DNA of 35,444 nt from a virus, in IMG/VR virus record IMGVR_UViG_3300045988_134116; one strand, 5' to 3'. How positions within the stretch are numbered: position 1 is the first letter of the stretch; every line of letters starts with the position of its first letter. The notes beneath the pieces are model-generated. The model worked only from the letters and a program-made list of their open reading frames with translations. It made no database searches and had not been told where the DNA came from. Positions 1 to 35,444 of the stretch are shown here, in pieces. The position numbers and the translations under genes were made by a program.

Positions 1-92
1 CATTATTCAATCATTTGCACATTTGCACATTCGCACATTTGCACATTGATTAAGCTCATTAAACTCATAACTCATTAAACTCATAACTCATT
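1..92. repeat. Right half of intercistronic octamer-array element IOE-1 (continues from 35318..35444 across the circular junction), followed by a 2 x 16-nt direct repeat
   Basis: Tandem ATTTGCAC/ATTCGCAC octamers at 12-47. TCATTAAACTCATAAC occurs at 56-71 and 72-87 and ends 5 nt before the ATG at 93. Positions 1-55 are identical to 35390-35444. Confidence 0.85.
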
Positions 93-569
93 ATGGAAAA
101 AACTGGTTATATCAATGGTAGTGACCTCTTGCTCTCATTAGACGGCAAGGCCGTGGGTCACTGTTCAAGCCACAAAGTAACGTACAACTCTGAGACAAAG
201 GAGAGAGCCGTGAAGCCTGTAGCAACGCAAGGCGCGGGTGCAGGACTTTGGAAGGACAAGAGCGTTACAGGACTTTCTATCACAATTAGTGCCGACGGCC
301 TCCGCTTCTACGACGAGACGGAGAGCGGCTTCACCGAGATTTCTGCCTCTTGGGGCGTAGGTAAGGCCGTTGACGTGAAATGCTTCCCACGTGGCGACGG
401 CAAGGCAGGTACGCAAATTCCTTACCTTGAAGGAAAGTTTGTGATCACCTCTATCGAAGAGGACGCTCCAGCGCAGGACGACGCTACGTATAGCGTTAAC
501 CTCGAGAACGCGGGCATGCCTACTAAGTTCCCTGGTATGGAAGCCGCGGCTGCAGCGCAGACTAAATAA
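93..569 (+). CDS. Major tail protein (TP901-1/phi13-like)
   Basis: 158-aa ORF. Across the circular junction it follows the head-tail joining genes. The size and the N-terminal LLLSLDGKAVGHCSSHKVTYNSETKE plus C-terminal ATYSVNLENAG patterns resemble siphovirus major tail proteins. Confidence 0.6.
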   Translation: MEKTGYINGSDLLLSLDGKAVGHCSSHKVTYNSETKERAVKPVATQGAGAGLWKDKSVTGLSITISADGLRFYDETESGFTEISASWGVGKAVDVKCFPRGDGKAGTQIPYLEGKFVITSIEEDAPAQDDATYSVNLENAGMPTKFPGMEAAAAAQTK

Positions 570-758
570 ATGTGCGAATGTGCAAATGTGCAAATGTGCG
601 AATGGTCGCCTTTGTACGCTGAGTAATTAAAGCATCATTCAATCATTCTCACATTTGCACATTCGCACATTGATTAAGCATTTGCACATTGAGTAATTAA
701 AACATCATTCAATCATTCGCACATTTGCACATTTGCACATTTGCACATTAACAACCCC
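570..758. repeat. Intercistronic octamer-array element IOE-2 (forward core, plus a second partial core)
   Basis: The left arm is tandem AATGTGCR octamers starting right after the stop codon. The core is GGTCGCCTTTGTACGCTGAGTAATTAAAGCATCATTCAATCATT. The right arm is YGCACATT octamers running up to the ATG at 759. Confidence 0.9.
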
Positions 759-1220
759 ATGCAACTAAAACGTCTCGTAATCCACTGCACCGCCACTCCT
801 GAGGGCCGCGAGGTGACAGCGGCCGACATACGCCACTGGCACTGCGACCCCGTGAGCAAAGGAGGTCATGGTTGGAAGCAGGTAGGATATACCGACCTCG
901 TCCACCTCGACGGCCGCATAGAACGGCTCGTCAAGAATAATGAAGACTTGATAGTCGACCCTTGGGAGGTGACCAATGGAGCAAGCGGCTACAACTCCAC
1001 ATCGCGCCACATCGTCTACGCGGGCGGCTGCGATAGGCAGATGAGGCCGAAGGACACACGCACCGCTGCACAACGCACCGCCCTTGAGGCCTACGTCAAG
1101 GATTTCCACCGCCGCTTCCCTACGGTTAGCATCGTTGGCCACAATCAGTTGAACCCCAGTAAGGCTTGTCCTTCGTTCGACGTAAAGAAGTGGCTCAACG
1201 AGATTGGAGTAAACTTATAA
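759..1220 (+). CDS. N-acetylmuramoyl-L-alanine amidase (Amidase_2/PGRP-type endolysin)
   Basis: Motifs LVIHCTATPEG, GWKQVGYTDLV, RHIVYAGG and IVGHNQL..KACPSFDV are typical of T7-lysozyme-like amidases. The ATG at 759 is preferred over the TTG at 741, which lies inside the repeat. Confidence 0.85.
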   Translation: MQLKRLVIHCTATPEGREVTAADIRHWHCDPVSKGGHGWKQVGYTDLVHLDGRIERLVKNNEDLIVDPWEVTNGASGYNSTSRHIVYAGGCDRQMRPKDTRTAAQRTALEAYVKDFHRRFPTVSIVGHNQLNPSKACPSFDVKKWLNEIGVNL

Positions 1221-1230
1221 GAAAGGAAGA

Positions 1231-1671
1231 ATGGCGGACACTATCTTACAAATAATCCAATGGGCAATACCTTCGGGGGGCATTGGTGCCGCCATAGCAT
1301 GGTTTGCCAACCGCAGCGCACGCAAGGCCGATACGGCCAAGAGCGTACACGACACGTATAAGCTCATGTATGAAGACGTGAGCCGCGAACTATTAGAAAC
1401 GCAAAAGAAAGTAGATGGAAGTACAAAGAAAATGGACGCACTGGGCGAAGAGAATAAGCGCATACGCTATGCGCTCAACCGCCTTACACGTGCCATTCAA
1501 GCTATTCAGCGTTGCCCTCATAGCAGCAACTGTCCTGTTAGTGACGAGTTGTCGCTCGACGACGAAGGCAACGCGCCAAGTCGCGCAAAGTCAAGACGTA
1601 CTGACTACAGACAGCGTGACACAGCACGAGCGGACGACAACCGCTCTTTGGACGCAACCGATAAGGGCTGA
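1231..1671 (+). CDS. Lysis-cassette membrane protein (holin or i-spanin-like: N-terminal TM plus coiled-coil)
   Basis: 146-aa ORF directly after the endolysin. It has a hydrophobic N-terminus ILQIIQWAIPSGGIGAAIAWFA followed by a charged helical region. Its 3' 203 nt overlap the next gene in another frame. Confidence 0.5.
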   Translation: MADTILQIIQWAIPSGGIGAAIAWFANRSARKADTAKSVHDTYKLMYEDVSRELLETQKKVDGSTKKMDALGEENKRIRYALNRLTRAIQAIQRCPHSSNCPVSDELSLDDEGNAPSRAKSRRTDYRQRDTARADDNRSLDATDKG

Positions 1672-2026
1672 CACTACACGCCTTGAGCTGAGGCTCGACT
1701 CCACCCTCCTCTCCTTACCAGAGGGGGCGAGCTTTACGGCCGCGAGTGGGCGCGCCCACTTGAAGGCGAGCCTAAAGCGCGACGAGAAGGGACGGCCCGC
1801 TTCTATCATCATCGAGGGCGGCTGCGATAGCCTGCAGCGGCTCTGCATATACTATCAGGCTGAGGCCGAACGACTCCAGACGGCCAACACGCAACTACAA
1901 TCCACCGTCAAGACGCTTAGCACCGACCTACACACGCGCGGCCGCACATGGAACGTGTGGGCAGCACTGGCGCTACTGGCCGTGGTTCTCATCTTGATCA
2001 TAGCCAACCGACAAATAAAGGAATAA
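1469..2026 (+). CDS. Lipoprotein with a C-terminal transmembrane anchor (unimolecular-spanin-like)
   Basis: From the ATG at 1469: MRSTALHVPFKLFSVALIAATVLLVTSC is a signal peptide with lipobox VTSC. The C-terminus WNVWAALALLAVVLILIIANRQIKE is a TM helix. The gene overlaps 1231..1671 out of frame. Confidence 0.55.
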   Translation: MRSTALHVPFKLFSVALIAATVLLVTSCRSTTKATRQVAQSQDVLTTDSVTQHERTTTALWTQPIRADTTRLELRLDSTLLSLPEGASFTAASGRAHLKASLKRDEKGRPASIIIEGGCDSLQRLCIYYQAEAERLQTANTQLQSTVKTLSTDLHTRGRTWNVWAALALLAVVLILIIANRQIKE

Positions 2027-2047
2027 TAAAAGTAAGACTCCACCGCT

Positions 2048-2911
2048 ATGGCACAACCAAGCATACATAAAGGAAAGACAGCCAAAGAGCTGCATCTTGA
2101 CTACGAAGGCTTTATTGGTAAATTTAAGCCTAAGAAGACGACAGACGATTGCTACACGCCCACACCCATTTACGAGGCTTTAATCGCTTGGCTACAAGCG
2201 AAAGGGTATATCACCCCCGACACGCCAGTAGTGCGCCCCTTTTGGCCTGAGGGCGATTTTACCGATTTAGAGCAATACCCACCAGGGGCGGTGGTGGTTG
2301 ACAACCCGCCCTTTTCGATAATGCACTCCATTATCCACTTTTACGAACAGCACAATATTACTTTCTTTCTGTTCGCTCCATCGCTGACTGTACTTGGCTA
2401 TATGAGCGACGCGTACGACCTCACGGCAATCATTATCGGCCTCTCTGTGGTTTATGAGAATGGGGCGAAAGTCTCTACCTCATTCGTCAGCAACTTGCCT
2501 TGCCTTGACGGGGTCAAAGTGATGACCGCCCCCGATTTATATCAAATGCTCGATAACGCGCAAAAAGGGAATCGGAAGAAGGTAGAACTCCCCGTCTACG
2601 CCTATCCCGACAACGTCGTTACGGCCGCGCGGCTGCACAAAATAGCCCACAACGTCCCCTTCATTTTGCTAAGTAAAGAAGTGGCCTTCACTCGTGCCCT
2701 TGACGCGCAGCGACCCCTTAAAAAGGCCATTTTCGGAAGTGGACTCTTAGTGTCGGACGATAAGGCCGCAGAGTTAAAGGCCGCAGGGTTGTTAAAGGCC
2801 GCAGGATTAAAGGCCGCAGGATTAAAGGCCGCAGGATTAAAGGCCGCAAGGGAAACGATCGTGTTCCGCTTATCAGAGAGAGAGCGACAAATTATTAACA
2901 ATTTAGAATAG
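2048..2911 (+). CDS. Putative DNA methyltransferase (N6-adenine/N4-cytosine type) with a C-terminal (K/L)AAGL pentapeptide repeat
   Basis: DDCYTPTPIYEAL and VVVDNPPFS (motif IV-like NPPF) lie near the N-terminus. AIFGSGLL is a possible motif I. The C-terminal tail is encoded by a 15-bp tandem repeat. Confidence 0.5.
   Translation: MAQPSIHKGKTAKELHLDYEGFIGKFKPKKTTDDCYTPTPIYEALIAWLQAKGYITPDTPVVRPFWPEGDFTDLEQYPPGAVVVDNPPFSIMHSIIHFYEQHNITFFLFAPSLTVLGYMSDAYDLTAIIIGLSVVYENGAKVSTSFVSNLPCLDGVKVMTAPDLYQMLDNAQKGNRKKVELPVYAYPDNVVTAARLHKIAHNVPFILLSKEVAFTRALDAQRPLKKAIFGSGLLVSDDKAAELKAAGLLKAAGLKAAGLKAAGLKAARETIVFRLSERERQIINNLE
2760..2850 (+). repeat. In-frame 15-bp tandem repeat TTAAAGGCCGCAGGA (about 5-6 units) inside the methyltransferase gene
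   Basis: Perfect units lie at 2792-2806, 2807-2821 and 2822-2836, with degenerate units on both sides. They encode AAELKAAGLLKAAGLKAAGLKAAGLKAA. Confidence 0.9.
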
Positions 2912-2931
2912 ACTAAAAAGAATTCACCACT

Positions 2932-3288
2932 ATGACACCACAAAAGAAAGGCAGCACAATAGCCACCGCACGACGCGAAATGAAGATTATGGGTTTCCCC
3001 TGTCGCCAGACAATGGGGGCATTCTTGCGCTTTAAGCGCGAAACAGGACGTGAGGCTACTGAGATGACGAACGACCTCACCGACTTGCTTACGTTCCTCT
3101 ACTGCTGCACGGCATCAGCGTCAGCGGCTGACGGCATTGAGTTTAACTTCACGCTGGAGGAGTTTGCCGACCTCATCAGTCCCGACGAGCTAAACCAATG
3201 GACGGCCGCTATGCAAGCTGAGGCGGCTGAGGCTGAGGCCACGACCGAAGGCGAAAAAAAAAGCCGTTCCGCATCACTGAGCAATTAG
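2932..3288 (+). CDS. Tail assembly chaperone (gpG-like, zero-frame product)
   Basis: Small acidic ORF two genes upstream of the tape measure gene; a minus-strand moron gene lies between them. An A9 run sits near its 3' end, and the -1 frame stays open into 3306..3602. Confidence 0.65.
   Translation: MTPQKKGSTIATARREMKIMGFPCRQTMGAFLRFKRETGREATEMTNDLTDLLTFLYCCTASASAADGIEFNFTLEEFADLISPDELNQWTAAMQAEAAEAEATTEGEKKSRSASLSN
3254..3262 (+). promoter_or_regulatory. Candidate -1 programmed ribosomal frameshift (or transcriptional slippage) site, A AAA AAA
   Basis: The zero frame reads gaa aaa aaa agc. I read the -1 frame by hand from 3243 to 3602 and found no stop codon. Confidence 0.65.
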
Positions 3289-3602
3289 GCTTTGCACTGG
3301 GAGCGGTGGGGCTTACGCTGCGCGACTGGCAAGGGCTTACGCCTGAGGAGTGGACGGCCGTGGCCGATAGCTACGCTACAAGCCACGAAATGGTCATGCA
3401 CGACGGGTGGGAACGTATGCGTATGCTCGCCACCATTACCATTCAACCACACGTAAAGAACCGCCTAACCCCCGACACGCTATTGCCCTTGCCTTGGGAT
3501 AATGACCAAGCCCATAACACGCAAGCCGCCCACGTGCCACCAGTCGGTAAAGACGAGGCGCGTGAGCGGCTTGTTAGCTTGATGAAGAGGTTGAAGGATT
3601 AA
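3261..3602 (+). CDS. -1 frame extension of the tail assembly chaperone (gpGT-like fusion C-terminal part)
   Basis: This frame is -1 relative to 2932..3288 and is open from the A-run. There is no ATG start (only a GTG at 3306). The position matches the conserved G/GT arrangement upstream of tape measure genes. Confidence 0.6.
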   Translation, partial: KPFRITEQLGFALGAVGLTLRDWQGLTPEEWTAVADSYATSHEMVMHDGWERMRMLATITIQPHVKNRLTPDTLLPLPWDNDQAHNTQAAHVPPVGKDEARERLVSLMKRLKD

Positions 3603-3656
3603 TAACTCAAGCCCGAATTTAACAAGGGCGGGCTGTATTCGAAACATCGCAAAAAA

Positions 3657-3977
3657 TCAACTATCCCAATCTGTATTGTCGTGGGTATGTAGTCTTTCTA
3701 CAAAGGTTTCATCATAGATTGCCAAATATATGGCAGCAATTAGCAAAGCTACAAAAATTGCCGATGCAGAATATATCACCAAGGCATTAACAACTCCAGT
3801 AAATGGTACAATGATACACAACAATACTCCAACGAAAAGTGAAAGGCTAAAGATACACCAAGAAATTTGAATGCCCTTTTCTTTCAAGGTTAGTTCATTC
3901 CACTTCTTCTTTTTAGAGTCTTCGACATCGATACTTAGCTTTATCTTGATCTCTTTCGGTTTTTGTTCGCTTTTCAT
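3657..3977 (-). CDS. Small membrane protein (moron, opposite strand, AT-rich)
   Basis: 106 aa from the ATG at 3977 (MKSEQKPKEIK...) with 2-3 hydrophobic helices (ISWCIFSLSLFVGVLLCIIVPF, VIYSASAIFVALLIAAIYLAI). It is visibly more AT-rich than its neighbours. The longer 190-aa ORF would overlap the tape measure gene. Confidence 0.55.
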   Translation of the reverse strand: MKSEQKPKEIKIKLSIDVEDSKKKKWNELTLKEKGIQISWCIFSLSLFVGVLLCIIVPFTGVVNALVIYSASAIFVALLIAAIYLAIYDETFVERLHTHDNTDWDS

Positions 3978-4050
3978 ATCGCAATAGGTATTAGTCCTTT
4001 GCAAAGGTGTGACTTTATAAAATACCAACCAAGTAAAACTCCATAAATAT

Positions 4051-7000
4051 ATGGCTTCAAAAGAAATAAAATTCAACCTTAGGCTCGCTATTGACGGGAA
4101 GGAGCAACTGGTGAGCGCAGTGACATCGGCAAAAGAACTCAAAGCCTCTTTTAATGGCGTACAGAAAGAAGTTGATGACTTTAGCAACACCTTCACCAAT
4201 AAATTCAGCAAATGTTTTGCCAACGTCAACCAAATAATAGGCGCAGTTAATAGTGTTAGCGCGGCACTTCAAAGCCTCACGGCCGATAGCGACTCTTTTG
4301 CCAAATCAATGGTCGTAGCTAACACTATGGCGGGCAAAGGGGGCAAGGACTTTGCAGCGTTGAAAGATAGCGTGACCGACTTGTCGAAAGAGATTCCACT
4401 CACGCGTGACGAACTTGCGAACGGCCTTTACCAAGTTATCAGCAATGGCGTACCCGAAGACAACTGGATAGATTACCTGCGAGCTTCGGCCAAAGCGAGT
4501 GTGGGCGGTGTGGCCGATTTGGGCGAAGTCGTTAAGGTCACTTCTACGTTAATAAAGAGCTACGGCCTATCGTGGAAAGACGCTACCGCCATTCAAGATA
4601 AGATACAGCTAACGGCAAAGAATGGTGTAACGTCGTTTGAAGAAATGGCGCAAGCCTTGCCTCGTGTGTCGGGTGATGCGGCTACGTTGGGTGTGAGCGT
4701 TGACGAACTTATGGCCACCTTTGCCTCGCTTACAGGCGTTACAGGTGGAACGGCCGAAGTTAGCACACAGTTGGCGGCCGTATTTACGGCCTTGGTTAAG
4801 CCCTCTTCTGAAGCTACGAAAATGGCACAACAAATGGGCATCGAGTTTAACGCTGCTGCCATTAAGAGTGCGGGCGGCTTCCGTCAGTTCCTCACGCAAC
4901 TCGATGCGAGCGTGAAGGGATATGCGCAAAGTTCGGGTATGTTGTCGAAAGAGGTGTATGCAAAACTCTTCGGATCAGCCGAAAGCCTACGCGCCATTGG
5001 GCAACTTACAACTCAGCAAAAGGACAGATTTGCCGAAAACGCTGAGGCTATGAAGGGCAGTGCTGGTACGATGGAGGAATCGTTTAAAATGGTGGACAGT
5101 ACAAGCAGCGCAACTATTCAAAAGATAGAGAACAGTTGGGGCGGATTAACTGACTACATTGCATCGGCCGTTAAGTTTTTAAAGCCAGCGCTTAATTTTG
5201 TGGCTACTATTGGACTTGCTTTAAATGCCTTCCAAACCATAACGCTATCACTCGGAAAGTTTAAAATAGCGGCTTTTGCCGCAGCCGTTAGGATTAAAGC
5301 ACTTGCCGTAGCTCAAACCGTTTGGAAAGTTTCCACTATCGCGTGCGCCACAACTACACGTGTGCTCAGCGGTGCTTTAGTAGCCTTGGGCGTGAGTGCC
5401 AACGTGGCAAAAGGAGCTATTCGTGGATTGTTGGCTTCGACAGGTGTCGGCATTGCCATTGCGGCTTTAGGCTTTGCGGTGGAAAAGGTGATAGGCTACT
5501 TCGACAAGTCGACCGAATCTATTGAAGACAATACTGACGCGCTAAAGGAGAACCGACGTGCCACCACTCAGGCAGAGCGAAACCGCGAGGCGCTGAATAG
5601 CATTCAGAAGACAGCGGCCGACAAGTATGCCGACGAGAAAGCGCGCATCGCGGCACTTACGCAGATTATTCACAACAGCAATGCGGAATACGCGGAGCGC
5701 ATGAGTGCGATTAAGCGACTGCAAAGTATCATTCCTTCCTATCACGCACAAATCAGTAAGGACGGCTCGATATACGAGAAGAATGCGGAAGCGATTGATA
5801 AGTATATTAAGAAGCTGGACGAATTGGCTTGGGCTGAGGCTGCGGCCGACATGGTGAAGGACTTAAACAAGCAAATCATCACGTTCCAACTAAAGGCCGA
5901 CGAGGACCAAGAGCGCATCGACGCTTATCAGGGCAACATCAACGAGCGCAACAAGCAACGACATGGGGGAGCTATCGACCTCACACGCCCCGAAACGTAT
6001 AAGGTGGACGGAACGCCTCTCACGGCTCAACAGATAGGCGAGAACAGACAAATAGATAAGGCCAACGCACGCACCAAGGGATTTCAGAACAACGTAATAA
6101 AAGACCGTGACTACAACCTTGGACGCGCCAACGACTTGACGCAACGAAAGAATGCCGTGTTCGCTATGGCGGGCAAACGTGGCTATACTTCTGCGCTTCA
6201 TAATGCGTTAACGGGTAATGCCGAAACTCTCGAAAGGCCAGCCTACACGCCTCCATCGCACGCCACCACGACCACTCACAAGCCTACTCGCACCCCGACA
6301 CACACCCCCTCCACCCATACCGACAACGCTCCCACCTACGACGAGAAGAGCATTGAATGGTACGACAAGGAGATTAGCAAGCAGAAGGAACTGGCGCAAA
6401 GCACTAACAACCTCGATGCAGCGAAGAAGGCGATGGCTGAGGCTACACGACTGGAGGGAGAGCGCAAGGAGTTGGCCGTGAAGGTGGGAATTGAGAAGCC
6501 TGACGCGCCAGAGGTGAAAACTGCGTTGGAGGCTCTGCAGGACCAACTACGCGCGGCTCAAACGGACTTCGACAATGCCGTGACCGTGGAGGCGAAAGTA
6601 GCTGCCATGACGAAGGTGGACGCGCTACAGGCACAAATTAATGAGGCGACGAATGGGCGACTAACGATTGAAGCGGAGGTAGAACCGCAGTACACGCAGA
6701 CTGGCTCAGTAAGCGATAAGCGCAAGTCGTATGCCAACGCGCAGACGAAGGCCTCACGCGTCAAGAACGACTACGACATTGGCCTCATCAGTAAGGAGGA
6801 GGCTCAACGACAGGTGGACGACATTAACAAGGTGTTGTCGTCGCTGAAGTTGAAACCTATCACCGTGGACTTTGACACGACAAGCGTTGAAAAGGGTACG
6901 GGCAAGATGCGCGAGGGCGCACAGAGCATTCAGCAGTTGGGCAGCAGCATCGCGCAATTAGGCTCACAGGTGCAAGAACCTGTACTCAACATTGCGGGTA

Positions 7001-7464
7001 CGATCGCACAAGCCATTGCTACGATGGTGTTGGGCTACGCTGAGGCTTCGAAAGATGCAAGTAAGCTTACGCCCTTCGGGTGGATAGCCTTTGCCGCTAC
7101 AGGACTTGCTACGTTGCTGACGATGATAGCTTCTATCAAGTCGGCCACGAGCGGCAGCTACGCGCATGGTGGTATCATACCTGGGGGCAGCTATTCGGGC
7201 GATCGATTGACGGCCAATGTCAATTCGGGTGAGATGATTATCAACCGTCGTCAGCAGTTGCAGCTATGGCGCATGGTGCAAGCGCCTTTGGCCTCAGCTC
7301 CGCAGTACACTACTCCTTCAAGCATGGTGCCGAGCCTCAACCTCGCGGCCTTACGCAATAGCTTTGGTGCGCAGCGCGTCGACGTGAATGTGAGTGGACG
7401 CATCAGCGGACGCGACTTGCAACTCATTACCGATAAACGAAACAAAATTACTTCAAGAGCATAA
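4051..7464 (+). CDS. Tail tape measure protein
   Basis: 1137 aa. It has a TP901-type core (ELANGLYQVISNGVPEDNWIDYLRASAKASVGGVADLGEVVKV), central TM-like helices, long coiled-coil segments and a C-terminal GGIIPGGSYSGDRLTANVNSGEMIINRRQ. Confidence 0.9.
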   Translation: MASKEIKFNLRLAIDGKEQLVSAVTSAKELKASFNGVQKEVDDFSNTFTNKFSKCFANVNQIIGAVNSVSAALQSLTADSDSFAKSMVVANTMAGKGGKDFAALKDSVTDLSKEIPLTRDELANGLYQVISNGVPEDNWIDYLRASAKASVGGVADLGEVVKVTSTLIKSYGLSWKDATAIQDKIQLTAKNGVTSFEEMAQALPRVSGDAATLGVSVDELMATFASLTGVTGGTAEVSTQLAAVFTALVKPSSEATKMAQQMGIEFNAAAIKSAGGFRQFLTQLDASVKGYAQSSGMLSKEVYAKLFGSAESLRAIGQLTTQQKDRFAENAEAMKGSAGTMEESFKMVDSTSSATIQKIENSWGGLTDYIASAVKFLKPALNFVATIGLALNAFQTITLSLGKFKIAAFAAAVRIKALAVAQTVWKVSTIACATTTRVLSGALVALGVSANVAKGAIRGLLASTGVGIAIAALGFAVEKVIGYFDKSTESIEDNTDALKENRRATTQAERNREALNSIQKTAADKYADEKARIAALTQIIHNSNAEYAERMSAIKRLQSIIPSYHAQISKDGSIYEKNAEAIDKYIKKLDELAWAEAAADMVKDLNKQIITFQLKADEDQERIDAYQGNINERNKQRHGGAIDLTRPETYKVDGTPLTAQQIGENRQIDKANARTKGFQNNVIKDRDYNLGRANDLTQRKNAVFAMAGKRGYTSALHNALTGNAETLERPAYTPPSHATTTTHKPTRTPTHTPSTHTDNAPTYDEKSIEWYDKEISKQKELAQSTNNLDAAKKAMAEATRLEGERKELAVKVGIEKPDAPEVKTALEALQDQLRAAQTDFDNAVTVEAKVAAMTKVDALQAQINEATNGRLTIEAEVEPQYTQTGSVSDKRKSYANAQTKASRVKNDYDIGLISKEEAQRQVDDINKVLSSLKLKPITVDFDTTSVEKGTGKMREGAQSIQQLGSSIAQLGSQVQEPVLNIAGTIAQAIATMVLGYAEASKDASKLTPFGWIAFAATGLATLLTMIASIKSATSGSYAHGGIIPGGSYSGDRLTANVNSGEMIINRRQQLQLWRMVQAPLASAPQYTTPSSMVPSLNLAALRNSFGAQRVDVNVSGRISGRDLQLITDKRNKITSRA

Positions 7465-7596
7465 CGCCTATGGCGAATGTGCAAATGTGAGAATGTGCAA
7501 ATGTGCAAATGATTGAATGCATTTGTAAATGCGCGTACAAAGGCGACCATTTGCACATTTGCACATTCGCACATTTGCACATTAAAAAAACATACT
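7465..7596. repeat. Intercistronic octamer-array element IOE-3 (reverse core)
   Basis: Left arm GAATGTGCAAATGTGAGAATGTGCAAATGTGCAAATG. The core ATTGAATGCATTTGTAAATGCGCGTACAAAGGCGAC is inverted relative to IOE-2. Right arm CATTTGCACATTTGCACATTCGCACATTTGCACATT. Confidence 0.9.
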
Positions 7597-9972
7597 ATGT
7601 TGCATAAAAGATACGCTGGCAGTTTTGTTAACTGCAAGGGCCAAACGTGGAGGGTCGAAATATGGCAAGCGGCCAATGCGCCTTTCACTTCCGTTGGTAG
7701 CCTCACGTTTGATGCCGACACGCCACTTGAATTAGAATGGGAGGAGCGCGAAAAGTACGAAACCACTTGTGGCGCAACGCTCACGATCAACATCGTGAGT
7801 CCTGCTGACCGCACGTTTACTGACCTCTTCCAAATCAGTCCAGGCAATGTCATGGCGCACGTCTACCTTGACGATGCGCTCTTTTGGGTGGGTGGCCTCG
7901 ACTGCGAAACGTATGAAGAGCCTTACCAGTCGGAGAAGGACTACACCGTCACACTCACCTTTACTGACTTCGGCCACATGCAGCGCCTAAAGTATGGCGA
8001 AACGGGGGGCATTAAGTCGGTGCGCCACTACATTGACTATTGCCTTGAGCAGGTGGGCCTCAGCGCAGTGCCAGTAGAGGTGTTTACGTCGTTAGAGATG
8101 AACGACAACGTGCTATGGGAGCATTGTGACCTTACACGCCTATACGTTGATGCTGCCAACTTCTACGATGAGGACGGTGAAGCCTCAACGCTTGACGAAG
8201 TGTTGAACGGTGTGCTGCAACCGCTTGCCTTGCGTATCGTGCAGCGTGCGGGCAAGATCATGGTGTACGACTTGAATGCGTTGCGCAATAATCCACCCAA
8301 GGTAGAAGAAATCACATGGGACGCTACGGAGCAAACGCTATCGGTAGATAAGTTGGCGCAAGCGGCCGTCGTTAAGTTCTCGCCCTACACGGGTGGCGAC
8401 CTCCTGTCCGACAACAGCGTAACCATAAAACAAGACCGACTGACAGAGGTGGGCAGCGTGTTTAACATGTTTGGCCCTGGGTTCAAAACGTACGAGATAA
8501 GTCGTTTCTTCCATTCTGCCTCTGATAGTGCTGCCACTGGCCTTACGCAAAAGCACCCCGATGCGCATTTCTTCAAAATGGTGAAGACGGGTACGGGGGG
8601 CGGAGCGTGTGAGGGCCTTGCGTGGCTGGCCTTAACGAATTGCTGGCCGCGCAATAACCTCACGCTCAATGGGCAACAATCGCCTTTGGGGAGAGACGCC
8701 CATTATGCCTATGTCGAAGCTAACACAAGCGAAAACGTCGTTACGCGTGCCTTCAACGACCTATCGGGTACGTTGGACGAAGTGCTGATGCGTTTCCCTC
8801 GTGTGTACTGCCCTGCGGCCCAAAATCAAGTGTCAGAAGACGTGATGCGCTCTTACATTCACCTCACTATGGAGATGATGATAGACCCGCGCCTCAACCC
8901 ATTTGCCGAGGCAAAGGACGAAACGAACGAAAAGGACAACTTTAATTGGTGTAAGGTGCGCGAGGCTTACTGCTACATTCCCTTCTCGCTCGTCTTGTTT
9001 GACGGCAATGGCAAGGCCATAGCGCAATACCAAGCCAAAGGCTACAATAACGAAGGGCATTGGGTCGCGGTTGAATACGACGATACGAAATACTTCACGC
9101 ATGCGCCCTCTTACCTCCTCTACTATGCCAACTCTAAGAGTGATAGCATAAAGGAGGAGAGCGGCATTCAAGGGTGGTCGAAGAACCATACACACACCCT
9201 TGGCCACGAACGAACTAATGAACAATACGCCACGGAGGGCGAAATCATTCCCCTGCCGAACACTGCGGGTTACTTGGAGTTGACCATTTATACAGGGTGC
9301 ATCATCTTCGACGATATGGACGGAAAGGGGAAGGAATATCCCATTACCAATCCTCAGACGTGCCAACTCGACAAGTCGTTGCCCGACCCTAACGGATTGC
9401 GCGACGTGTGTATTAGCACGCAAACCTCTAAACGTGGGCAACGTATGAATTGGACGCAAAGGTGGTGGCTTTACAAGTTCCCGAAGTTGGAGATCGTACA
9501 AGGCCTCATCGCTGAATCGGTGGAGAAGAGTGATGCAGAATACAGCGCATGGATAAACGCAAGCGCAAAGGACGAGATAAAGATTGACACCATTTGCGGC
9601 ACAGCCTTTGGGAGCGACTTGGGGGTGACGGCACGAGGCGCTTACAAAATTTGGTACTCGTTTTCTCCTGGCCCTGGGCAGACGGAGATTCCTCAACGAT
9701 GTTTCCTGCGTCGCACCAACACGTCTGCGCCTTGGCTGATTGAGTACGACTTGTTAGGGCTACTCTTTAGCCAGTATGGACACCGCGTACCTACGCTTGA
9801 GGGAGAGGCCATTACTCCGCTCTCACCGCTACAGATCTTCACCGACCGCGCGATGCCGAGTGAGGACCTCTTTATGATGAAAAGTGAGGTGCTCAGCGCC
9901 TACGACGGCACGAGTAATATTAAATTTGTAAGGCTCGAACCCGAGGAATGGAACAAAGAAATCATTAAATAA
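7597..9972 (+). CDS. Tail protein (Dit-like N-terminal domain with a large C-terminal extension)
   Basis: 791 aa from the ATG at 7597 and directly downstream of the tape measure gene. The start at 7513 would translate the repeat element. The function is inferred from synteny. Confidence 0.5.
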   Translation: MLHKRYAGSFVNCKGQTWRVEIWQAANAPFTSVGSLTFDADTPLELEWEEREKYETTCGATLTINIVSPADRTFTDLFQISPGNVMAHVYLDDALFWVGGLDCETYEEPYQSEKDYTVTLTFTDFGHMQRLKYGETGGIKSVRHYIDYCLEQVGLSAVPVEVFTSLEMNDNVLWEHCDLTRLYVDAANFYDEDGEASTLDEVLNGVLQPLALRIVQRAGKIMVYDLNALRNNPPKVEEITWDATEQTLSVDKLAQAAVVKFSPYTGGDLLSDNSVTIKQDRLTEVGSVFNMFGPGFKTYEISRFFHSASDSAATGLTQKHPDAHFFKMVKTGTGGGACEGLAWLALTNCWPRNNLTLNGQQSPLGRDAHYAYVEANTSENVVTRAFNDLSGTLDEVLMRFPRVYCPAAQNQVSEDVMRSYIHLTMEMMIDPRLNPFAEAKDETNEKDNFNWCKVREAYCYIPFSLVLFDGNGKAIAQYQAKGYNNEGHWVAVEYDDTKYFTHAPSYLLYYANSKSDSIKEESGIQGWSKNHTHTLGHERTNEQYATEGEIIPLPNTAGYLELTIYTGCIIFDDMDGKGKEYPITNPQTCQLDKSLPDPNGLRDVCISTQTSKRGQRMNWTQRWWLYKFPKLEIVQGLIAESVEKSDAEYSAWINASAKDEIKIDTICGTAFGSDLGVTARGAYKIWYSFSPGPGQTEIPQRCFLRRTNTSAPWLIEYDLLGLLFSQYGHRVPTLEGEAITPLSPLQIFTDRAMPSEDLFMMKSEVLSAYDGTSNIKFVRLEPEEWNKEIIK

Positions 9973-9986
9973 CTACAACTAAGGCT

Positions 9987-12900
9987 ATGGACTATAAAGT
10001 TACAACACGATACGTTACAGCCACGCCACGCAGAGCGCGCAAAGGCAATAACGCTGAGGCCTCAGCCACAAGCAGCGGTGGCGGTGGGGCTTCCATAAGC
10101 AGCGGCAGTGCTGCTACGGCCGATGCTCACACGCACCCCAATCTCGACACGCTGAATCAGCTGGACGCTGCTCCTGCCGACGGCTACCTCTATCTGGATA
10201 GTACCGACACCGACACGGGCGAAACCGTCCGTACCAAGGTGAAGGCAGGATTTGCCGATGAGGCTGCCTCAGCCGACCACGCCACCACGGCCGACGACGC
10301 CACGAATGCTGACAATGCCGACCACGCCACCGAAGCCGATCATGCCGCCGAAGCCGATCATGCCGCTACGGCCGACGACCTTACGCAATGGGGTACGGCT
10401 GATCAGCGTTACCTAAGCCGCCAACACGACGACACGGCCGAGGGGAGCGTCACCTTCCGCAAGGCTACCAACTTCGAAGCCTCAGCACAAAGCCCCGACT
10501 TCGCGAGTAATGGCTTCGCGGGCAGCGGTTGGGCTGCACAAACGGCCGCGGACGGTCAGACCTACGTAGAGGCCGACAACCTCCGCATTCGCGGAAGGCT
10601 CACGGCCTTTGAACTCGTTATCGAAAAGATGCGTGCCATTTGTGGCGCACTGGGCATCAGCCAAGCCTGCGGACGCGTGAAGAGCGTGGACGGGGACGCT
10701 ACGAACTATTACTTAGTATTAGAGGGAGACGACACGCACGGCTACGGAGGTTTCCAAGCGAACGACTTCATACGTTGCCAACGCTGGACATCGAATGGCG
10801 CTCGCGGCTATTGGGTCAGAGTTAGCTTCATAGGCAGCACAGCAGGCGGCCACGACAATGTGTTGGCCATTAATAGGTCGGAGTTCGACGCCGCCATTGT
10901 CGAACCTCATGCGGGCGAGGTCAACGCTTACGACCACGCGCAAGAAGTCACCGCACAAGTAGCCCAACTCGTAACAGACGACCGTACCGCCCTCATCACG
11001 GCCGACGACGGCACGTCCATGCTCCTTGCCGACAATAGCAACGCCCCCATTACAGGGCAAATGGTACTCCCCGAAGTAGGCGACGAGTTGGTGCAATACG
11101 GCAACGCTACCGACCCCACACGCCAAAGCGCCATTTACATTCACGCCAACGGCACGGGGCAACCTGCTATCGACTTACTCACTGGTATCACCTCCAAGAG
11201 CTTTGTCGGTTGTCTCGCTTGTCGCCTTGGCGGCTACCTACCCACGGGCGGCTTTGGCCTTTACGCCAAGAATGGGCAAATCATCTCTCTCTCACCCGAC
11301 GGACGTACCACTCACTACAGCCTCAACCCTGACGGCTCGTTCTCGCTCGGACAAGGGGCTATCGAATACAACGGCAAAGGTGACGTTACGATAGGAAACA
11401 ATGTCACGATCAAATGGGGGCCACAGAGCCAAACGACCTACAAATGGGCCGTTAGTGATAATGGCACGAGCGCGCCTGGAAGCGGTTGGAGCAGTACGTT
11501 CCCTACTGACGTGGCGCAAGGTAAGTACATTTGGAAACGCACATTTTATCCCGACGGCACTGAAACTACAGAGTTGATTGGCTTCGTTGGTAAGGACGGT
11601 GTTAAGGGCAACCCAGGTGCTAAGGGCGACCCAGGCCCTATTGGCCCGCAAGGCCCTATTGGTCCACGAGGCCCTATTGGGCCACGAGGTGATGACGGAG
11701 CAGACGGAATAAGCCTACATAGCAACCTTCTCGTGCATACCGACTTCGCGCCAAGGGCAGAGAACTACGCTGGCACGTGGCTCAATTTCCGCTCCTCGCT
11801 CGCTACGATTAACGGCACGCTGAACGAGGGAGCAGCGGTTGGTGATACGGATATGCTCTCGGCTTCGGTATCAACACAGACGGACATGTTCCAATATAAT
11901 GTAACAAAGTTGCTCAACCCTTCGACATGGTACGTCATAGGCATTACAATGCGTGGCACAGGTACTGCCACTGTATATTGTTATCCCGATACGAACGAGC
12001 AAACAATCTACGTTGACGGAAAGGTAGGCGGCTCACCAAGTGATACAAGTGCAGGATTTGCATTGACCTCAACATGGAGACGACATTACATCGCATTCTG
12101 CACGAAGTCAAGCCTTAGCGGTACAAAGTCTGTACTTGTACGATTGTCAAGTGGCGCGCAAGCAGACATCTCAATGGTCACATTGGGTAGACCATACGGA
12201 GGTGGCTCAACATTAACCGCTGACGGCTACATTCAGAATGATGCGCAGCTTATTCGCATGGCTACACCTTCCAACATGGAAACGTTCTGTGGTATCAACT
12301 CTTTGTGTGCATGGCGAAGCAGTGAACGCGAGTTTGACTTTTATTCGCAATCGTTAGGCTCAATAATCATTTCTGGACAATGGTACACACTATCTTTCTA
12401 CGCACGTGGCTCAGGTAGTATCAACACATACGTATATGATTATGGAGGACGCGTCTTGTCTGATGCAAGCGCAGATATGCCATTAGCAGACGGAGTGAAA
12501 GAAACTGCATTTAAGAATGACGGAAGCCATACATGGGAGCTAACCGCAGAATGGGTGCGACACATCTACACCTTCCGCGTCCGCACGGACGGCACTTACT
12601 CCAATCCGCTCTTACTATTCAGAGCAACAATAGGCACGAGCGGTGATTTCATCGCTATCAATCAAGTAAAGCTTGAATTGGGCAAAAACGCTTCGGATTG
12701 GTGCTTAAACGAAATGGACAAGAAAGCAGTTTCCTTGCCCGATTGGCTGAAAGCTTTCAATGGCTACACCATGATTGGTGACAATTACATAGCAAGTGGT
12801 AATGCGTTCTTTGGCCGAAAAGAGATTGACGGCACTTACACAGGCTGCATGATGTCGTCTAACGGATTGCAGATAGGGGGCAATACAGTCGTGGGTATGT

Positions 12901-13622
12901 ACGCATTAGACCACAACGTGCTGAAAGTCGCAATCGACCCCGTAAACCAACAATACTACTTCCAAGGCAAGGTCTATGCCGATGAAGGCATCTTTAAGGG
13001 CACAGTATATGCTGACAAAGGTGTATTTAAAGGCATTACAACGGGTATGCAGCTTAACTCGGTAACGGTAATTAACACGAGTAATTGGGCTGACTACCTT
13101 GAATTAAGGGTTAAAAGTACATCGGGGCTGGGAACTATTAAATACAATAAATATGCTTACCCTATAATCCCCAATTTATCAAGCATCATCTATGTCAATA
13201 GTTTGCCCGAAACGGTAACTGAAACAGACGGAAATAACAAGACTTCAAAATATTACAGATATTGGCAATTACCACCTTACGGAGATAGCGATGAAGAAAT
13301 CCAACAAGCTCTTTCGCTTGTCGGCTGCAAGTTTATTATTTATAACAACATGACAGACACTGATAGTCTCGGCAAAGAATTTAATTTATACGGCCGCTTT
13401 TCCAAAAAAGGTGAAACAGACTTCACGACCTATTTAAATTTAGGCAAAGGCATGATTATACTTACTATGTGTGTCGGCTCAGACGGACAATTCTATTGGC
13501 AATATGACGGTGCTTTATTTAATATAAAGCTCAATGGTACGCTAAAGCCTGGTAATGGGTGGCAGATACAGACAGATAATATTATCAAACCACCAATTTA
13601 CCCAGAACCAATGGGCGAATGA
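9987..13622 (+). CDS. Tail fibre / receptor-binding protein with collagen-like and acidic repeats
   Basis: 1211 aa. It carries the acidic repeat ADHATTADDATNADNADHATEADHAAEADHAATADD, a Gly-X-Y run GKDGVKGNPGAKGDPGPIGPQGPIGPRGPIGPRGDDGADG (about 11589-11708) and a duplicated VYADxGxFKG. The 3' third is visibly more AT-rich. Confidence 0.8.
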   Translation: MDYKVTTRYVTATPRRARKGNNAEASATSSGGGGASISSGSAATADAHTHPNLDTLNQLDAAPADGYLYLDSTDTDTGETVRTKVKAGFADEAASADHATTADDATNADNADHATEADHAAEADHAATADDLTQWGTADQRYLSRQHDDTAEGSVTFRKATNFEASAQSPDFASNGFAGSGWAAQTAADGQTYVEADNLRIRGRLTAFELVIEKMRAICGALGISQACGRVKSVDGDATNYYLVLEGDDTHGYGGFQANDFIRCQRWTSNGARGYWVRVSFIGSTAGGHDNVLAINRSEFDAAIVEPHAGEVNAYDHAQEVTAQVAQLVTDDRTALITADDGTSMLLADNSNAPITGQMVLPEVGDELVQYGNATDPTRQSAIYIHANGTGQPAIDLLTGITSKSFVGCLACRLGGYLPTGGFGLYAKNGQIISLSPDGRTTHYSLNPDGSFSLGQGAIEYNGKGDVTIGNNVTIKWGPQSQTTYKWAVSDNGTSAPGSGWSSTFPTDVAQGKYIWKRTFYPDGTETTELIGFVGKDGVKGNPGAKGDPGPIGPQGPIGPRGPIGPRGDDGADGISLHSNLLVHTDFAPRAENYAGTWLNFRSSLATINGTLNEGAAVGDTDMLSASVSTQTDMFQYNVTKLLNPSTWYVIGITMRGTGTATVYCYPDTNEQTIYVDGKVGGSPSDTSAGFALTSTWRRHYIAFCTKSSLSGTKSVLVRLSSGAQADISMVTLGRPYGGGSTLTADGYIQNDAQLIRMATPSNMETFCGINSLCAWRSSEREFDFYSQSLGSIIISGQWYTLSFYARGSGSINTYVYDYGGRVLSDASADMPLADGVKETAFKNDGSHTWELTAEWVRHIYTFRVRTDGTYSNPLLLFRATIGTSGDFIAINQVKLELGKNASDWCLNEMDKKAVSLPDWLKAFNGYTMIGDNYIASGNAFFGRKEIDGTYTGCMMSSNGLQIGGNTVVGMYALDHNVLKVAIDPVNQQYYFQGKVYADEGIFKGTVYADKGVFKGITTGMQLNSVTVINTSNWADYLELRVKSTSGLGTIKYNKYAYPIIPNLSSIIYVNSLPETVTETDGNNKTSKYYRYWQLPPYGDSDEEIQQALSLVGCKFIIYNNMTDTDSLGKEFNLYGRFSKKGETDFTTYLNLGKGMIILTMCVGSDGQFYWQYDGALFNIKLNGTLKPGNGWQIQTDNIIKPPIYPEPMGE

Positions 13623-13688
13623 TAAAAAAGCGCACCCGAAGGCGCGCCATAAATTACAACCATTACAAACTTACAAAAAACAAATAAC

Positions 13689-14705
13689 ATGGCAACAAAG
13701 AAACTTTCAGAAGCATTAGCCGAGTTGCAAGCAGCAGCGAGTGTGAGCGGATTGGACGTGCGATTGGTCGTTGCTGGGCAGACCGACACAGACAATGCGC
13801 AAACTATCACGCTACAACAATTGCTCACGGCATTGAATGTACCCACCGCACAGAGTGGTACGCAAGGAACAACTAAGAACTACATTTATTCGGCAAGCAG
13901 TGATGAAATGCATACAGCATTGAGTGGCAAGATATGGACGTACACGCACACTGACCGTAACTTGTTCCTCCGATTTAAGCACTGGGGCGCAGCCAACGAC
14001 ACCGAACAAACCAATTATAGCCAAGTATTGTTATGCCATTTGGTAAACCGTAACCAAGACGGACTGATGGATAAGTATGTGTTTGCTCGCGTCCTAAATC
14101 ACAATCTGGCAGAAGGGCAGAGTACTACAGACAAGGTGATTGTCAACTACACAAACTTTGCAGAAAGTGGCAACAAACAACTTGTAATCACTAAGGCCAC
14201 CACTGCAAAGGCAGGTGTAATGACAGCAGAGGATAAGACAAAGCTTGATAATTTAACTGCTTATGCGCGTGACCTTGGAAACTTTGAATCGGAGGAAACG
14301 GCTCTTGATGCGCTTAAAGATATTGAAATATCAAGCAACTCTAATATTGTACACGTGCATTGCACGTATGCAAACGGAGCAATGAGTATTACAATGATGC
14401 AGAGCATTGAGAATGATTATTGTAGACAGGTAATCTTCAATAAATCAAAGTTTTTTCAACGTGCTATTTATTTTACTGATGGCACTCGCCAAGAAATCAG
14501 TCATGCAGAAGATTGGAGTTGTCTTTTCGGTGATAGATTACAATGGGATAGCGGAGAGAATAAATATGTATTACGCCAATTCGATTTGTCGTTCAATCAG
14601 AAATATACAGACCCTATCCCCACCGCAACTGCGAACAATGATGGCCTCATGAGCAAAGAAGACAAACAACTACTCGAAAAGATTAAAGCACAACTTAATC
14701 TGTAA
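13689..14705 (+). CDS. Tail fibre-associated / second receptor-binding-like protein
   Basis: 338 aa and AT-rich, the last gene of the tail module. It has two copies of a fibre-type motif (AKAGVMTAEDKTKLDNL and NNDGLMSKEDKQLLEKI). Confidence 0.4.
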   Translation: MATKKLSEALAELQAAASVSGLDVRLVVAGQTDTDNAQTITLQQLLTALNVPTAQSGTQGTTKNYIYSASSDEMHTALSGKIWTYTHTDRNLFLRFKHWGAANDTEQTNYSQVLLCHLVNRNQDGLMDKYVFARVLNHNLAEGQSTTDKVIVNYTNFAESGNKQLVITKATTAKAGVMTAEDKTKLDNLTAYARDLGNFESEETALDALKDIEISSNSNIVHVHCTYANGAMSITMMQSIENDYCRQVIFNKSKFFQRAIYFTDGTRQEISHAEDWSCLFGDRLQWDSGENKYVLRQFDLSFNQKYTDPIPTATANNDGLMSKEDKQLLEKIKAQLNL

Positions 14706-14772
14706 GCGTATTGTTTGACTACTACAAAAAGACGTAGTATCTTTGTATTGTATTAAGAAAGATAACATACGC

Positions 14773-14804
14773 CCTTACCCCTCTCCGTGTAAGGACTTTT
14801 TTTG
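14773..14804 (+). terminator. Rho-independent terminator after the tail module
   Basis: Hairpin CCTTAC...GTAAGG (14773-14794) followed by a T-run (ACTTTTTTTG). Confidence 0.6.
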
Positions 14805-14820
14805 TATTCCCCTCCTCCCA

Positions 14821-14842
14821 TTTTGTGAGCTATTTGTGAGCA
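14821..14842 (+). promoter_or_regulatory. Candidate integrase arm-type site, left copy (TTTTGTGAGCTATTTGTGAGCA)
   Basis: This 22-nt sequence is repeated exactly at 15076-15097. Each copy contains TTGTGAGC twice, 11 nt apart. The two copies flank the tRNA-fragment core. Confidence 0.5.
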
Positions 14843-14896
14843 GCAATTAAAGCCAAATTCTAAAAGTATATGATAATCAATACATTATACACAATC

Positions 14897-14948
14897 GCGC
14901 ACCTGCTTTGGGAGCAGGGGGTCGTGGGTTCGAATCCCGTCGCCCCGA
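14897..14948 (+). other. attP core: 3' fragment (about positions 22-73) of tRNA-Pro(UGG)
   Basis: The anticodon arm CCTGC-TTTGGGA-GCAGG gives anticodon TGG with G37. It is followed by GGGTC, the T-arm GTGGG-TTCGAAT-CCCGT and the acceptor 3' strand CGCCCCG plus A. No matching 5' acceptor (CGGGGCG) or D-arm lies upstream. The integrase gene is 170 nt downstream. Confidence 0.8.
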
Positions 14949-15075
14949 CATAAGGAAAACCGCTGATTATCAAGTTGTTAAGGCTTGGTAATTGGCGGTT
15001 TTATTGTTTGTTGTTACTCGTTTTTTTACCGCATTTTGGCCTCATTTTGGCCGTTTTTGGCTTATTTTGTATCGT

Positions 15076-15097
15076 TTTTGTGAGCTATTTGTGAGCA
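15076..15097 (+). promoter_or_regulatory. Candidate integrase arm-type site, right copy
   Basis: Exact repeat of 14821-14842. It is preceded by helically phased T-tracts at about 15021-15080, spaced 10-11 nt apart. Confidence 0.5.
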
Positions 15098-15119
15098 AAA
15101 AGGGTTAAAAATGTAGGTA

Positions 15120-16391
15120 ATGGCATATAAATTAAAGTGGTATTTAGATTTAAGGCGTAAGGACGAACAAGGGAAAGGGCGGCTTTGTATCGTTATTTAC
15201 AATCGTGGAACGTCGGCAATGCTGAGCACGGGGGTGATGTTGCGCGAGGGAGAGTTTGTGAACGGTAGGGTGGTGGGCGCGCCCATGGCGGCACAGCTGA
15301 CGCAGTTGCTGCGACTGAAAATGGCAAAGGTGCAATTGACTGTTGAAGAGGTGGCGTGCTTTAATGATGTTCAAGCAATGAGGGCAAGCGAGATTAAGGC
15401 GGCTTTGCTCGATCGGCTGGAGTTGAATGGGAATGGGGGTGAGGCCGTTGGAGAGGAGAAACAGGAGGAAGCGCGTTTTTTGCCGTTTGCTGAAACGTTT
15501 GTGAGTCGGTGTAAGAAGGAAAGAACGGCGGGCGTGTATAAAATGACTTTACAGAAGTTGAGGAAGTTTTGTAAGTTGGAGGAGTTGTGCTTTAAAGATG
15601 TGACGGTGGGGTGGCTGAAGGATTTTGAGGTTTGGATGGCTGACACCTGCAGCACGAACACGCGGGGCATACACTTTCGCAATATTCGTGCCGTGTTTAA
15701 TGCTGCAATAGATGAAGAGGTGATACCGGCCGAAATGTATCCTTTTAGGCGATTTAAGATAAAGAAGGAGGAAACGATGAAACGCTCGCTAAGGTTGGAG
15801 GATTTGAGGCGGTTGATGCGTTACCCTTGCGAAGAGTGGCAAAAGAGGTATGTCGACCTTTTTATGCTTTCGTTTTATCTGGCGGGCATTAATATGATTG
15901 ACCTCATGGAGTTGCCTCCGCTGAATGAGAGTGGCGTGATTGAATACAGGCGGAGCAAAACGGGGGTTGTGTGTCGGCTGACGGTTCCACCTGAAGCGCT
16001 GGAGATTATTGAGCGTTATAAGGGGGTGAAACGTTTGCTTTATTTTGGCGAGCGTTTGAGTGGTGGCGTTGAGGCGTGGAAGGGTTTCCTTCGTAACGTG
16101 AATGACGGGCTGCAACGTGTTGGTCCGTCGTGTTATGTGTACGTAAAGCATAAGGGCAAACGGGCGAAAGAACGGGTGAAAGTGTATAGCGGTTTGTTTC
16201 CCGATCTTACCTCCTATTGGGCGCGCCACACGTGGGCAACGTTGGCCTCAGAACTTGACGTGCCTGATGCAGTGATAGATGCTGCTTTAGGTCACAAGTC
16301 GCCCTATCCAATGGCCGACATATATATAAGGCGAAACGCTAAGAAGGTAGATGAAGCCGTGAGGCGCGTGATTGATTATGTAAGGGGGTAA
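15120..16391 (+). CDS. int: Tyrosine-type site-specific integrase
   Basis: 423 aa. The C-terminal catalytic region has SYWARHTWATLA (HxxR), LGHKS and ADIYIRR (catalytic Tyr). The gene is adjacent to the tRNA-fragment attP. Confidence 0.9.
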   Translation: MAYKLKWYLDLRRKDEQGKGRLCIVIYNRGTSAMLSTGVMLREGEFVNGRVVGAPMAAQLTQLLRLKMAKVQLTVEEVACFNDVQAMRASEIKAALLDRLELNGNGGEAVGEEKQEEARFLPFAETFVSRCKKERTAGVYKMTLQKLRKFCKLEELCFKDVTVGWLKDFEVWMADTCSTNTRGIHFRNIRAVFNAAIDEEVIPAEMYPFRRFKIKKEETMKRSLRLEDLRRLMRYPCEEWQKRYVDLFMLSFYLAGINMIDLMELPPLNESGVIEYRRSKTGVVCRLTVPPEALEIIERYKGVKRLLYFGERLSGGVEAWKGFLRNVNDGLQRVGPSCYVYVKHKGKRAKERVKVYSGLFPDLTSYWARHTWATLASELDVPDAVIDAALGHKSPYPMADIYIRRNAKKVDEAVRRVIDYVRG

Positions 16392-16477
16392 AGTTTTTTA
16401 TATCTTTATGGCCAAAAATGTTTGGCTATAAGTATAAATTTTATTACCTTTGTAATGCAAAACAGAAAGGAACGCGC

Positions 16478-16678
16478 ATGAATAAATTGAAAGTAAGAGA
16501 AGTTATTCAGCTGCTGAAAAAGGAAGGCTGGGTAGAAATTAAGGCCAATCATGGCGATCACCGACAGTTCAAGCACCCCACGAAGAAGGGTAAAGTAACT
16601 GTAAGAGGTAAGATGAGTGAAACGCTTAACGATTTTCTCCTTCTAAGCATTTGGCGACAAGCTGGTTGGAGAAAGTAA
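16478..16678 (+). CDS. hicA: HicA-family toxin (mRNA interferase)
   Basis: 66 aa from the ATG at 16478. LLKKEGWVEIKANHGDHRQFKHPTKKGKVTVRGK...IWRQAGW matches the HicA pattern (GW...G(S/D)H...HP). It is followed by hicB. Confidence 0.75.
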   Translation: MNKLKVREVIQLLKKEGWVEIKANHGDHRQFKHPTKKGKVTVRGKMSETLNDFLLLSIWRQAGWRK

Positions 16679-16743
16679 ATTAAAAGGTATGGAAGGGGGT
16701 TGAACCTTTCCATAACCTTAGAATATATAAGACTTTTAAAAGT

Positions 16744-17157
16744 ATGGAAAAGATAAAGGTAAAGGTGGATTGGAGTGATAAGAATTTTGCAGCGGTGACA
16801 GATGATGCTCGTTTGTGTGGCATGGTGTTAGTAACGGCTTCGACTTATGAAAAGTTAATGAGCGATTTGCGTGATGCTATTGTCGAACATGTTGAAGGCG
16901 TTGTGGCTGATGGTGATGACTTGCCAGAATGGTTGAAGTGTGGTGTGTATGAGTTTGAGGTGGATTTAGGTGCTGCCGCTTTGTTGCGTTGTTGTTTGCA
17001 GTACACAACATTTGCGGCCGTTGCTCATGCTACTGGCATTAATCAAGCTTTGCTGACGCATTATGTAACGGGGCTAAAAGTGCCTCGTGACAAGCAGCGA
17101 GCGCGTATTGTTGAAGGTTTGCACCGTATAGGTGAAGCTTTGTTGTCTTTAAAATAG
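16744..17157 (+). CDS. hicB: HicB-family antitoxin with a C-terminal HTH
   Basis: 137 aa with an N-terminal HicB-like fold region and a C-terminal XRE-like HTH (FAAVAHATGINQALLTHYVTGLKVP). It sits immediately downstream of hicA. Confidence 0.7.
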   Translation: MEKIKVKVDWSDKNFAAVTDDARLCGMVLVTASTYEKLMSDLRDAIVEHVEGVVADGDDLPEWLKCGVYEFEVDLGAAALLRCCLQYTTFAAVAHATGINQALLTHYVTGLKVPRDKQRARIVEGLHRIGEALLSLK

Positions 17158-17188
17158 AAATTAAAGCGTTATGCTTTTTGTTTTGCAT

Positions 17189-17217
17189 GCCTCCCACGTG
17201 AGTGGGGGGCTTTTTTT
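17189..17217 (+). terminator. Rho-independent terminator of hicAB
   Basis: A 9-bp stem GCCTCCCAC/GTGGGGGGC with a GTGA loop, followed by T7. Confidence 0.75.
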
Positions 17218-17258
17218 GTCGGTTTCATCGTATTTTGGGGGGTGGTGTTCGCATATTG

Positions 17259-17299
17259 CAAAGCACCCCACTAACGCAAGCCGTTAGTGGGGTGCTTTG
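17259..17299. terminator. Strong hairpin, probable bidirectional terminator between the convergent hicB and repressor genes
   Basis: A perfect 18-bp stem CAAAGCACCCCACTAACG / CGTTAGTGGGGTGCTTTG with a 5-nt loop. Confidence 0.6.
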
Positions 17300-17321
17300 T
17301 GTGTATTTACATGCGTTATTT

Positions 17322-17346
17322 AACATAACATCGATTCTTTACATTT
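17322..17346. repeat. Left copy of the 25-bp perfect inverted repeat bracketing the repressor gene
   Basis: AACATAACATCGATTCTTTACATTT is the exact reverse complement of 17898-17922. Confidence 0.9.
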
Positions 17347-17353
17347 TGGGGGA

Positions 17354-17770
17354 CTAATGTCCCGCCAAAAGGACCTTTATAAGTCTTTCTTTTCCTTCTA
17401 TAAGTTTCTTTAGATACTCGTTTTCTTTCTGCAAAAAAGCCACGTCGGAGGCAGCATTCGACGTCAAAAAAGACTCGCTTTTATCGATACTTTGGCTATT
17501 CACAAGCATTTCCTGTAGGTTGTTATGGTTTCCACTAACATTTACCGAAGTACTATTGTCCTCAGGTAAAAGCATGTCCCCCTCCCCTGTAAGCAGCCAA
17601 TTACCATCAACTTGTGGGAAACGTTGCTTGATACGTACAAAATCTAAGGTCTCTCGTGCCTTCCATGTGGATACTGTGCTCTGACGCACGTTTAAAAGTC
17701 TGGCAAATAGCGTTTGATTACCATGCGCATATTGCAGCACTAACTGTTCTAATTTTTCTTTATTATTCAT
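17354..17770 (-). CDS. CI-like phage repressor (HTH, Phage_CI_repr-like)
   Basis: 138 aa from the ATG at 17770. It has the HTH GNQTLFARLLNVRQSTVSTWK and the signature NWLLTGEGDML. It is transcribed divergently from the early genes. Confidence 0.7.
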   Translation of the reverse strand: MNNKEKLEQLVLQYAHGNQTLFARLLNVRQSTVSTWKARETLDFVRIKQRFPQVDGNWLLTGEGDMLLPEDNSTSVNVSGNHNNLQEMLVNSQSIDKSESFLTSNAASDVAFLQKENEYLKKLIEGKERLIKVLLAGH

Positions 17771-17854
17771 TTTTATTGGTCTAAATGTCGCAAAATGCCT
17801 AAATAAAGCAAAAACGTTTGGTTTATGTTTGCAATTTATTATATCTTCGCACTC

Positions 17855-17869
17855 GTAAACAATGTTTAC
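17855..17869. promoter_or_regulatory. Candidate operator palindrome GTAAACA-A-TGTTTAC
   Basis: A perfect 7-1-7 palindrome in the divergent intergenic region. Related half-sites (ATGTTTAC, TATGTTTGC) lie nearby at about 17826 and 17918. Confidence 0.4.
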
Positions 17870-17897
17870 CGAACGCAATAAATGTTGTTTAAACTGC

Positions 17898-17922
17898 AAA
17901 TGTAAAGAATCGATGTTATGTT
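17898..17922. repeat. Right copy of the 25-bp perfect inverted repeat bracketing the repressor gene
   Basis: AAATGTAAAGAATCGATGTTATGTT is the exact reverse complement of 17322-17346. Confidence 0.9.
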
Positions 17923-17937
17923 TACAAGCAAAAGGGT

Positions 17938-18174
17938 ATGAAAAAAGGATTAATAAGGCTTCCGAGTGTTACGGCAACGTTGCGCAAAATGGTGATGGGT
18001 GATAGTATCCGATTGGATTTTCAGAGCGTGTCTCCGCAAGGGCTGTATCAGGCGAAGAAGAGATTGAATGCTCAGACTGGCAAAGAAGAGTGGAAGAGTA
18101 GGGTAGTGACTGACGAACGTGGGCGGAAGTTTTACGAAGTGACTCGCAAGGTCGTGAGTGGTGATACAAAATAA
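17938..18174 (+). CDS. Hypothetical early protein (Cro position)
   Basis: 78-aa ORF, the first rightward gene opposite the repressor. No motif recognised. Confidence 0.45.
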   Translation: MKKGLIRLPSVTATLRKMVMGDSIRLDFQSVSPQGLYQAKKRLNAQTGKEEWKSRVVTDERGRKFYEVTRKVVSGDTK

Positions 18175-18186
18175 TACGAAAAAGTT

Positions 18187-18384
18187 ATGACGACAGAAGA
18201 ACCAAGGGTTGTCGACTCGGGCCGCTATGGCATGAGCGACGCGGCAAAGATTTTGGGCGTTGCGCGTTGCACTTTGCGGCGTTGGATATATGCCGGGCGC
18301 GTGAACGTAGGGTTTAGGAATTTGAACGGACGAATGTTTATAACTGGACAGGAATTAAAAAGAATTTGGAGCGAGCAGTGGTGA
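18187..18384 (+). CDS. Excisionase-like / MerR-type helix-turn-helix DNA-binding protein
   Basis: 65 aa. YGMSDAAKILGVARCTLRRWIYAGRV matches the HTH_17/Xis-type motif. Confidence 0.65.
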   Translation: MTTEEPRVVDSGRYGMSDAAKILGVARCTLRRWIYAGRVNVGFRNLNGRMFITGQELKRIWSEQW

Positions 18385-18629
18385 TGCTGCAAGCGCAAGA
18401 GCGAGAGCAAGACTCAAACGACAAAAGAGCCAAGCAGAAGCGCGAACAGTGGTAATGCTGTGAGCGAAGCGTCAGGAGGCGGCCCTTGGGGTGTGTGCAG
18501 CGGCACATGTAGAACGGCTGAGGGCTGAATGCTGCAAGCGGTTGCGGTGTGCTGAATGGCGATGTTGATGAATGGCGAAAGAAACGACAAAATAACAAAA
18601 CAACAAACAAACTAAAAACGGAAAACGAT

Positions 18630-18890
18630 ATGAACATTTTAGATAAAGCGCTGAAGGTGGCGAAGTGTGCGGCCTGTGCAGCCGTTGTGCTGACGGGTTT
18701 TTATTACGCCAGCCGTATGGATTACGAGGACGCGGTGTTGAACGAAATGAAGAACAATGGTACTTACTACGCCATGAGTCAGGAACACCCCGATTGGGAC
18801 GAGCATCACATGGTCGAAGTATACAACCAATGGAAGCTGCAGCGCGAGGAGGAAACGCGCGCGATGCGTAAGCGTTACGATGGTCGTTAG
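18630..18890 (+). CDS. Small membrane-anchored hypothetical protein
   Basis: 86 aa from the ATG at 18630, with the N-terminal hydrophobic segment AKCAACAAVVLTGFYYA. Confidence 0.45.
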   Translation: MNILDKALKVAKCAACAAVVLTGFYYASRMDYEDAVLNEMKNNGTYYAMSQEHPDWDEHHMVEVYNQWKLQREEETRAMRKRYDGR

Positions 18891-18921
18891 TATGTTATAA
18901 CTTTTAAAGGTTGGTAAGAAT

Positions 18922-19299
18922 ATGGATAAAGGAGACGTACATGAATACGTAGAAAGGATAAAGCGCAACAACAAGGATTTGCACCTATTGCTAATCGACT
19001 TTAGGCTTTACATCGTCGGTGTTGAGAAGCGCTGCAAATTCCCTGACTTGGTAAGGGACTACACCTACGAGCAAGCAGGAATGGACTATGCTCTCCATTG
19101 TGTTGCATCTATTTTGGCGGCTTACAAGGAGAGTGGCGACGAGACTGACGCGCTCATCTCCTTGATGACGTATTGCAGCCGCTGGGCGTGCGCTTCGCCT
19201 TATAGTGACGACCGTTATGCCGATACGGAGCGTGCTAAGGGTGAGAACTCTATCAAAATCAAGATAGCGCGCTGGATAAGGGCCAAGGCGGGTGAATGA
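18922..19299 (+). CDS. Hypothetical protein
   Basis: 125-aa ORF in the same orientation as its neighbours. No motif recognised. Confidence 0.45.
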   Translation: MDKGDVHEYVERIKRNNKDLHLLLIDFRLYIVGVEKRCKFPDLVRDYTYEQAGMDYALHCVASILAAYKESGDETDALISLMTYCSRWACASPYSDDRYADTERAKGENSIKIKIARWIRAKAGE

Positions 19300-19435
19300 A
19301 AGGTGTGGAATGGTTTTACTCATATTTTTTATAAAGTTCTAATTGTATGCCCCGTCACGCGCTGACCATGGGCTTCTAATTTCTTCATAGAATGAGTGGG
19401 ACTATTCGGTTCGTGAGGAATAGAATAGTCAATAT

Positions 19436-19525
19436 AACGCGATAGGTGGTTAATCGGATAGACCGCGCTCTCTAATAGGCTGAGGCGCTTAGGCCGTTAG
19501 TCGGGTTCGACTCCCGACCGCGTTG
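19436..19525 (+). ncRNA. tRNA-like element A (class II tRNA-Leu(UAA)-like, degenerate)
   Basis: Perfect T-arm TCGGG-TTCGACT-CCCGA. Acceptor AACGCG(A)/(C)CGCGTT pairs at 6 of 7 positions. The D-arm GGTGGTTAATCGGATAGACC resembles class II tRNAs. The anticodon-like loop TCTAATA sits on a weak stem and lacks U33 and R37. Confidence 0.35.
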
Positions 19526-19601
19526 CATTCGTGTGAATAAGGTAGTTAGATTATTAAGATTGTATTCCATTACGGTTCGTGAGAATAGTAATGGGAAAGA
19601 C

Positions 19602-19744
19602 GAGGAGTATAGGCCGTTAATCGGATAGGCGGCAAAGAGAGGTATCGTCGTCTGCTGCATGAAGTTGGTTTTGGGTTATTGGGCGTGCAGTGGATAAGCT
19701 TCGAAACAATCGCACATTAGTGGGTTCGACTCCCACACTCCTCA
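19602..19744 (+). ncRNA. tRNA-like element B (acceptor, D and T arms present, about 55 nt extra in the body)
   Basis: Perfect T-arm GTGGG-TTCGACT-CCCAC. A perfect 7-bp acceptor pairing GAGGAGT (19602-19608) / ACTCCTC (19737-19743). D-arm GCC-GTTAATCGGATA-GGC. A hand scan found no canonical anticodon arm. Confidence 0.3.
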
Positions 19745-19776
19745 CTCAACCATTTTATTAACGAAAACGGAAAATT

Positions 19777-20226
19777 ATGAACAAAAGATTTTGGGTAGAG
19801 GTACGCGTCAGCTATGACGGCGTGGCCGAAAATGGAAAGGAAACGAACATGAAGGAGACGTGGTTGGTGCGTGCAGCCACTTTCGCTGAGGCTGAGTCGC
19901 GCGCCTATGAAGTGGTAAGTGGTAATCACAGTATCAGCGACGTAGATGTGGAGGCCTGTACGAAGCGCAACATCTCTGCGGTGTGGGTAAGTTCTACCAA
20001 TGACGGCTTAAGGAAGTTTTATAAGGTACGTTGTGAAGGCCTTCTCATCAACGAGGAAACGGGCAAGGAACGTCGCTGTAAGCGTGATTACTTGATCGGA
20101 TCTCCTAACCTGCTTGAGGCTTACGAGACATTTGTCAAGTGTATGAGCGACACTGAGTTTAGCGAGTATGAGGTGTTGGGCATCAACCTTACCCCTATCG
20201 TTGAGATACTGAGCGACCATGAGTAA
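19777..20226 (+). CDS. DUF4494-like protein
   Basis: 149 aa. FWVEVRVSYDGVAENGKE..WLVRAATFAEAESRAYE and the second half-repeat KFYKVRCEGLLINEETGKE match my memory of the Bacteroidota DUF4494 pattern. Confidence 0.55.
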   Translation: MNKRFWVEVRVSYDGVAENGKETNMKETWLVRAATFAEAESRAYEVVSGNHSISDVDVEACTKRNISAVWVSSTNDGLRKFYKVRCEGLLINEETGKERRCKRDYLIGSPNLLEAYETFVKCMSDTEFSEYEVLGINLTPIVEILSDHE

Positions 20227-20517
20227 ATAAGCCGTTTGTACACTATCAACCATTAAAGCACGACGCTGCGGTGTGAGTTGCTCCCCCATTGCTTACATAT
20301 AGTGAGTGAGGTGTGAAGCTTGCAATGCGCAGTCCAAATACGAAAGAGGATGACACAGGAGGGGGAAAGACGCAATGAGTGTTCTTTCTATCCTTGCAAT
20401 GCGAACTCGGGCGATGACACAGGAGGCCGCCTCACCCCAATAAGTGGTGAGGGGGAATGCAACAGAGAGGCCGCAGTGTTGTGCTACTTATTGACTTTAC
20501 ACGAAACCACACGAATT

Positions 20518-21423
20518 ATGAGCCGACAGAAGAAGTCGGGCTTAGATTACTTCCCTTTCGAAGTAGACTTTTTTCAAGACATTAAGATACGCAAGTTAAT
20601 TCGGCGTAACGGTGGTAAGGCGATCGCAGTATATGCTCTCCTGCTATGCTATATTTACAAGAGTGGGTATTTCATGACGTGGGATAAAGAGTTGCCCTTC
20701 ATCATTTCGGAACAAACGGGGTATGGAGAGGTGTATATACAAGAAGTCTTAGAGAGCTGCCTTACGTTAGGGTTGTTAGACAGGCGTATGCTTGACGAGG
20801 AAGGTGTACTGACGAGTAGAGGTATTCAAGAACGATACAAAAAGATATGTGTAGATAGTAGGCGTGCAGCATCGATTGAGCGATACAACCTTATCGACGA
20901 AAATTCGACTGAAACTGTCGAAAGTCCGACGAAAGATGTATCAATCTTCGGTAAAAAAGCCGATAAATGTACAAACTTGTGCAAGAAAGCACCATTTCTG
21001 CGCAAAAGTGTGCAAGAAAGTACACAAAGTAAAGTAAAGGAAAGTAAAGAAAAAGACGATGTAGAAAAAGCGCCACCGTCGCCACCGACGACGGAAGACG
21101 TTGAAGCCTCGTTTACGGGATTGTTAGCATCGTTGAGGGCTGAGGCTTCATGGTGTGAGTTGGTGCGTATGCGTTACCACTTGGGCGGTGATGAGCTACA
21201 CGAGTGGCTTGACGCCTTTGCGCTCGACTGTCGCGTCAACGACAAGGCGCAGCACACCGACCTCACCGACCTCAAACGCCACTTTACTTCGTGGCTTCGC
21301 ATTCAACAACAACAAAATCGCAACTGTCATGGCACGAAAAATAGCAATGCCAGCTCCCTTGCCCGACGCAAAGGAGTTGATGTCGCAGCTACTTCGGCAG
21401 CGGACTACAGCACACGCCTTTAG
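20518..21423 (+). CDS. Replication organiser-like protein (DUF4373 / Lin1244-Lin1753 N-terminal domain)
   Basis: From the ATG at 20518: LDYFPFEVDFFQDIKIRKLIRRNGGKAIAVYALLLCYIY. It is followed by the helicase-loader-like ATPase. The upstream part of the 20320 ORF covers a repeat and hairpin region. Confidence 0.6.
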   Translation: MSRQKKSGLDYFPFEVDFFQDIKIRKLIRRNGGKAIAVYALLLCYIYKSGYFMTWDKELPFIISEQTGYGEVYIQEVLESCLTLGLLDRRMLDEEGVLTSRGIQERYKKICVDSRRAASIERYNLIDENSTETVESPTKDVSIFGKKADKCTNLCKKAPFLRKSVQESTQSKVKESKEKDDVEKAPPSPPTTEDVEASFTGLLASLRAEASWCELVRMRYHLGGDELHEWLDAFALDCRVNDKAQHTDLTDLKRHFTSWLRIQQQQNRNCHGTKNSNASSLARRKGVDVAATSAADYSTRL

Positions 21424-22006
21424 GCTTCCCCTGGCGGTCGAAGACGCTTATTGTCTGCTCTACTCTGCCTACGAGGTGGAGGTGGAGCGCAGAGGGCGCA
21501 CGCTGCAAATGGACGAAGATACGACGCGCATCGTAGGCGAAGTGGCTCACCACCTTACTGGGCCGCAACCCAATGGGCTGCTATTCTGTGGCACAACGGG
21601 CAATGGTAAGACCACCTTGGCGTTGGCCCTGCAGAATGCCGTGGAATGGCTTAGGGCGCGGAGTATGTTGCCAACGGAGTTCATGCAGTACGACCTCGAC
21701 ACGGTACGCTTCGTTGAGGCTCGCCACGTGGCTGCCACCTACAAGACGACGAAAGATCGCCTCATGAGCATTGGGGTGTTGGCCATTGACGATGTAGGCA
21801 CAGAGCCTGCCGAAGTGGTCGACTACGGCAATGTGATAGAACCGATCACCGAGCTACTTGAGGCGCGTTACGCTCGTGGCCTCTTCTCCCTTGTCACTAC
21901 CAACCTAACGGGGCAAGAGCTACGGCAAAGGTATGGCGTGCGATTGGTTGACCGCATGAACGAAATGATGCACGTCGTTGTATTCAAAAACGGAAGTTTC
22001 AGGTAA
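21329..22006 (+). CDS. DnaC/IstB-like AAA+ ATPase (helicase loader-like)
   Basis: Walker A GTTGNGKTT and Walker B VLAIDDVG. The start is uncertain (ATGs at 21329, 21347 and 21380 all overlap the end of the upstream gene). Confidence 0.7.
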   Translation: MARKIAMPAPLPDAKELMSQLLRQRTTAHAFRLPLAVEDAYCLLYSAYEVEVERRGRTLQMDEDTTRIVGEVAHHLTGPQPNGLLFCGTTGNGKTTLALALQNAVEWLRARSMLPTEFMQYDLDTVRFVEARHVAATYKTTKDRLMSIGVLAIDDVGTEPAEVVDYGNVIEPITELLEARYARGLFSLVTTNLTGQELRQRYGVRLVDRMNEMMHVVVFKNGSFR

Positions 22007-22036
22007 AACAAAAAAGGACGAAAAGGATAAAGCACT

Positions 22037-22255
22037 ATGGCACAACTCATCTACGTAGTGGTCTACTGGCGCTGCCGTCGTGAAACGCGGCTCCGCATCT
22101 GTGAGCGGTTTCGAATGCCGAGCGGTTACGTCAACATCAATGGCGAAACGCCCTGCATGATATCGTCTGATGATTACGAACTGCTACGCGAGTGTGAGCG
22201 TAGAGGCTTTATCCTCTTGCGCGATAAGGAGACAAAAAAAACGCAACAATCATAA
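22037..22255 (+). CDS. Hypothetical protein
   Basis: 72-aa ORF, co-oriented and tightly packed with its neighbours. Confidence 0.4.
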   Translation: MAQLIYVVVYWRCRRETRLRICERFRMPSGYVNINGETPCMISSDDYELLRECERRGFILLRDKETKKTQQS

Positions 22256-22282
22256 CGAACATTACAACACGTACCGAATACT

Positions 22283-22834
22283 ATGTACAACCCGAAGTAC
22301 ATTTACACAGAGGAGGGGAGGCGAGCGTACCGCCTTACCCCCGAAGGCGAACAAATGTTTAGGAGTCGCTTCCCCATTACGCCAGCTAAGGACATGGCCC
22401 ACGAGTTGGGGTGTGGAATTGATATGGTGTATAAGTTGGCCAACTCCTATGAAGTGAAGAAAGACCCTACTTACAAGCGCGAGACGTTGCGACACGCTAT
22501 GCTCCACGCTCGCGCCTACTACGTGATAGATAAGAAGGCAAACCCCGAACTCTACAAGGAGCGTTACAAGGAGCGGGGGAGACGCCTCCACCGCCAACGA
22601 CGCATGGACGAACTCCGCATCATGAGTGGCCAAGAGCCGCACCATAACTTCTACTTCGCCCCCGCGCATAGCAAGAAGACGCGGAAGATACGCCAAACGT
22701 TGTCTCTACTTGGTTACATTCCTTACACTCAGAGCCGCTCCATGCTCTGGTACTTCGCGCCCGATACACGGCGCAGTCTATCCACTGAGCGCAGATCTAA
22801 GGAGTATGGCTTTAAATTCTCGTGCTTCCGATGA
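22283..22834 (+). CDS. Hypothetical protein (possible HTH, basic)
   Basis: 183-aa ORF. PAKDMAHELGCGIDMVYKLANSY is HTH-like, and there is a basic KERYKERGRRLHRQRR stretch. Confidence 0.45.
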   Translation: MYNPKYIYTEEGRRAYRLTPEGEQMFRSRFPITPAKDMAHELGCGIDMVYKLANSYEVKKDPTYKRETLRHAMLHARAYYVIDKKANPELYKERYKERGRRLHRQRRMDELRIMSGQEPHHNFYFAPAHSKKTRKIRQTLSLLGYIPYTQSRSMLWYFAPDTRRSLSTERRSKEYGFKFSCFR

Positions 22835-22871
22835 AGCACTTTCACACAACAATCTATAACTCTTACACACT

Positions 22872-23285
22872 ATGAAACAGGAAGAAAAACTCGTACCCCG
22901 TGAACAGATACCAGAGGCCACGCGCATTCTTACCAACGTGGCCTACCTCATGGGCGACGTGACAAGTACGCTTATGCTCAACGCTGAGACGCGTGTTGAG
23001 CGATTAGGCTTCGGCATGAAGCACGGATTGAAGCAGCGCCTAAAGTACGCCCTCGAAGCTACCCACCGTGCGCGCCGCGCATGGGATAGCTTTGCACAGG
23101 AGCTTTACGGCATTGAGTGTGCCGACGATGCTTGCGAGTGTAGCGACTACTATGCCGATATCGTGTTGCTCATAGCCGATCGCACAGGCGACAATGATGA
23201 GTATCGCGACAAGGTGCGACGTGCGCTGCTGCGCATGAAGAGCGACCGCCACATCTACGAACAACTTCAAAGCGTGATAAAATGA
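22872..23285 (+). CDS. Hypothetical protein
   Basis: 137-aa ORF with an ATGA stop/start overlap with the next gene. Confidence 0.5.
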   Translation: MKQEEKLVPREQIPEATRILTNVAYLMGDVTSTLMLNAETRVERLGFGMKHGLKQRLKYALEATHRARRAWDSFAQELYGIECADDACECSDYYADIVLLIADRTGDNDEYRDKVRRALLRMKSDRHIYEQLQSVIK

Positions 23286-23566
23286 CACCGATTGAGAAGA
23301 CGAAGAAGGCCGACATCTTAAACTACCTACGTGAGACACAGACGATGCAATTTAACACACGTGCAAGCATCGTCGAGGTTAGCTTTAGCGGTAGGTGTGA
23401 TGTTATTCGCATTGAGTTAACCCCCTTTATAGGGTGTAAAAGCACTTTCGCCCTATTTCAGGAGAGGCACAAAACTTACAACGACCGAGTAATGGCTGAC
23501 TTTAAAGATAAATGGCTGCACTATGAAGATGAATGGTTGAAGAACTATGGAGAAAACTACATTTAA
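23282..23566 (+). CDS. Hypothetical protein
   Basis: 94-aa ORF, translationally coupled (ATGA overlap at 23282-23285). Confidence 0.5.
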   Translation: MTPIEKTKKADILNYLRETQTMQFNTRASIVEVSFSGRCDVIRIELTPFIGCKSTFALFQERHKTYNDRVMADFKDKWLHYEDEWLKNYGENYI

Positions 23567-23747
23567 TCCATTCTTTGCGCGCTCCGAGGAAGCAGAGGCG
23601 GGCGCGCGCATCATTTGGCTCAGCCGTCGTCCTGACGGGCGGCTGCGCTACCCTAGCTGCGTGCGCGCTCACTTAGACAAGATACTAAGACTCTCGCCCA
23701 ACGCACTAAGCAATGAGGACATTGAACAATTAAAATACTTACAATAA
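23547..23747 (+). CDS. Hypothetical protein
   Basis: 66-aa ORF that overlaps the upstream gene by 20 nt. Confidence 0.35.
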   Translation: MEKTTFNPFFARSEEAEAGARIIWLSRRPDGRLRYPSCVRAHLDKILRLSPNALSNEDIEQLKYLQ

Positions 23748-23760
23748 GATGTAACACACT

Positions 23761-23976
23761 ATGGCTACAAAAGGAACAACATTGCTCGAAATGACTGCAT
23801 TCAGAATTAAAGAGTCCGAGACCACACTCACAAAGGATTATGCAGTACAAGGCCAAGTATTGTTAGGCTGGCTGACCATTAGGAAGTTCTCAGCAAGTAA
23901 GGCTTCCGAAAAGGAACTTTGGTGGGCGAAGGCTTGCGCTCAAAATCTTTTAGACGAATTGAATAAAGAACAATAA
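23761..23976 (+). CDS. Hypothetical protein
   Basis: 71-aa ORF, co-oriented with its neighbours. Confidence 0.4.
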   Translation: MATKGTTLLEMTAFRIKESETTLTKDYAVQGQVLLGWLTIRKFSASKASEKELWWAKACAQNLLDELNKEQ

Positions 23977-23979
23977 ACG

Positions 23980-24306
23980 ATGATACCCATGTTAAAAGAC
24001 GTACTGACATTTCTTTTTTACGCCACGTCCGTATATGTCGTGCTATGGCTCACGTATAAGTTCGGCTTCTATCGAGCCGAAGAGTCAATGGCCGATGAAG
24101 TGGCGCGCCTTCGACAATCGCGTTGGAAAGAAGGCTACACGATTGGTCGTGAACAAGGATACACAAGAGGTCGTGATCGCGGCCACAAGGAAGGCTATCG
24201 TGAAGGTTACGCGAAGGGCCGTGCCGAGGGCTATGACGACGGCCGACGCTATGAAGCTATCACGCATCATAACGAGGAGGAGATTAAACGACAATTGAAG
24301 TTGTAA
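23980..24306 (+). CDS. Membrane-anchored protein with EGY/GR repeats
   Basis: 108 aa. The N-terminal TM is VLTFLFYATSVYVVLWLTYKFGF, followed by the repeats EGYTIGREQGYTRGRDRGHKEGYREGYAKGRAEGYDDGRRYE. Confidence 0.5.
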   Translation: MIPMLKDVLTFLFYATSVYVVLWLTYKFGFYRAEESMADEVARLRQSRWKEGYTIGREQGYTRGRDRGHKEGYREGYAKGRAEGYDDGRRYEAITHHNEEEIKRQLKL

Positions 24307-24357
24307 AGGCACTTGATAATGACACAATTTATTTGTATCTTAGTACTGGTCCAGAGT

Positions 24358-24507
24358 TAATGTGCGAATGTGCGAATGTGCAAATGTGCGAATGGTCGCC
24401 TTTGTACGCTGAGTAATTAAGACATTATTCAATCATTTGCACATTTGCACATTCGCACATTTGCACATTGCCCACGCATTTGCACATTAGCATATTAAAA
24501 AATAACA
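24358..24507. repeat. Intercistronic octamer-array element IOE-4 (forward core)
   Basis: Left arm AATGTGCGAATGTGCGAATGTGCAAATGTGCGAATG. Core GTCGCCTTTGTACGCTGAGTAATTAAGACATTATTCAATCATT. The right arm is TGCACATT/CGCACATT octamers. Confidence 0.9.
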
Positions 24508-24780
24508 GTGACGCGACGACGAATTAACCTCAGCGTGCCGCCCGAGCTATATCGAGAGCTGGAGCGCATACGCAAGACTTATCGCTTTAGTACGACGTGC
24601 GAGATGTGCGTCGTACTTTTGCGTGTATATGCGCGTATGGTGGCTGAGGCTGAGGCTACTTCCACCACTGACGATGATGAGGACTACATCGCGGCCACCT
24701 TTGAGCGCATGGCCACCTCTATGCGCACTCCTTCTAACACCATACCTACCGTGCGCCACCACCGAAGGAGGATTGAATAA
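24508..24780 (+). CDS. Ribbon-helix-helix (CopG/Arc-like) DNA-binding protein
   Basis: 90 aa with a GTG start. RRINLSVPPELYRELERIRK is a typical RHH N-terminal strand-helix. It is the first gene of the packaging cluster. Confidence 0.55.
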   Translation: MTRRRINLSVPPELYRELERIRKTYRFSTTCEMCVVLLRVYARMVAEAEATSTTDDDEDYIAATFERMATSMRTPSNTIPTVRHHRRRIE

Positions 24781-24794
24781 TATTTCGTAAGACT

Positions 24795-25133
24795 ATGGCT
24801 AAAGACAAAGACTACAAGCGAATGATACACACGCGCCACTGGTTGGAACTAAGGCGCATGGTACTCACGGCTCACCCTCTGTGCCAACGTTGTGAGGCTG
24901 AGGGCCGCACGACGGCTGCTACTGAGGTGCATCACGTGCGCCCAGTCGAAGAGGGTACGACCGCGAGGGAGAAGGAGCGGCTCATGTTTGATGCACACAA
25001 CCTCCGCGCCCTCTGCCACGACTGCCACGTGCTGACGCACACAGAGATAGGCCGCTCTGGCCGTAAGGCGAATGCCGAACGCAAGGCGCGGCAGGCCGAA
25101 AGCGTTAACAAACGCTTCTTTGGCGACGAGTGA
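24795..25133 (+). CDS. HNH endonuclease (terminase-associated)
   Basis: CQRCEAEGR...EVHHVRPV...HNLRALCHDCHVLTH are the HNH/zinc motifs. The gene lies upstream of terS and terL, as in HK97-like cos phages. Confidence 0.85.
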   Translation: MAKDKDYKRMIHTRHWLELRRMVLTAHPLCQRCEAEGRTTAATEVHHVRPVEEGTTAREKERLMFDAHNLRALCHDCHVLTHTEIGRSGRKANAERKARQAESVNKRFFGDE

Positions 25134-25148
25134 AGCGCCCAAAAGTAG

Positions 25149-25210
25149 CCGAAAACGTACCGAAACGACCGAAAAGCGTACAGAAAACGGCCGGAAACGT
25201 ACCAAAACAG
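25149..25210 (+). promoter_or_regulatory. Candidate cos / TerS-recognition repeats (helically phased CCGAAAACG-type units)
   Basis: About six units (CCGAAAACGTAC, CGAAACGAC, CGAAAAGCGTAC, AGAAAACGG, CCGGAAACGTAC, CAAAACAG) start every 10-11 nt. G-runs and T-runs follow at 25256-25345. The region lies between the HNH gene and terS. Confidence 0.35.
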
Positions 25211-25381
25211 AGCAAACGAAGCCTGCCCTCATCACCAATGGCGCTCCCATTCACATGGGGGGCATGTTTTTTTAAGGGGTGGGGGGTGGCGTTAAACCCC
25301 GCCCAAACCCTTTTTTTTGCGCGAGCATTTTTTTCGATTTATGGAACTTTGGGCAATTCAACACCCTTAAACAATAATTAA

Positions 25382-25527
25382 TAAATGTGCGAATGTGCAA
25401 ATGTGCAAATGTGCGAATGATTGAATGATGTTTTAATTACTCAGTGTGCAAAGGCGACAATTTGCACATTTGCACATTTGCACATTGACCACGCATTTGC
25501 ACATTCTCACATTAACACATTGATAAA
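25382..25527. repeat. Intercistronic octamer-array element IOE-5 (reverse core)
   Basis: Left arm AATGTGCGAATGTGCAAATGTGCAAATGTGCGAATG. Reverse core ATTGAATGATGTTTTAATTACTCAGTGTGCAAAGGCGAC. The right arm of octamers runs to the terS ATG. Confidence 0.9.
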
Positions 25528-25875
25528 ATGGCACGCACCACAAAACAATGGTATGCCCGCATCACCAAGGCACTCAAAAAGTCGGGTACTTATAACACCA
25601 GCCTCGAAATGCAGATACAATCGTTGGCAGGAGCTATGCGCACGCTCGAACTCGCCACTGATGAAATTGACAGCCTCGACACCACCGTCGTGTGGGAGGA
25701 GACACGCTACGGCCGCAAGATGATGCCGCACCCCGTGTTTAAAATTCAGCGCGACGCACAAGCCTCCGTCACGCGACAGATGAAGCAGTTACAACTCACC
25801 ACTGAGGAGTTGACCACCGACCAGAGTTCCGACCCATTGATAGACCTAACCCAAAAGCTCATTAATGAACAGTAG
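25528..25875 (+). CDS. terS: Terminase small subunit (P27-family-like)
   Basis: 115 aa and immediately upstream of terL. ...RYGRKMMPHPVFKIQRDAQASVTRQMKQLQLT is consistent with the P27 family. Confidence 0.7.
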   Translation: MARTTKQWYARITKALKKSGTYNTSLEMQIQSLAGAMRTLELATDEIDSLDTTVVWEETRYGRKMMPHPVFKIQRDAQASVTRQMKQLQLTTEELTTDQSSDPLIDLTQKLINEQ

Positions 25876-26068
25876 TTTAATGTGCGAATGCTTAATCAAT
25901 GTGCAAATGTGCGAATGTGCAAATGTGCAAATGATTGAATAATGTTTTAAATACTCAGCGTACAAAGGCGACCATTCGCACATTTGCACATTTGCACATT
26001 TGCACATTGATTAAGCATTTGCACATTGATTAAGCATTACCACATTATCACATTAGCACATTATCAGA
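25876..26068. repeat. Intercistronic octamer-array element IOE-6 (reverse core, extended right arm)
   Basis: The left arm includes AATGCTTAATCAATGTGC. Reverse core ATTGAATAATGTTTTAAATACTCAGCGTACAAAGGCGAC. The right arm has GCACATTGATTAAGC twice, then CACATTAT/CACATTAG units. Confidence 0.9.
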
Positions 26069-27775
26069 ATGACCGAAGAAGAAGCCCACCGCTACCGAGA
26101 GGAGAAGCAGCGCGTATCGCGTTCGCTCACTGCTAAATCGTTGGAGTCGTACCACCTTGAGGCGGTCGACCCTCGGCTCTACGTGTACGTATCAATGGTG
26201 CGCGACAGCCCCACCGAGCATAACCTTTGGGAGCAGTTGGCCGTTGAGCGTTTCCTGCGTATGGTGAAGCGTTATGGGCTTGACGCTCGCAAGGTGCGCC
26301 GCTTCTACCTCTTCTACGAGTCGCTCTACTTTCCTGGCAAGGAAGGCATGCAGCACTACAAGTTGACGCCCGTACAGTGCTTCCAGTTCGCGGCCGTTTA
26401 TGGATTTTGGGAAAAGGGGCGTCGCATCGTGCGTGAGGTATGTCTGTTCGTCCCCCGAAAGTTTTCGAAGACTACCTCAGGTGCTGCCTTCCCCCTTTAC
26501 GACCTTTTCTTTGGCGACGCCAACGCCGAGTGCTACTTTGGCGCCAACTCTTACGACCAAGCGAAGAAAGGCTTTAACGTCTTGCGCGGCTGCGTGCGTA
26601 GGCTCGACCCGCGCGGCTTACGCTATACGGTGAATGAAGACGTGATTAAGAGCCGACGCCAAGACCGCACGGCCTTTGCTCAGTGTCTGACAGGCAACAG
26701 CCGCACAAAGGACGGATTGAACGCCTCGACCGTCTTAATCGACGAATACTCCCAAGCGCGCACGAATGAGCTACTTACCGTGCTTACTACCTCTATGGGC
26801 GTTAGGCAGAACCCCCTTACGGTGATCATCACCACCGCGAGCGACGTGTTTGAAGGTCCATTCTACTCCAAGTTGCAAGGCTACAAACGTCTGCTACTGG
26901 GCGAGGTGGACGACGACAGCGTATTTGCCCACCTCTTTGAACCCGACGTTGACGACCCCGAAGACCAACCCTCAACGTGGCGCAAGGTCCACCCCCACAT
27001 GGGCGTGACCGTTAGCCTCGAATTTTACGAAGCCGAATATCGTGCAGCACGTCGCGACGGTGCGGAGGCGATGTTGGCCTTTCGCACGAAGTTGCTCAAC
27101 GTCTATGCCGAACAGCAGCAGCGCTCATGGATAACGGCCACCCTCGCCAACGACATCATGCGTCCCTTCACGCTCGACGCGATCAAAGGCCGTCCCGATG
27201 CAATGGTGGCTATCGACTTGAGCGAGAGTGACGACTTCTCGGCCGTGACGACTGGCTTCTACTCGCCCGAAGAGAAGTCGTTCACCTTCCACACGGTCTA
27301 CTTCTTCCCCGATGAAGCCCTGGCGGGCCACCCCAACGAACGCCTTTACCGCAAGTGGGCCGCCGAGGGCCACCTCACGCTGACGCAAGGCCCTGTCATC
27401 AATTACCGCACGATCGTCGACTACGTGTTGCGCGTCAACCGCTCCGTGCGCATACTCTCTATTGGTTACGACCCTTGGAAGAGCCAAGAACTTATCAACA
27501 TGTTGGCTGCATCAGGCGCGCGTGACGTGTTGCGCGGAGTGAAGCAGACGTATGGCAACTTTACCGCCCCCGTCCAATCCTTTGAGCATGGCTGCAAGAC
27601 GGGGCATATCTTTATCAATCCTAACCCGATTAACGCCTACTGCTTTGGCAATGCCATACTCGACACTGACAACCTCGGCAACTCTAAGCCCATTAAGCGC
27701 GCTCGCTATCAAAAGATTGACGGACTCATAACGATGCTCATGTGCTTGAGACTGTTTATAGATTATGAGCGGTAA
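26069..27775 (+). CDS. terL: Terminase large subunit
   Basis: 568 aa. It has a Walker A-like region (VPRKFSKTTSGA), a DE box (VLIDEYSQ) and a C-terminal nuclease domain (AIDLSESDDFSA...IGYDPW). Confidence 0.9.
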   Translation: MTEEEAHRYREEKQRVSRSLTAKSLESYHLEAVDPRLYVYVSMVRDSPTEHNLWEQLAVERFLRMVKRYGLDARKVRRFYLFYESLYFPGKEGMQHYKLTPVQCFQFAAVYGFWEKGRRIVREVCLFVPRKFSKTTSGAAFPLYDLFFGDANAECYFGANSYDQAKKGFNVLRGCVRRLDPRGLRYTVNEDVIKSRRQDRTAFAQCLTGNSRTKDGLNASTVLIDEYSQARTNELLTVLTTSMGVRQNPLTVIITTASDVFEGPFYSKLQGYKRLLLGEVDDDSVFAHLFEPDVDDPEDQPSTWRKVHPHMGVTVSLEFYEAEYRAARRDGAEAMLAFRTKLLNVYAEQQQRSWITATLANDIMRPFTLDAIKGRPDAMVAIDLSESDDFSAVTTGFYSPEEKSFTFHTVYFFPDEALAGHPNERLYRKWAAEGHLTLTQGPVINYRTIVDYVLRVNRSVRILSIGYDPWKSQELINMLAASGARDVLRGVKQTYGNFTAPVQSFEHGCKTGHIFINPNPINAYCFGNAILDTDNLGNSKPIKRARYQKIDGLITMLMCLRLFIDYER

Positions 27776-27863
27776 GAAAAGCGTATCAATTTGTAGTCCT
27801 TTGCCGTTAATACGGATATTAGTATCTTTGCATTGTTCTAATAACGAAAAACAGGAAGAAACA

Positions 27864-28274
27864 ATGAAAGAAGTAAAAGCAATTATCGAGCGTTCCTCAG
27901 AGGGGCGCTATAGTATTTACATGGACGACGATACGCTATCTTATCTTATAACGGCTGAGGGTGCTACGCTTGATGAAGCTAAGGACGACTTCATGACTTA
28001 TTACAACGAGACAAAAGAATATTTCAAGAGCCATAACGAAGCATTTGAAGAAGTAGAGTTTGACTTCTGTTACGATATGGCCTCTTTCTTACAGCACTAT
28101 GCCTATGCGTTTACGTTAGCAGGTCTTTCACGCATTACTGGCGTCAATCAAGGGCAATTATCACATTATATTAATGGGACTTCACGCCCCTCAGCACGCA
28201 CTATTGAAAAGATAGAAAACGGCATAAGCAGTTTTGCGCAAACACTGTCGGGTGTTCATTTCGTACGTCCGTAA
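27864..28274 (+). CDS. Orphan HicB-like antitoxin-family protein with a C-terminal HTH
   Basis: 136 aa from the ATG at 27864. EGRYSIYMDDD..ITAEGATLDEAKDDF is HicB-like, and LAGLSRITGVNQGQLSHYINGTSRPS is an XRE-type HTH. It has the same architecture as 16744..17157, but no hicA is adjacent. Confidence 0.6.
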   Translation: MKEVKAIIERSSEGRYSIYMDDDTLSYLITAEGATLDEAKDDFMTYYNETKEYFKSHNEAFEEVEFDFCYDMASFLQHYAYAFTLAGLSRITGVNQGQLSHYINGTSRPSARTIEKIENGISSFAQTLSGVHFVRP

Positions 28275-28355
28275 CCTCCCCCCATTCAGGTACGCTGTAT
28301 TTCATATAGTTATTTGACACATCGCGCCCGCCACCTGAGGGTGCAAAACAATCAA

Positions 28356-28390
28356 GCGCCCCACCATGTAACAATGGTTGGGCGCTTTTA
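28356..28390 (+). terminator. Rho-independent terminator
   Basis: Stem GCGCCCCACCAT / ATGGTTGGGCGC (11 of 12 bp) followed by TTTTA. Confidence 0.6.
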
Positions 28391-28520
28391 CTTTAACACG
28401 AAAAATAGAAAAATGAAAAAAGTGGGATAAAAAAGATACACCGCGTTTCGCAACGGGGGGTATCATTGATTATTATGAGTTGTTTAATTAACAGTTACCT
28501 TGCAAAGATAGCAATAAAAA

Positions 28521-28543
28521 GCCACGCGGCAAGCGCGCGTGGC
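28521..28543 (-). terminator. Terminator of the minus-strand gene 28581..28793
   Basis: An 8-bp stem GCCACGCG / CGCGTGGC. On the minus strand it is followed by TTTTTATT. Confidence 0.55.
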
Positions 28544-28580
28544 AAAATAAATGTGTCTAAAAACGTTTAATTTAATGGCA

Positions 28581-28793
28581 TTAAAAGGTGAATTCCAAAT
28601 CAGGAATGCTGCGCCCTTCTGCCTCTTCTAACTTCTTCATTTCGTTGTAACACGCATCTAAGTCGGCCTTAGCTTCGGCTACTGTGTTGCCATATCCTGC
28701 AAGGCCAAAGTGCGCGAACTCTTTATCAACGTAACAAGCAAAACGGCCGTCAGTATCCTTTTCGACCGTCACTGTAACTTTCTCCTTTTTCAT
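28581..28793 (-). CDS. Orphan HicB N-terminal-domain-like small protein
   Basis: 70 aa. VTVEKDTDGRFACYVDKEFAHFGLAGYGNTVAEAKADLDACYNE matches the HicB/UPF0150 fold pattern. It is on the opposite strand with no adjacent toxin gene. Confidence 0.55.
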   Translation of the reverse strand: MKKEKVTVTVEKDTDGRFACYVDKEFAHFGLAGYGNTVAEAKADLDACYNEMKKLEEAEGRSIPDLEFTF

Positions 28794-28814
28794 ATTGTAT
28801 TAACTGATGTTTCG

Positions 28815-29061
28815 GATTTAGCAAGGGCGGGCTGAAAGCCCAATGTAGCACATAGCCCAGGGCAAGCGAAGCGACACCCTGGGTTACGGATTGCCATAGT
28901 ATTGACGCCCTGAAAGGGCAAAAGCATTCAATGTTGGAAATAGATATAAAGCTTTTGCCCTTACAGGGCGCGGAGACTCTACTATGCGGGAACCCAGGGT
29001 GTCGCTTCGCTTGCCCTGGGCTATGTGCTACATTGGGCTTTCAGCCCGTCCTTGCTAAATC
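28815..29061. repeat. 247-nt near-perfect palindrome (71-nt arms with 1 mismatch, plus an imperfectly palindromic interior)
   Basis: 28815-28885 is the reverse complement of 28991-29061 except for one base (G/A at GCAAGG[G]CGGG). The interior also pairs (GCCCTGAAAGGGCAAAAGC / GCTTTTGCCCTTACAGGGC), leaving an apical loop of about 25 nt. Confidence 0.9.
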
Positions 29062-29249
29062 TGGAACTTGAGTATTAATGTTTTACCGCTTTGTCTAAAC
29101 CAACTGATACCTTGAGAAATCTTTCGGTGAACATTGTTTTAAACACTGCAAATATAGCAACAATGTCACATTATTCCACCCAACTCTCACTTTTTTCAAA
29201 GAAAAACGCCCCAAGGTGGTACCACCTACACACCTTTTGCGCGTAGGGT

Positions 29250-30464
29250 ATGAACGTATTACGCAGACTATTCAAGATAAAACGCAGCAGCGAGGGTGCT
29301 AACTCATCGCCAGAGGGTAGGACTGTACGCGCGGGGGCTTTGCCGCTTTTCACCTCCGCAGCGGCTGATCCCTTGGCCGTTAGCACCGTCTATCGCTGCG
29401 TGCGTTTACTTTCAGAGAGTGTGGCCAACTTGCCCCTCCGTTATATGAAGCTAAAGGGCGGCATCTTCGTCGACGACCGCCAGTCGCGCCTCCACTACCT
29501 ATTGAGCGTGCAACCCAACGAGCTTTACTCCGCATTCGACTTCTGGGCGCAAGCCGTGCAGCAGATGTTGCTGACGGGTAATGCTTATATCGTGCCGCAG
29601 TACTCGCCCTCGCTTGAGGTAGATCGCCTTGTGCTTTGCCAACCTGGCACAGTGAGTCACGACACCATTAATCGCACCTACACGGTAATGGACATGACCA
29701 ACCGCCTTAGCGGTACCTTCGCGGAGGAAGAAGTGATACACCTCAAAAACCTCACCATCGACGGACAACAAGGCATCAGCACCTTAGCCTTTGCGCGCCT
29801 TACTACGCAGATAGCCTCTACAGGTGATAATGAGACGCTCAACCGATTTGCCAATGGAGGCAACGTGCGCGGCATCGTAGGCAACGACACGAGCGTGCGC
29901 GGATTTGGCGACTATCAAGACGATGAACTGGCCAAGACGGCCACCGACCTCGACCAATCATTCTCAGAAGGCCGCAAGATAGTCAGCCTACCAGGGCAAG
30001 TAAAGTTCAACCAACTCTCGCTCTCAAGCACCGACATGCAATTTCTCGAGAGCCGAAAGTTTACGGTGCGTGAGCTTTGTCGCTTCTTCGGGGTTCACCC
30101 CTCATTCGTCTTTGACGACACGAGCAACAACTACAAGAGTGCCGAAATGGCCAACGTTGCTTTCCTCTCCAACACGCTCAACCCCCTACTCCGTAAGATA
30201 GAGAGCGAACTCCACCGCAAGCTCATCGAGCCTTCGCTCTGTTGTGAGCGCCGCTTCGAATTCGACCGTCGCAGCCTCTATGCGTGCGACCTCGCAAGCC
30301 GCGTGCAGTACCAGACGCAGACGATAGCAGCAGGTATCTACACCGTCAACGATTGGCGACGTGCCGAGAACATGCCGCCCGTCGAGGGAGGCGACCTCCC
30401 ATTGGTCAGCGCCAACTTGAAGGGACTGAACGAAATGGGGGCTAACTCAACCACCGACAACTAA
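29250..30464 (+). CDS. Portal protein (HK97 family)
   Basis: 404 aa. LLTGNAYIV, QFLESRKFTVRELCRFFGVHPSFV and the position between terL and the prohead protease fit HK97-type portals. Confidence 0.85.
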   Translation: MNVLRRLFKIKRSSEGANSSPEGRTVRAGALPLFTSAAADPLAVSTVYRCVRLLSESVANLPLRYMKLKGGIFVDDRQSRLHYLLSVQPNELYSAFDFWAQAVQQMLLTGNAYIVPQYSPSLEVDRLVLCQPGTVSHDTINRTYTVMDMTNRLSGTFAEEEVIHLKNLTIDGQQGISTLAFARLTTQIASTGDNETLNRFANGGNVRGIVGNDTSVRGFGDYQDDELAKTATDLDQSFSEGRKIVSLPGQVKFNQLSLSSTDMQFLESRKFTVRELCRFFGVHPSFVFDDTSNNYKSAEMANVAFLSNTLNPLLRKIESELHRKLIEPSLCCERRFEFDRRSLYACDLASRVQYQTQTIAAGIYTVNDWRRAENMPPVEGGDLPLVSANLKGLNEMGANSTTDN

Positions 30465-30606
30465 CACACATTATTAATATGCTAATGTGTTAATATGCTA
30501 ATGTGTTAATATGCTAATGGCTGCGCCACTCATTAACACATTAGCACATTCCCACATTAGCACATTCCCACATTAGCACATTAGCACATTAGCACATTTA
30601 CGCCTT
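30465..30606. repeat. Intercistronic octamer-array element IOE-7 (variant family: CTAATGTG/TTAATATG versus CACATTAG/CACATTCC)
   Basis: Left arm (TAATATGC TAATGTGT) x 2.5. Core TAATGGCTGCGCCACTCATTAA. The right arm is 8 tandem CACATTNN octamers ending 9 nt before the protease ATG. Confidence 0.9.
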
Positions 30607-31269
30607 ATGAATAAGCAATTACAATTCCACTCCTCAGGCACCGTCCACGTGCGCAGCCGCCAAGGCAGCGAGGGCGAGGGCGAAAGCCGCACCATTGAGG
30701 GATATGCCATTCTGTTCAACACGCCCTCTGCCCCACTGTGGGAGGACGAGGACGAAGTCGTGCGCGAACAGATTGCCCCCGAAGCCATAACGAAGGACCT
30801 ACTCGACGGCTGCGACATCAAGATGACCATGAACCACGACTTTGCCACATTGCTTGCACGCAGCAAGCGCGGAGAGGGTACGCTACAGTACGACATCGAC
30901 GAGCGGGGCGTCCACTTCTCCTTCGATGCGCCCAACACAGACGACGGCGACCGCGCGCTCGAACTCGTACGGCGTGGCGACATCGACGGCTGCTCCTTCA
31001 TGTTCTCTTGTTCGTACCGCACCCCCGACGTGACGAGCGAGACGACCAAAAACAAGGAGACGGGAAAGGCTGAAACGCTTTACACCATTCATGCTATTCG
31101 TGGCATCTACGACTTTACGCTCACGCCCATGCCCGCCTATCCCGACACGGAAGTAAACGCACGCGACCTGCGCGGATTGACTCCCGCCCCCTCAACAGAC
31201 AACGCTGCCGCCCTCCGCGTCGAGGAACAAGTAAAGGCCATGCGCAGCGAGGCAAAGCTATCACTTTAA
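30607..31269 (+). CDS. Prohead protease (HK97 family, S78)
   Basis: 220 aa. IEGYAILFNTPS, MNHDFATLLARS and LELVRRGDIDGCSFMF match the HK97 protease pattern. It lies between the portal and capsid genes. Confidence 0.8.
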   Translation: MNKQLQFHSSGTVHVRSRQGSEGEGESRTIEGYAILFNTPSAPLWEDEDEVVREQIAPEAITKDLLDGCDIKMTMNHDFATLLARSKRGEGTLQYDIDERGVHFSFDAPNTDDGDRALELVRRGDIDGCSFMFSCSYRTPDVTSETTKNKETGKAETLYTIHAIRGIYDFTLTPMPAYPDTEVNARDLRGLTPAPSTDNAAALRVEEQVKAMRSEAKLSL

Positions 31270-31307
31270 AGCATTAACCATTTAATAACAATTCATTCAT
31301 TACGATT

Positions 31308-32420
31308 ATGAACAAAAAACTTACGGTACGTCAAATCGTTGACAAATACCAAAAGAACTGCGCTCGCATCTCGGCCATTGCCGACCTCTGCGAGCAGGAA
31401 AAGCGCGAACGCACCCAGGCTGAGAGCGCAGAGTACGAAGCACTCGTGCGTGACAATGAGTTGCTCCGCATGCGTATGCAAGCTGAAGCCGCTCAAGCGC
31501 AGCAGAACCCCAACATTATTGCTGACGCCAATAAATTGGTGCGTGAGAACATGGAGGCTGGCCGACAGACACAAATCGTGTTTATGCGCGACCTCATGGT
31601 AGTGAGCGACGCTACTTCGGGCGGCATCATTCCGCTCAAGATACAAGACATTCTCGACCCATTGGTAGAGGGCTTAATCCTCGACAAGGTGGGTCTCCCC
31701 ATGCCTACAGGCTTGGCGGGTGATTACGTATGGCCCACTTACGAAGCCGTTGAGGCACAAATCCAAGGCGATGGCGTTGCGCTCACCGACACGAAGGTGA
31801 AACTCTCAAAGCTCACCGCTTCACCTCAGCGCATTGGCGTAGCCATTCCTGTAACGCGTCAGACGATTATCCAGACGGAGGGCATCATCGAAACGATTGT
31901 GAAGAAAGTAATGCCTCAGTCAGTAGCCATGTTGCTGAACAAGATCTTGTTCTCTACCACCAAGGCTACCGCGGCTACTACTTTGGTAGGCCCATTCGTG
32001 GCGAAGGCTGCTAAACCGATCGCACTGAGCGCTACTCCTACCTTTGCCGACTTCAACAATATGAAGGCAAAGGTGTTGGCCTCTGGCGTTGATGGTAGCA
32101 ACTTGTGCTGGGTTATGACACAAGCGCAGAAGGCCATTGCCGAAGCCACTCCTAAGGACGCGGGCTCTGGCATCATGGTATGTGAGAACGACCACATCGC
32201 GGGCCTCCCCGTCTTCTGCACTCACTACATTGGTGAAGGCTTTGTTGGTCTTGGCGACTGGCGCTACCAGCCCATGGGCATGTTTGGCGACATCTCGTTT
32301 ATCATCGACCCCTATAGCCAGGCTCGCAAGGATGCCGTTGACTTCGTACTCAACGTCAACTACGGCACGACTACGCTCCGCCCCGAAGCCTTTGCACTGG
32401 GCAAAGTCGCCTCTGCGTAA
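31308..32420 (+). CDS. Major capsid protein (HK97 fold)
   Basis: 370 aa. It has an N-terminal coiled-coil delta-like region, GGIIPLKIQDILDPL, and a C-terminal DWRYQPMGMFGDISFIIDPYSQARKDAVDFVLNVNYG. Confidence 0.85.
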   Translation: MNKKLTVRQIVDKYQKNCARISAIADLCEQEKRERTQAESAEYEALVRDNELLRMRMQAEAAQAQQNPNIIADANKLVRENMEAGRQTQIVFMRDLMVVSDATSGGIIPLKIQDILDPLVEGLILDKVGLPMPTGLAGDYVWPTYEAVEAQIQGDGVALTDTKVKLSKLTASPQRIGVAIPVTRQTIIQTEGIIETIVKKVMPQSVAMLLNKILFSTTKATAATTLVGPFVAKAAKPIALSATPTFADFNNMKAKVLASGVDGSNLCWVMTQAQKAIAEATPKDAGSGIMVCENDHIAGLPVFCTHYIGEGFVGLGDWRYQPMGMFGDISFIIDPYSQARKDAVDFVLNVNYGTTTLRPEAFALGKVASA

Positions 32421-32618
32421 ACGCTCGGCGAATGTGCAAATGTGTAAATGTGCAAATGTGCAAATGATTGAATAATGTTTTAATTACTCAGTGTACAAAG
32501 GCGACCATTCGCACATTCGCACATTCGCACATTTGCACATTAACCCAGCGTACAAAGGCGACCATTTGCACATTTGCACATTCTCACATTTGCACATTCT
32601 CACATTTACACATTTCCC
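32421..32618. repeat. Intercistronic octamer-array element IOE-8 (reverse core plus a second partial core)
   Basis: A left arm of AATGTGCA/AATGTGTA octamers. Reverse core ATTGAATAATGTTTTAATTACTCAGTGTACAAAGGCGAC. A right arm, then a partial core CCCAGCGTACAAAGGCGAC, then a second right arm running to the ATG at 32619. Confidence 0.9.
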
Positions 32619-33041
32619 ATGACCTATCTATACAAACCCCTCGCTCGCAAAAACTTTAAGACTGGCGAGAACATGTTCTACCCCGCGCCATTACCTGCGG
32701 CCGTTACCGACTTCGAACTCTTGGCCGCTGAAATCAGCGCGAAGTGTACCCTCACGCGTGCCGACGCTATGGGTGTGCTGAAAGAACTTGAGCGTCAAAT
32801 CCTCCACGCGTTGCTATCGGGTTACACCGTTCGCCTTGGCTCATTGGGGGCGTTTCGCCTTACAGCGAAGTCAGTAGGCGTTGAGACCAAAGACGATGTA
32901 AGCAGTCAACTCGTCAAGAAAGCTCGCGTGCGCTACGTGCCTTCGACGTGGATTAATAATAAGCTATTACTCCAGAACGTCGACTTTAAGAATGTCTATA
33001 AAGCCAATAAGAAGAAAACCGATAAAACGCAACAAGCATGA
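32619..33041 (+). CDS. HU-family-like DNA-binding protein (Bacteroidota HU-HIG type), paralog 1
   Basis: 140 aa from the ATG at 32619. LLAAEISAKCTLTRADAMGVLKELERQILHALLSGYTVRLGSLGAFRLT is an HU-like fold pattern. The 32574 start lies inside the repeat. Confidence 0.6.
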   Translation: MTYLYKPLARKNFKTGENMFYPAPLPAAVTDFELLAAEISAKCTLTRADAMGVLKELERQILHALLSGYTVRLGSLGAFRLTAKSVGVETKDDVSSQLVKKARVRYVPSTWINNKLLLQNVDFKNVYKANKKKTDKTQQA

Positions 33042-33415
33042 TTAAATTAGTAACACGTAGTATAAAGAGCTCACGCGACCAAAAGTGGCGCTACTTCCCC
33101 GCTATCAGCTATAGCGGCACTATCACGCGCGACAAACTTTGCGAGCGCATAAGCGAGTCCACCACCTTTACCCATGCCGACGTACTCACGGCCCTTTGTG
33201 CCTTTGAGGAGGCCATTGCCGAAAAGTTACAAAGTGGCGGTATGGTAAAGCTCGGCTCACTTGGCACATTCCGCACTACATTGCGTTCAAAAGGGGGCGA
33301 GATAAGCAAAGACGACGTAAGCGCGAAGAACATTCGCTCGCTCCACGTCGCGTTTCTTCCCTCAAGCACGCTCAACAAGCAACTGCAAGAGCAAGCACAG
33401 TACGCAATGTCGTAA
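33038..33415 (+). CDS. HU-family-like DNA-binding protein, paralog 2
   Basis: 125 aa with an ATGA overlap with paralog 1. KLCERISESTTFTHADVLTALCAFEEAIAEKLQSGGMVKLGSLGTFRTTL parallels paralog 1. Confidence 0.6.
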   Translation: MIKLVTRSIKSSRDQKWRYFPAISYSGTITRDKLCERISESTTFTHADVLTALCAFEEAIAEKLQSGGMVKLGSLGTFRTTLRSKGGEISKDDVSAKNIRSLHVAFLPSSTLNKQLQEQAQYAMS

Positions 33416-33442
33416 AAAACGCGCTCTGCGATGCGCTTCCTA

Positions 33443-33507
33443 CCTCTCGGTGATGGGTTTCAGACTTCTCGGTGAGGGGTTTTCAACTTCTCGGTGAGGG
33501 GTAACGG
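33443..33507 (+). repeat. Three tandem ~22-bp repeats CTTCTCGGTGAGGGGTTTTCAA
   Basis: Units lie at about 33444-33464 (CTCTCGGTGATGGGTTTCAGA), 33465-33486 and 33487-33507. They are flanked by the inverted CGCGCTC / GAGCGCG. Confidence 0.85.
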
Positions 33508-33583
33508 AGCGCGCGGAGAGCCACGTTTGTAATGAGAAGTCATGGAAATAGTAATCTTTAGAGACTAAGCACACATTCATATT

Positions 33584-33898
33584 ATGTCAGAAGTAGCCCT
33601 ATCCCTATTTAAAAAACACGTTCGCGCAGATGATTTTAGCGACGACGACGACTACCTACAGCAATGCCTTGATGCCGCTGAGGCTTCAGTGGTGCGCGCT
33701 ACAAACCGCACACTCGATGAGCTAAAGCTAATGGGCGGTGGGTCACTGCCCGCCCCCTTGGTGCAAGCTATTCTGTTGGTAGGAGGCTCGGCTTACGACC
33801 ACCGCGAAAACGATGCTCCGCAGCAGTACAGTGAAATCCCGTGGGGCGCTTCATCTATCATCAAACAATACAGAAGACTATGCGTGCGGGAGGAATGA
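33584..33898 (+). CDS. Head-tail connector protein (gp6-like)
   Basis: 104 aa. LFKKHVRADDFSDDDDYLQQCLDAAEASVVRATNRTL matches the gp6-like connector pattern. Confidence 0.7.
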   Translation: MSEVALSLFKKHVRADDFSDDDDYLQQCLDAAEASVVRATNRTLDELKLMGGGSLPAPLVQAILLVGGSAYDHRENDAPQQYSEIPWGASSIIKQYRRLCVREE

Positions 33899-34200
33899 GA
33901 TATCACTTACAACTCTTTCGCCCCGTTCAGACTACGAACGAATATGGCGAAGAGCAAACCACTTACACCCCGACCCGAACGATCTGGGCCGAGCGTGTCA
34001 AGTGGGCGGGCAATCGGAGTGAAGAGGTGGGCGAACACTTTGCCGCTTACATCGTGACCTTCCGCATACGCGATGTACACCCCATTGGTGAGGGGTGGCG
34101 CGTGCAGCTCATGGGCGAACACCTCTACACCGTTATGGCCATTGAGCCTAACCGCAGTAAGGGAATGCTTTCGCTCCTCTGTCAGCGCGTCAACGTGTGA
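33895..34200 (+). CDS. Head-closure / head-tail adaptor protein (SPP1 gp16-like)
   Basis: An ATGA overlap start at 33895. MRYHLQLFRPVQTTNEYGEEQTTYTPTRTIWAERV...FRIRD...YTVMAIEP is typical of adaptor proteins. Confidence 0.65.
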   Translation: MRYHLQLFRPVQTTNEYGEEQTTYTPTRTIWAERVKWAGNRSEEVGEHFAAYIVTFRIRDVHPIGEGWRVQLMGEHLYTVMAIEPNRSKGMLSLLCQRVNV

Positions 34201-34388
34201 TGAGATTAGGTGTTAGGTGTTAGGAATTAGTGATTAGGGATTAGGGGGTTAAAAGGTCACCTTATGCCTCGCTCCCCACAAAAACAAACTTTTTAGCCCC
34301 CTAACCCCAACCTAACCCCAACCCCTAACCCCTAATCACTAATCCCTAACACCTAATCACTAATCACTAATCCCTAACACCTAAAGTA
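34201..34388. repeat. Intercistronic heptamer-array element IOE-9 (variant family: TTAGGNN / NNCTAAY)
   Basis: Left arm ATTAGGTG TTAGGTG TTAGGAA TTAGTGA TTAGGGA TTAGGGG. The unique core is about 50 nt. The right arm has about 12 heptamers (CCCTAAC, CCCTAAT, CACTAAT, ACCTAAT) ending 4 nt before the ATG at 34389. Confidence 0.9.
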
Positions 34389-34766
34389 ATGAAAACAGTA
34401 TTAAGCGCAGGCACTGCCGTCTACGAGGTGCTGAGCGAAAGGTTAGCTGATAAAGTAACGAAAGTATTTCCCGTCGTGACAGATGAGGCCGTGCTTCCTT
34501 ACGTCTGCTATCATCGCGAGGCCCTCGAAACGGCCGTTGCCAAAAATGCCAAAAGTGCCGATACGGCCACAATCGTAGTGGACTGTTATGCTGCTACTTA
34601 CAATGGCTCTGTGGCGTTGGCTGAGGCCGTACGCGAAGCGCTTGACAACGTGAGCATTACCACCTCGGCAGGGTTAACCGTCCGTTCTTCCTTCTTAGTT
34701 GATTCCGCTGAGTCGTGGACGGACGATGCTTACTTGCAGTCGCTCTCCTTTAAACTCCGTTGCTAA
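34389..34766 (+). CDS. Tail-completion / tail terminator-like protein (DUF3168-like)
   Basis: 125 aa. VFPVVTDEAVLPYVCYHRE...ATIVVDCYAATYNGSVALAEAVREAL resembles DUF3168 neck proteins. It lies in the head-tail joining block. Confidence 0.5.
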   Translation: MKTVLSAGTAVYEVLSERLADKVTKVFPVVTDEAVLPYVCYHREALETAVAKNAKSADTATIVVDCYAATYNGSVALAEAVREALDNVSITTSAGLTVRSSFLVDSAESWTDDAYLQSLSFKLRC

Positions 34767-35317
34767 TGGATAACGACAACGAGAAAGCGCTGCAGACCTT
34801 CCAGCGCGAATTGGCAAAGCTTTACGCCAGCCTCTCGCCTAAGGAGCAGCGCAAGGCCATTGCCGCCTCGATGAGGCGCGAGGCCAATCGCTTGAAAAAG
34901 GCCGCACAGACGAGGGTACGCACTTCGGGCCTCTCGGCCAAAACGGGGGTGGACAAGGGCGTCTACGCTCGCATCTACCCCAAGCGCTACGGCACGGGCT
35001 TTATGGTGAGCGTTAAGCCCCACGGAGCGAAGAAGGGCATACATACCAACCGCCAGGGCAAGCAGAAGCCTGTACTCCTATTTGCCGAGGAAGGTACGAA
35101 ACAGCGCAACGTGGGCCGTCGCAAGGGCAGCGCGCAATATCGCCAAGGCCGCTTCGCTCAGAAGAAGTGGCGCGACTATAGCCGCTCAGGCCATAGCACA
35201 GGGCGTATGTCTCCGTATAAGTTCCTCGCCATGACCGAACAGACCGAAGCGGCGGGCATCGAGCAGCGCCTTTGGAATGACTTCGAGCGCAACGTCGATA
35301 AGGCGGCGAAAAAGTAA
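34766..35317 (+). CDS. Neck/tail component (HK97 gp10-like), basic
   Basis: 183 aa from the ATG at 34766 (TAATG overlap). It is the last gene before the major tail gene across the junction. The assignment is by synteny and loose pattern only. Confidence 0.4.
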   Translation: MDNDNEKALQTFQRELAKLYASLSPKEQRKAIAASMRREANRLKKAAQTRVRTSGLSAKTGVDKGVYARIYPKRYGTGFMVSVKPHGAKKGIHTNRQGKQKPVLLFAEEGTKQRNVGRRKGSAQYRQGRFAQKKWRDYSRSGHSTGRMSPYKFLAMTEQTEAAGIEQRLWNDFERNVDKAAKK

Positions 35318-35444
35318 GTTTAATCAATGTGCAAATGTGCGAATGTGCGAATGTGCAAATTGTCGCCTTTGCACGCTGAGTAATTAAGACATTATTCAAT
35401 CATTTGCACATTTGCACATTCGCACATTTGCACATTGATTAAGC
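35318..35444. repeat. Left half, core and start of the right arm of intercistronic element IOE-1 (forward core)
   Basis: Left arm AATCAATGTGCAAATGTGCGAATGTGCGAATGTGCAAAT. Core TGTCGCCTTTGCACGCTGAGTAATTAAGACATTATTCAATCATT, then the right arm. Positions 35390-35444 duplicate 1-55. Confidence 0.9.

Follow-up and report, generated by a model that had tools for sequence, protein, structure and literature searches.

Palindromic intergenic elements of a temperate gut phage carry an asymmetric core in either orientation: evidence for occasional, inherited flips between inverted arms

Introduction

Why does the same asymmetric DNA segment read forward at some gene junctions of a phage genome and reverse at others, when all the neighbouring genes point the same way? 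The question is raised by the element that separates the tape-measure gene from the next tail gene in the viral record IMGVR_UViG_3300045988_134116, whose whole stretch of 35,444 nt is referred to here as the window. A preliminary description, made from the sequence of the window alone, noted that several intergenic elements share an asymmetric core between arms that are inverted repeats of each other, and that recombination between such arms would flip the core. It left three readings side by side: fossils of past flips, an active inverton-like switch, or an element that works symmetrically, either as a binding site or as a hairpin with an indifferent loop. We compared the elements across related phages and host chromosomes, and weighed these readings together with further ones.

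Materials and methods

Approximately 25 related contigs, 93-98% identical, were collected by a terL-based scan, an IMG/VR DNA-pattern scan and a metagenome scan. Junctions were located by their flanking coding sequence, and the DNA between the flanks was then classified; each contig contributes one orientation per junction, as represented in its assembly. Host chromosomes were scanned for AATGTGCR arrays using one genome per species, which gave at least 120 stretches.

Results

The phage and its late operon

The window is the complete genome of a temperate siphovirus, ~35.4 kb in length, whose host is a Prevotella-like member of the Bacteroidota in the human gut. The host assignment follows from gene starts without Shine-Dalgarno sequences, from an integrase of the Phage_int_SAM_5 type, and from a related prophage (L211) in Prevotella sp. 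UMGS287 that has the same terS and terL start and the same element families. All metagenome contigs carrying the phage were from human gut (samples OWPL01, UEQL01, ERZ791902, ERZ1023626, OMCE01, ORRX01 and ERZ1032078). Megablast of 6 kb of the window returned no match among GenBank phages, and no Rfam family reached its gathering threshold anywhere in the window. Bases 1-55 are the same as 35390-35444, and the element at the end of the window thus runs on at its start. Palindromic elements fill eight intergenic gaps of the packaging, head and tail (late) operon (Table 1). Every element lies between plus-strand genes, the gene annotation agreeing on this point with the preliminary description, and none lies in the lysogeny or replication region.

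Table 1. Features of the window, with forward and reverse core counts from the comparison of orthologous junctions.
Feature	Position	Strand or core orientation	Context or content	Forward count	Reverse count
Family-A element	570-758	forward core 605-647	gap between major tail protein and amidase (ATG 759); extra right-arm units before the partial core	5	0
Partial core of 570-758 element	691-717
Second right arm of 570-758 element	718-749
Family-A element	7465-7596	no strand; reverse core	gap between tape measure and next tail gene	4	3
Left arm of 7465 element	7476-7511	+	AATGTGCA AATGTGAG AATGTGCA AATGTGCA AATG
Asymmetric core of 7465 element	7512-7547	- (reverse)	end = ...GCGTACAAAGGCGAC
Right arm of 7465 element	7548-7583	+	CATT TGCACATT TGCACATT CGCACATT TGCACATT
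Family-A element	24358-24507	forward core 24395-24437	upstream of HNH gene block	9	2
Family-A element	25382-25527	reverse core 25416-25458	upstream of terS (ATG 25528)	0	4
Family-A element	25876-26068	reverse core 25930-25972	terS/terL gap (ATG 26069); extended right arm	5	3
Family-A element	32421-32618	reverse core 32463-32505	3' of major capsid gene; second right arm ends 4 nt before ATG 32619	1	10
Partial core of 32421-32618 element	32550-32562
Family-A element	35318-35444	forward core 35362-35404	continues at window 1-55	6	1
G-free 9/7-mer array	56-92		after the 35318-35444/1-55 element, up to ATG 93 (major tail protein)
Family-B element	30465-30606		portal/protease gap; architecture as in family A; arms AATATGCT/AATGTGTT and NNCACATT x9; short core GGCTGCGCCACT
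Core 13-mer GTCGCCTTTGYRC	605, 24395, 35362	+
Core 13-mer GTCGCCTTTGYRC	7535, 25446, 25960, 32493, 32550	-
Tail genes and amidase	93-569; 759-1220; 4051-7464; up to 13622		major tail protein; amidase; tape measure; tail proteins
Phage_int_SAM_5 integrase	15120-16391
Repressor	17354-17899	-
Replication initiator and DnaC-like loader	20320-22006
HNH endonuclease	24795-25133
Packaging genes	25528-25875; 26069-27775		terS; terL
Head genes	29250-30464; 30607-31269; 31308-32420		portal; protease; major capsid
Canonical terminator (GC-rich stem and T-run)	17189-17210	+
Canonical terminators (GC-rich stem and T-run)	13629-13648; 28521-28543	-

Architecture of the elements

The element at 7465 starts directly after the tape-measure stop codon (TAA, 7462-7464), and 13 nt separate the end of its right arm from the start codon (ATG, 7597) of the next tail gene. 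It follows the general plan of family A, which is shared by seven elements in the window: (AATGTGCR)x4, an asymmetric core of 36-43 nt, and (YGCACATT)x4. The core is thus bordered on each side by an arm of 32-36 nt, which is the inverted-repeat layout of invertons, while the element as a whole, at 130-200 bp with inverted arms, has the terminal inverted repeats and small size (50-500 bp) of a MITE. Two features single out the 7465 junction. Its left arm contains an odd AG unit (AATGTGAG) that serves as a marker, and its core is a divergent variant (GTCGCCTTTGTACGCGCATTTACAAATGCATTCAAT on the minus strand, with the centre GCGCATTTACAAATGCA) that was seen at this junction only.

By chance 0.01 copies of the core 13-mer GTCGCCTTTGYRC would be expected, and 8 were counted; triple-unit arrays (CAYATT-NN-CAYATT-NN-CAYATT) gave 45 matches compared with 0 expected. 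After normalising for orientation, the seven cores had a mean column identity of 91%, and whole elements in opposite orientations formed inverted repeats of 103-131 nt with 90-94% complementarity. The strands on which GTCGCCTTTGYRC falls agree with the orientations first reported, three forward and four reverse, and the extra partial cores reported in the 570-758 and 32421-32618 elements were located as well (Table 1).

Core orientation at orthologous junctions

Family-A cores were observed in both orientations at one and the same junction, with further cases of both in metagenome contigs, and the short family-B core was likewise found in both. The counts were skewed, each junction having a dominant state (Table 1). 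For the 7465 junction, the window and contigs 124513, 110344 and 068579 have an identical left arm, including the AATGTGAG unit, and an identical right arm, yet the full 40-nt core variant is reverse in the first three and forward in 068579. A similar contrast was observed at the terS/terL junction, where the outer flanks are identical between L223 (reverse core) and L225 (forward core), the left-arm unit pattern is the same in both, and the two cores are 1 nt apart after reverse-complementing. At the same junction, reverse-complementing the reverse core of 127861 gives exactly the core found in 121586, 105998 and 18492_170. Marked arms that stay in place around near-identical, reverse-complemented cores show that flips took place in situ between the arms, as the preliminary description had supposed; several such flips occurred independently, at three or four junctions.

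Orientation is also inherited. The closest relative (98.1% identical) had the same family and orientation as the window at 8/8 junctions, a relative at 97.9% differed from the window by one flip, and the group at ~95% showed changes at many junctions. This progression points to occasional events and not to rapid switching, with orientation evidently heritable over ~2% sequence divergence. The comparison of orthologous junctions had been put forward as a check on the flips: both orientations and flips were found at single junctions, while the dominant states and the complete agreement with the closest relative speak for inheritance.

Family replacement, unit number and an empty site

Changes at the junctions were not limited to orientation. 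Other families with the same architecture and different arms and cores occupy the same junctions in relatives, namely family B (core GGCTGCGCCACTC, in both orientations), family C (core GAGTGGCACAATCC), family D (core CGCAGCACCGC) and a 9-mer family with the arms GTTTAATRA and YCATTAAAC. Identical core variants were observed at different junctions. The compared contigs show that cores also move between junctions and that families replace one another. The number of units ranged from 3 to about 20, four units (32 bp) being the commonest array length, and it differed even between the window and 98%-identical relatives. Partial cores, too, are gained and lost. This variation supports the earlier suggestion, made from the partial cores, that slippage or recombination takes place within the arrays.

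The same gaps were occupied in all close relatives apart from the junction upstream of terS (25382), which was empty in five relatives, some of them close. The empty site (ATTTCACACT) resembles a single degenerate unit, and the filled sites showed only an imperfect CACACT/AACACT similarity, like a degenerate repeat unit, with no clean target-site duplication. More distant phage relatives have gaps of only 11-13 nt at the same junctions, and the elements are therefore not essential to this type of phage. In a second phage lineage, with a terL 76% identical, the same architecture is built from a different octamer. A G-poor sense strand is also seen in other unit families, namely the 9-mer type (CATTAAAC) and the L061 octamers (NTNAACTT).

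Copies in host chromosomes

Among the matches listed, the AATGTGCR arrays found in the host scan were overwhelmingly from Bacteroidota and were plentiful in the genera Prevotella, Alloprevotella and Prevotellamassilia, with dozens of loci per genome in Prevotellamassilia (P. timonensis), an Alloprevotella MAG and Prevotella sp. UMGS287. A fourth rich source was a bin labelled Christensenella, a label that is probably wrong since the bin encodes PorV and SusC-like proteins. In the host loci examined, paired arrays had the polarity AATGTG..core..CACATT in 35 cases and the opposite polarity in 0. The polarity relative to genes was stop-(AATGTGNN)n … (NNCACATT)n-ATG, and the genes adjoining host arrays were housekeeping genes. 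In 76 of 86 single arrays, the 3' end of the NNCACATT reading abutted the nearest gene boundary, while the other end faced the intergenic interior (median ~180 nt). The gap between array and start codon was mostly 4-14 nt, and on the stop side the array often overlapped the stop codon, as TAATGTG.

The core end AATG-GTCGCCTTTGTAC is common to phage and host and occurs in both orientations in host chromosomes. Core ends with GTCGCC were found on both strands in hosts, so that these copies, like REP/REPIN sequences, are high-copy extragenic palindromes in both orientations. Some host cores carry GTCGCCTTTG…CAAAGGCGAC at both ends; the host element is thus partly symmetric, and the phage core looks like its asymmetric counterpart. 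A run of 59 identical nt, covering the left arm and the start of the core, is common to a phage copy and the host element L191, which points to exchange between phage and host or to a recent common origin. As judged from these matches, the elements are not phage-specific and belong to a repeat family shared with chromosomes of the host lineage.

Two other ideas about the host arrays were set aside. An autonomous transposon parent was sought in 8-kb host pieces, where the ORFs between distant arm pairs proved to be housekeeping genes (rlmL, porV, ispF, ribF and others); the apparent autonomous case, L188, is a hairpin-shaped contig and probably an assembly artefact. A position of the start-side arrays just behind promoters was rejected because the -7 box was not enriched (TAnnTTTG upstream in 2 of 28 arrays, compared with 23% of ordinary upstream regions); the arrays were mostly intercistronic. 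That start-side arrays are transcribed is suggested by their position between cistrons only.

Arms and folding

The right arm was longer than the left in 77 of the 114 elements of the phage and its relatives. At element junctions, G made up 8% of the 40 nt that precede the ATG, compared with 16% at other genes of the window and 26% for the whole window. The NNCACAUU reading is AUG-free, and each unit of the AAUGUGNN reading contains one AUG. Elements were predicted to fold into near-perfect stems of ~35-40 bp (-60 to -70 kcal/mol, z ~ -9) on either strand; for the 7465 element the predicted stem was ~40 bp, with -65 kcal/mol and z = -8.8. Selection on a sense-RNA stem, which should make the plus strand fold better and hold more G.U pairs, gained no support, as the minus strand folds better by an average of 7 kcal/mol and has 696 G.U pairs versus 323. 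The better folding and the G.U excess on the minus strand arise because the antisense of the long right arms is G/U-rich.

Further assignments were dropped. As a Bacteroidota promoter, the arrays have TTTG spacings of 24 or 32 nt, where 27-29 nt is needed for a -33/-7 arrangement. DnaA boxes and Chi-like sites were considered from resemblance and arm polarity; DnaA boxes do not fit the overlapping spacing of 8 bp, and Chi-like sites do not fit the placement at gene boundaries.

Discussion

Origin of the two orientations

We consider it quite probable that the two orientations arose by conversion- or recombination-type events between the arms and were then inherited. Because the arms are reverse complements of each other, any recombination, gene conversion or template switch that ends in both arms can reinstall the core either way. 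In such an event a donor copy would align in either direction, and the conversion patch, or a template switch at the hairpin, would set the orientation of the core; a core belonging to a different copy or family may be brought in by the same kind of event. This is the pathway we infer for the flips. With a spacer of 40 bp, a simple reciprocal crossover inside a single molecule is unlikely on steric grounds. Since orientation is inherited, the two states in the window can be regarded as records of occasional past events and not as a running switch.

For the elements as a whole, the best explanation appears to be that they are palindromes shared with the host, with occasional flips, inherited orientation and functional arms, and we hold this combination to be somewhat likelier than not to be correct. 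Of the readings offered in the preliminary description, fossils of flips and a hairpin whose loop sequence is indifferent fit best: a core that forms the loop of the stem should be free to lie in either orientation.

A possible role of the arms

The working parts would then be the arms and not the core. Baez et al. describe initiation in Bacteroidetes as tuned by upstream A and by a low degree of secondary structure (PMC6847099), and AUG is under-represented near Bacteroidetes start codons (PMC6847099). The orientation of the start-side arm fits these rules, being AUG-free and G-poor. In the model we tentatively propose, the array before the start codon would give unstructured RNA suited to initiation without Shine-Dalgarno pairing, while the AUG-rich complementary array just after the upstream stop codon would pair with the inner right-arm units into a stem of ~35 bp. 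Such a stem may act as an intercistronic RNA processing site, a stability barrier or a translational-coupling element. A specific function of this kind at the RNA level is a working idea to which we give rather less than even weight. The leader idea alone does not account for the AATGTG reading being favoured downstream of stop codons.

A broader proposal, which we regard as speculative and on balance doubtful, is that the arrays are a Bacteroidota gene-boundary signal system common to hosts and phages. A (NNCACAUU)n leader would promote or license initiation at the adjacent start codon, and a post-stop (AAUGUGNN)n array would pair with it and so couple or gate translation or direct RNA processing. 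A phage would retain, or take up, the unit type that its host uses, and swaps of family, unit number and orientation would tune late-gene stoichiometry between strains.

Alternative explanations

The arms could instead be arrays of binding sites for a DNA-binding protein of host or phage, symmetric on the DNA, with the core as a spacer. The CAYATT hexamer is conserved at a strict period of 8 bp, even in right-arm units without a left-arm partner, and the commonest length of four units, the polarity toward boundaries whether start or stop, and the lack of a sense-strand G.U bias are all consistent with sites read on DNA. However, quite different units (the CATTAAAC 9-mer and the L061 octamers) form the same architecture with the same G-poor sense strand, which points to a compositional property and not to one recognition sequence. 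In addition, units repeated every 8 bp do not stay in phase with the turn of the DNA helix. We therefore judge binding-site arrays unlikely as the explanation.

Transposition is another source of elements in two orientations, if a MITE inserted independently either way and the orientations record those insertions. Terminal inverted arms, small size, many copies in host chromosomes and phage, the presence/absence polymorphism upstream of terS and the identical core variants at different junctions would all be expected of such an element, and the comparable Correia elements of Neisseria also occur in a prophage region (PMC2649163). Independent insertion does not explain, however, why junction-specific marked arms remain fixed while the core between them changes orientation. 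The filled and empty sites upstream of terS show an imperfect similarity and no clean target-site duplication, and the "empty" one looks like a single degenerate unit. No transposase was found between distant arm pairs in the 8-kb host pieces, where the ORFs are housekeeping ones, and exactly the same gaps are occupied in all close relatives. This origin seems improbable to us.

Invertons carry promoters, are typically >100 bp and depend on a site-specific invertase, and Bacteroidota are rich in them. An active switch of this type, with appreciable inversion within populations and orientation modulating late-gene expression, would account for a segment found in both orientations between inverted repeats in a Bacteroidota setting and for independent flips in situ at several junctions, and it could draw on the AUG-started mini-ORFs (AUGAUUGAAUAA) that the core contains in the reverse orientation only. 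The agreement with the 98% relative at all junctions and the dominant state at each junction speak against it. No core contained TAnnTTTG or TTTG-N19-21-TAnnTTTG in either orientation, and no sigma-70 match was found inside a core. Among the annotated genes the sole recombinase is the integrase, 8-9 kb from the nearest element; the others encode structural, replication, lysis, HNH or repressor functions, with no invertase among them. The invertible segment of 36-43 bp is much shorter than known invertons, and the same junctions also accommodate families B-D, whose cores are unrelated in sequence. With orientation inherited, no promoter in the core, no invertase gene and a segment of ~40 bp, the switch considered in the preliminary description is very improbable, though inversion at a low level within a population may occur and an invertase could be supplied by the host.

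Intrinsic, possibly bidirectional, terminators between the late genes are scarcely credible, for although the hairpins are very stable on both strands and directly follow stop codons, A-runs or start-codon leaders stand where a T-run should follow the stem on either strand, no terminator-like match coincides with an element while canonical terminators lie elsewhere (Table 1), and a single late operon interrupted by eight terminators could be expressed only with the help of an antiterminator.

Relation to known repeats

The nearest known system in behaviour is that of the Correia elements (CREE/NEMIS) of Neisseria. Both are small and intergenic, with inverted-repeat ends, a directional core and many copies, often 5' of genes, and both occur in prophage regions (PMC2649163); the inverted ends of CREE form a hairpin in mRNA that is bound or cleaved by RNase III (PMC2649163). 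The ends of CREE are unique 26-nt repeats, whereas here they are tandem octamer arrays, and TA insertion with duplication, sigma-70 promoters and an IHF site are features of CREE of which none was found here.

REP and BIME sequences are extragenic palindromes of high copy number, located mostly within transcription units at gene ends, with mRNA stabilisation and protein binding as proposed roles. The present elements resemble the REP/BIME/REPIN sequences of Proteobacteria in being high-copy extragenic palindromes in both orientations. A REP, however, is a single imperfect palindrome of 20-40 nt mobilised by RAYT transposases, while the arms here are arrays of variable unit number, and by direct reading the GTAG/CGTC tag is not visible at the arm ends. 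In the pneumococcal BOX elements, which are modular and intergenic as well, copies differ in how many internal tandem units they contain. Tandem-unit number varies between copies here too, but the BOX units (boxB, ~45 nt) are central, between boxA and boxC, whereas the 8-nt units of our elements form the inverted ends.

Among phages, the PeSLs of T4-type phages are likewise repeated intergenic stem-loop cassettes that vary between close relatives (PMC2839356, PMC4122927). A PeSL consists of an early promoter and a terminator-like stem-loop, and marks boundaries of gene gain, loss and shuffling (PMC2839356, PMC4122927). The elements in the window differ in that no promoter was found in them and in that they show no excess of identity breakpoints: a role as PeSL-like mosaic breakpoints was not supported, since identity jumps at the elements were not larger than at other gene junctions (p = 0.97) or at random positions (p = 0.10). 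Given that the ends are octamer arrays, that no clean target-site duplication and no transposase, promoter or IHF site were found, and that breakpoints are not enriched, membership in the Correia, REP/BIME, BOX or PeSL groups is not established. The repeat strings of the elements appeared in no paper in the literature searched, and searches of the Prevotella REP/MITE literature gave nothing relevant. We found no published description of these elements, which we regard as a kind of palindromic intergenic repeat.

Implications

If this account is true, human-gut Prevotellaceae and their temperate phages share a family of intergenic palindromes that we did not find described, whose arms have a strict start/stop polarity, a repeat family common to phage and host chromosome down to the shared stretch of 59 nt. 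The arrays would then be candidate markers or insulators of cistron boundaries in a phylum without Shine-Dalgarno sequences. Palindromes of this type can also mimic invertible DNA without being switches, which calls for caution in inverton-detection pipelines. The elements are the fastest-evolving sites of the phage, in family, unit number and orientation, amid genes that are ~95-99% identical, and they may serve as strain markers. Among the genes, the one for the major tail protein resembles an exchanged cassette, with 87% identity compared with 95-97% in its neighbours.

Octamer arrays in Bacteroidota chromosomes and in a second phage lineage

Among the matches listed for the GTDB genomes (bacterial loci L102-L221 of the octamer-array scan, one genome per species), AATGTGCR octamer arrays were a widespread feature of gene boundaries in the chromosomes of Bacteroidota, and their polarity toward the start or stop codon was strict. 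The neighbouring genes, which we named from their N-termini, are housekeeping genes, e.g. tyrS, aroQ, mraY, gyrB, folD, tgt and rplD/rplW. Related species carried arrays at the same positions with differing unit counts (L117 vs L162; L143 vs L144).

Several of these loci (L105, L109, L118, L174 and other CAVCAV010000xxx contigs) belong to a bin labelled 'Christensenella sp. UBA1685'. This bin is a Bacteroidota genome, since it codes for PorV (type IX secretion) as well as SusC-like receptors, and its label is probably wrong. The bin also contains many copies of a second hairpin repeat, the GC-rich GGAGGCGACGTTTSAAACGTCGC. The ends of one contig, L188 (CAVCAV010000269.1, 3179 nt), were mutually reverse-complementary over ~650 nt. 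This probably reflects misassembly at a palindromic repeat, and the contig was left out of the analysis.

Many inverted pairs of period-8 arrays were observed in IMGVR_UViG_3300045988_175129 (L061), a separate phage lineage whose terL is 76% identical. The octamer differs in this phage, (AAGTTNAN)n / (NTNAACTT)n, and the cores of the array pairs are of the GTCGC…GTGAC type.

Major tail protein gene and G-free arrays

The major tail protein gene (93-569) showed 87% identity in the related phage contigs 110344 and 091528, with 95-97% in the adjacent blocks, and in this sequence comparison it looks like a swapped cassette. An element was observed on either side of the gene. A formal test of identity breakpoints at elements found no general excess.

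Two G-free tandem arrays were observed directly before start codons, one of them that of the major tail protein gene. Like the right arms of the elements, both read as G-poor leaders free of AUG, but they are without an inverted partner.

Coordinates of repeats and motifs in the window and in the second phage lineage
Sequence	Position	Feature	Remarks
L061	4520-4640, 7410-7606, 8736-8867	Inverted period-8 array pairs	Examples
Window	56-92	G-free tandem array, CTCATTAAA/CTCATAA units	Directly upstream of ATG 93 (major tail protein)
Window	34316-34378	G-free tandem array, CCCTAAC/CACTAAT 7-mers	Upstream of ATG 34389
Window	2759-2848, 10254-10379, 11633-11689	In-frame tandem repeats	Within coding sequence
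Window, plus strand	14714-14765	Promoter-consensus repeat TAGTATCTTTGTATTGTATTAAGAAAGATAA	Upstream of integrase region
Window, plus strand	27800-27850	Promoter-consensus repeat TAGTATCTTTGTATTGTATTAAGAAAGATAA	Within 27765-28274, pointing into ORF-poor gap
Window	14821-15097 and 14956-15002	TTTTGTGAGCTATTTGTGAGCA motifs (3 copies) and 20-bp stem-loop	Just upstream of integrase gene
Window	28803-28928 and 28948-29073	GC-rich module, inverted copies	126 nt, 85% complementary, 19 nt between

Other repeats in the window

Both copies of the GC-rich module, whose hairpins are capped by GAAA, lie inside the 1-kb ORF-poor gap that runs from 27765-28274 to the portal gene. The sole Rfam resemblance of the module was to Acido-Lenti-1, which was sub-threshold (18.5 bits vs a gathering score of 37, E = 0.15), and each arm folded alone was unremarkable (z ~ -1.4). 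In several relatives, a 9-mer-armed element at J35318, the junction upstream of the major tail protein gene, has a single copy of the module as its core.

The Bacteroidota promoter consensus TTTG-N19-21-TAnnTTTG had three full matches on the plus strand, two of which fall inside a common 31-nt repeat (81% identical). Close to the integrase gene, the TTTTGTGAGCTATTTGTGAGCA motifs and the stem-loop are candidates for attP or integrase arm-type sites.

Among the repeats within coding sequence, the gene at 2048-2911 contains an in-frame tandem repeat with a 15-nt period, and the gene for the 1211-aa tail fibre contains in-frame repeats with an 18-nt period together with a collagen-like stretch.

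Follow-up and report, generated by a model that had tools for sequence, protein, structure and literature searches.

Organization of the repressor region

The stretch of viral DNA analyzed here, called the window, is 35,444 nt long (IMG/VR record IMGVR_UViG_3300045988_134116) and carries a short repressor gene that, with its regulatory region, lies between the arms of an inverted repeat (Table 1). The arms match at 25 of 25 nt, and the 551 nt between them hold a minus-strand ORF plus 127 nt of non-coding DNA that includes a palindrome. An initial annotation had reported the perfect repeat and described the bracketed segment as a CI-like repressor gene with a 7-1-7 palindrome, and these coordinates and sequences proved exact on recheck. 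It had also judged such a pair unlikely to arise by chance. Consistent with this, a scan of the window that allowed three mismatches found just two copies of the 25-mer, and none of 100 dinucleotide-preserving shuffles contained any 25-mer match. The window also has many longer inverted repeats, all of which come from one unrelated family built of 8-bp units to which the 25-mer does not belong.

Table 1. Features of the cassette and its surroundings (window coordinates)
Feature	Position	Strand	Basis or remark
Integrase arm-type 21-bp repeats	14822-14842 and 15077-15097		Seen at attP only
attP core, 3' fragment of tRNA-Pro(TGG)	14897-14950	+	Relatives have complete tRNA-Pro there (attL)
Tyrosine integrase gene	15120-16391	+	Sole recombinase recognized among window ORFs scanned
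HicA toxin and HicB-like antitoxin genes	16418-17157	+	Pfam HicA_toxin; pair conserved in relatives
Intrinsic terminator 3' of hicB	17189-17210	+	Shields cassette from integrase/hicAB transcription
Strong 18-20 bp hairpin directly outside left arm	17257-17301	+	Counterpart hairpin in L010, L012, L027 and L028
dif-like 28-mer AATGTAAAGAA-TCGATG-TTATGTTAAAT (inner arm, 6-bp center, XerD-type outer arm)	17318-17345	-	Top match of dif matrix
Left repeat arm AACATAACATCGATTCTTTACATTT (integrase/HicB side)	17322-17346		Exact 25-mer; inversion breakpoint in relatives
Invertible interior	17347-17897		Both orientations, flanks otherwise collinear
Short CI-like repressor gene, 138 aa	17354-17770	-	Pfam Phage_CI_repr E = 9e-5; PHROG "transcriptional repressor"; alignment
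Second-palindrome remnant (AAACGCAAAAACGTTT in relatives)	17805-17819		1-bp deletion in window, placed by alignment
Predicted -7 box TATGTTTG of outward-facing early promoter (P_early)	17824-17831	+	Exact TAnnTTTG(C)
7-1-7 palindrome GTAAACAATGTTTAC, putative repressor operator, between both promoters	17855-17869		Sequence reading
Predicted -7 box TACATTTG of repressor promoter (P_rep)	17897-17904	-	Exact TAnnTTTG; overlaps right arm's inner end
Right repeat arm (early-operon side)	17898-17922		Exact reverse complement of left arm; inversion breakpoint in relatives
Partner dif-like 28-mer AATGTAAAGAA-TCGATG-TTATGTTTACA	17899-17926	+	Same register as left site
7-codon upstream ORF, ATG inside right arm	17918-17941	+	Sequence reading
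First early gene, 78 aa	17938-18174	+	Always first gene past repeat
Excisionase-like HTH gene, 65 aa	18187-18384	+	Pfam HTH_17 E = 1.9e-6; PHROG "excisionase and transcriptional regulator"

The repressor is built of an HTH domain and a coiled-coil tail and has no S24 peptidase domain. Peptidase_S24 is absent from the repressors of 134-141 aa and present in the five longer relatives tested (5/5). The repeat pair is kept, its arms changing in concert, in every close relative and also where the repressor is only 43%-51% identical. The initial annotation would have taken the absence of flanking repeats from related phages with the same gene as a refutation; all relatives of the short-repressor clade have the pair. 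CI-like relatives of 210-247 aa give repeat scores at background level only. The inverted repeats are specific to the short-repressor clade, and relatives with a LexA-like cleavage domain are without them.

To the left of the cassette lie the hicAB pair and the integrase gene, which in relatives where it was located is no more than about 1 kb from the cassette and which matches NCBIfam only at the level of generic tyrosine recombinases. No resolvase/invertase (serine recombinase) domain was found among the window ORFs scanned. To the right, the first early gene has no family match in Pfam, PHROGs, or NCBIfam, and an ATG internal to the repeat arm is in frame with this gene in L010, L011, L012, and L027. 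Megablast of positions 15000-20000 against GenBank phages gave no match, and a scan of representative genomes returned distant relatives only.

Inversion of the segment between the repeats

Relatives were recovered by an exact scan for the 25-mer and by protein-based scans. We call the arrangement in the window orientation A, in which P_early is aimed at the operon of early, excisionase, and replication genes. In orientation B the interior is flipped, so that P_early is aimed at the hairpin and the repressor gene lies directly upstream of the early operon. Close relatives share about 91%-99.9% DNA identity with the window over aligned blocks, and the sole rearrangement among them is an inversion of 17322-17922. 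Among close relatives, orientation A is represented by the window, L019, L021, L026, L037, and L002/L045, and orientation B by more than 25 contigs.

The first of the explanations offered in the initial annotation, an invertible immunity cassette, is borne out by this comparison of related prophages, which the annotation had itself proposed. Phage genomes that were assembled independently and are nearly identical differ in orientation, and the breakpoints coincide exactly with the repeats. The closest neighbor of each A genome is a B genome, with 2-10 differences over about 2 kb, which implies at least five independent flips. Both forms also occur within one isolate: the type-strain assembly of Prevotellamassilia timonensis has orientation B in a 314-kb contig and the reciprocal A junction in a 1150-bp contig. 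The interior measures 551 bp in the window and 552 bp in 21 relatives. This 551-552-bp segment inverts precisely at the repeats, and has done so repeatedly and recently, in the lineage of the window and in distant relatives.

Imperfect arms allow the crossover to be mapped. When L028 (B) is compared with L029, L030, and L032 (A), the outer polymorphism follows the flank and the inner ones follow the interior, so that the crossover must lie within GAA-TACATG. L013 shows the same chimerism, and a central C-to-T variant is present on both arms. RecA-type exchange is ruled out by the recombination of arms that share only 9-18 bp of identity. These observations point to strand exchange within the central 6-8 bp, by site-specific and not homologous recombination.

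That the two orientations are assembly artefacts is scarcely credible. Sequencing reads and the k-mers typical of assembly are longer than 25 bp, so a repeat of this length should not by itself mislead an assembler, and the polymorphisms at the junctions segregate in exact accord with reciprocal recombination.

Resemblance of the repeat arms to dif sites

Each arm can be read as part of a 28-mer with the 11-6-11 layout of dif, the site of chromosome dimer resolution. Scores were obtained with a matrix made from 29 published chromosomal dif sites, none of them a Prevotella dif; published predictions for Bacteroidia are inconsistent and unreliable. By this matrix the left 28-mer is the best of 70,888 window positions (p ~0.005-0.015 against shuffles). 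Its XerD arm, TTATGTTAAAT, agrees with E. coli dif at 11 of 11 positions, and the XerD arm pattern is TTATGTnAAnT. The right 28-mer ranks fourth to fifth in the window, and the equivalent arm ranks first to third in several relatives. A repeat arm takes first place, in register, in the window and in seven of eight other loci, and in three loci the two arms rank first and second.

The 6-bp center takes eight different forms (TCGATG, TCAATG, TACATG, TTAACG, TAAAGG, TTGGGG, TAGGTA, and TCTGTA), each of which is the same on both arms. The inner arm scores poorly or unremarkably as a XerC arm, and shares with the XerC consensus (...ATAA) only its inner ..GAA, ..TAA, or ..CAA end. The dif site of B. 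subtilis also ends in AGAA. Conservation of the arms is in part unrelated to recombinase binding, because the P_rep -7 box lies in the inner arm and the ATG start of the first early gene in the outer arm.

Judged by sequence, a host Xer-type tyrosine recombinase is more likely to be the invertase than is the phage integrase, because each arm fits the 11-6-11 dif layout and is the top dif-like match in nearly every locus. Prevotella and Bacteroides have xerC and xerD, and proviruses in these genera are flanked by dif-like sites (PMC3091885).

The initial annotation had drawn attention to the nearby tyrosine recombinase gene. The gene is there, 931 nt to the left of the cassette, and its product is probably not the invertase. 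The alternative in which the integrase flips the cassette, with the excisionase-like protein perhaps giving direction and with excision and the B-to-A flip forming one coordinated reaction, seems to us unlikely. It draws on the position of the gene and on the integrase being the only recombinase recognized among the window ORFs scanned. It would also fit the restriction of orientation A, among close relatives, to excised genomes, which is what a single enzyme pair catalyzing both reactions should produce. Weighing against it, the integrases of the window and of L012 are unrelated by BLASTP (E = 0.39), and their families target different tRNAs (Pro vs. Met or Ser), yet they adjoin nearly identical repeat arms. 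The attP core, from the 3' part of tRNA-Pro, is GC-rich and unlike the AT-rich arms, and no arm-type repeat of the integrase was found near the cassette. Furthermore, the arms are the best dif-like sequences at each locus.

Predicted promoters and the effect of inversion

A scan for sigma-70 promoters found six where 7.9 were expected and is uninformative for a Bacteroidota host, and the Bacteroidetes -7 consensus TAnnTTTG was used in its place. An exact TAnnTTTG(C) box on the P_early strand is present in nine of nine loci examined, with a chance expectation of ~0.055 per region; in the eight loci measured, its distance to the arm is 41-66 nt. The P_rep box occurs at the same position in all nine of these loci, 116-135 nt upstream of the repressor ATG. 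The two boxes face each other around the palindrome, their starts 52-80 nt apart (nine loci). We treat both as predicted promoters on the strength of exact -7 boxes. No further plus-strand TAnnTTTG box occurs between 17904 and 23087. A TTTG in the flank on the early side, 24 nt from the P_rep box in three clades, was considered as a -33 element and dropped, its spacing lying outside the usual range. The usual spacing from -33 to -7 is 19-21 nt.

The half-site TGTTTAC occurs four times in the window, and three of these copies fall within 17855-17925. The palindrome at the operator position differs in each relative, as judged by eye. One half-site, at 17919-17925, overlaps the boundary between the right arm and its flank, the one feature in keeping with the earlier suggestion of DNA looping by the repressor between the repeats as paired distal operators. 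The arms themselves have no operator palindrome and their centers vary freely between phages, so that this suggestion finds no support and is given almost no weight.

The initial annotation had proposed that a flip would either place the repressor gene co-directional with the early operon or disconnect it from its promoter. The first part holds: in orientation B the repressor gene is co-directional with the early operon and directly upstream of it, with a gap of 13-48 nt to the first early gene and no terminator-like element. The second does not, because the P_rep -7 box sits at the inner edge of the repeat and moves with the gene. What the flip separates from its target is the outward-facing early promoter, not the repressor promoter. 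Predicted RNA folds of the junction leaders (-20.5 kcal/mol in B vs. -8.7 kcal/mol in A) did not differ significantly, and the pattern is not conserved.

Orientation and integration state

Genomes were scored as integrated when a complete tRNA-Pro lies beside the integrase gene. By this definition all integrated close relatives have orientation B (18 B, 0 A), and the excised close relatives comprise four A contigs and three B contigs, the latter identical to each other. The association has a hand-computed hypergeometric p of ~0.003 by contig and ~0.0006 by lineage. There are two exceptions: the distant relative L029 is integrated yet has orientation A, and one excised lineage has orientation B. 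The sample includes the ten longest contigs with the first early protein, which are skewed to integrated forms, and some contigs across collections may be the same assembly. A look-up of the junction ORF, intended as a less biased sampling of orientation A, returned one 2.4-kb contig.

It could be argued that the inversion has no function and follows from recombinase sites that arose fortuitously, or from short repeats recombining homologously, given that any inverted pair of Xer-like sites could invert passively. We regard this as very improbable. The pair is kept, with centers that change in concert, across repressors of 43%-51% identity whose interiors differ, and both predicted promoters lie precisely inside the segment. 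Moreover, the short identity between recombining arms speaks against RecA-type exchange, and orientation correlates with integration state.

A proposed inversion switch for lysogeny

We propose, with a probability of roughly 0.6, that the repeats are the sites of an inversion switch that carries the core of the lysis-lysogeny decision, in which orientation B locks lysogeny and orientation A is competent for induction, and for which a host Xer recombinase is the most likely invertase. In orientation A the region would operate as a P2/186-like switch. Transcripts from P_early would cross the right arm and cover the first early gene, followed by the excisionase-like and replication genes, and P_rep would transcribe the repressor gene toward the hairpin. 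In orientation B, P_early would face the hairpin and the early operon would lose its sole consensus promoter. The operon would then lie behind the repressor gene and be fed only by read-through from P_rep. Orientation B would thus constitute a lock on lysogeny at the DNA level and orientation A the state competent for induction, and flipping would determine how often induction occurs spontaneously in phages that have a repressor lacking a RecA/LexA-type self-cleavage domain. Counting against the proposed lock, orientation B has no terminator-like element between the repressor gene and the early operon, and a lysogen would have to tolerate the read-through.

The wiring could also be reversed, such that orientation B, a single rightward operon starting with the HTH gene, is the expressed, lytic-competent form and orientation A is a silent or transmission form. 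The close, terminator-free spacing of the repressor and first early genes in B does look operon-like, and the one integrated relative in orientation A would fit. This arrangement is nevertheless improbable. Orientation B is found in every one of the 18 integrated close relatives, and an assembly reflects whichever state predominates in the lysogen population. The two S24-type CI-like relatives whose neighborhoods were read both have a divergent, A-like arrangement, and only orientation A lets the conserved outward promoter read into the early genes.

A stronger form of the proposed inversion switch holds that lysogeny in this widespread group of Prevotellaceae phages from the human gut is maintained mainly by DNA orientation and not by repressor occupancy alone, and that host XerC/D flips the dif-flanked cassette. 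Induction would then be stochastic, independent of the SOS response, and possibly coupled to cell division. We put this forward only tentatively.

Comparison with known systems

The cassette most resembles the promoter invertons of gut Bacteroidales, which control capsules, fimbriae, SusC/D systems, and resistance genes. Both have short inverted repeats, a few hundred base pairs between them, and an outward TAnnTTTG promoter, and in both the two orientations coexist in populations and crossover is of the tyrosine-recombinase type. In contrast to these invertons, the target of the cassette is a phage early/lytic operon and not a surface structure, and its arms are dif-like. Furthermore, the cassette contains a complete regulator gene and an opposing second promoter, so that a flip swaps the outputs of two promoters.

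We take the decision circuits of P2 and 186 (C or CI vs. Cox or Apl) to be its nearest regulatory counterparts, with a short non-cleavable repressor and face-to-face lysogenic and lytic promoters across an operator. Compared at the sequence level, an excisionase-like HTH gene likewise stands early in the lytic operon of the cassette phage. As in 186, repressor and integrase genes form one operon in L011 and L012 when the cassette has orientation A. Neither P2 nor 186 is known to have recombination sites beside its switch or to invert that DNA.

Programmed inversion inside a phage genome is familiar from Gin (Mu), Cin (P1), Pin (e14), and the tail-fibre shufflons. Those systems rely on an adjacent phage serine (or Rci-type) invertase and act on tail-fibre genes, whereas here there is no adjacent invertase gene and the target is the immunity region.

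Sites of the 11-6-11 type with a good XerD arm and a degenerate XerC arm are also known from CTX, VGJ, and TLC phages, Bacteroidales microvirus proviruses, and the pdif modules of Acinetobacter, and pdif modules on Acinetobacter plasmids are bracketed by inversely oriented sites. The earlier suggestion that the repeats are the ends of a mobile module retains this resemblance to dif-flanked modules and nothing further. Elements that exploit Xer use it to integrate, to excise, or to exchange modules. The phage described here instead integrates at a tRNA gene with an integrase of its own, and its dif-like pair would invert a regulatory cassette.

Xer-driven inversion itself has parallels in Mollicutes. 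Mycoplasma Xer1 drives phase-variable inversions. Ureaplasma XerC, an Xer-type tyrosine recombinase, is reported to switch phase-variable loci by acting at short inverted repeats (PMC3599477). These inversions affect cell surface-antigen loci, whereas the cassette affects a phage decision circuit.

Synthetic recombinase memory latches likewise flip a promoter-bearing segment between two stable states and thereby set where transcription exits. Unlike the cassette, they are engineered, and the serine integrases they employ derive directionality from distinct attB/attP and attL/attR states.

Implications for phage lysogeny

No invertible cassette carrying a phage repressor or immunity region emerged from a search of the full-text literature, which returned only tail-fibre shufflons, host capsule invertons, and Mollicutes Xer inversions. 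We therefore found no published precedent in a phage immunity region for a flip-switch that carries the repressor gene and both decision promoters. Textbook lysis-lysogeny switches are protein-occupancy circuits that are released by repressor cleavage or antirepressors. Here, the DNA of the circuit would itself be a two-state memory element, which would be a new kind of decision mechanism. For engineering in Bacteroidota, the cassette could provide a natural latch that is compact and swaps promoters.

In metagenomes of the human gut this phage is very common; public assemblies contain its first early protein, as an exact match, in 1857 indexed blocks, Hadza samples included. Orientation ratios could therefore be readable from existing metagenomes and viromes, where they would mark prophage activity in Prevotella. 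If the Xer link is true, inversion-based regulation would join the known uses that mobile elements make of the dimer-resolution machinery. If lysogeny is indeed held by orientation through XerC/D, this would represent both a new viral use of Xer and a new class of lysis-lysogeny switch. The proposed two-state DNA element would explain how phages with a non-cleavable repressor exit lysogeny, and it predicts that their lysogens include bet-hedging subpopulations.

The inverted repeat and its surroundings

The 25-bp sequence AACATAACATCGATTCTTTACATTT to the left of the repressor gene is the exact reverse complement of a second copy to the right, and 551 nt separate these two arms. The initial annotation had described this repeat as perfect, and it is confirmed by exact match, by a scan of the window allowing up to three mismatches, in which the 25-mer occurs only twice, and by 100 dinucleotide-preserving shuffles, none of which contained a matching pair. 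The window is a complete temperate siphovirus genome whose ORFs include terminase, portal, protease, capsid, tail and amidase functions and a replication module. The tyrosine integrase gene, the HicA/HicB genes and two terminators on the plus strand lie left of the repeat, and the rightward early operon begins 16 nt past the right arm. A circular permutation of the genome is suggested by one copy of a dispersed repeat that spans the two ends of the window.

That repeat belongs to a 110-130 bp palindromic element with at least nine copies, mostly in or at intergenic gaps of the late region, and is also found in relatives. About four tandem 8-bp units (AATGTGCR) are followed by a conserved spacer and inverted units (YGCACATT); candidate roles of the element are terminator, regulator array and miniature mobile element. 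Two tRNA-like elements in the early operon share a T-arm-like GGGTTCGACTCCC and the motif ATAGGYSGTTAATCGGATAG. ARAGORN assigns one of them an abnormal 4-base anticodon, and homologous calls (tRNA-Gly or undetermined) occur in four relatives (L012, L022, L028, L032). The hicAB region holds extra DUF4160/DUF2442 genes in L128 and an insertion in L021/L035; L027 has no genes at this place, and its integrase gene directly adjoins the cassette.

Features of the window (nucleotide positions)
Feature	Position	Strand	Remarks
Short tandem array	2759-2848		15-bp unit TTAAAGGCCGCAGGA, ~4 copies, inside an ORF
Exact 21-bp direct repeats TTTGTGAGCTATTTGTGAGCA	14822-14842, 15077-15097		Flank attP core; integrase arm-type-like
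Weak dif-like 28-mer	14868-14895		Abuts attP core
attP core	14897-14950		3' part of tRNA-Pro(TGG), from just before anticodon stem
Tyrosine integrase	15120-16391		Left of repeat
HicA toxin/HicB-like antitoxin	16418-17157		Between integrase gene and cassette
Strong hairpin	17257-17301
Left arm	17322-17346
CI-type HTH ORF, 138 aa	17354-17770	-	Pfam Phage_CI_repr; PHROG repressor
Palindrome AAACGCAAAAACGTTT, one C missing here	17805-17819		Just 5' of P_early -7 box
P_early -7 box TATGTTTG	17824-17831	+	Exact TAnnTTTG
Palindrome GTAAACAATGTTTAC	17855-17869		Within 127-nt non-coding part of interior
P_rep -7 box TACATTTG	17897-17904	-	Exact TAnnTTTG
Right arm	17898-17922
First early protein, 78 aa	17938-18174
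tRNA-like elements	19436-19526, about 19600-19745		Early operon
Imperfect inverted repeat, 126 nt	28803-28928 / 28948-29073		85% complementary, 19-nt loop, 5' of portal gene
CCCTAAT-like 7-bp repeats	34316-34378		Close to right end of window
Palindromic element copies	1-55 with 35320-35444, 562-760, 7476-7600, 24351-24500, 25376-25540, 25880-26080, 30476-30610, 32423-32614

Both orientations among relatives

An exact scan of IMG/VR for the 25-mer found nine loci on eight contigs, with the same flanks as in the window. Three of these contigs carry the cassette in the window's orientation (A) and five carry it flipped (B). Aligned to the window by BLAST, these loci gave three collinear blocks, the middle one (17322-17922) reversed, with breakpoints within the arms. 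Protein- and DNA-based scans of IMG/VR and public metagenomes added further A and B contigs. After cassette orientation was normalised, the nearest neighbour of each A genome was a B genome, with 2-10 differences over about 2 kb, and so at least five separate flips have occurred among very close relatives. Contig orientation should mirror real molecules, and an artefact is unlikely, because sequencing reads and the usual assembly k-mers are longer than the 25-bp repeat. Comparative data show that the segment inverts and that this event is site-specific. The invertible immunity cassette favoured by the initial annotation is supported and sharpened by A and B in near-identical genomes, and the comparison it proposed, of immunity regions in related phages, yielded both orientations.

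Repressor homologues with just 43%-51% identity keep the same layout of hairpin (confirmed in L010, L012, L027 and L028), arm, about 130 nt of non-coding DNA, repressor gene, arm and first early gene. Carriers include a Prevotella MAG, an Alloprevotella MAG, Prevotellamassilia timonensis and more IMG/VR contigs. Their interiors span 531-568 nt between reported arms, or 995-1005 nt with two tandem repressor paralogues. Such paralogues, found in Prevotellamassilia-type phage cassettes (L012:9547-10405, L033:2211-3045), are about 72% identical (DNA, 266 aligned nt). This distant group is also mixed (B in L028; A in L027, L029, L030 and L032). The P. timonensis type-strain assembly has orientation B in a 314-kb contig, and a separate 1150-bp contig leads from the reverse-complemented early-side flank, via an arm, to the cassette's promoter end. 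This small contig is the reciprocal A junction, which places both states in one isolate.

A complete tRNA-Pro at the attP point was taken to mark an integrated relative. All 18 integrated (attL) contigs of close relatives are B and none is A, and the excised (attP) contigs comprise three B, mutually identical over 1.75 kb, and four A (the window, L021, L026 and L037). The 18 consist of nine non-identical contigs (IMG/VR, ENA) and nine of the ten longest (55-131 kb) encoding the exact first early protein, a set ordered by length and hence biased toward integrated forms. The hand-computed hypergeometric tail for orientation versus integration is about 0.003 when each contig is counted and about 0.0006 when the identical trio counts as one. 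Excised L021 (A) and integrated L035 (B) are 2 nt apart in 1.75 kb. Two integrated distant relatives, L011 and L012, have B; a third, L029, has A, so A is compatible with integration. The first early protein has exact matches in 1857 indexed blocks of public assemblies, including Hadza gut samples, which makes this phage lineage a very common one in the human gut.

Promoters and the predicted effect of the flip

The -7 consensus of Bacteroidetes promoters is TAnnTTTG. Every locus examined has two exact boxes in the cassette, and chance would place one in about 5.5% of regions of equal size and composition per strand; the whole window has 21. The box of P_early, on the strand opposite the repressor gene, reads outward 41-66 nt ahead of the promoter-side arm. 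That of P_rep, the repressor gene promoter, shares the strand of the repressor gene and sits at the inner edge of this arm, 116-135 nt 5' of the repressor ATG. No exact box was found on the plus strand in 17904-23087, which leaves the early and replication genes with no further consensus promoter. The boxes point at each other, with a palindrome between the inferred start sites. Judged by eye, the palindrome at this place differs in each relative, as expected for putative operators of different immunity types. The predicted promoter wiring is supported by sequence. In the window, the separate palindrome AAACGCAAAAACGTTT lacks one C present in 21 close relatives, which could be an operator mutation in an excised A genome or a sequencing error.

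In A, P_early would read out through the right arm and transcribe the first early gene, an excisionase-like gene and replication genes, and P_rep would transcribe the repressor gene toward the strong hairpin; in L011/L012 it would read on toward the integrase gene, giving a 186-like repressor-integrase operon. In B, P_early would be aimed at the hairpin, and in a lysogen P_rep transcription would run into the early operon. The repressor gene then lies 13-48 nt from the downstream first early gene, and no terminator-like structure was found between them. The first early gene of L010, L011, L012 and L027 has its start codon inside the arm, so there would be no room for a fixed promoter before the gene. 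In the window, the arm ATG opens a 7-codon upstream ORF that overlaps the real start. RNA folding gave -20.5 kcal/mol for the B junction versus -8.7 for the A leader, and 197 of 200 shuffles were more structured than the latter; the two junctions do not differ significantly, and the pattern is not conserved.

As the simplest reading, we infer that lysogeny is locked in B and that A is the canonical, induction-competent state. Induction would deplete A-state lysogens, and A would be the source of particles.

Crossover site and candidate recombinase

The arms of the L028/L029 clade mismatch at three positions. In either orientation, the outer difference stays linked to the flank and the two inner differences to the interior; thus, in this clade, exchange must be confined to GAA-TACATG. 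The P. timonensis junction contig shows the same kind of chimaerism. In close relatives, a central C-to-T change (ATCGAT to ATTGAT) is on both arms in every carrier genome. RecA-type recombination is unfit because the 9-18 bp of arm identity are too short. Tyrosine recombinases require matching overlap regions, and the crossover features fit an enzyme with these family properties.

The phage integrase might be the invertase, being the sole recombinase recognised among scanned window ORFs, but the arms bear no resemblance to the attP core, the 21-bp arm-type repeat was not found in them, and they remain nearly the same (AAACATAAC-GTTA-ATTCTTTACA versus AACATAAC-ATCG-ATTCTTTACA) in L011/L012, whose integrases target other tRNA genes and show no relation to that of the window by BLASTP (E = 0.39). 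We regard it as unlikely on these grounds.

From inside to outside, every arm takes the form (variable 7)-xGAA/xTAA/xCAA, six variable bases, and a stretch that opens with TTATGT(T/A). The left site of the window reads AATGTAAAGAA|TCGATG|TTATGTTAAAT, and its last 11 bases are the XerD arm of Escherichia coli dif, GGTGCGCATAA TGTATA TTATGTTAAAT; the XerC arm of Bacillus subtilis dif ends in AGAA (PMC3025954). With a matrix from 29 published chromosomal dif sites, which may not match Prevotella's own dif, this site ranks first of 70,888 positions, and shuffles equal its score in 0.5%-1.5% of trials. In the same register, an arm ranks first in seven of eight other-clade loci and second in the eighth, and both arms take the top two ranks in L012, L027 and L033. 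The dif-like 6-bp centre coincides with the mapped crossover. By this matrix the inner arm scores poorly as a XerC arm, and it also serves as the P_rep -7 box; the early-side outer arm likewise has a second role, as the first early gene's start. XerC/D homologues are encoded in Prevotella and Bacteroides, where dif-like sites flank microvirus proviruses (PMC3091885). A host Xer-type enzyme is therefore our favoured invertase, with a probability of roughly 0.55-0.6; what the phage integrase leaves of the remainder falls to another host recombinase, itself an improbable candidate.

The integrated relative L131 has an extra 336-aa tyrosine recombinase gene of XerC/D architecture (Phage_int_SAM_1/4 and Phage_integrase) in its early region (L131:5005-6976), with a 333-aa ORF inserted alongside, probably a separate mobile insertion.

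Relation to known switches and to repressor type

The P2/186 switch has face-to-face promoters around an operator, and the cassette has the same layout by sequence. The second early gene encodes an excisionase-like protein (HTH_17; PHROG 66), comparable to P2/186 Cox and Apl. The cassette would work as a Bacteroidales promoter inverton added to a P2/186-type switch, its arms resembling Xer sites. A Hin/Gin/Cin system was rejected; no serine invertase was found among the window ORFs scanned, and the inverted target differs. Full-text searches, which may miss some papers, found no invertible phage repressor/early-promoter cassette; matches instead concerned phage tail-fibre shufflons, host capsule invertons affecting phage susceptibility, Xer-dependent phage integration and Xer-family inversions in Mollicutes. 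Site-specific inversion switches are a known kind of element; within these searches the target and wiring are unprecedented. The lock on lysogeny and the Xer enzyme are what we infer beyond this.

Proteins sharing the N-terminal domain of the repressor occur at 80 IMG/VR loci, 46 of which were tested for bracketing repeats. Repeats were found only in a clade of 134-145-aa repressors with coiled-coil tails (scores of 15-21 versus 7-10 in shifted controls), and none bracketed the 210-247-aa CI-like relatives among these loci. The initial annotation had counted repeat-free related phages against its proposal; the short-repressor relatives keep the repeats. Peptidase_S24 is present in all five 210-247-aa relatives scanned, and in the two whose neighbourhoods were read, the gene is divergent from its neighbours, as in orientation A. 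Because repeats are confined to the short clade and the long relatives have Peptidase_S24, inversion goes with loss of the LexA-like self-cleavage domain. This pattern fits flipping as a substitute for SOS-triggered cleavage as the exit from lysogeny.

Follow-up and report, generated by a model that had tools for sequence, protein, structure and literature searches.

Palindromic elements built from inverse tandem-repeat arrays in the late operon of a temperate Prevotella phage belong to a repeat family shared with the host chromosome

The window, which is the whole stretch of 35,444 nucleotides analysed here (IMG/VR record IMGVR_UViG_3300045988_134116), comes from a temperate HK97-like phage of Prevotella. 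Its bases 1-55 are identical to the last 55 (35390-35444), which indicates a circular genome of 35,389 bp, and the feature spanning 35318..92 is thus a single element. Prevotella sp. UMGS287 carries a near-identical prophage, in which the HNH protein and terS (locus L147) are 99% and 98% identical, respectively, to those of the window. The GenBank phage collection contained nothing that closely matches the late region. The phage family is mosaic, and identity to the relatives varies between 81% and 99% over the length of the genome. The late genes are all found on one strand, and the sole recombinase found is an integrase (15120-16391).

Nine elements occupy junctions of the late region and divide the late operon into functional blocks. 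All nine were found at the coordinates given in the original prediction, and the layout that it described, with a tandem array followed by an asymmetric core and an inverse array, was borne out. The elements (J1-J9) and the empty site of a tenth junction (J10) are listed below, where F1 is the main unit family (AATGTGCR/YGCACATT), F2 to F5 are the other families, and A and B are the two orientations of the core.

35318..35444, + strand: J1, first part, between tail protein p185 and the major tail protein; F1 nested inside F5
35320-35325, + strand: J1, remnant of the F5 left arm, TTAATC
35326-35357, + strand: J1 left arm, 4 x AATGTGCR
35358-35404, + strand: J1 core, AATTGTCGCCTTTGCACGC...CAATCATT, orientation A
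35405-35436, + strand: J1 right arm, 4 x YGCACATT; 41-nt arms, 98% complementary
1..92, + strand: J1, second part; 1-55 repeat 35390-35444 (circular overlap)
56-92, + strand: J1 tail, unpaired and G-poor, running to the ATG at 93
569..758, + strand: J2, F1, orientation A, between the major tail protein and the amidase; partial core duplication
569-600, + strand: J2 left arm, overlapping the TAA stop
601-647, + strand: J2 core
648-690, + strand: J2 right array 1
691-717, + strand: J2 partial core copy
718-749, + strand: J2 right array 2, with the tail at 750-758
7465..7596, + strand: J3, F1, orientation B, variant core, between the tape measure and distal tail proteins
7476-7507, + strand: J3 left arm, followed by the core (7508-7551), right arm (7552-7583) and A-rich tail (7584-7596)
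24358..24507, + strand: J4, F1, orientation A, between the last early gene and a 90-aa ORF
24359-24390, + strand: J4 left arm, followed by the core (24391-24437) and right arm (24438-24469)
24470-24497, + strand: J4 distal degenerate units, with the tail at 24498-24507
25382..25527, + strand: J5, F1, orientation B, between the HNH/cos-like spacer and terS
25384-25415, + strand: J5 left arm, followed by the core (25416-25462) and right arm (25463-25486)
25487-25521, + strand: J5 spacer and three further units, with the tail at 25522-25527
25876..26068, + strand: J6, F1, orientation B, extended stem, between terS and terL
25879-25897 with 26009-26027, + strand: J6 outer pair, AATGCTTAATC with GATTAAGCATT
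25898-25929, + strand: J6 left arm, followed by the core (25930-25976) and right arm (25977-26008)
26028-26063, + strand: J6 unpaired distal units
30465..30606, + strand: J7, F2, 16-nt double unit TAATATGC/TAATGTGT, short core, between the portal and the prohead protease
30475-30519, + strand: J7 left arm, followed by the core GCTGCGCCACT (~30520-30530) and right arm (30531-30598)
32421..32618, + strand: J8, F1, orientation B, between the major capsid protein and HU-HIG 1; partial core duplication
32431-32462, + strand: J8 left arm, followed by the core (32463-32509) and right array 1 (32510-32541)
32542-32566, + strand: J8 partial core copy, followed by right array 2 (32567-32614)
34201..34388, + strand: J9, F3, heptamers GATTAGG/CCTAATC, between the head closure and tail terminator genes
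34204-34246, + strand: J9 left arm, followed by the core (34247-34297) and the nearly G-free right arm (34298-34384)
1221..1230, + strand: J10, empty site of the tenth junction, between the amidase and the next gene

The unit AATGTGCR is present in 69 copies on the two strands, in comparison with 3.97 +/- 2.24 in shuffled sequences, and only two of its copies (11538 and 19711) lie outside the elements. Together, the elements span 1,502 nt (4.2% of the genome), in agreement with the earlier estimate of about 1.5 kb and 4%. The segment between 14.7 and 24.3 kb of the window is free of arrays, as had been claimed, and the approximately 20 junctions of the early region contain no elements, compared with nine in the late region. 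The left arm was expected to begin 0-12 nt past the upstream stop, which is the case in seven of the nine elements, but not at J4, where the arm (24359) begins 52 nt beyond the stop at 24306, or at J5, where it (25384) begins 250 nt beyond the HNH stop and 2 nt beyond an 83-aa ORF, for which the family search gave no match. The right arm does lie close to the next start, at a measured distance of 4-13 nt, within the predicted 4-25 nt. The asymmetric core is also present, with a length of 42-47 nt, and has no one fixed direction, given that J1, J2, and J4 have the sequence GTCGCCTTTG beside the left arm, whereas J3, J5, J6, and J8 contain it as the reverse complement.

Five or more unit families share this one layout with complementary arms. 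The elements J7 and J9 stand outside the main family, with TAATATGC/TAATGTGT units and GATTAGG heptamers, respectively, while a fourth family, with AAGTTGAC/GTCAACTT units, fills J10 in seven related loci (L001, L002, L008, L019, L028, L035, and L036), with its core in both orientations. The fifth family is formed by a 9-mer, GAGTTTAAT/ATTAAACTC, in the apex of which the main-family element is nested at J1. The tail of J1, (CTCATTAAACTCATAA)n, represents the right arm of this 9-mer family, which is complete in L019, and the 40 nt preceding the start at this junction contain 3% G. In the main family, the hexamer CACATT is conserved even in the unpaired distal units.

Among approximately 20 related phages, which are 88-99% identical, the junctions swap family, flip the core, change the copy number, or stand empty. 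The relatives have F1 or F2 at J2, for example, and both core orientations at J3, while J4 has orientation A in nine cases, B in two, F2 in two, and no element in two. At J8, orientation B is found in nine, A in one, and F2 in four. A core variant specific to J6, GAGTATTTAAAAC, has orientation A in L004, L010, and L035, and B in the window and L032. The J5 site is empty in five loci and contains F2 in six, whereas J9 is empty (a 23-nt spacer) in five and elsewhere has an element of 188-441 nt. Empty alleles are found at J5, J9, and J10 despite flanks that are up to 99% identical, which indicates that individual elements are dispensable, and the flipping of the core in place shows that the core has no strand-specific role in the phage. 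Six junctions, by contrast, are never empty in 8-14 relatives, even though their family and orientation vary.

Recombination or template switching from one 36-bp arm to the other accounts for the inversion of the core. The empty alleles at J5 and J9 represent the replacement of the spacer, rather than a clean excision, and no convincing target-site duplication was found at the empty alleles of J5, J9, or J10, where the ends of J10 share only AAG. The outer ends are ragged, and the number of units and the distal units differ between alleles. No related insertion sequence or transposase was found in the phage. Nesting is also observed, with the apex of F5 at J1 holding either F1 or R125. The latter is a second, unrelated host repeat located inside the phage (28803-29073), which is present in both host bins.

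The elements are not special to the late junctions of the phage, as is evident from the presence of the same family between the housekeeping genes of the host chromosome. In UMGS287, composite elements separate RadC from an FeS-assembly protein, PorP/SprF from a sulfatase-modifying enzyme, and TGT from Lon, and a further one lies downstream of GldL. An Alloprevotella MAG has the same arm-plus-core elements at housekeeping junctions. The joint between arm and core, (AATGTGCR)n-AATKGTCGCCTTTG, has nine copies in UMGS287 loci totalling 80 kb, eight in Alloprevotella loci totalling 99 kb, and at least 120 matches in human-gut metagenome contigs; among the matches listed, 103 of the 120 loci have no homologues of 21 tested window proteins. 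Bare octamer arrays also produced at least 120 matches, in genomes almost all of which belong to the Bacteroidota, isolates included, and as bare arrays the feature is thus spread across much of this phylum. Clusters of arrays of the AATGTG/CACATT type reach 0.23 per kb in the phage versus about 0.10 per kb in the host, the latter being a rough estimate around selected loci of host genomes sampled as 8-kb pieces.

The original prediction was to be regarded as refuted if the elements were ordinary copies of a known REP or MITE family of the host. This is largely the case, given that they are spread over the host chromosome, but the family is not a known one. No match to the window was found in Rfam 15 at the gathering score, and the only matches at E<=1 were sub-threshold models of eukaryotic miRNA precursors, on both strands, which can be attributed to generic long hairpins. 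Searches of the literature, by array string and by topic, found no description of the element, the nearest being a paper on TAACTGA repeats, and the family has apparently not been described previously. As these sequence comparisons show, the elements are copies of an intergenic palindromic repeat family of the host lineage (Prevotella sp. UMGS287 and Alloprevotella of the human gut), and not phage-specific regulatory sites. In the chromosomal copies, the strict GTCGCCTTTG joint faced the stop in 33 of the 34 one-sided cases, although this bias was not relied on, given that many host cores are imperfect palindromes with a degenerate second joint, which partly explains it, and that one locus often accounts for several matches from different samples.

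The arrays follow a strict rule of strand composition relative to the genes. In the genome set, C/A-rich arrays outnumber G/T-rich ones by 61 to 13 ahead of starts, whereas G/T-rich arrays prevail by 58 to 10 past stops, and the corresponding ratios in an independent metagenome set are 116 to 15 and 148 to 17. Unrelated repeat units follow the same pattern, with C exceeding G in 26 of 34 arrays ahead of starts, and G exceeding C in 21 of 31 past stops. The distances from array to start cluster at 4-16 nt in the genome set, and the 40 nt ahead of the starts at element junctions contain 7% G, in comparison with 26% in the genome. The foot of the hairpin lies at a median of 3 nt past the stop and 19 nt ahead of the start. 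A study of Prevotella bryantii found that translation was undiminished by a hairpin at -21, whereas weak structure at the start site led to a five-fold drop, and its authors proposed the binding of S1 to unstructured leaders (PMC3155529). The elements are placed mostly between co-directional genes (98:2:4), although this was dropped as evidence, given that the proportion (78/84) matches the background of the same loci (90%).

When folded as RNA, the elements J3 to J7 form predicted stems of approximately 36-50 bp, with a dG of -46 to -84 kcal/mol and z of -6 to -13 (J3, -65.2 kcal/mol, z -8.4; J4, -69.5, z -9.8; J5, -57.8, z -6.2; J6, -84.3, z -12.9; J7, -46.1, z -7.1). This confirms the strong hairpin potential predicted beside the downstream start codon, and the stems of these five elements reach the length of an RNase III substrate, which calls for nearly perfect double-stranded RNA of about two turns or more. 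Watson-Crick pairing at the variable position of the unit reaches 0.62, against 0.41 in shuffled arms, and an insertion in one arm of J6 is matched by a partner in the other. Pairing thus appears to matter more than sequence. The covariation of the arms at this position in the host elements is weak (0.61 versus 0.54) and not significant, and the complementary arms could merely reflect how the elements arise. A wobble-pair test for a hairpin in the RNA of the sense strand was negative or, if anything, reversed, with 101 A.C and 52 G.U single mismatches in the sense-strand stems. Periodic A.C mismatches are present in the sense strand of J7. In 63 of 91 alleles, the more stable fold is that of the antisense strand, and none of the results favours a fold of the sense RNA.

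The reading preferred here, which has perhaps an even chance of being correct, is that of a REP/BIME-like host repeat that contributes a transcribed hairpin by the stop and an unstructured, G-poor leader. The late genes are all on one strand, and each element would thus be transcribed, an assumption based on this gene order, and would fold in vivo into a hairpin of 36-50 bp. The foot of this hairpin would lie about 3 nt past the upstream stop, leaving some 10-55 nt of unpaired, G-poor units to lead to the next start. Such a hairpin may block 3' exonucleases, as in the REP/BIME type, and would be a likely point of entry for RNase III, dividing the late operon message into shorter ones that differ in stability and so affecting expression. 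On this analysis, RNase III processing or the stabilisation of the mRNA is plausible. The strand rule, with the G/T-rich arm past the stop and the C/A-rich arm ahead of the start, would keep the leader unstructured, which is proposed to reflect the need of Bacteroidota ribosomes, which operate without Shine-Dalgarno pairing, for an unstructured leader. The turnover is driven by repeat slippage and inversion between the arms, and probably also by copying from the many chromosomal copies during the prophage state.

A more speculative and rather doubtful extension is that paired inverse tandem arrays are a general, undescribed punctuation device of Bacteroidota operons. The hairpin would join the stop to the next start, and the G-poor leader would take the place of Shine-Dalgarno initiation and coupling, through recognition by S1 or some other protein that binds single-stranded RNA. 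Temperate phages would borrow this device to adjust the ratios of their late proteins, with slippage and inversion acting as an evolvable dial. If the preferred reading is right, the Bacteroidota, including the abundant Prevotella of the human gut, carry hundreds of intergenic elements of an undescribed layout with a strict strand rule, and the same elements are present in their temperate phages. This would offer a testable handle on operon expression in bacteria of this phylum, in which Shine-Dalgarno sequences are not used by the ribosomes. The arm-core joint, being common to phage and host, would also provide a marker for linking phages to hosts in metagenomes, and the hypervariable, palindromic, and repeat-rich nature of the junctions is a warning for annotation and assembly.

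The elements may, instead, be selfish or neutral repeat DNA, useless to phage and host, that spreads by slippage, palindrome template switching, gene conversion, or a single-strand transposase of the REP/RAYT type, with the strand rule acting as a filter against G-rich arrays that would harm initiation ahead of starts. This is a strong rival, although it is judged to be less likely than not. It would account for the presence or absence of elements, family swaps, and copy-number shifts between near-identical phages, the nesting in the apex of J1, and the entry of the unrelated R125, as well as the merely twofold excess of array clusters over the rough host estimate, the junction types that equal the background, and the lack of a wobble-pair signature of RNA selection. 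It is less easily reconciled with the six junctions that are never empty, the restriction of the elements to the late region of this window, and the conservation of CACATT in unpaired units, where pairing cannot constrain it; nor was any transposase, target-site duplication, or defined terminus found, and the empty alleles are spacer replacements. Even if merely selfish, the elements document how host repeats colonise a prophage and turn over faster than its genes. Binding arrays or cruciforms in the DNA, recognised by a nucleoid protein that organises or condenses the DNA or represses the late genes, with the units as iterated sites similar to MetJ boxes or omega heptads, are improbable, on indirect grounds. 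Of the candidate binders, the two HU-like genes proved to be HU-HIG, both adjoining J8, but the 90-aa product of 24508-24780, labelled "RHH", had no match in the Pfam, PHROG, or PDB sequence searches, and its single-sequence AlphaFold model (pLDDT 60) has a disordered N-terminus followed by three helices, which leaves the RHH assignment unsupported. A preference for distorted or cruciform DNA is typical of HU-type proteins, and RHH proteins recognise tandem repeats of 7-8 bp, both of which would suit such arrays, as would the conservation of CACATT in unpaired units and the irrelevance of the core orientation in the phage. The five or more unrelated units with one layout argue against a single sequence-specific binder, however, while the spread of the same elements over host housekeeping junctions makes a dedicated phage binder unnecessary, though a host protein could be involved; the core loops, at 40-130 nt, make the extrusion of a cruciform less likely, and the strand rule relative to the genes would be left unexplained.

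A role in transcription is quite unlikely. In this reading, the hairpin would terminate or attenuate transcription, and the right array (CACATTTG, similar to the -7 box of the Bacteroidota, TAnnTTTG) would act as a series of weak promoters, making each junction a terminator-promoter cassette or an invertible switch. The main-family right arms do have TTTG every 8 nt on the sense strand, the array of the host locus L146 spans the interval from a terminator-like hairpin to the next ATG, and the cores flip between inverted repeats, as in the Bacteroidales invertons. But no stem is followed by a T-run, the stems giving way to A-rich sequence, and no element fits the terminator reading of the original prediction; none of the 12 terminator-like sites found in 24000-35444, the region covered by the scan, coincides with an element, and J2 and J3 were judged by reading the sequence. 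Promoter boxes, also sought by reading the cores and arrays, were rejected as the main role, with incorrect spacing and the TA missing: an 8-nt period cannot provide the 19-21 nt between -33 and -7, TAnnTTTG is absent from the cores read, and F2, F3, F4, and F5 lack TTTG entirely. The left arms would, in addition, fire antisense into the upstream genes, and a core of 42 nt leaves too little room for a promoter together with recombinase sites. Least credible is the suggestion, also made in the original prediction, that the elements are recombination boundaries that promote the exchange of late-gene modules between phages. The division of the late operon into functional blocks and the mosaic phage family are compatible with this, but the mean change in identity was the same at 86 element-junction comparisons (0.031) as at 194 controls (0.032; Mann-Whitney p = 0.43). 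Readings as Chi-like sites, DNA-uptake sequences, Rho-loading sites, or CRP half-sites fit poorly with five unrelated families and short unpaired tails.

A number of known systems resemble the elements in part. In T7, RNase III hairpins between cistrons set the ends and stability of the messages, and are bipartite stems of unique sequence with an internal loop. They share with the elements the intergenic position in long phage transcripts, although cleavage of the latter is only a prediction, and the T7 sites are neither repeat arrays nor shared with the host chromosome. The SAS/ESAS of Cluster K mycobacteriophages are repeated intergenic motifs located just upstream of many starts, sometimes with an inverted repeat nearby, but consist of a single 13-bp motif, form no array, and are not known from the host chromosome. 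In the invertons of the Bacteroidales, too, related genomes differ in the direction of a segment that lies between inverted repeats, whereas the segment flipped here is approximately 45 nt long, with no recognisable promoter or adjacent recombinase.

The MITEs, such as the Neisseria Correia elements, ERIC, and BrickBuilt, are similarly non-coding, 100-200 bp long, and inverted at their ends, occur in either orientation, are co-transcribed, and vary among strains. They differ in their unique terminal inverted repeats and in the duplication of the target site, neither of which is seen here. BrickBuilt, a MITE of Porphyromonas gingivalis (Bacteroidota), contains tandem repeats (PMC4596501), which are internal, rather than located in the arms. 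Arrays of the heptamer TAACTGA are found in the Beggiatoaceae, Cyanobacteria, and five Bacteroidetes, and binding of the S1, Csp, or CsrA type has been proposed for them (PMC4679880). These arrays and the long simple sequence repeats (LSSR) are also tandem units, of 5-11 nt, oriented to the downstream gene, ending a few nt before its start, with a variable copy number. They are, however, almost always direct arrays (with one inverted case) of another unit, with no core or hairpin, whereas an inverse partner array and a core are present in every one of the nine elements of the window and in many copies of the host.

The comparison with REP sequences, made in the original prediction, was judged to be apt. 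Like REP, BIME, and REPIN, the elements are short palindromes with many copies in the intergenic DNA of the host, here at housekeeping junctions and at least 103 non-phage metagenome loci, in either orientation, with mosaics and variability among strains, and would form hairpins beside stops if transcribed with the flanking genes. The REPs stabilise the upstream mRNA and modulate expression (PMC3733652, PMC2817692). They are, however, single imperfect palindromes of 20-40 nt with a GTAG/CGTC tag, mobilised by RAYTs, whereas the arms of the elements are tandem arrays of 7-9-mers, from 36 to more than 100 nt long, with several unit families and the strand-composition rule. The GTAG/CGTC tag is absent from the elements, and no RAYT was found in the phage. 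In one host bin, classical GTAG-tagged hairpins are present as separate units beside the arrays.

By sequence comparison, the nine repeat-built elements in the late-gene junctions of the window (J1-J9) belong to a REP/BIME-like family of unusually built repeats, which occurs host-wide and is common to the phage and the chromosome of its host. The first 55 nt of the window are also its last 55 nt, which indicates a circularly permuted genome with 35,389 bp of unique sequence, assigned by PHROG and Pfam scans to an HK97-like temperate siphovirus. These scans also named an amidase, terS, terL, portal, prohead protease, two HU-HIG proteins, head-tail adaptor, head closure and tail terminator, in addition to the following genes.

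93-569, major tail protein (MTP)
4051-7464, tape measure protein (TMP)
15120-16391, integrase
24795-25133, HNH protein
31308-32420, major capsid protein (MCP)

Table. Junctions and their alleles in the window and its relatives, compared by anchoring on conserved flanks. F1, main family (AATGTGCR/YGCACATT arms); F2, J7 type (16-nt double unit); F3, heptamers GATTAGG/CCTAATC; F5, 9-mer family; A and B, core orientations.
J1, p185 to MTP: F1 nested in F5 (6), F5 with a 125-nt repeat (3), F5 alone (1)
J2, MTP to amidase: F1 (5), F2 (7)
J3, TMP to Dit: F1 A (5), F1 B (3)
J4, last early gene to 90-aa ORF: F1 A (9), F1 B (2), F2 (2), none (2)
J5, HNH spacer to terS: F1 (4), F2 (6), empty (5)
J6, terS to terL: F1 A (5), F1 B (3), F2 (6)
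J7, portal to protease: F2 (13)
J8, MCP to HU-HIG: F1 B (9), F1 A (1), F2 (4)
J9, head closure to tail terminator: F3 (8), empty (5)

Tandem Repeats Finder recovered arrays of period 7, 8 or 16 at all nine places, and reading of the sequence shows the predicted layout of a left tandem array, a short core and an inverse right array. The AATGTGCR unit occurs in 69 copies on both strands, versus 3.97 +/- 2.24 in shuffles, with just two matches outside the elements, and an inverted-repeat scan found arms of 33-55 nt that are 77-98% complementary. The elements take up 4.2% of the genome (1,502 nt), in line with the original prediction of about 1.5 kb and 4%, and the strong hairpin potential it proposed was borne out in the five elements folded as RNA (J3-J7; stems of about 36-50 bp, dG -46 to -84 kcal/mol, z -6 to -13). 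The asymmetric main-family core is present (42-47 nt), but its orientation is not single, being A at J1, J2 and J4, and B at J3, J5, J6 and J8, and extra repeat units lie in the downstream arm in every case. J7 and J9 are built from other units, while J1 is a main-family element within the apex of a 9-mer-family element. The left arm had been placed 0-12 nt past the stop codon, which fails at J4 and J5, where the closest stop with good support lies 52 nt and 250 nt away. The RHH label that had been given to the 90-aa ORF after J4 (24508-24780) has no backing from PHROG, Pfam or PDB matches. In the phage family, the foot of the hairpin lies at a median of 3 nt past the stop and 19 nt ahead of the start, and the 40 nt ahead of starts at element junctions contain 7% G, versus 26% genome-wide.

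The spacer between the HNH gene and J5 (25134-25381) is kept in relatives and is a candidate cos or terS-binding region. It contains 10/21-nt repeats (CCGAAAACGTAC, 25149-25208) and, at about 25270-25320, a G/C-rich hairpin with T8 behind it. An 83-aa ORF called within it is without family support.

The decisive finding is that the element family is a host family. A scan for (AATGTGCR)3 in one genome per species returned at least 120 matches, and those listed lie almost all in Bacteroidota, including Prevotella sp. UMGS287, an Alloprevotella MAG, Prevotellamassilia, a bin labelled Christensenella, Chitinophagaceae (including the isolate Danxiaibacter flavus), Flavobacterium and Mucilaginibacter. 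One UMGS287 locus is a prophage with HNH and terS proteins 99% and 98% identical to those of the window, which identifies UMGS287 as the host lineage. In this genome, composite elements occupy housekeeping junctions (RadC to FeS-assembly protein, PorP/SprF to sulfatase-modifying enzyme, TGT to Lon), and another follows GldL. The arm-core joint (AATGTGCR)n-AATKGTCGCCTTTG is common to the phage, UMGS287 loci (nine in 80 kb) and Alloprevotella (eight in 99 kb), and is essentially absent beside the arrays of other Bacteroidota. A metagenome scan for this joint found at least 120 loci, many in records labelled human gut, and in 103 of the 120 listed none of the 21 window proteins tested has a homologue. 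Given this distribution, the elements are not confined to late-gene junctions of phages. Families F2, F5 and F4 (a fourth family, described below) also occur as inverted arrays at host loci, and AATGTG/CACATT-type array clusters number about 0.10 further per kb around selected non-phage loci, versus 0.23 per kb in the phage.

In the bin labelled 'Christensenella sp. UBA1685' (L041, L045, L063, L085, L089 and others), intergenic regions are full of classical GTAG-tagged REP hairpins (e.g., CGTGTAGAGCGCGACGTTTCAAACGTCGCC), flanked by AATGTGCR/YGCACATT arrays that lie outermost, adjoining the genes. The label is doubtful, the loci having about 58% G+C, and one an HU-HIG-like gene. The Alloprevotella MAG encodes an integrase 81% identical to that of the window (L052), so that related phages or integration modules also occur in that genus.

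Turnover of the junctions among relatives is extreme. The scan of IMG/VR for (AATGTGCR)3 yielded 37 loci on 24 contigs, 21 of which are 88-99% identical to the window where they align. Elements are kept at the same junctions only in part: J1, J2, J3, J6, J7 and J8 are always filled, but J4, J5 and J9 have alleles without an element, family and orientation vary, and the length of J9 varies between 188 and 441 nt. At a tenth junction (1221-1230) the window has no element, but seven loci contain the fourth family (AAGTTGAC/GTCAACTT), with its core in both orientations. A core variant specific to J6 (GAGTATTTAAAAC) was also found in both orientations, which implies that the core flips in place, rather than being replaced. 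Between empty and filled alleles the spacer is replaced, with no convincing case of target-site duplication at the empty alleles. The suggested role as recombination boundaries was not supported, the identity jump being 0.031 at element junctions versus 0.032 at control sites (p = 0.43).

An extra small ORF (starting ATGAGTAATTATGTGGCC...) lies between the last early gene and J4 (window position 24307-24357) in the relatives L004, L010, L014, L021, L023 and L032; in L004 and L010, there is no element at the J4 site. The restriction to the late region claimed for the window is not true of all phages, since two others (L027 and L029; IMG/VR contigs 157159 and 141690), which have only the lysogeny module in common with it, contain elements of the main family as well as half-elements, in which the left arm and GTCGCCTTTG are present without a right arm; one of these copies directly follows the homologue of window 18549-18890.

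The arrays obey a strand rule. Among the host matches listed, the C/A-rich reading precedes starts in 61 cases versus 13 for the G/T-rich reading, which in turn follows stops in 58 versus 10. In the independent metagenome set, again among the matches listed, these counts are 116 versus 15 and 148 versus 17. Arrays of unrelated units follow the same rule (of the arrays before starts, 26 of 34 have C>G, and of those after stops, 21 of 31 have G>C). As an inverted repeat is identical on both strands, the rule amounts to a single order, G-rich...C-rich, with the opposite order never occurring.

The observations concern only anatomy, distribution and dynamics, and from these we infer effects on expression, with post-transcriptional punctuation as the preferred mechanism: the hairpin near the stop may protect the transcript or be processed, while the G-poor leader would serve initiation without Shine-Dalgarno pairing. 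Three findings suggest that pairing matters, namely the complementary arms maintained in five unit families, an insertion in one arm of J6 matched by a partner in the other, and the pairing of variable unit positions (0.62 versus 0.41 shuffled). A preference for the sense RNA is opposed by the better folding of the antisense in 63 of 91 alleles, the excess of sense-strand A.C mismatches over G.U (101 versus 52), and the weak covariation of host arms. A serious rival to punctuation is the reading in which the element is a selfish repeat filtered by the constraints of translation. Placement between co-directional genes is at the background level. The proposed terminator role was not upheld, as no element resembles an intrinsic terminator, and no Rfam family matches the elements.

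Relevant to this mechanism is published work on Prevotella bryantii, in which a hairpin at -21 leaves translation unreduced, whereas structure at the start site reduces it; Bacteroidetes leaders have low GC content, and S1 binding to unstructured leaders was proposed (PMC3155529). With its hairpin and the G-poor tail of about 20 nt behind it, the geometry of the elements fits this tolerance exactly. For the arrays taken alone, the published repeats that come nearest are the TAACTGA heptamers, which lie upstream of start codons (PMC4679880); the layout had not been recognised as a described class, and the literature search likewise found no description of a paired-array element.

A second host-derived repeat in the window is the inverted doublet at 28803-29073, whose arms are 126 nt long, 85% complementary and separated by 19 nt. 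Its unit, of about 125 nt, contains small hairpins such as GGGCTGAAAGCCC and has no Rfam match. The unit is also found in UMGS287 chromosomal loci (L058, L076, L127, L146), in the 'Christensenella' bin, and inside J1 of L008, L035 and L036. The surrounding region of about 1 kb, from the HTH gene to the portal gene (28275-29250), differs among relatives, is almost without plus-strand ORFs, and has a moron-like layout, with a minus-strand 70-aa ORF (28581-28793, no Pfam match) and its own terminator-like hairpin (28543-28521).

A 287-aa ORF at 2048-2911, with no Pfam match, contains a 15-nt tandem repeat (2762-2848). In most relatives the alignment skips from about 2060 to about 2924, which suggests an insertion peculiar to this genome. 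In the 1,211-aa tail protein (9987-13622), residues 534-574 form a collagen-like stretch (Pfam Collagen), and several tandem repeats of 9-45 nt lie in frame (10272-10366, 11598-11689).
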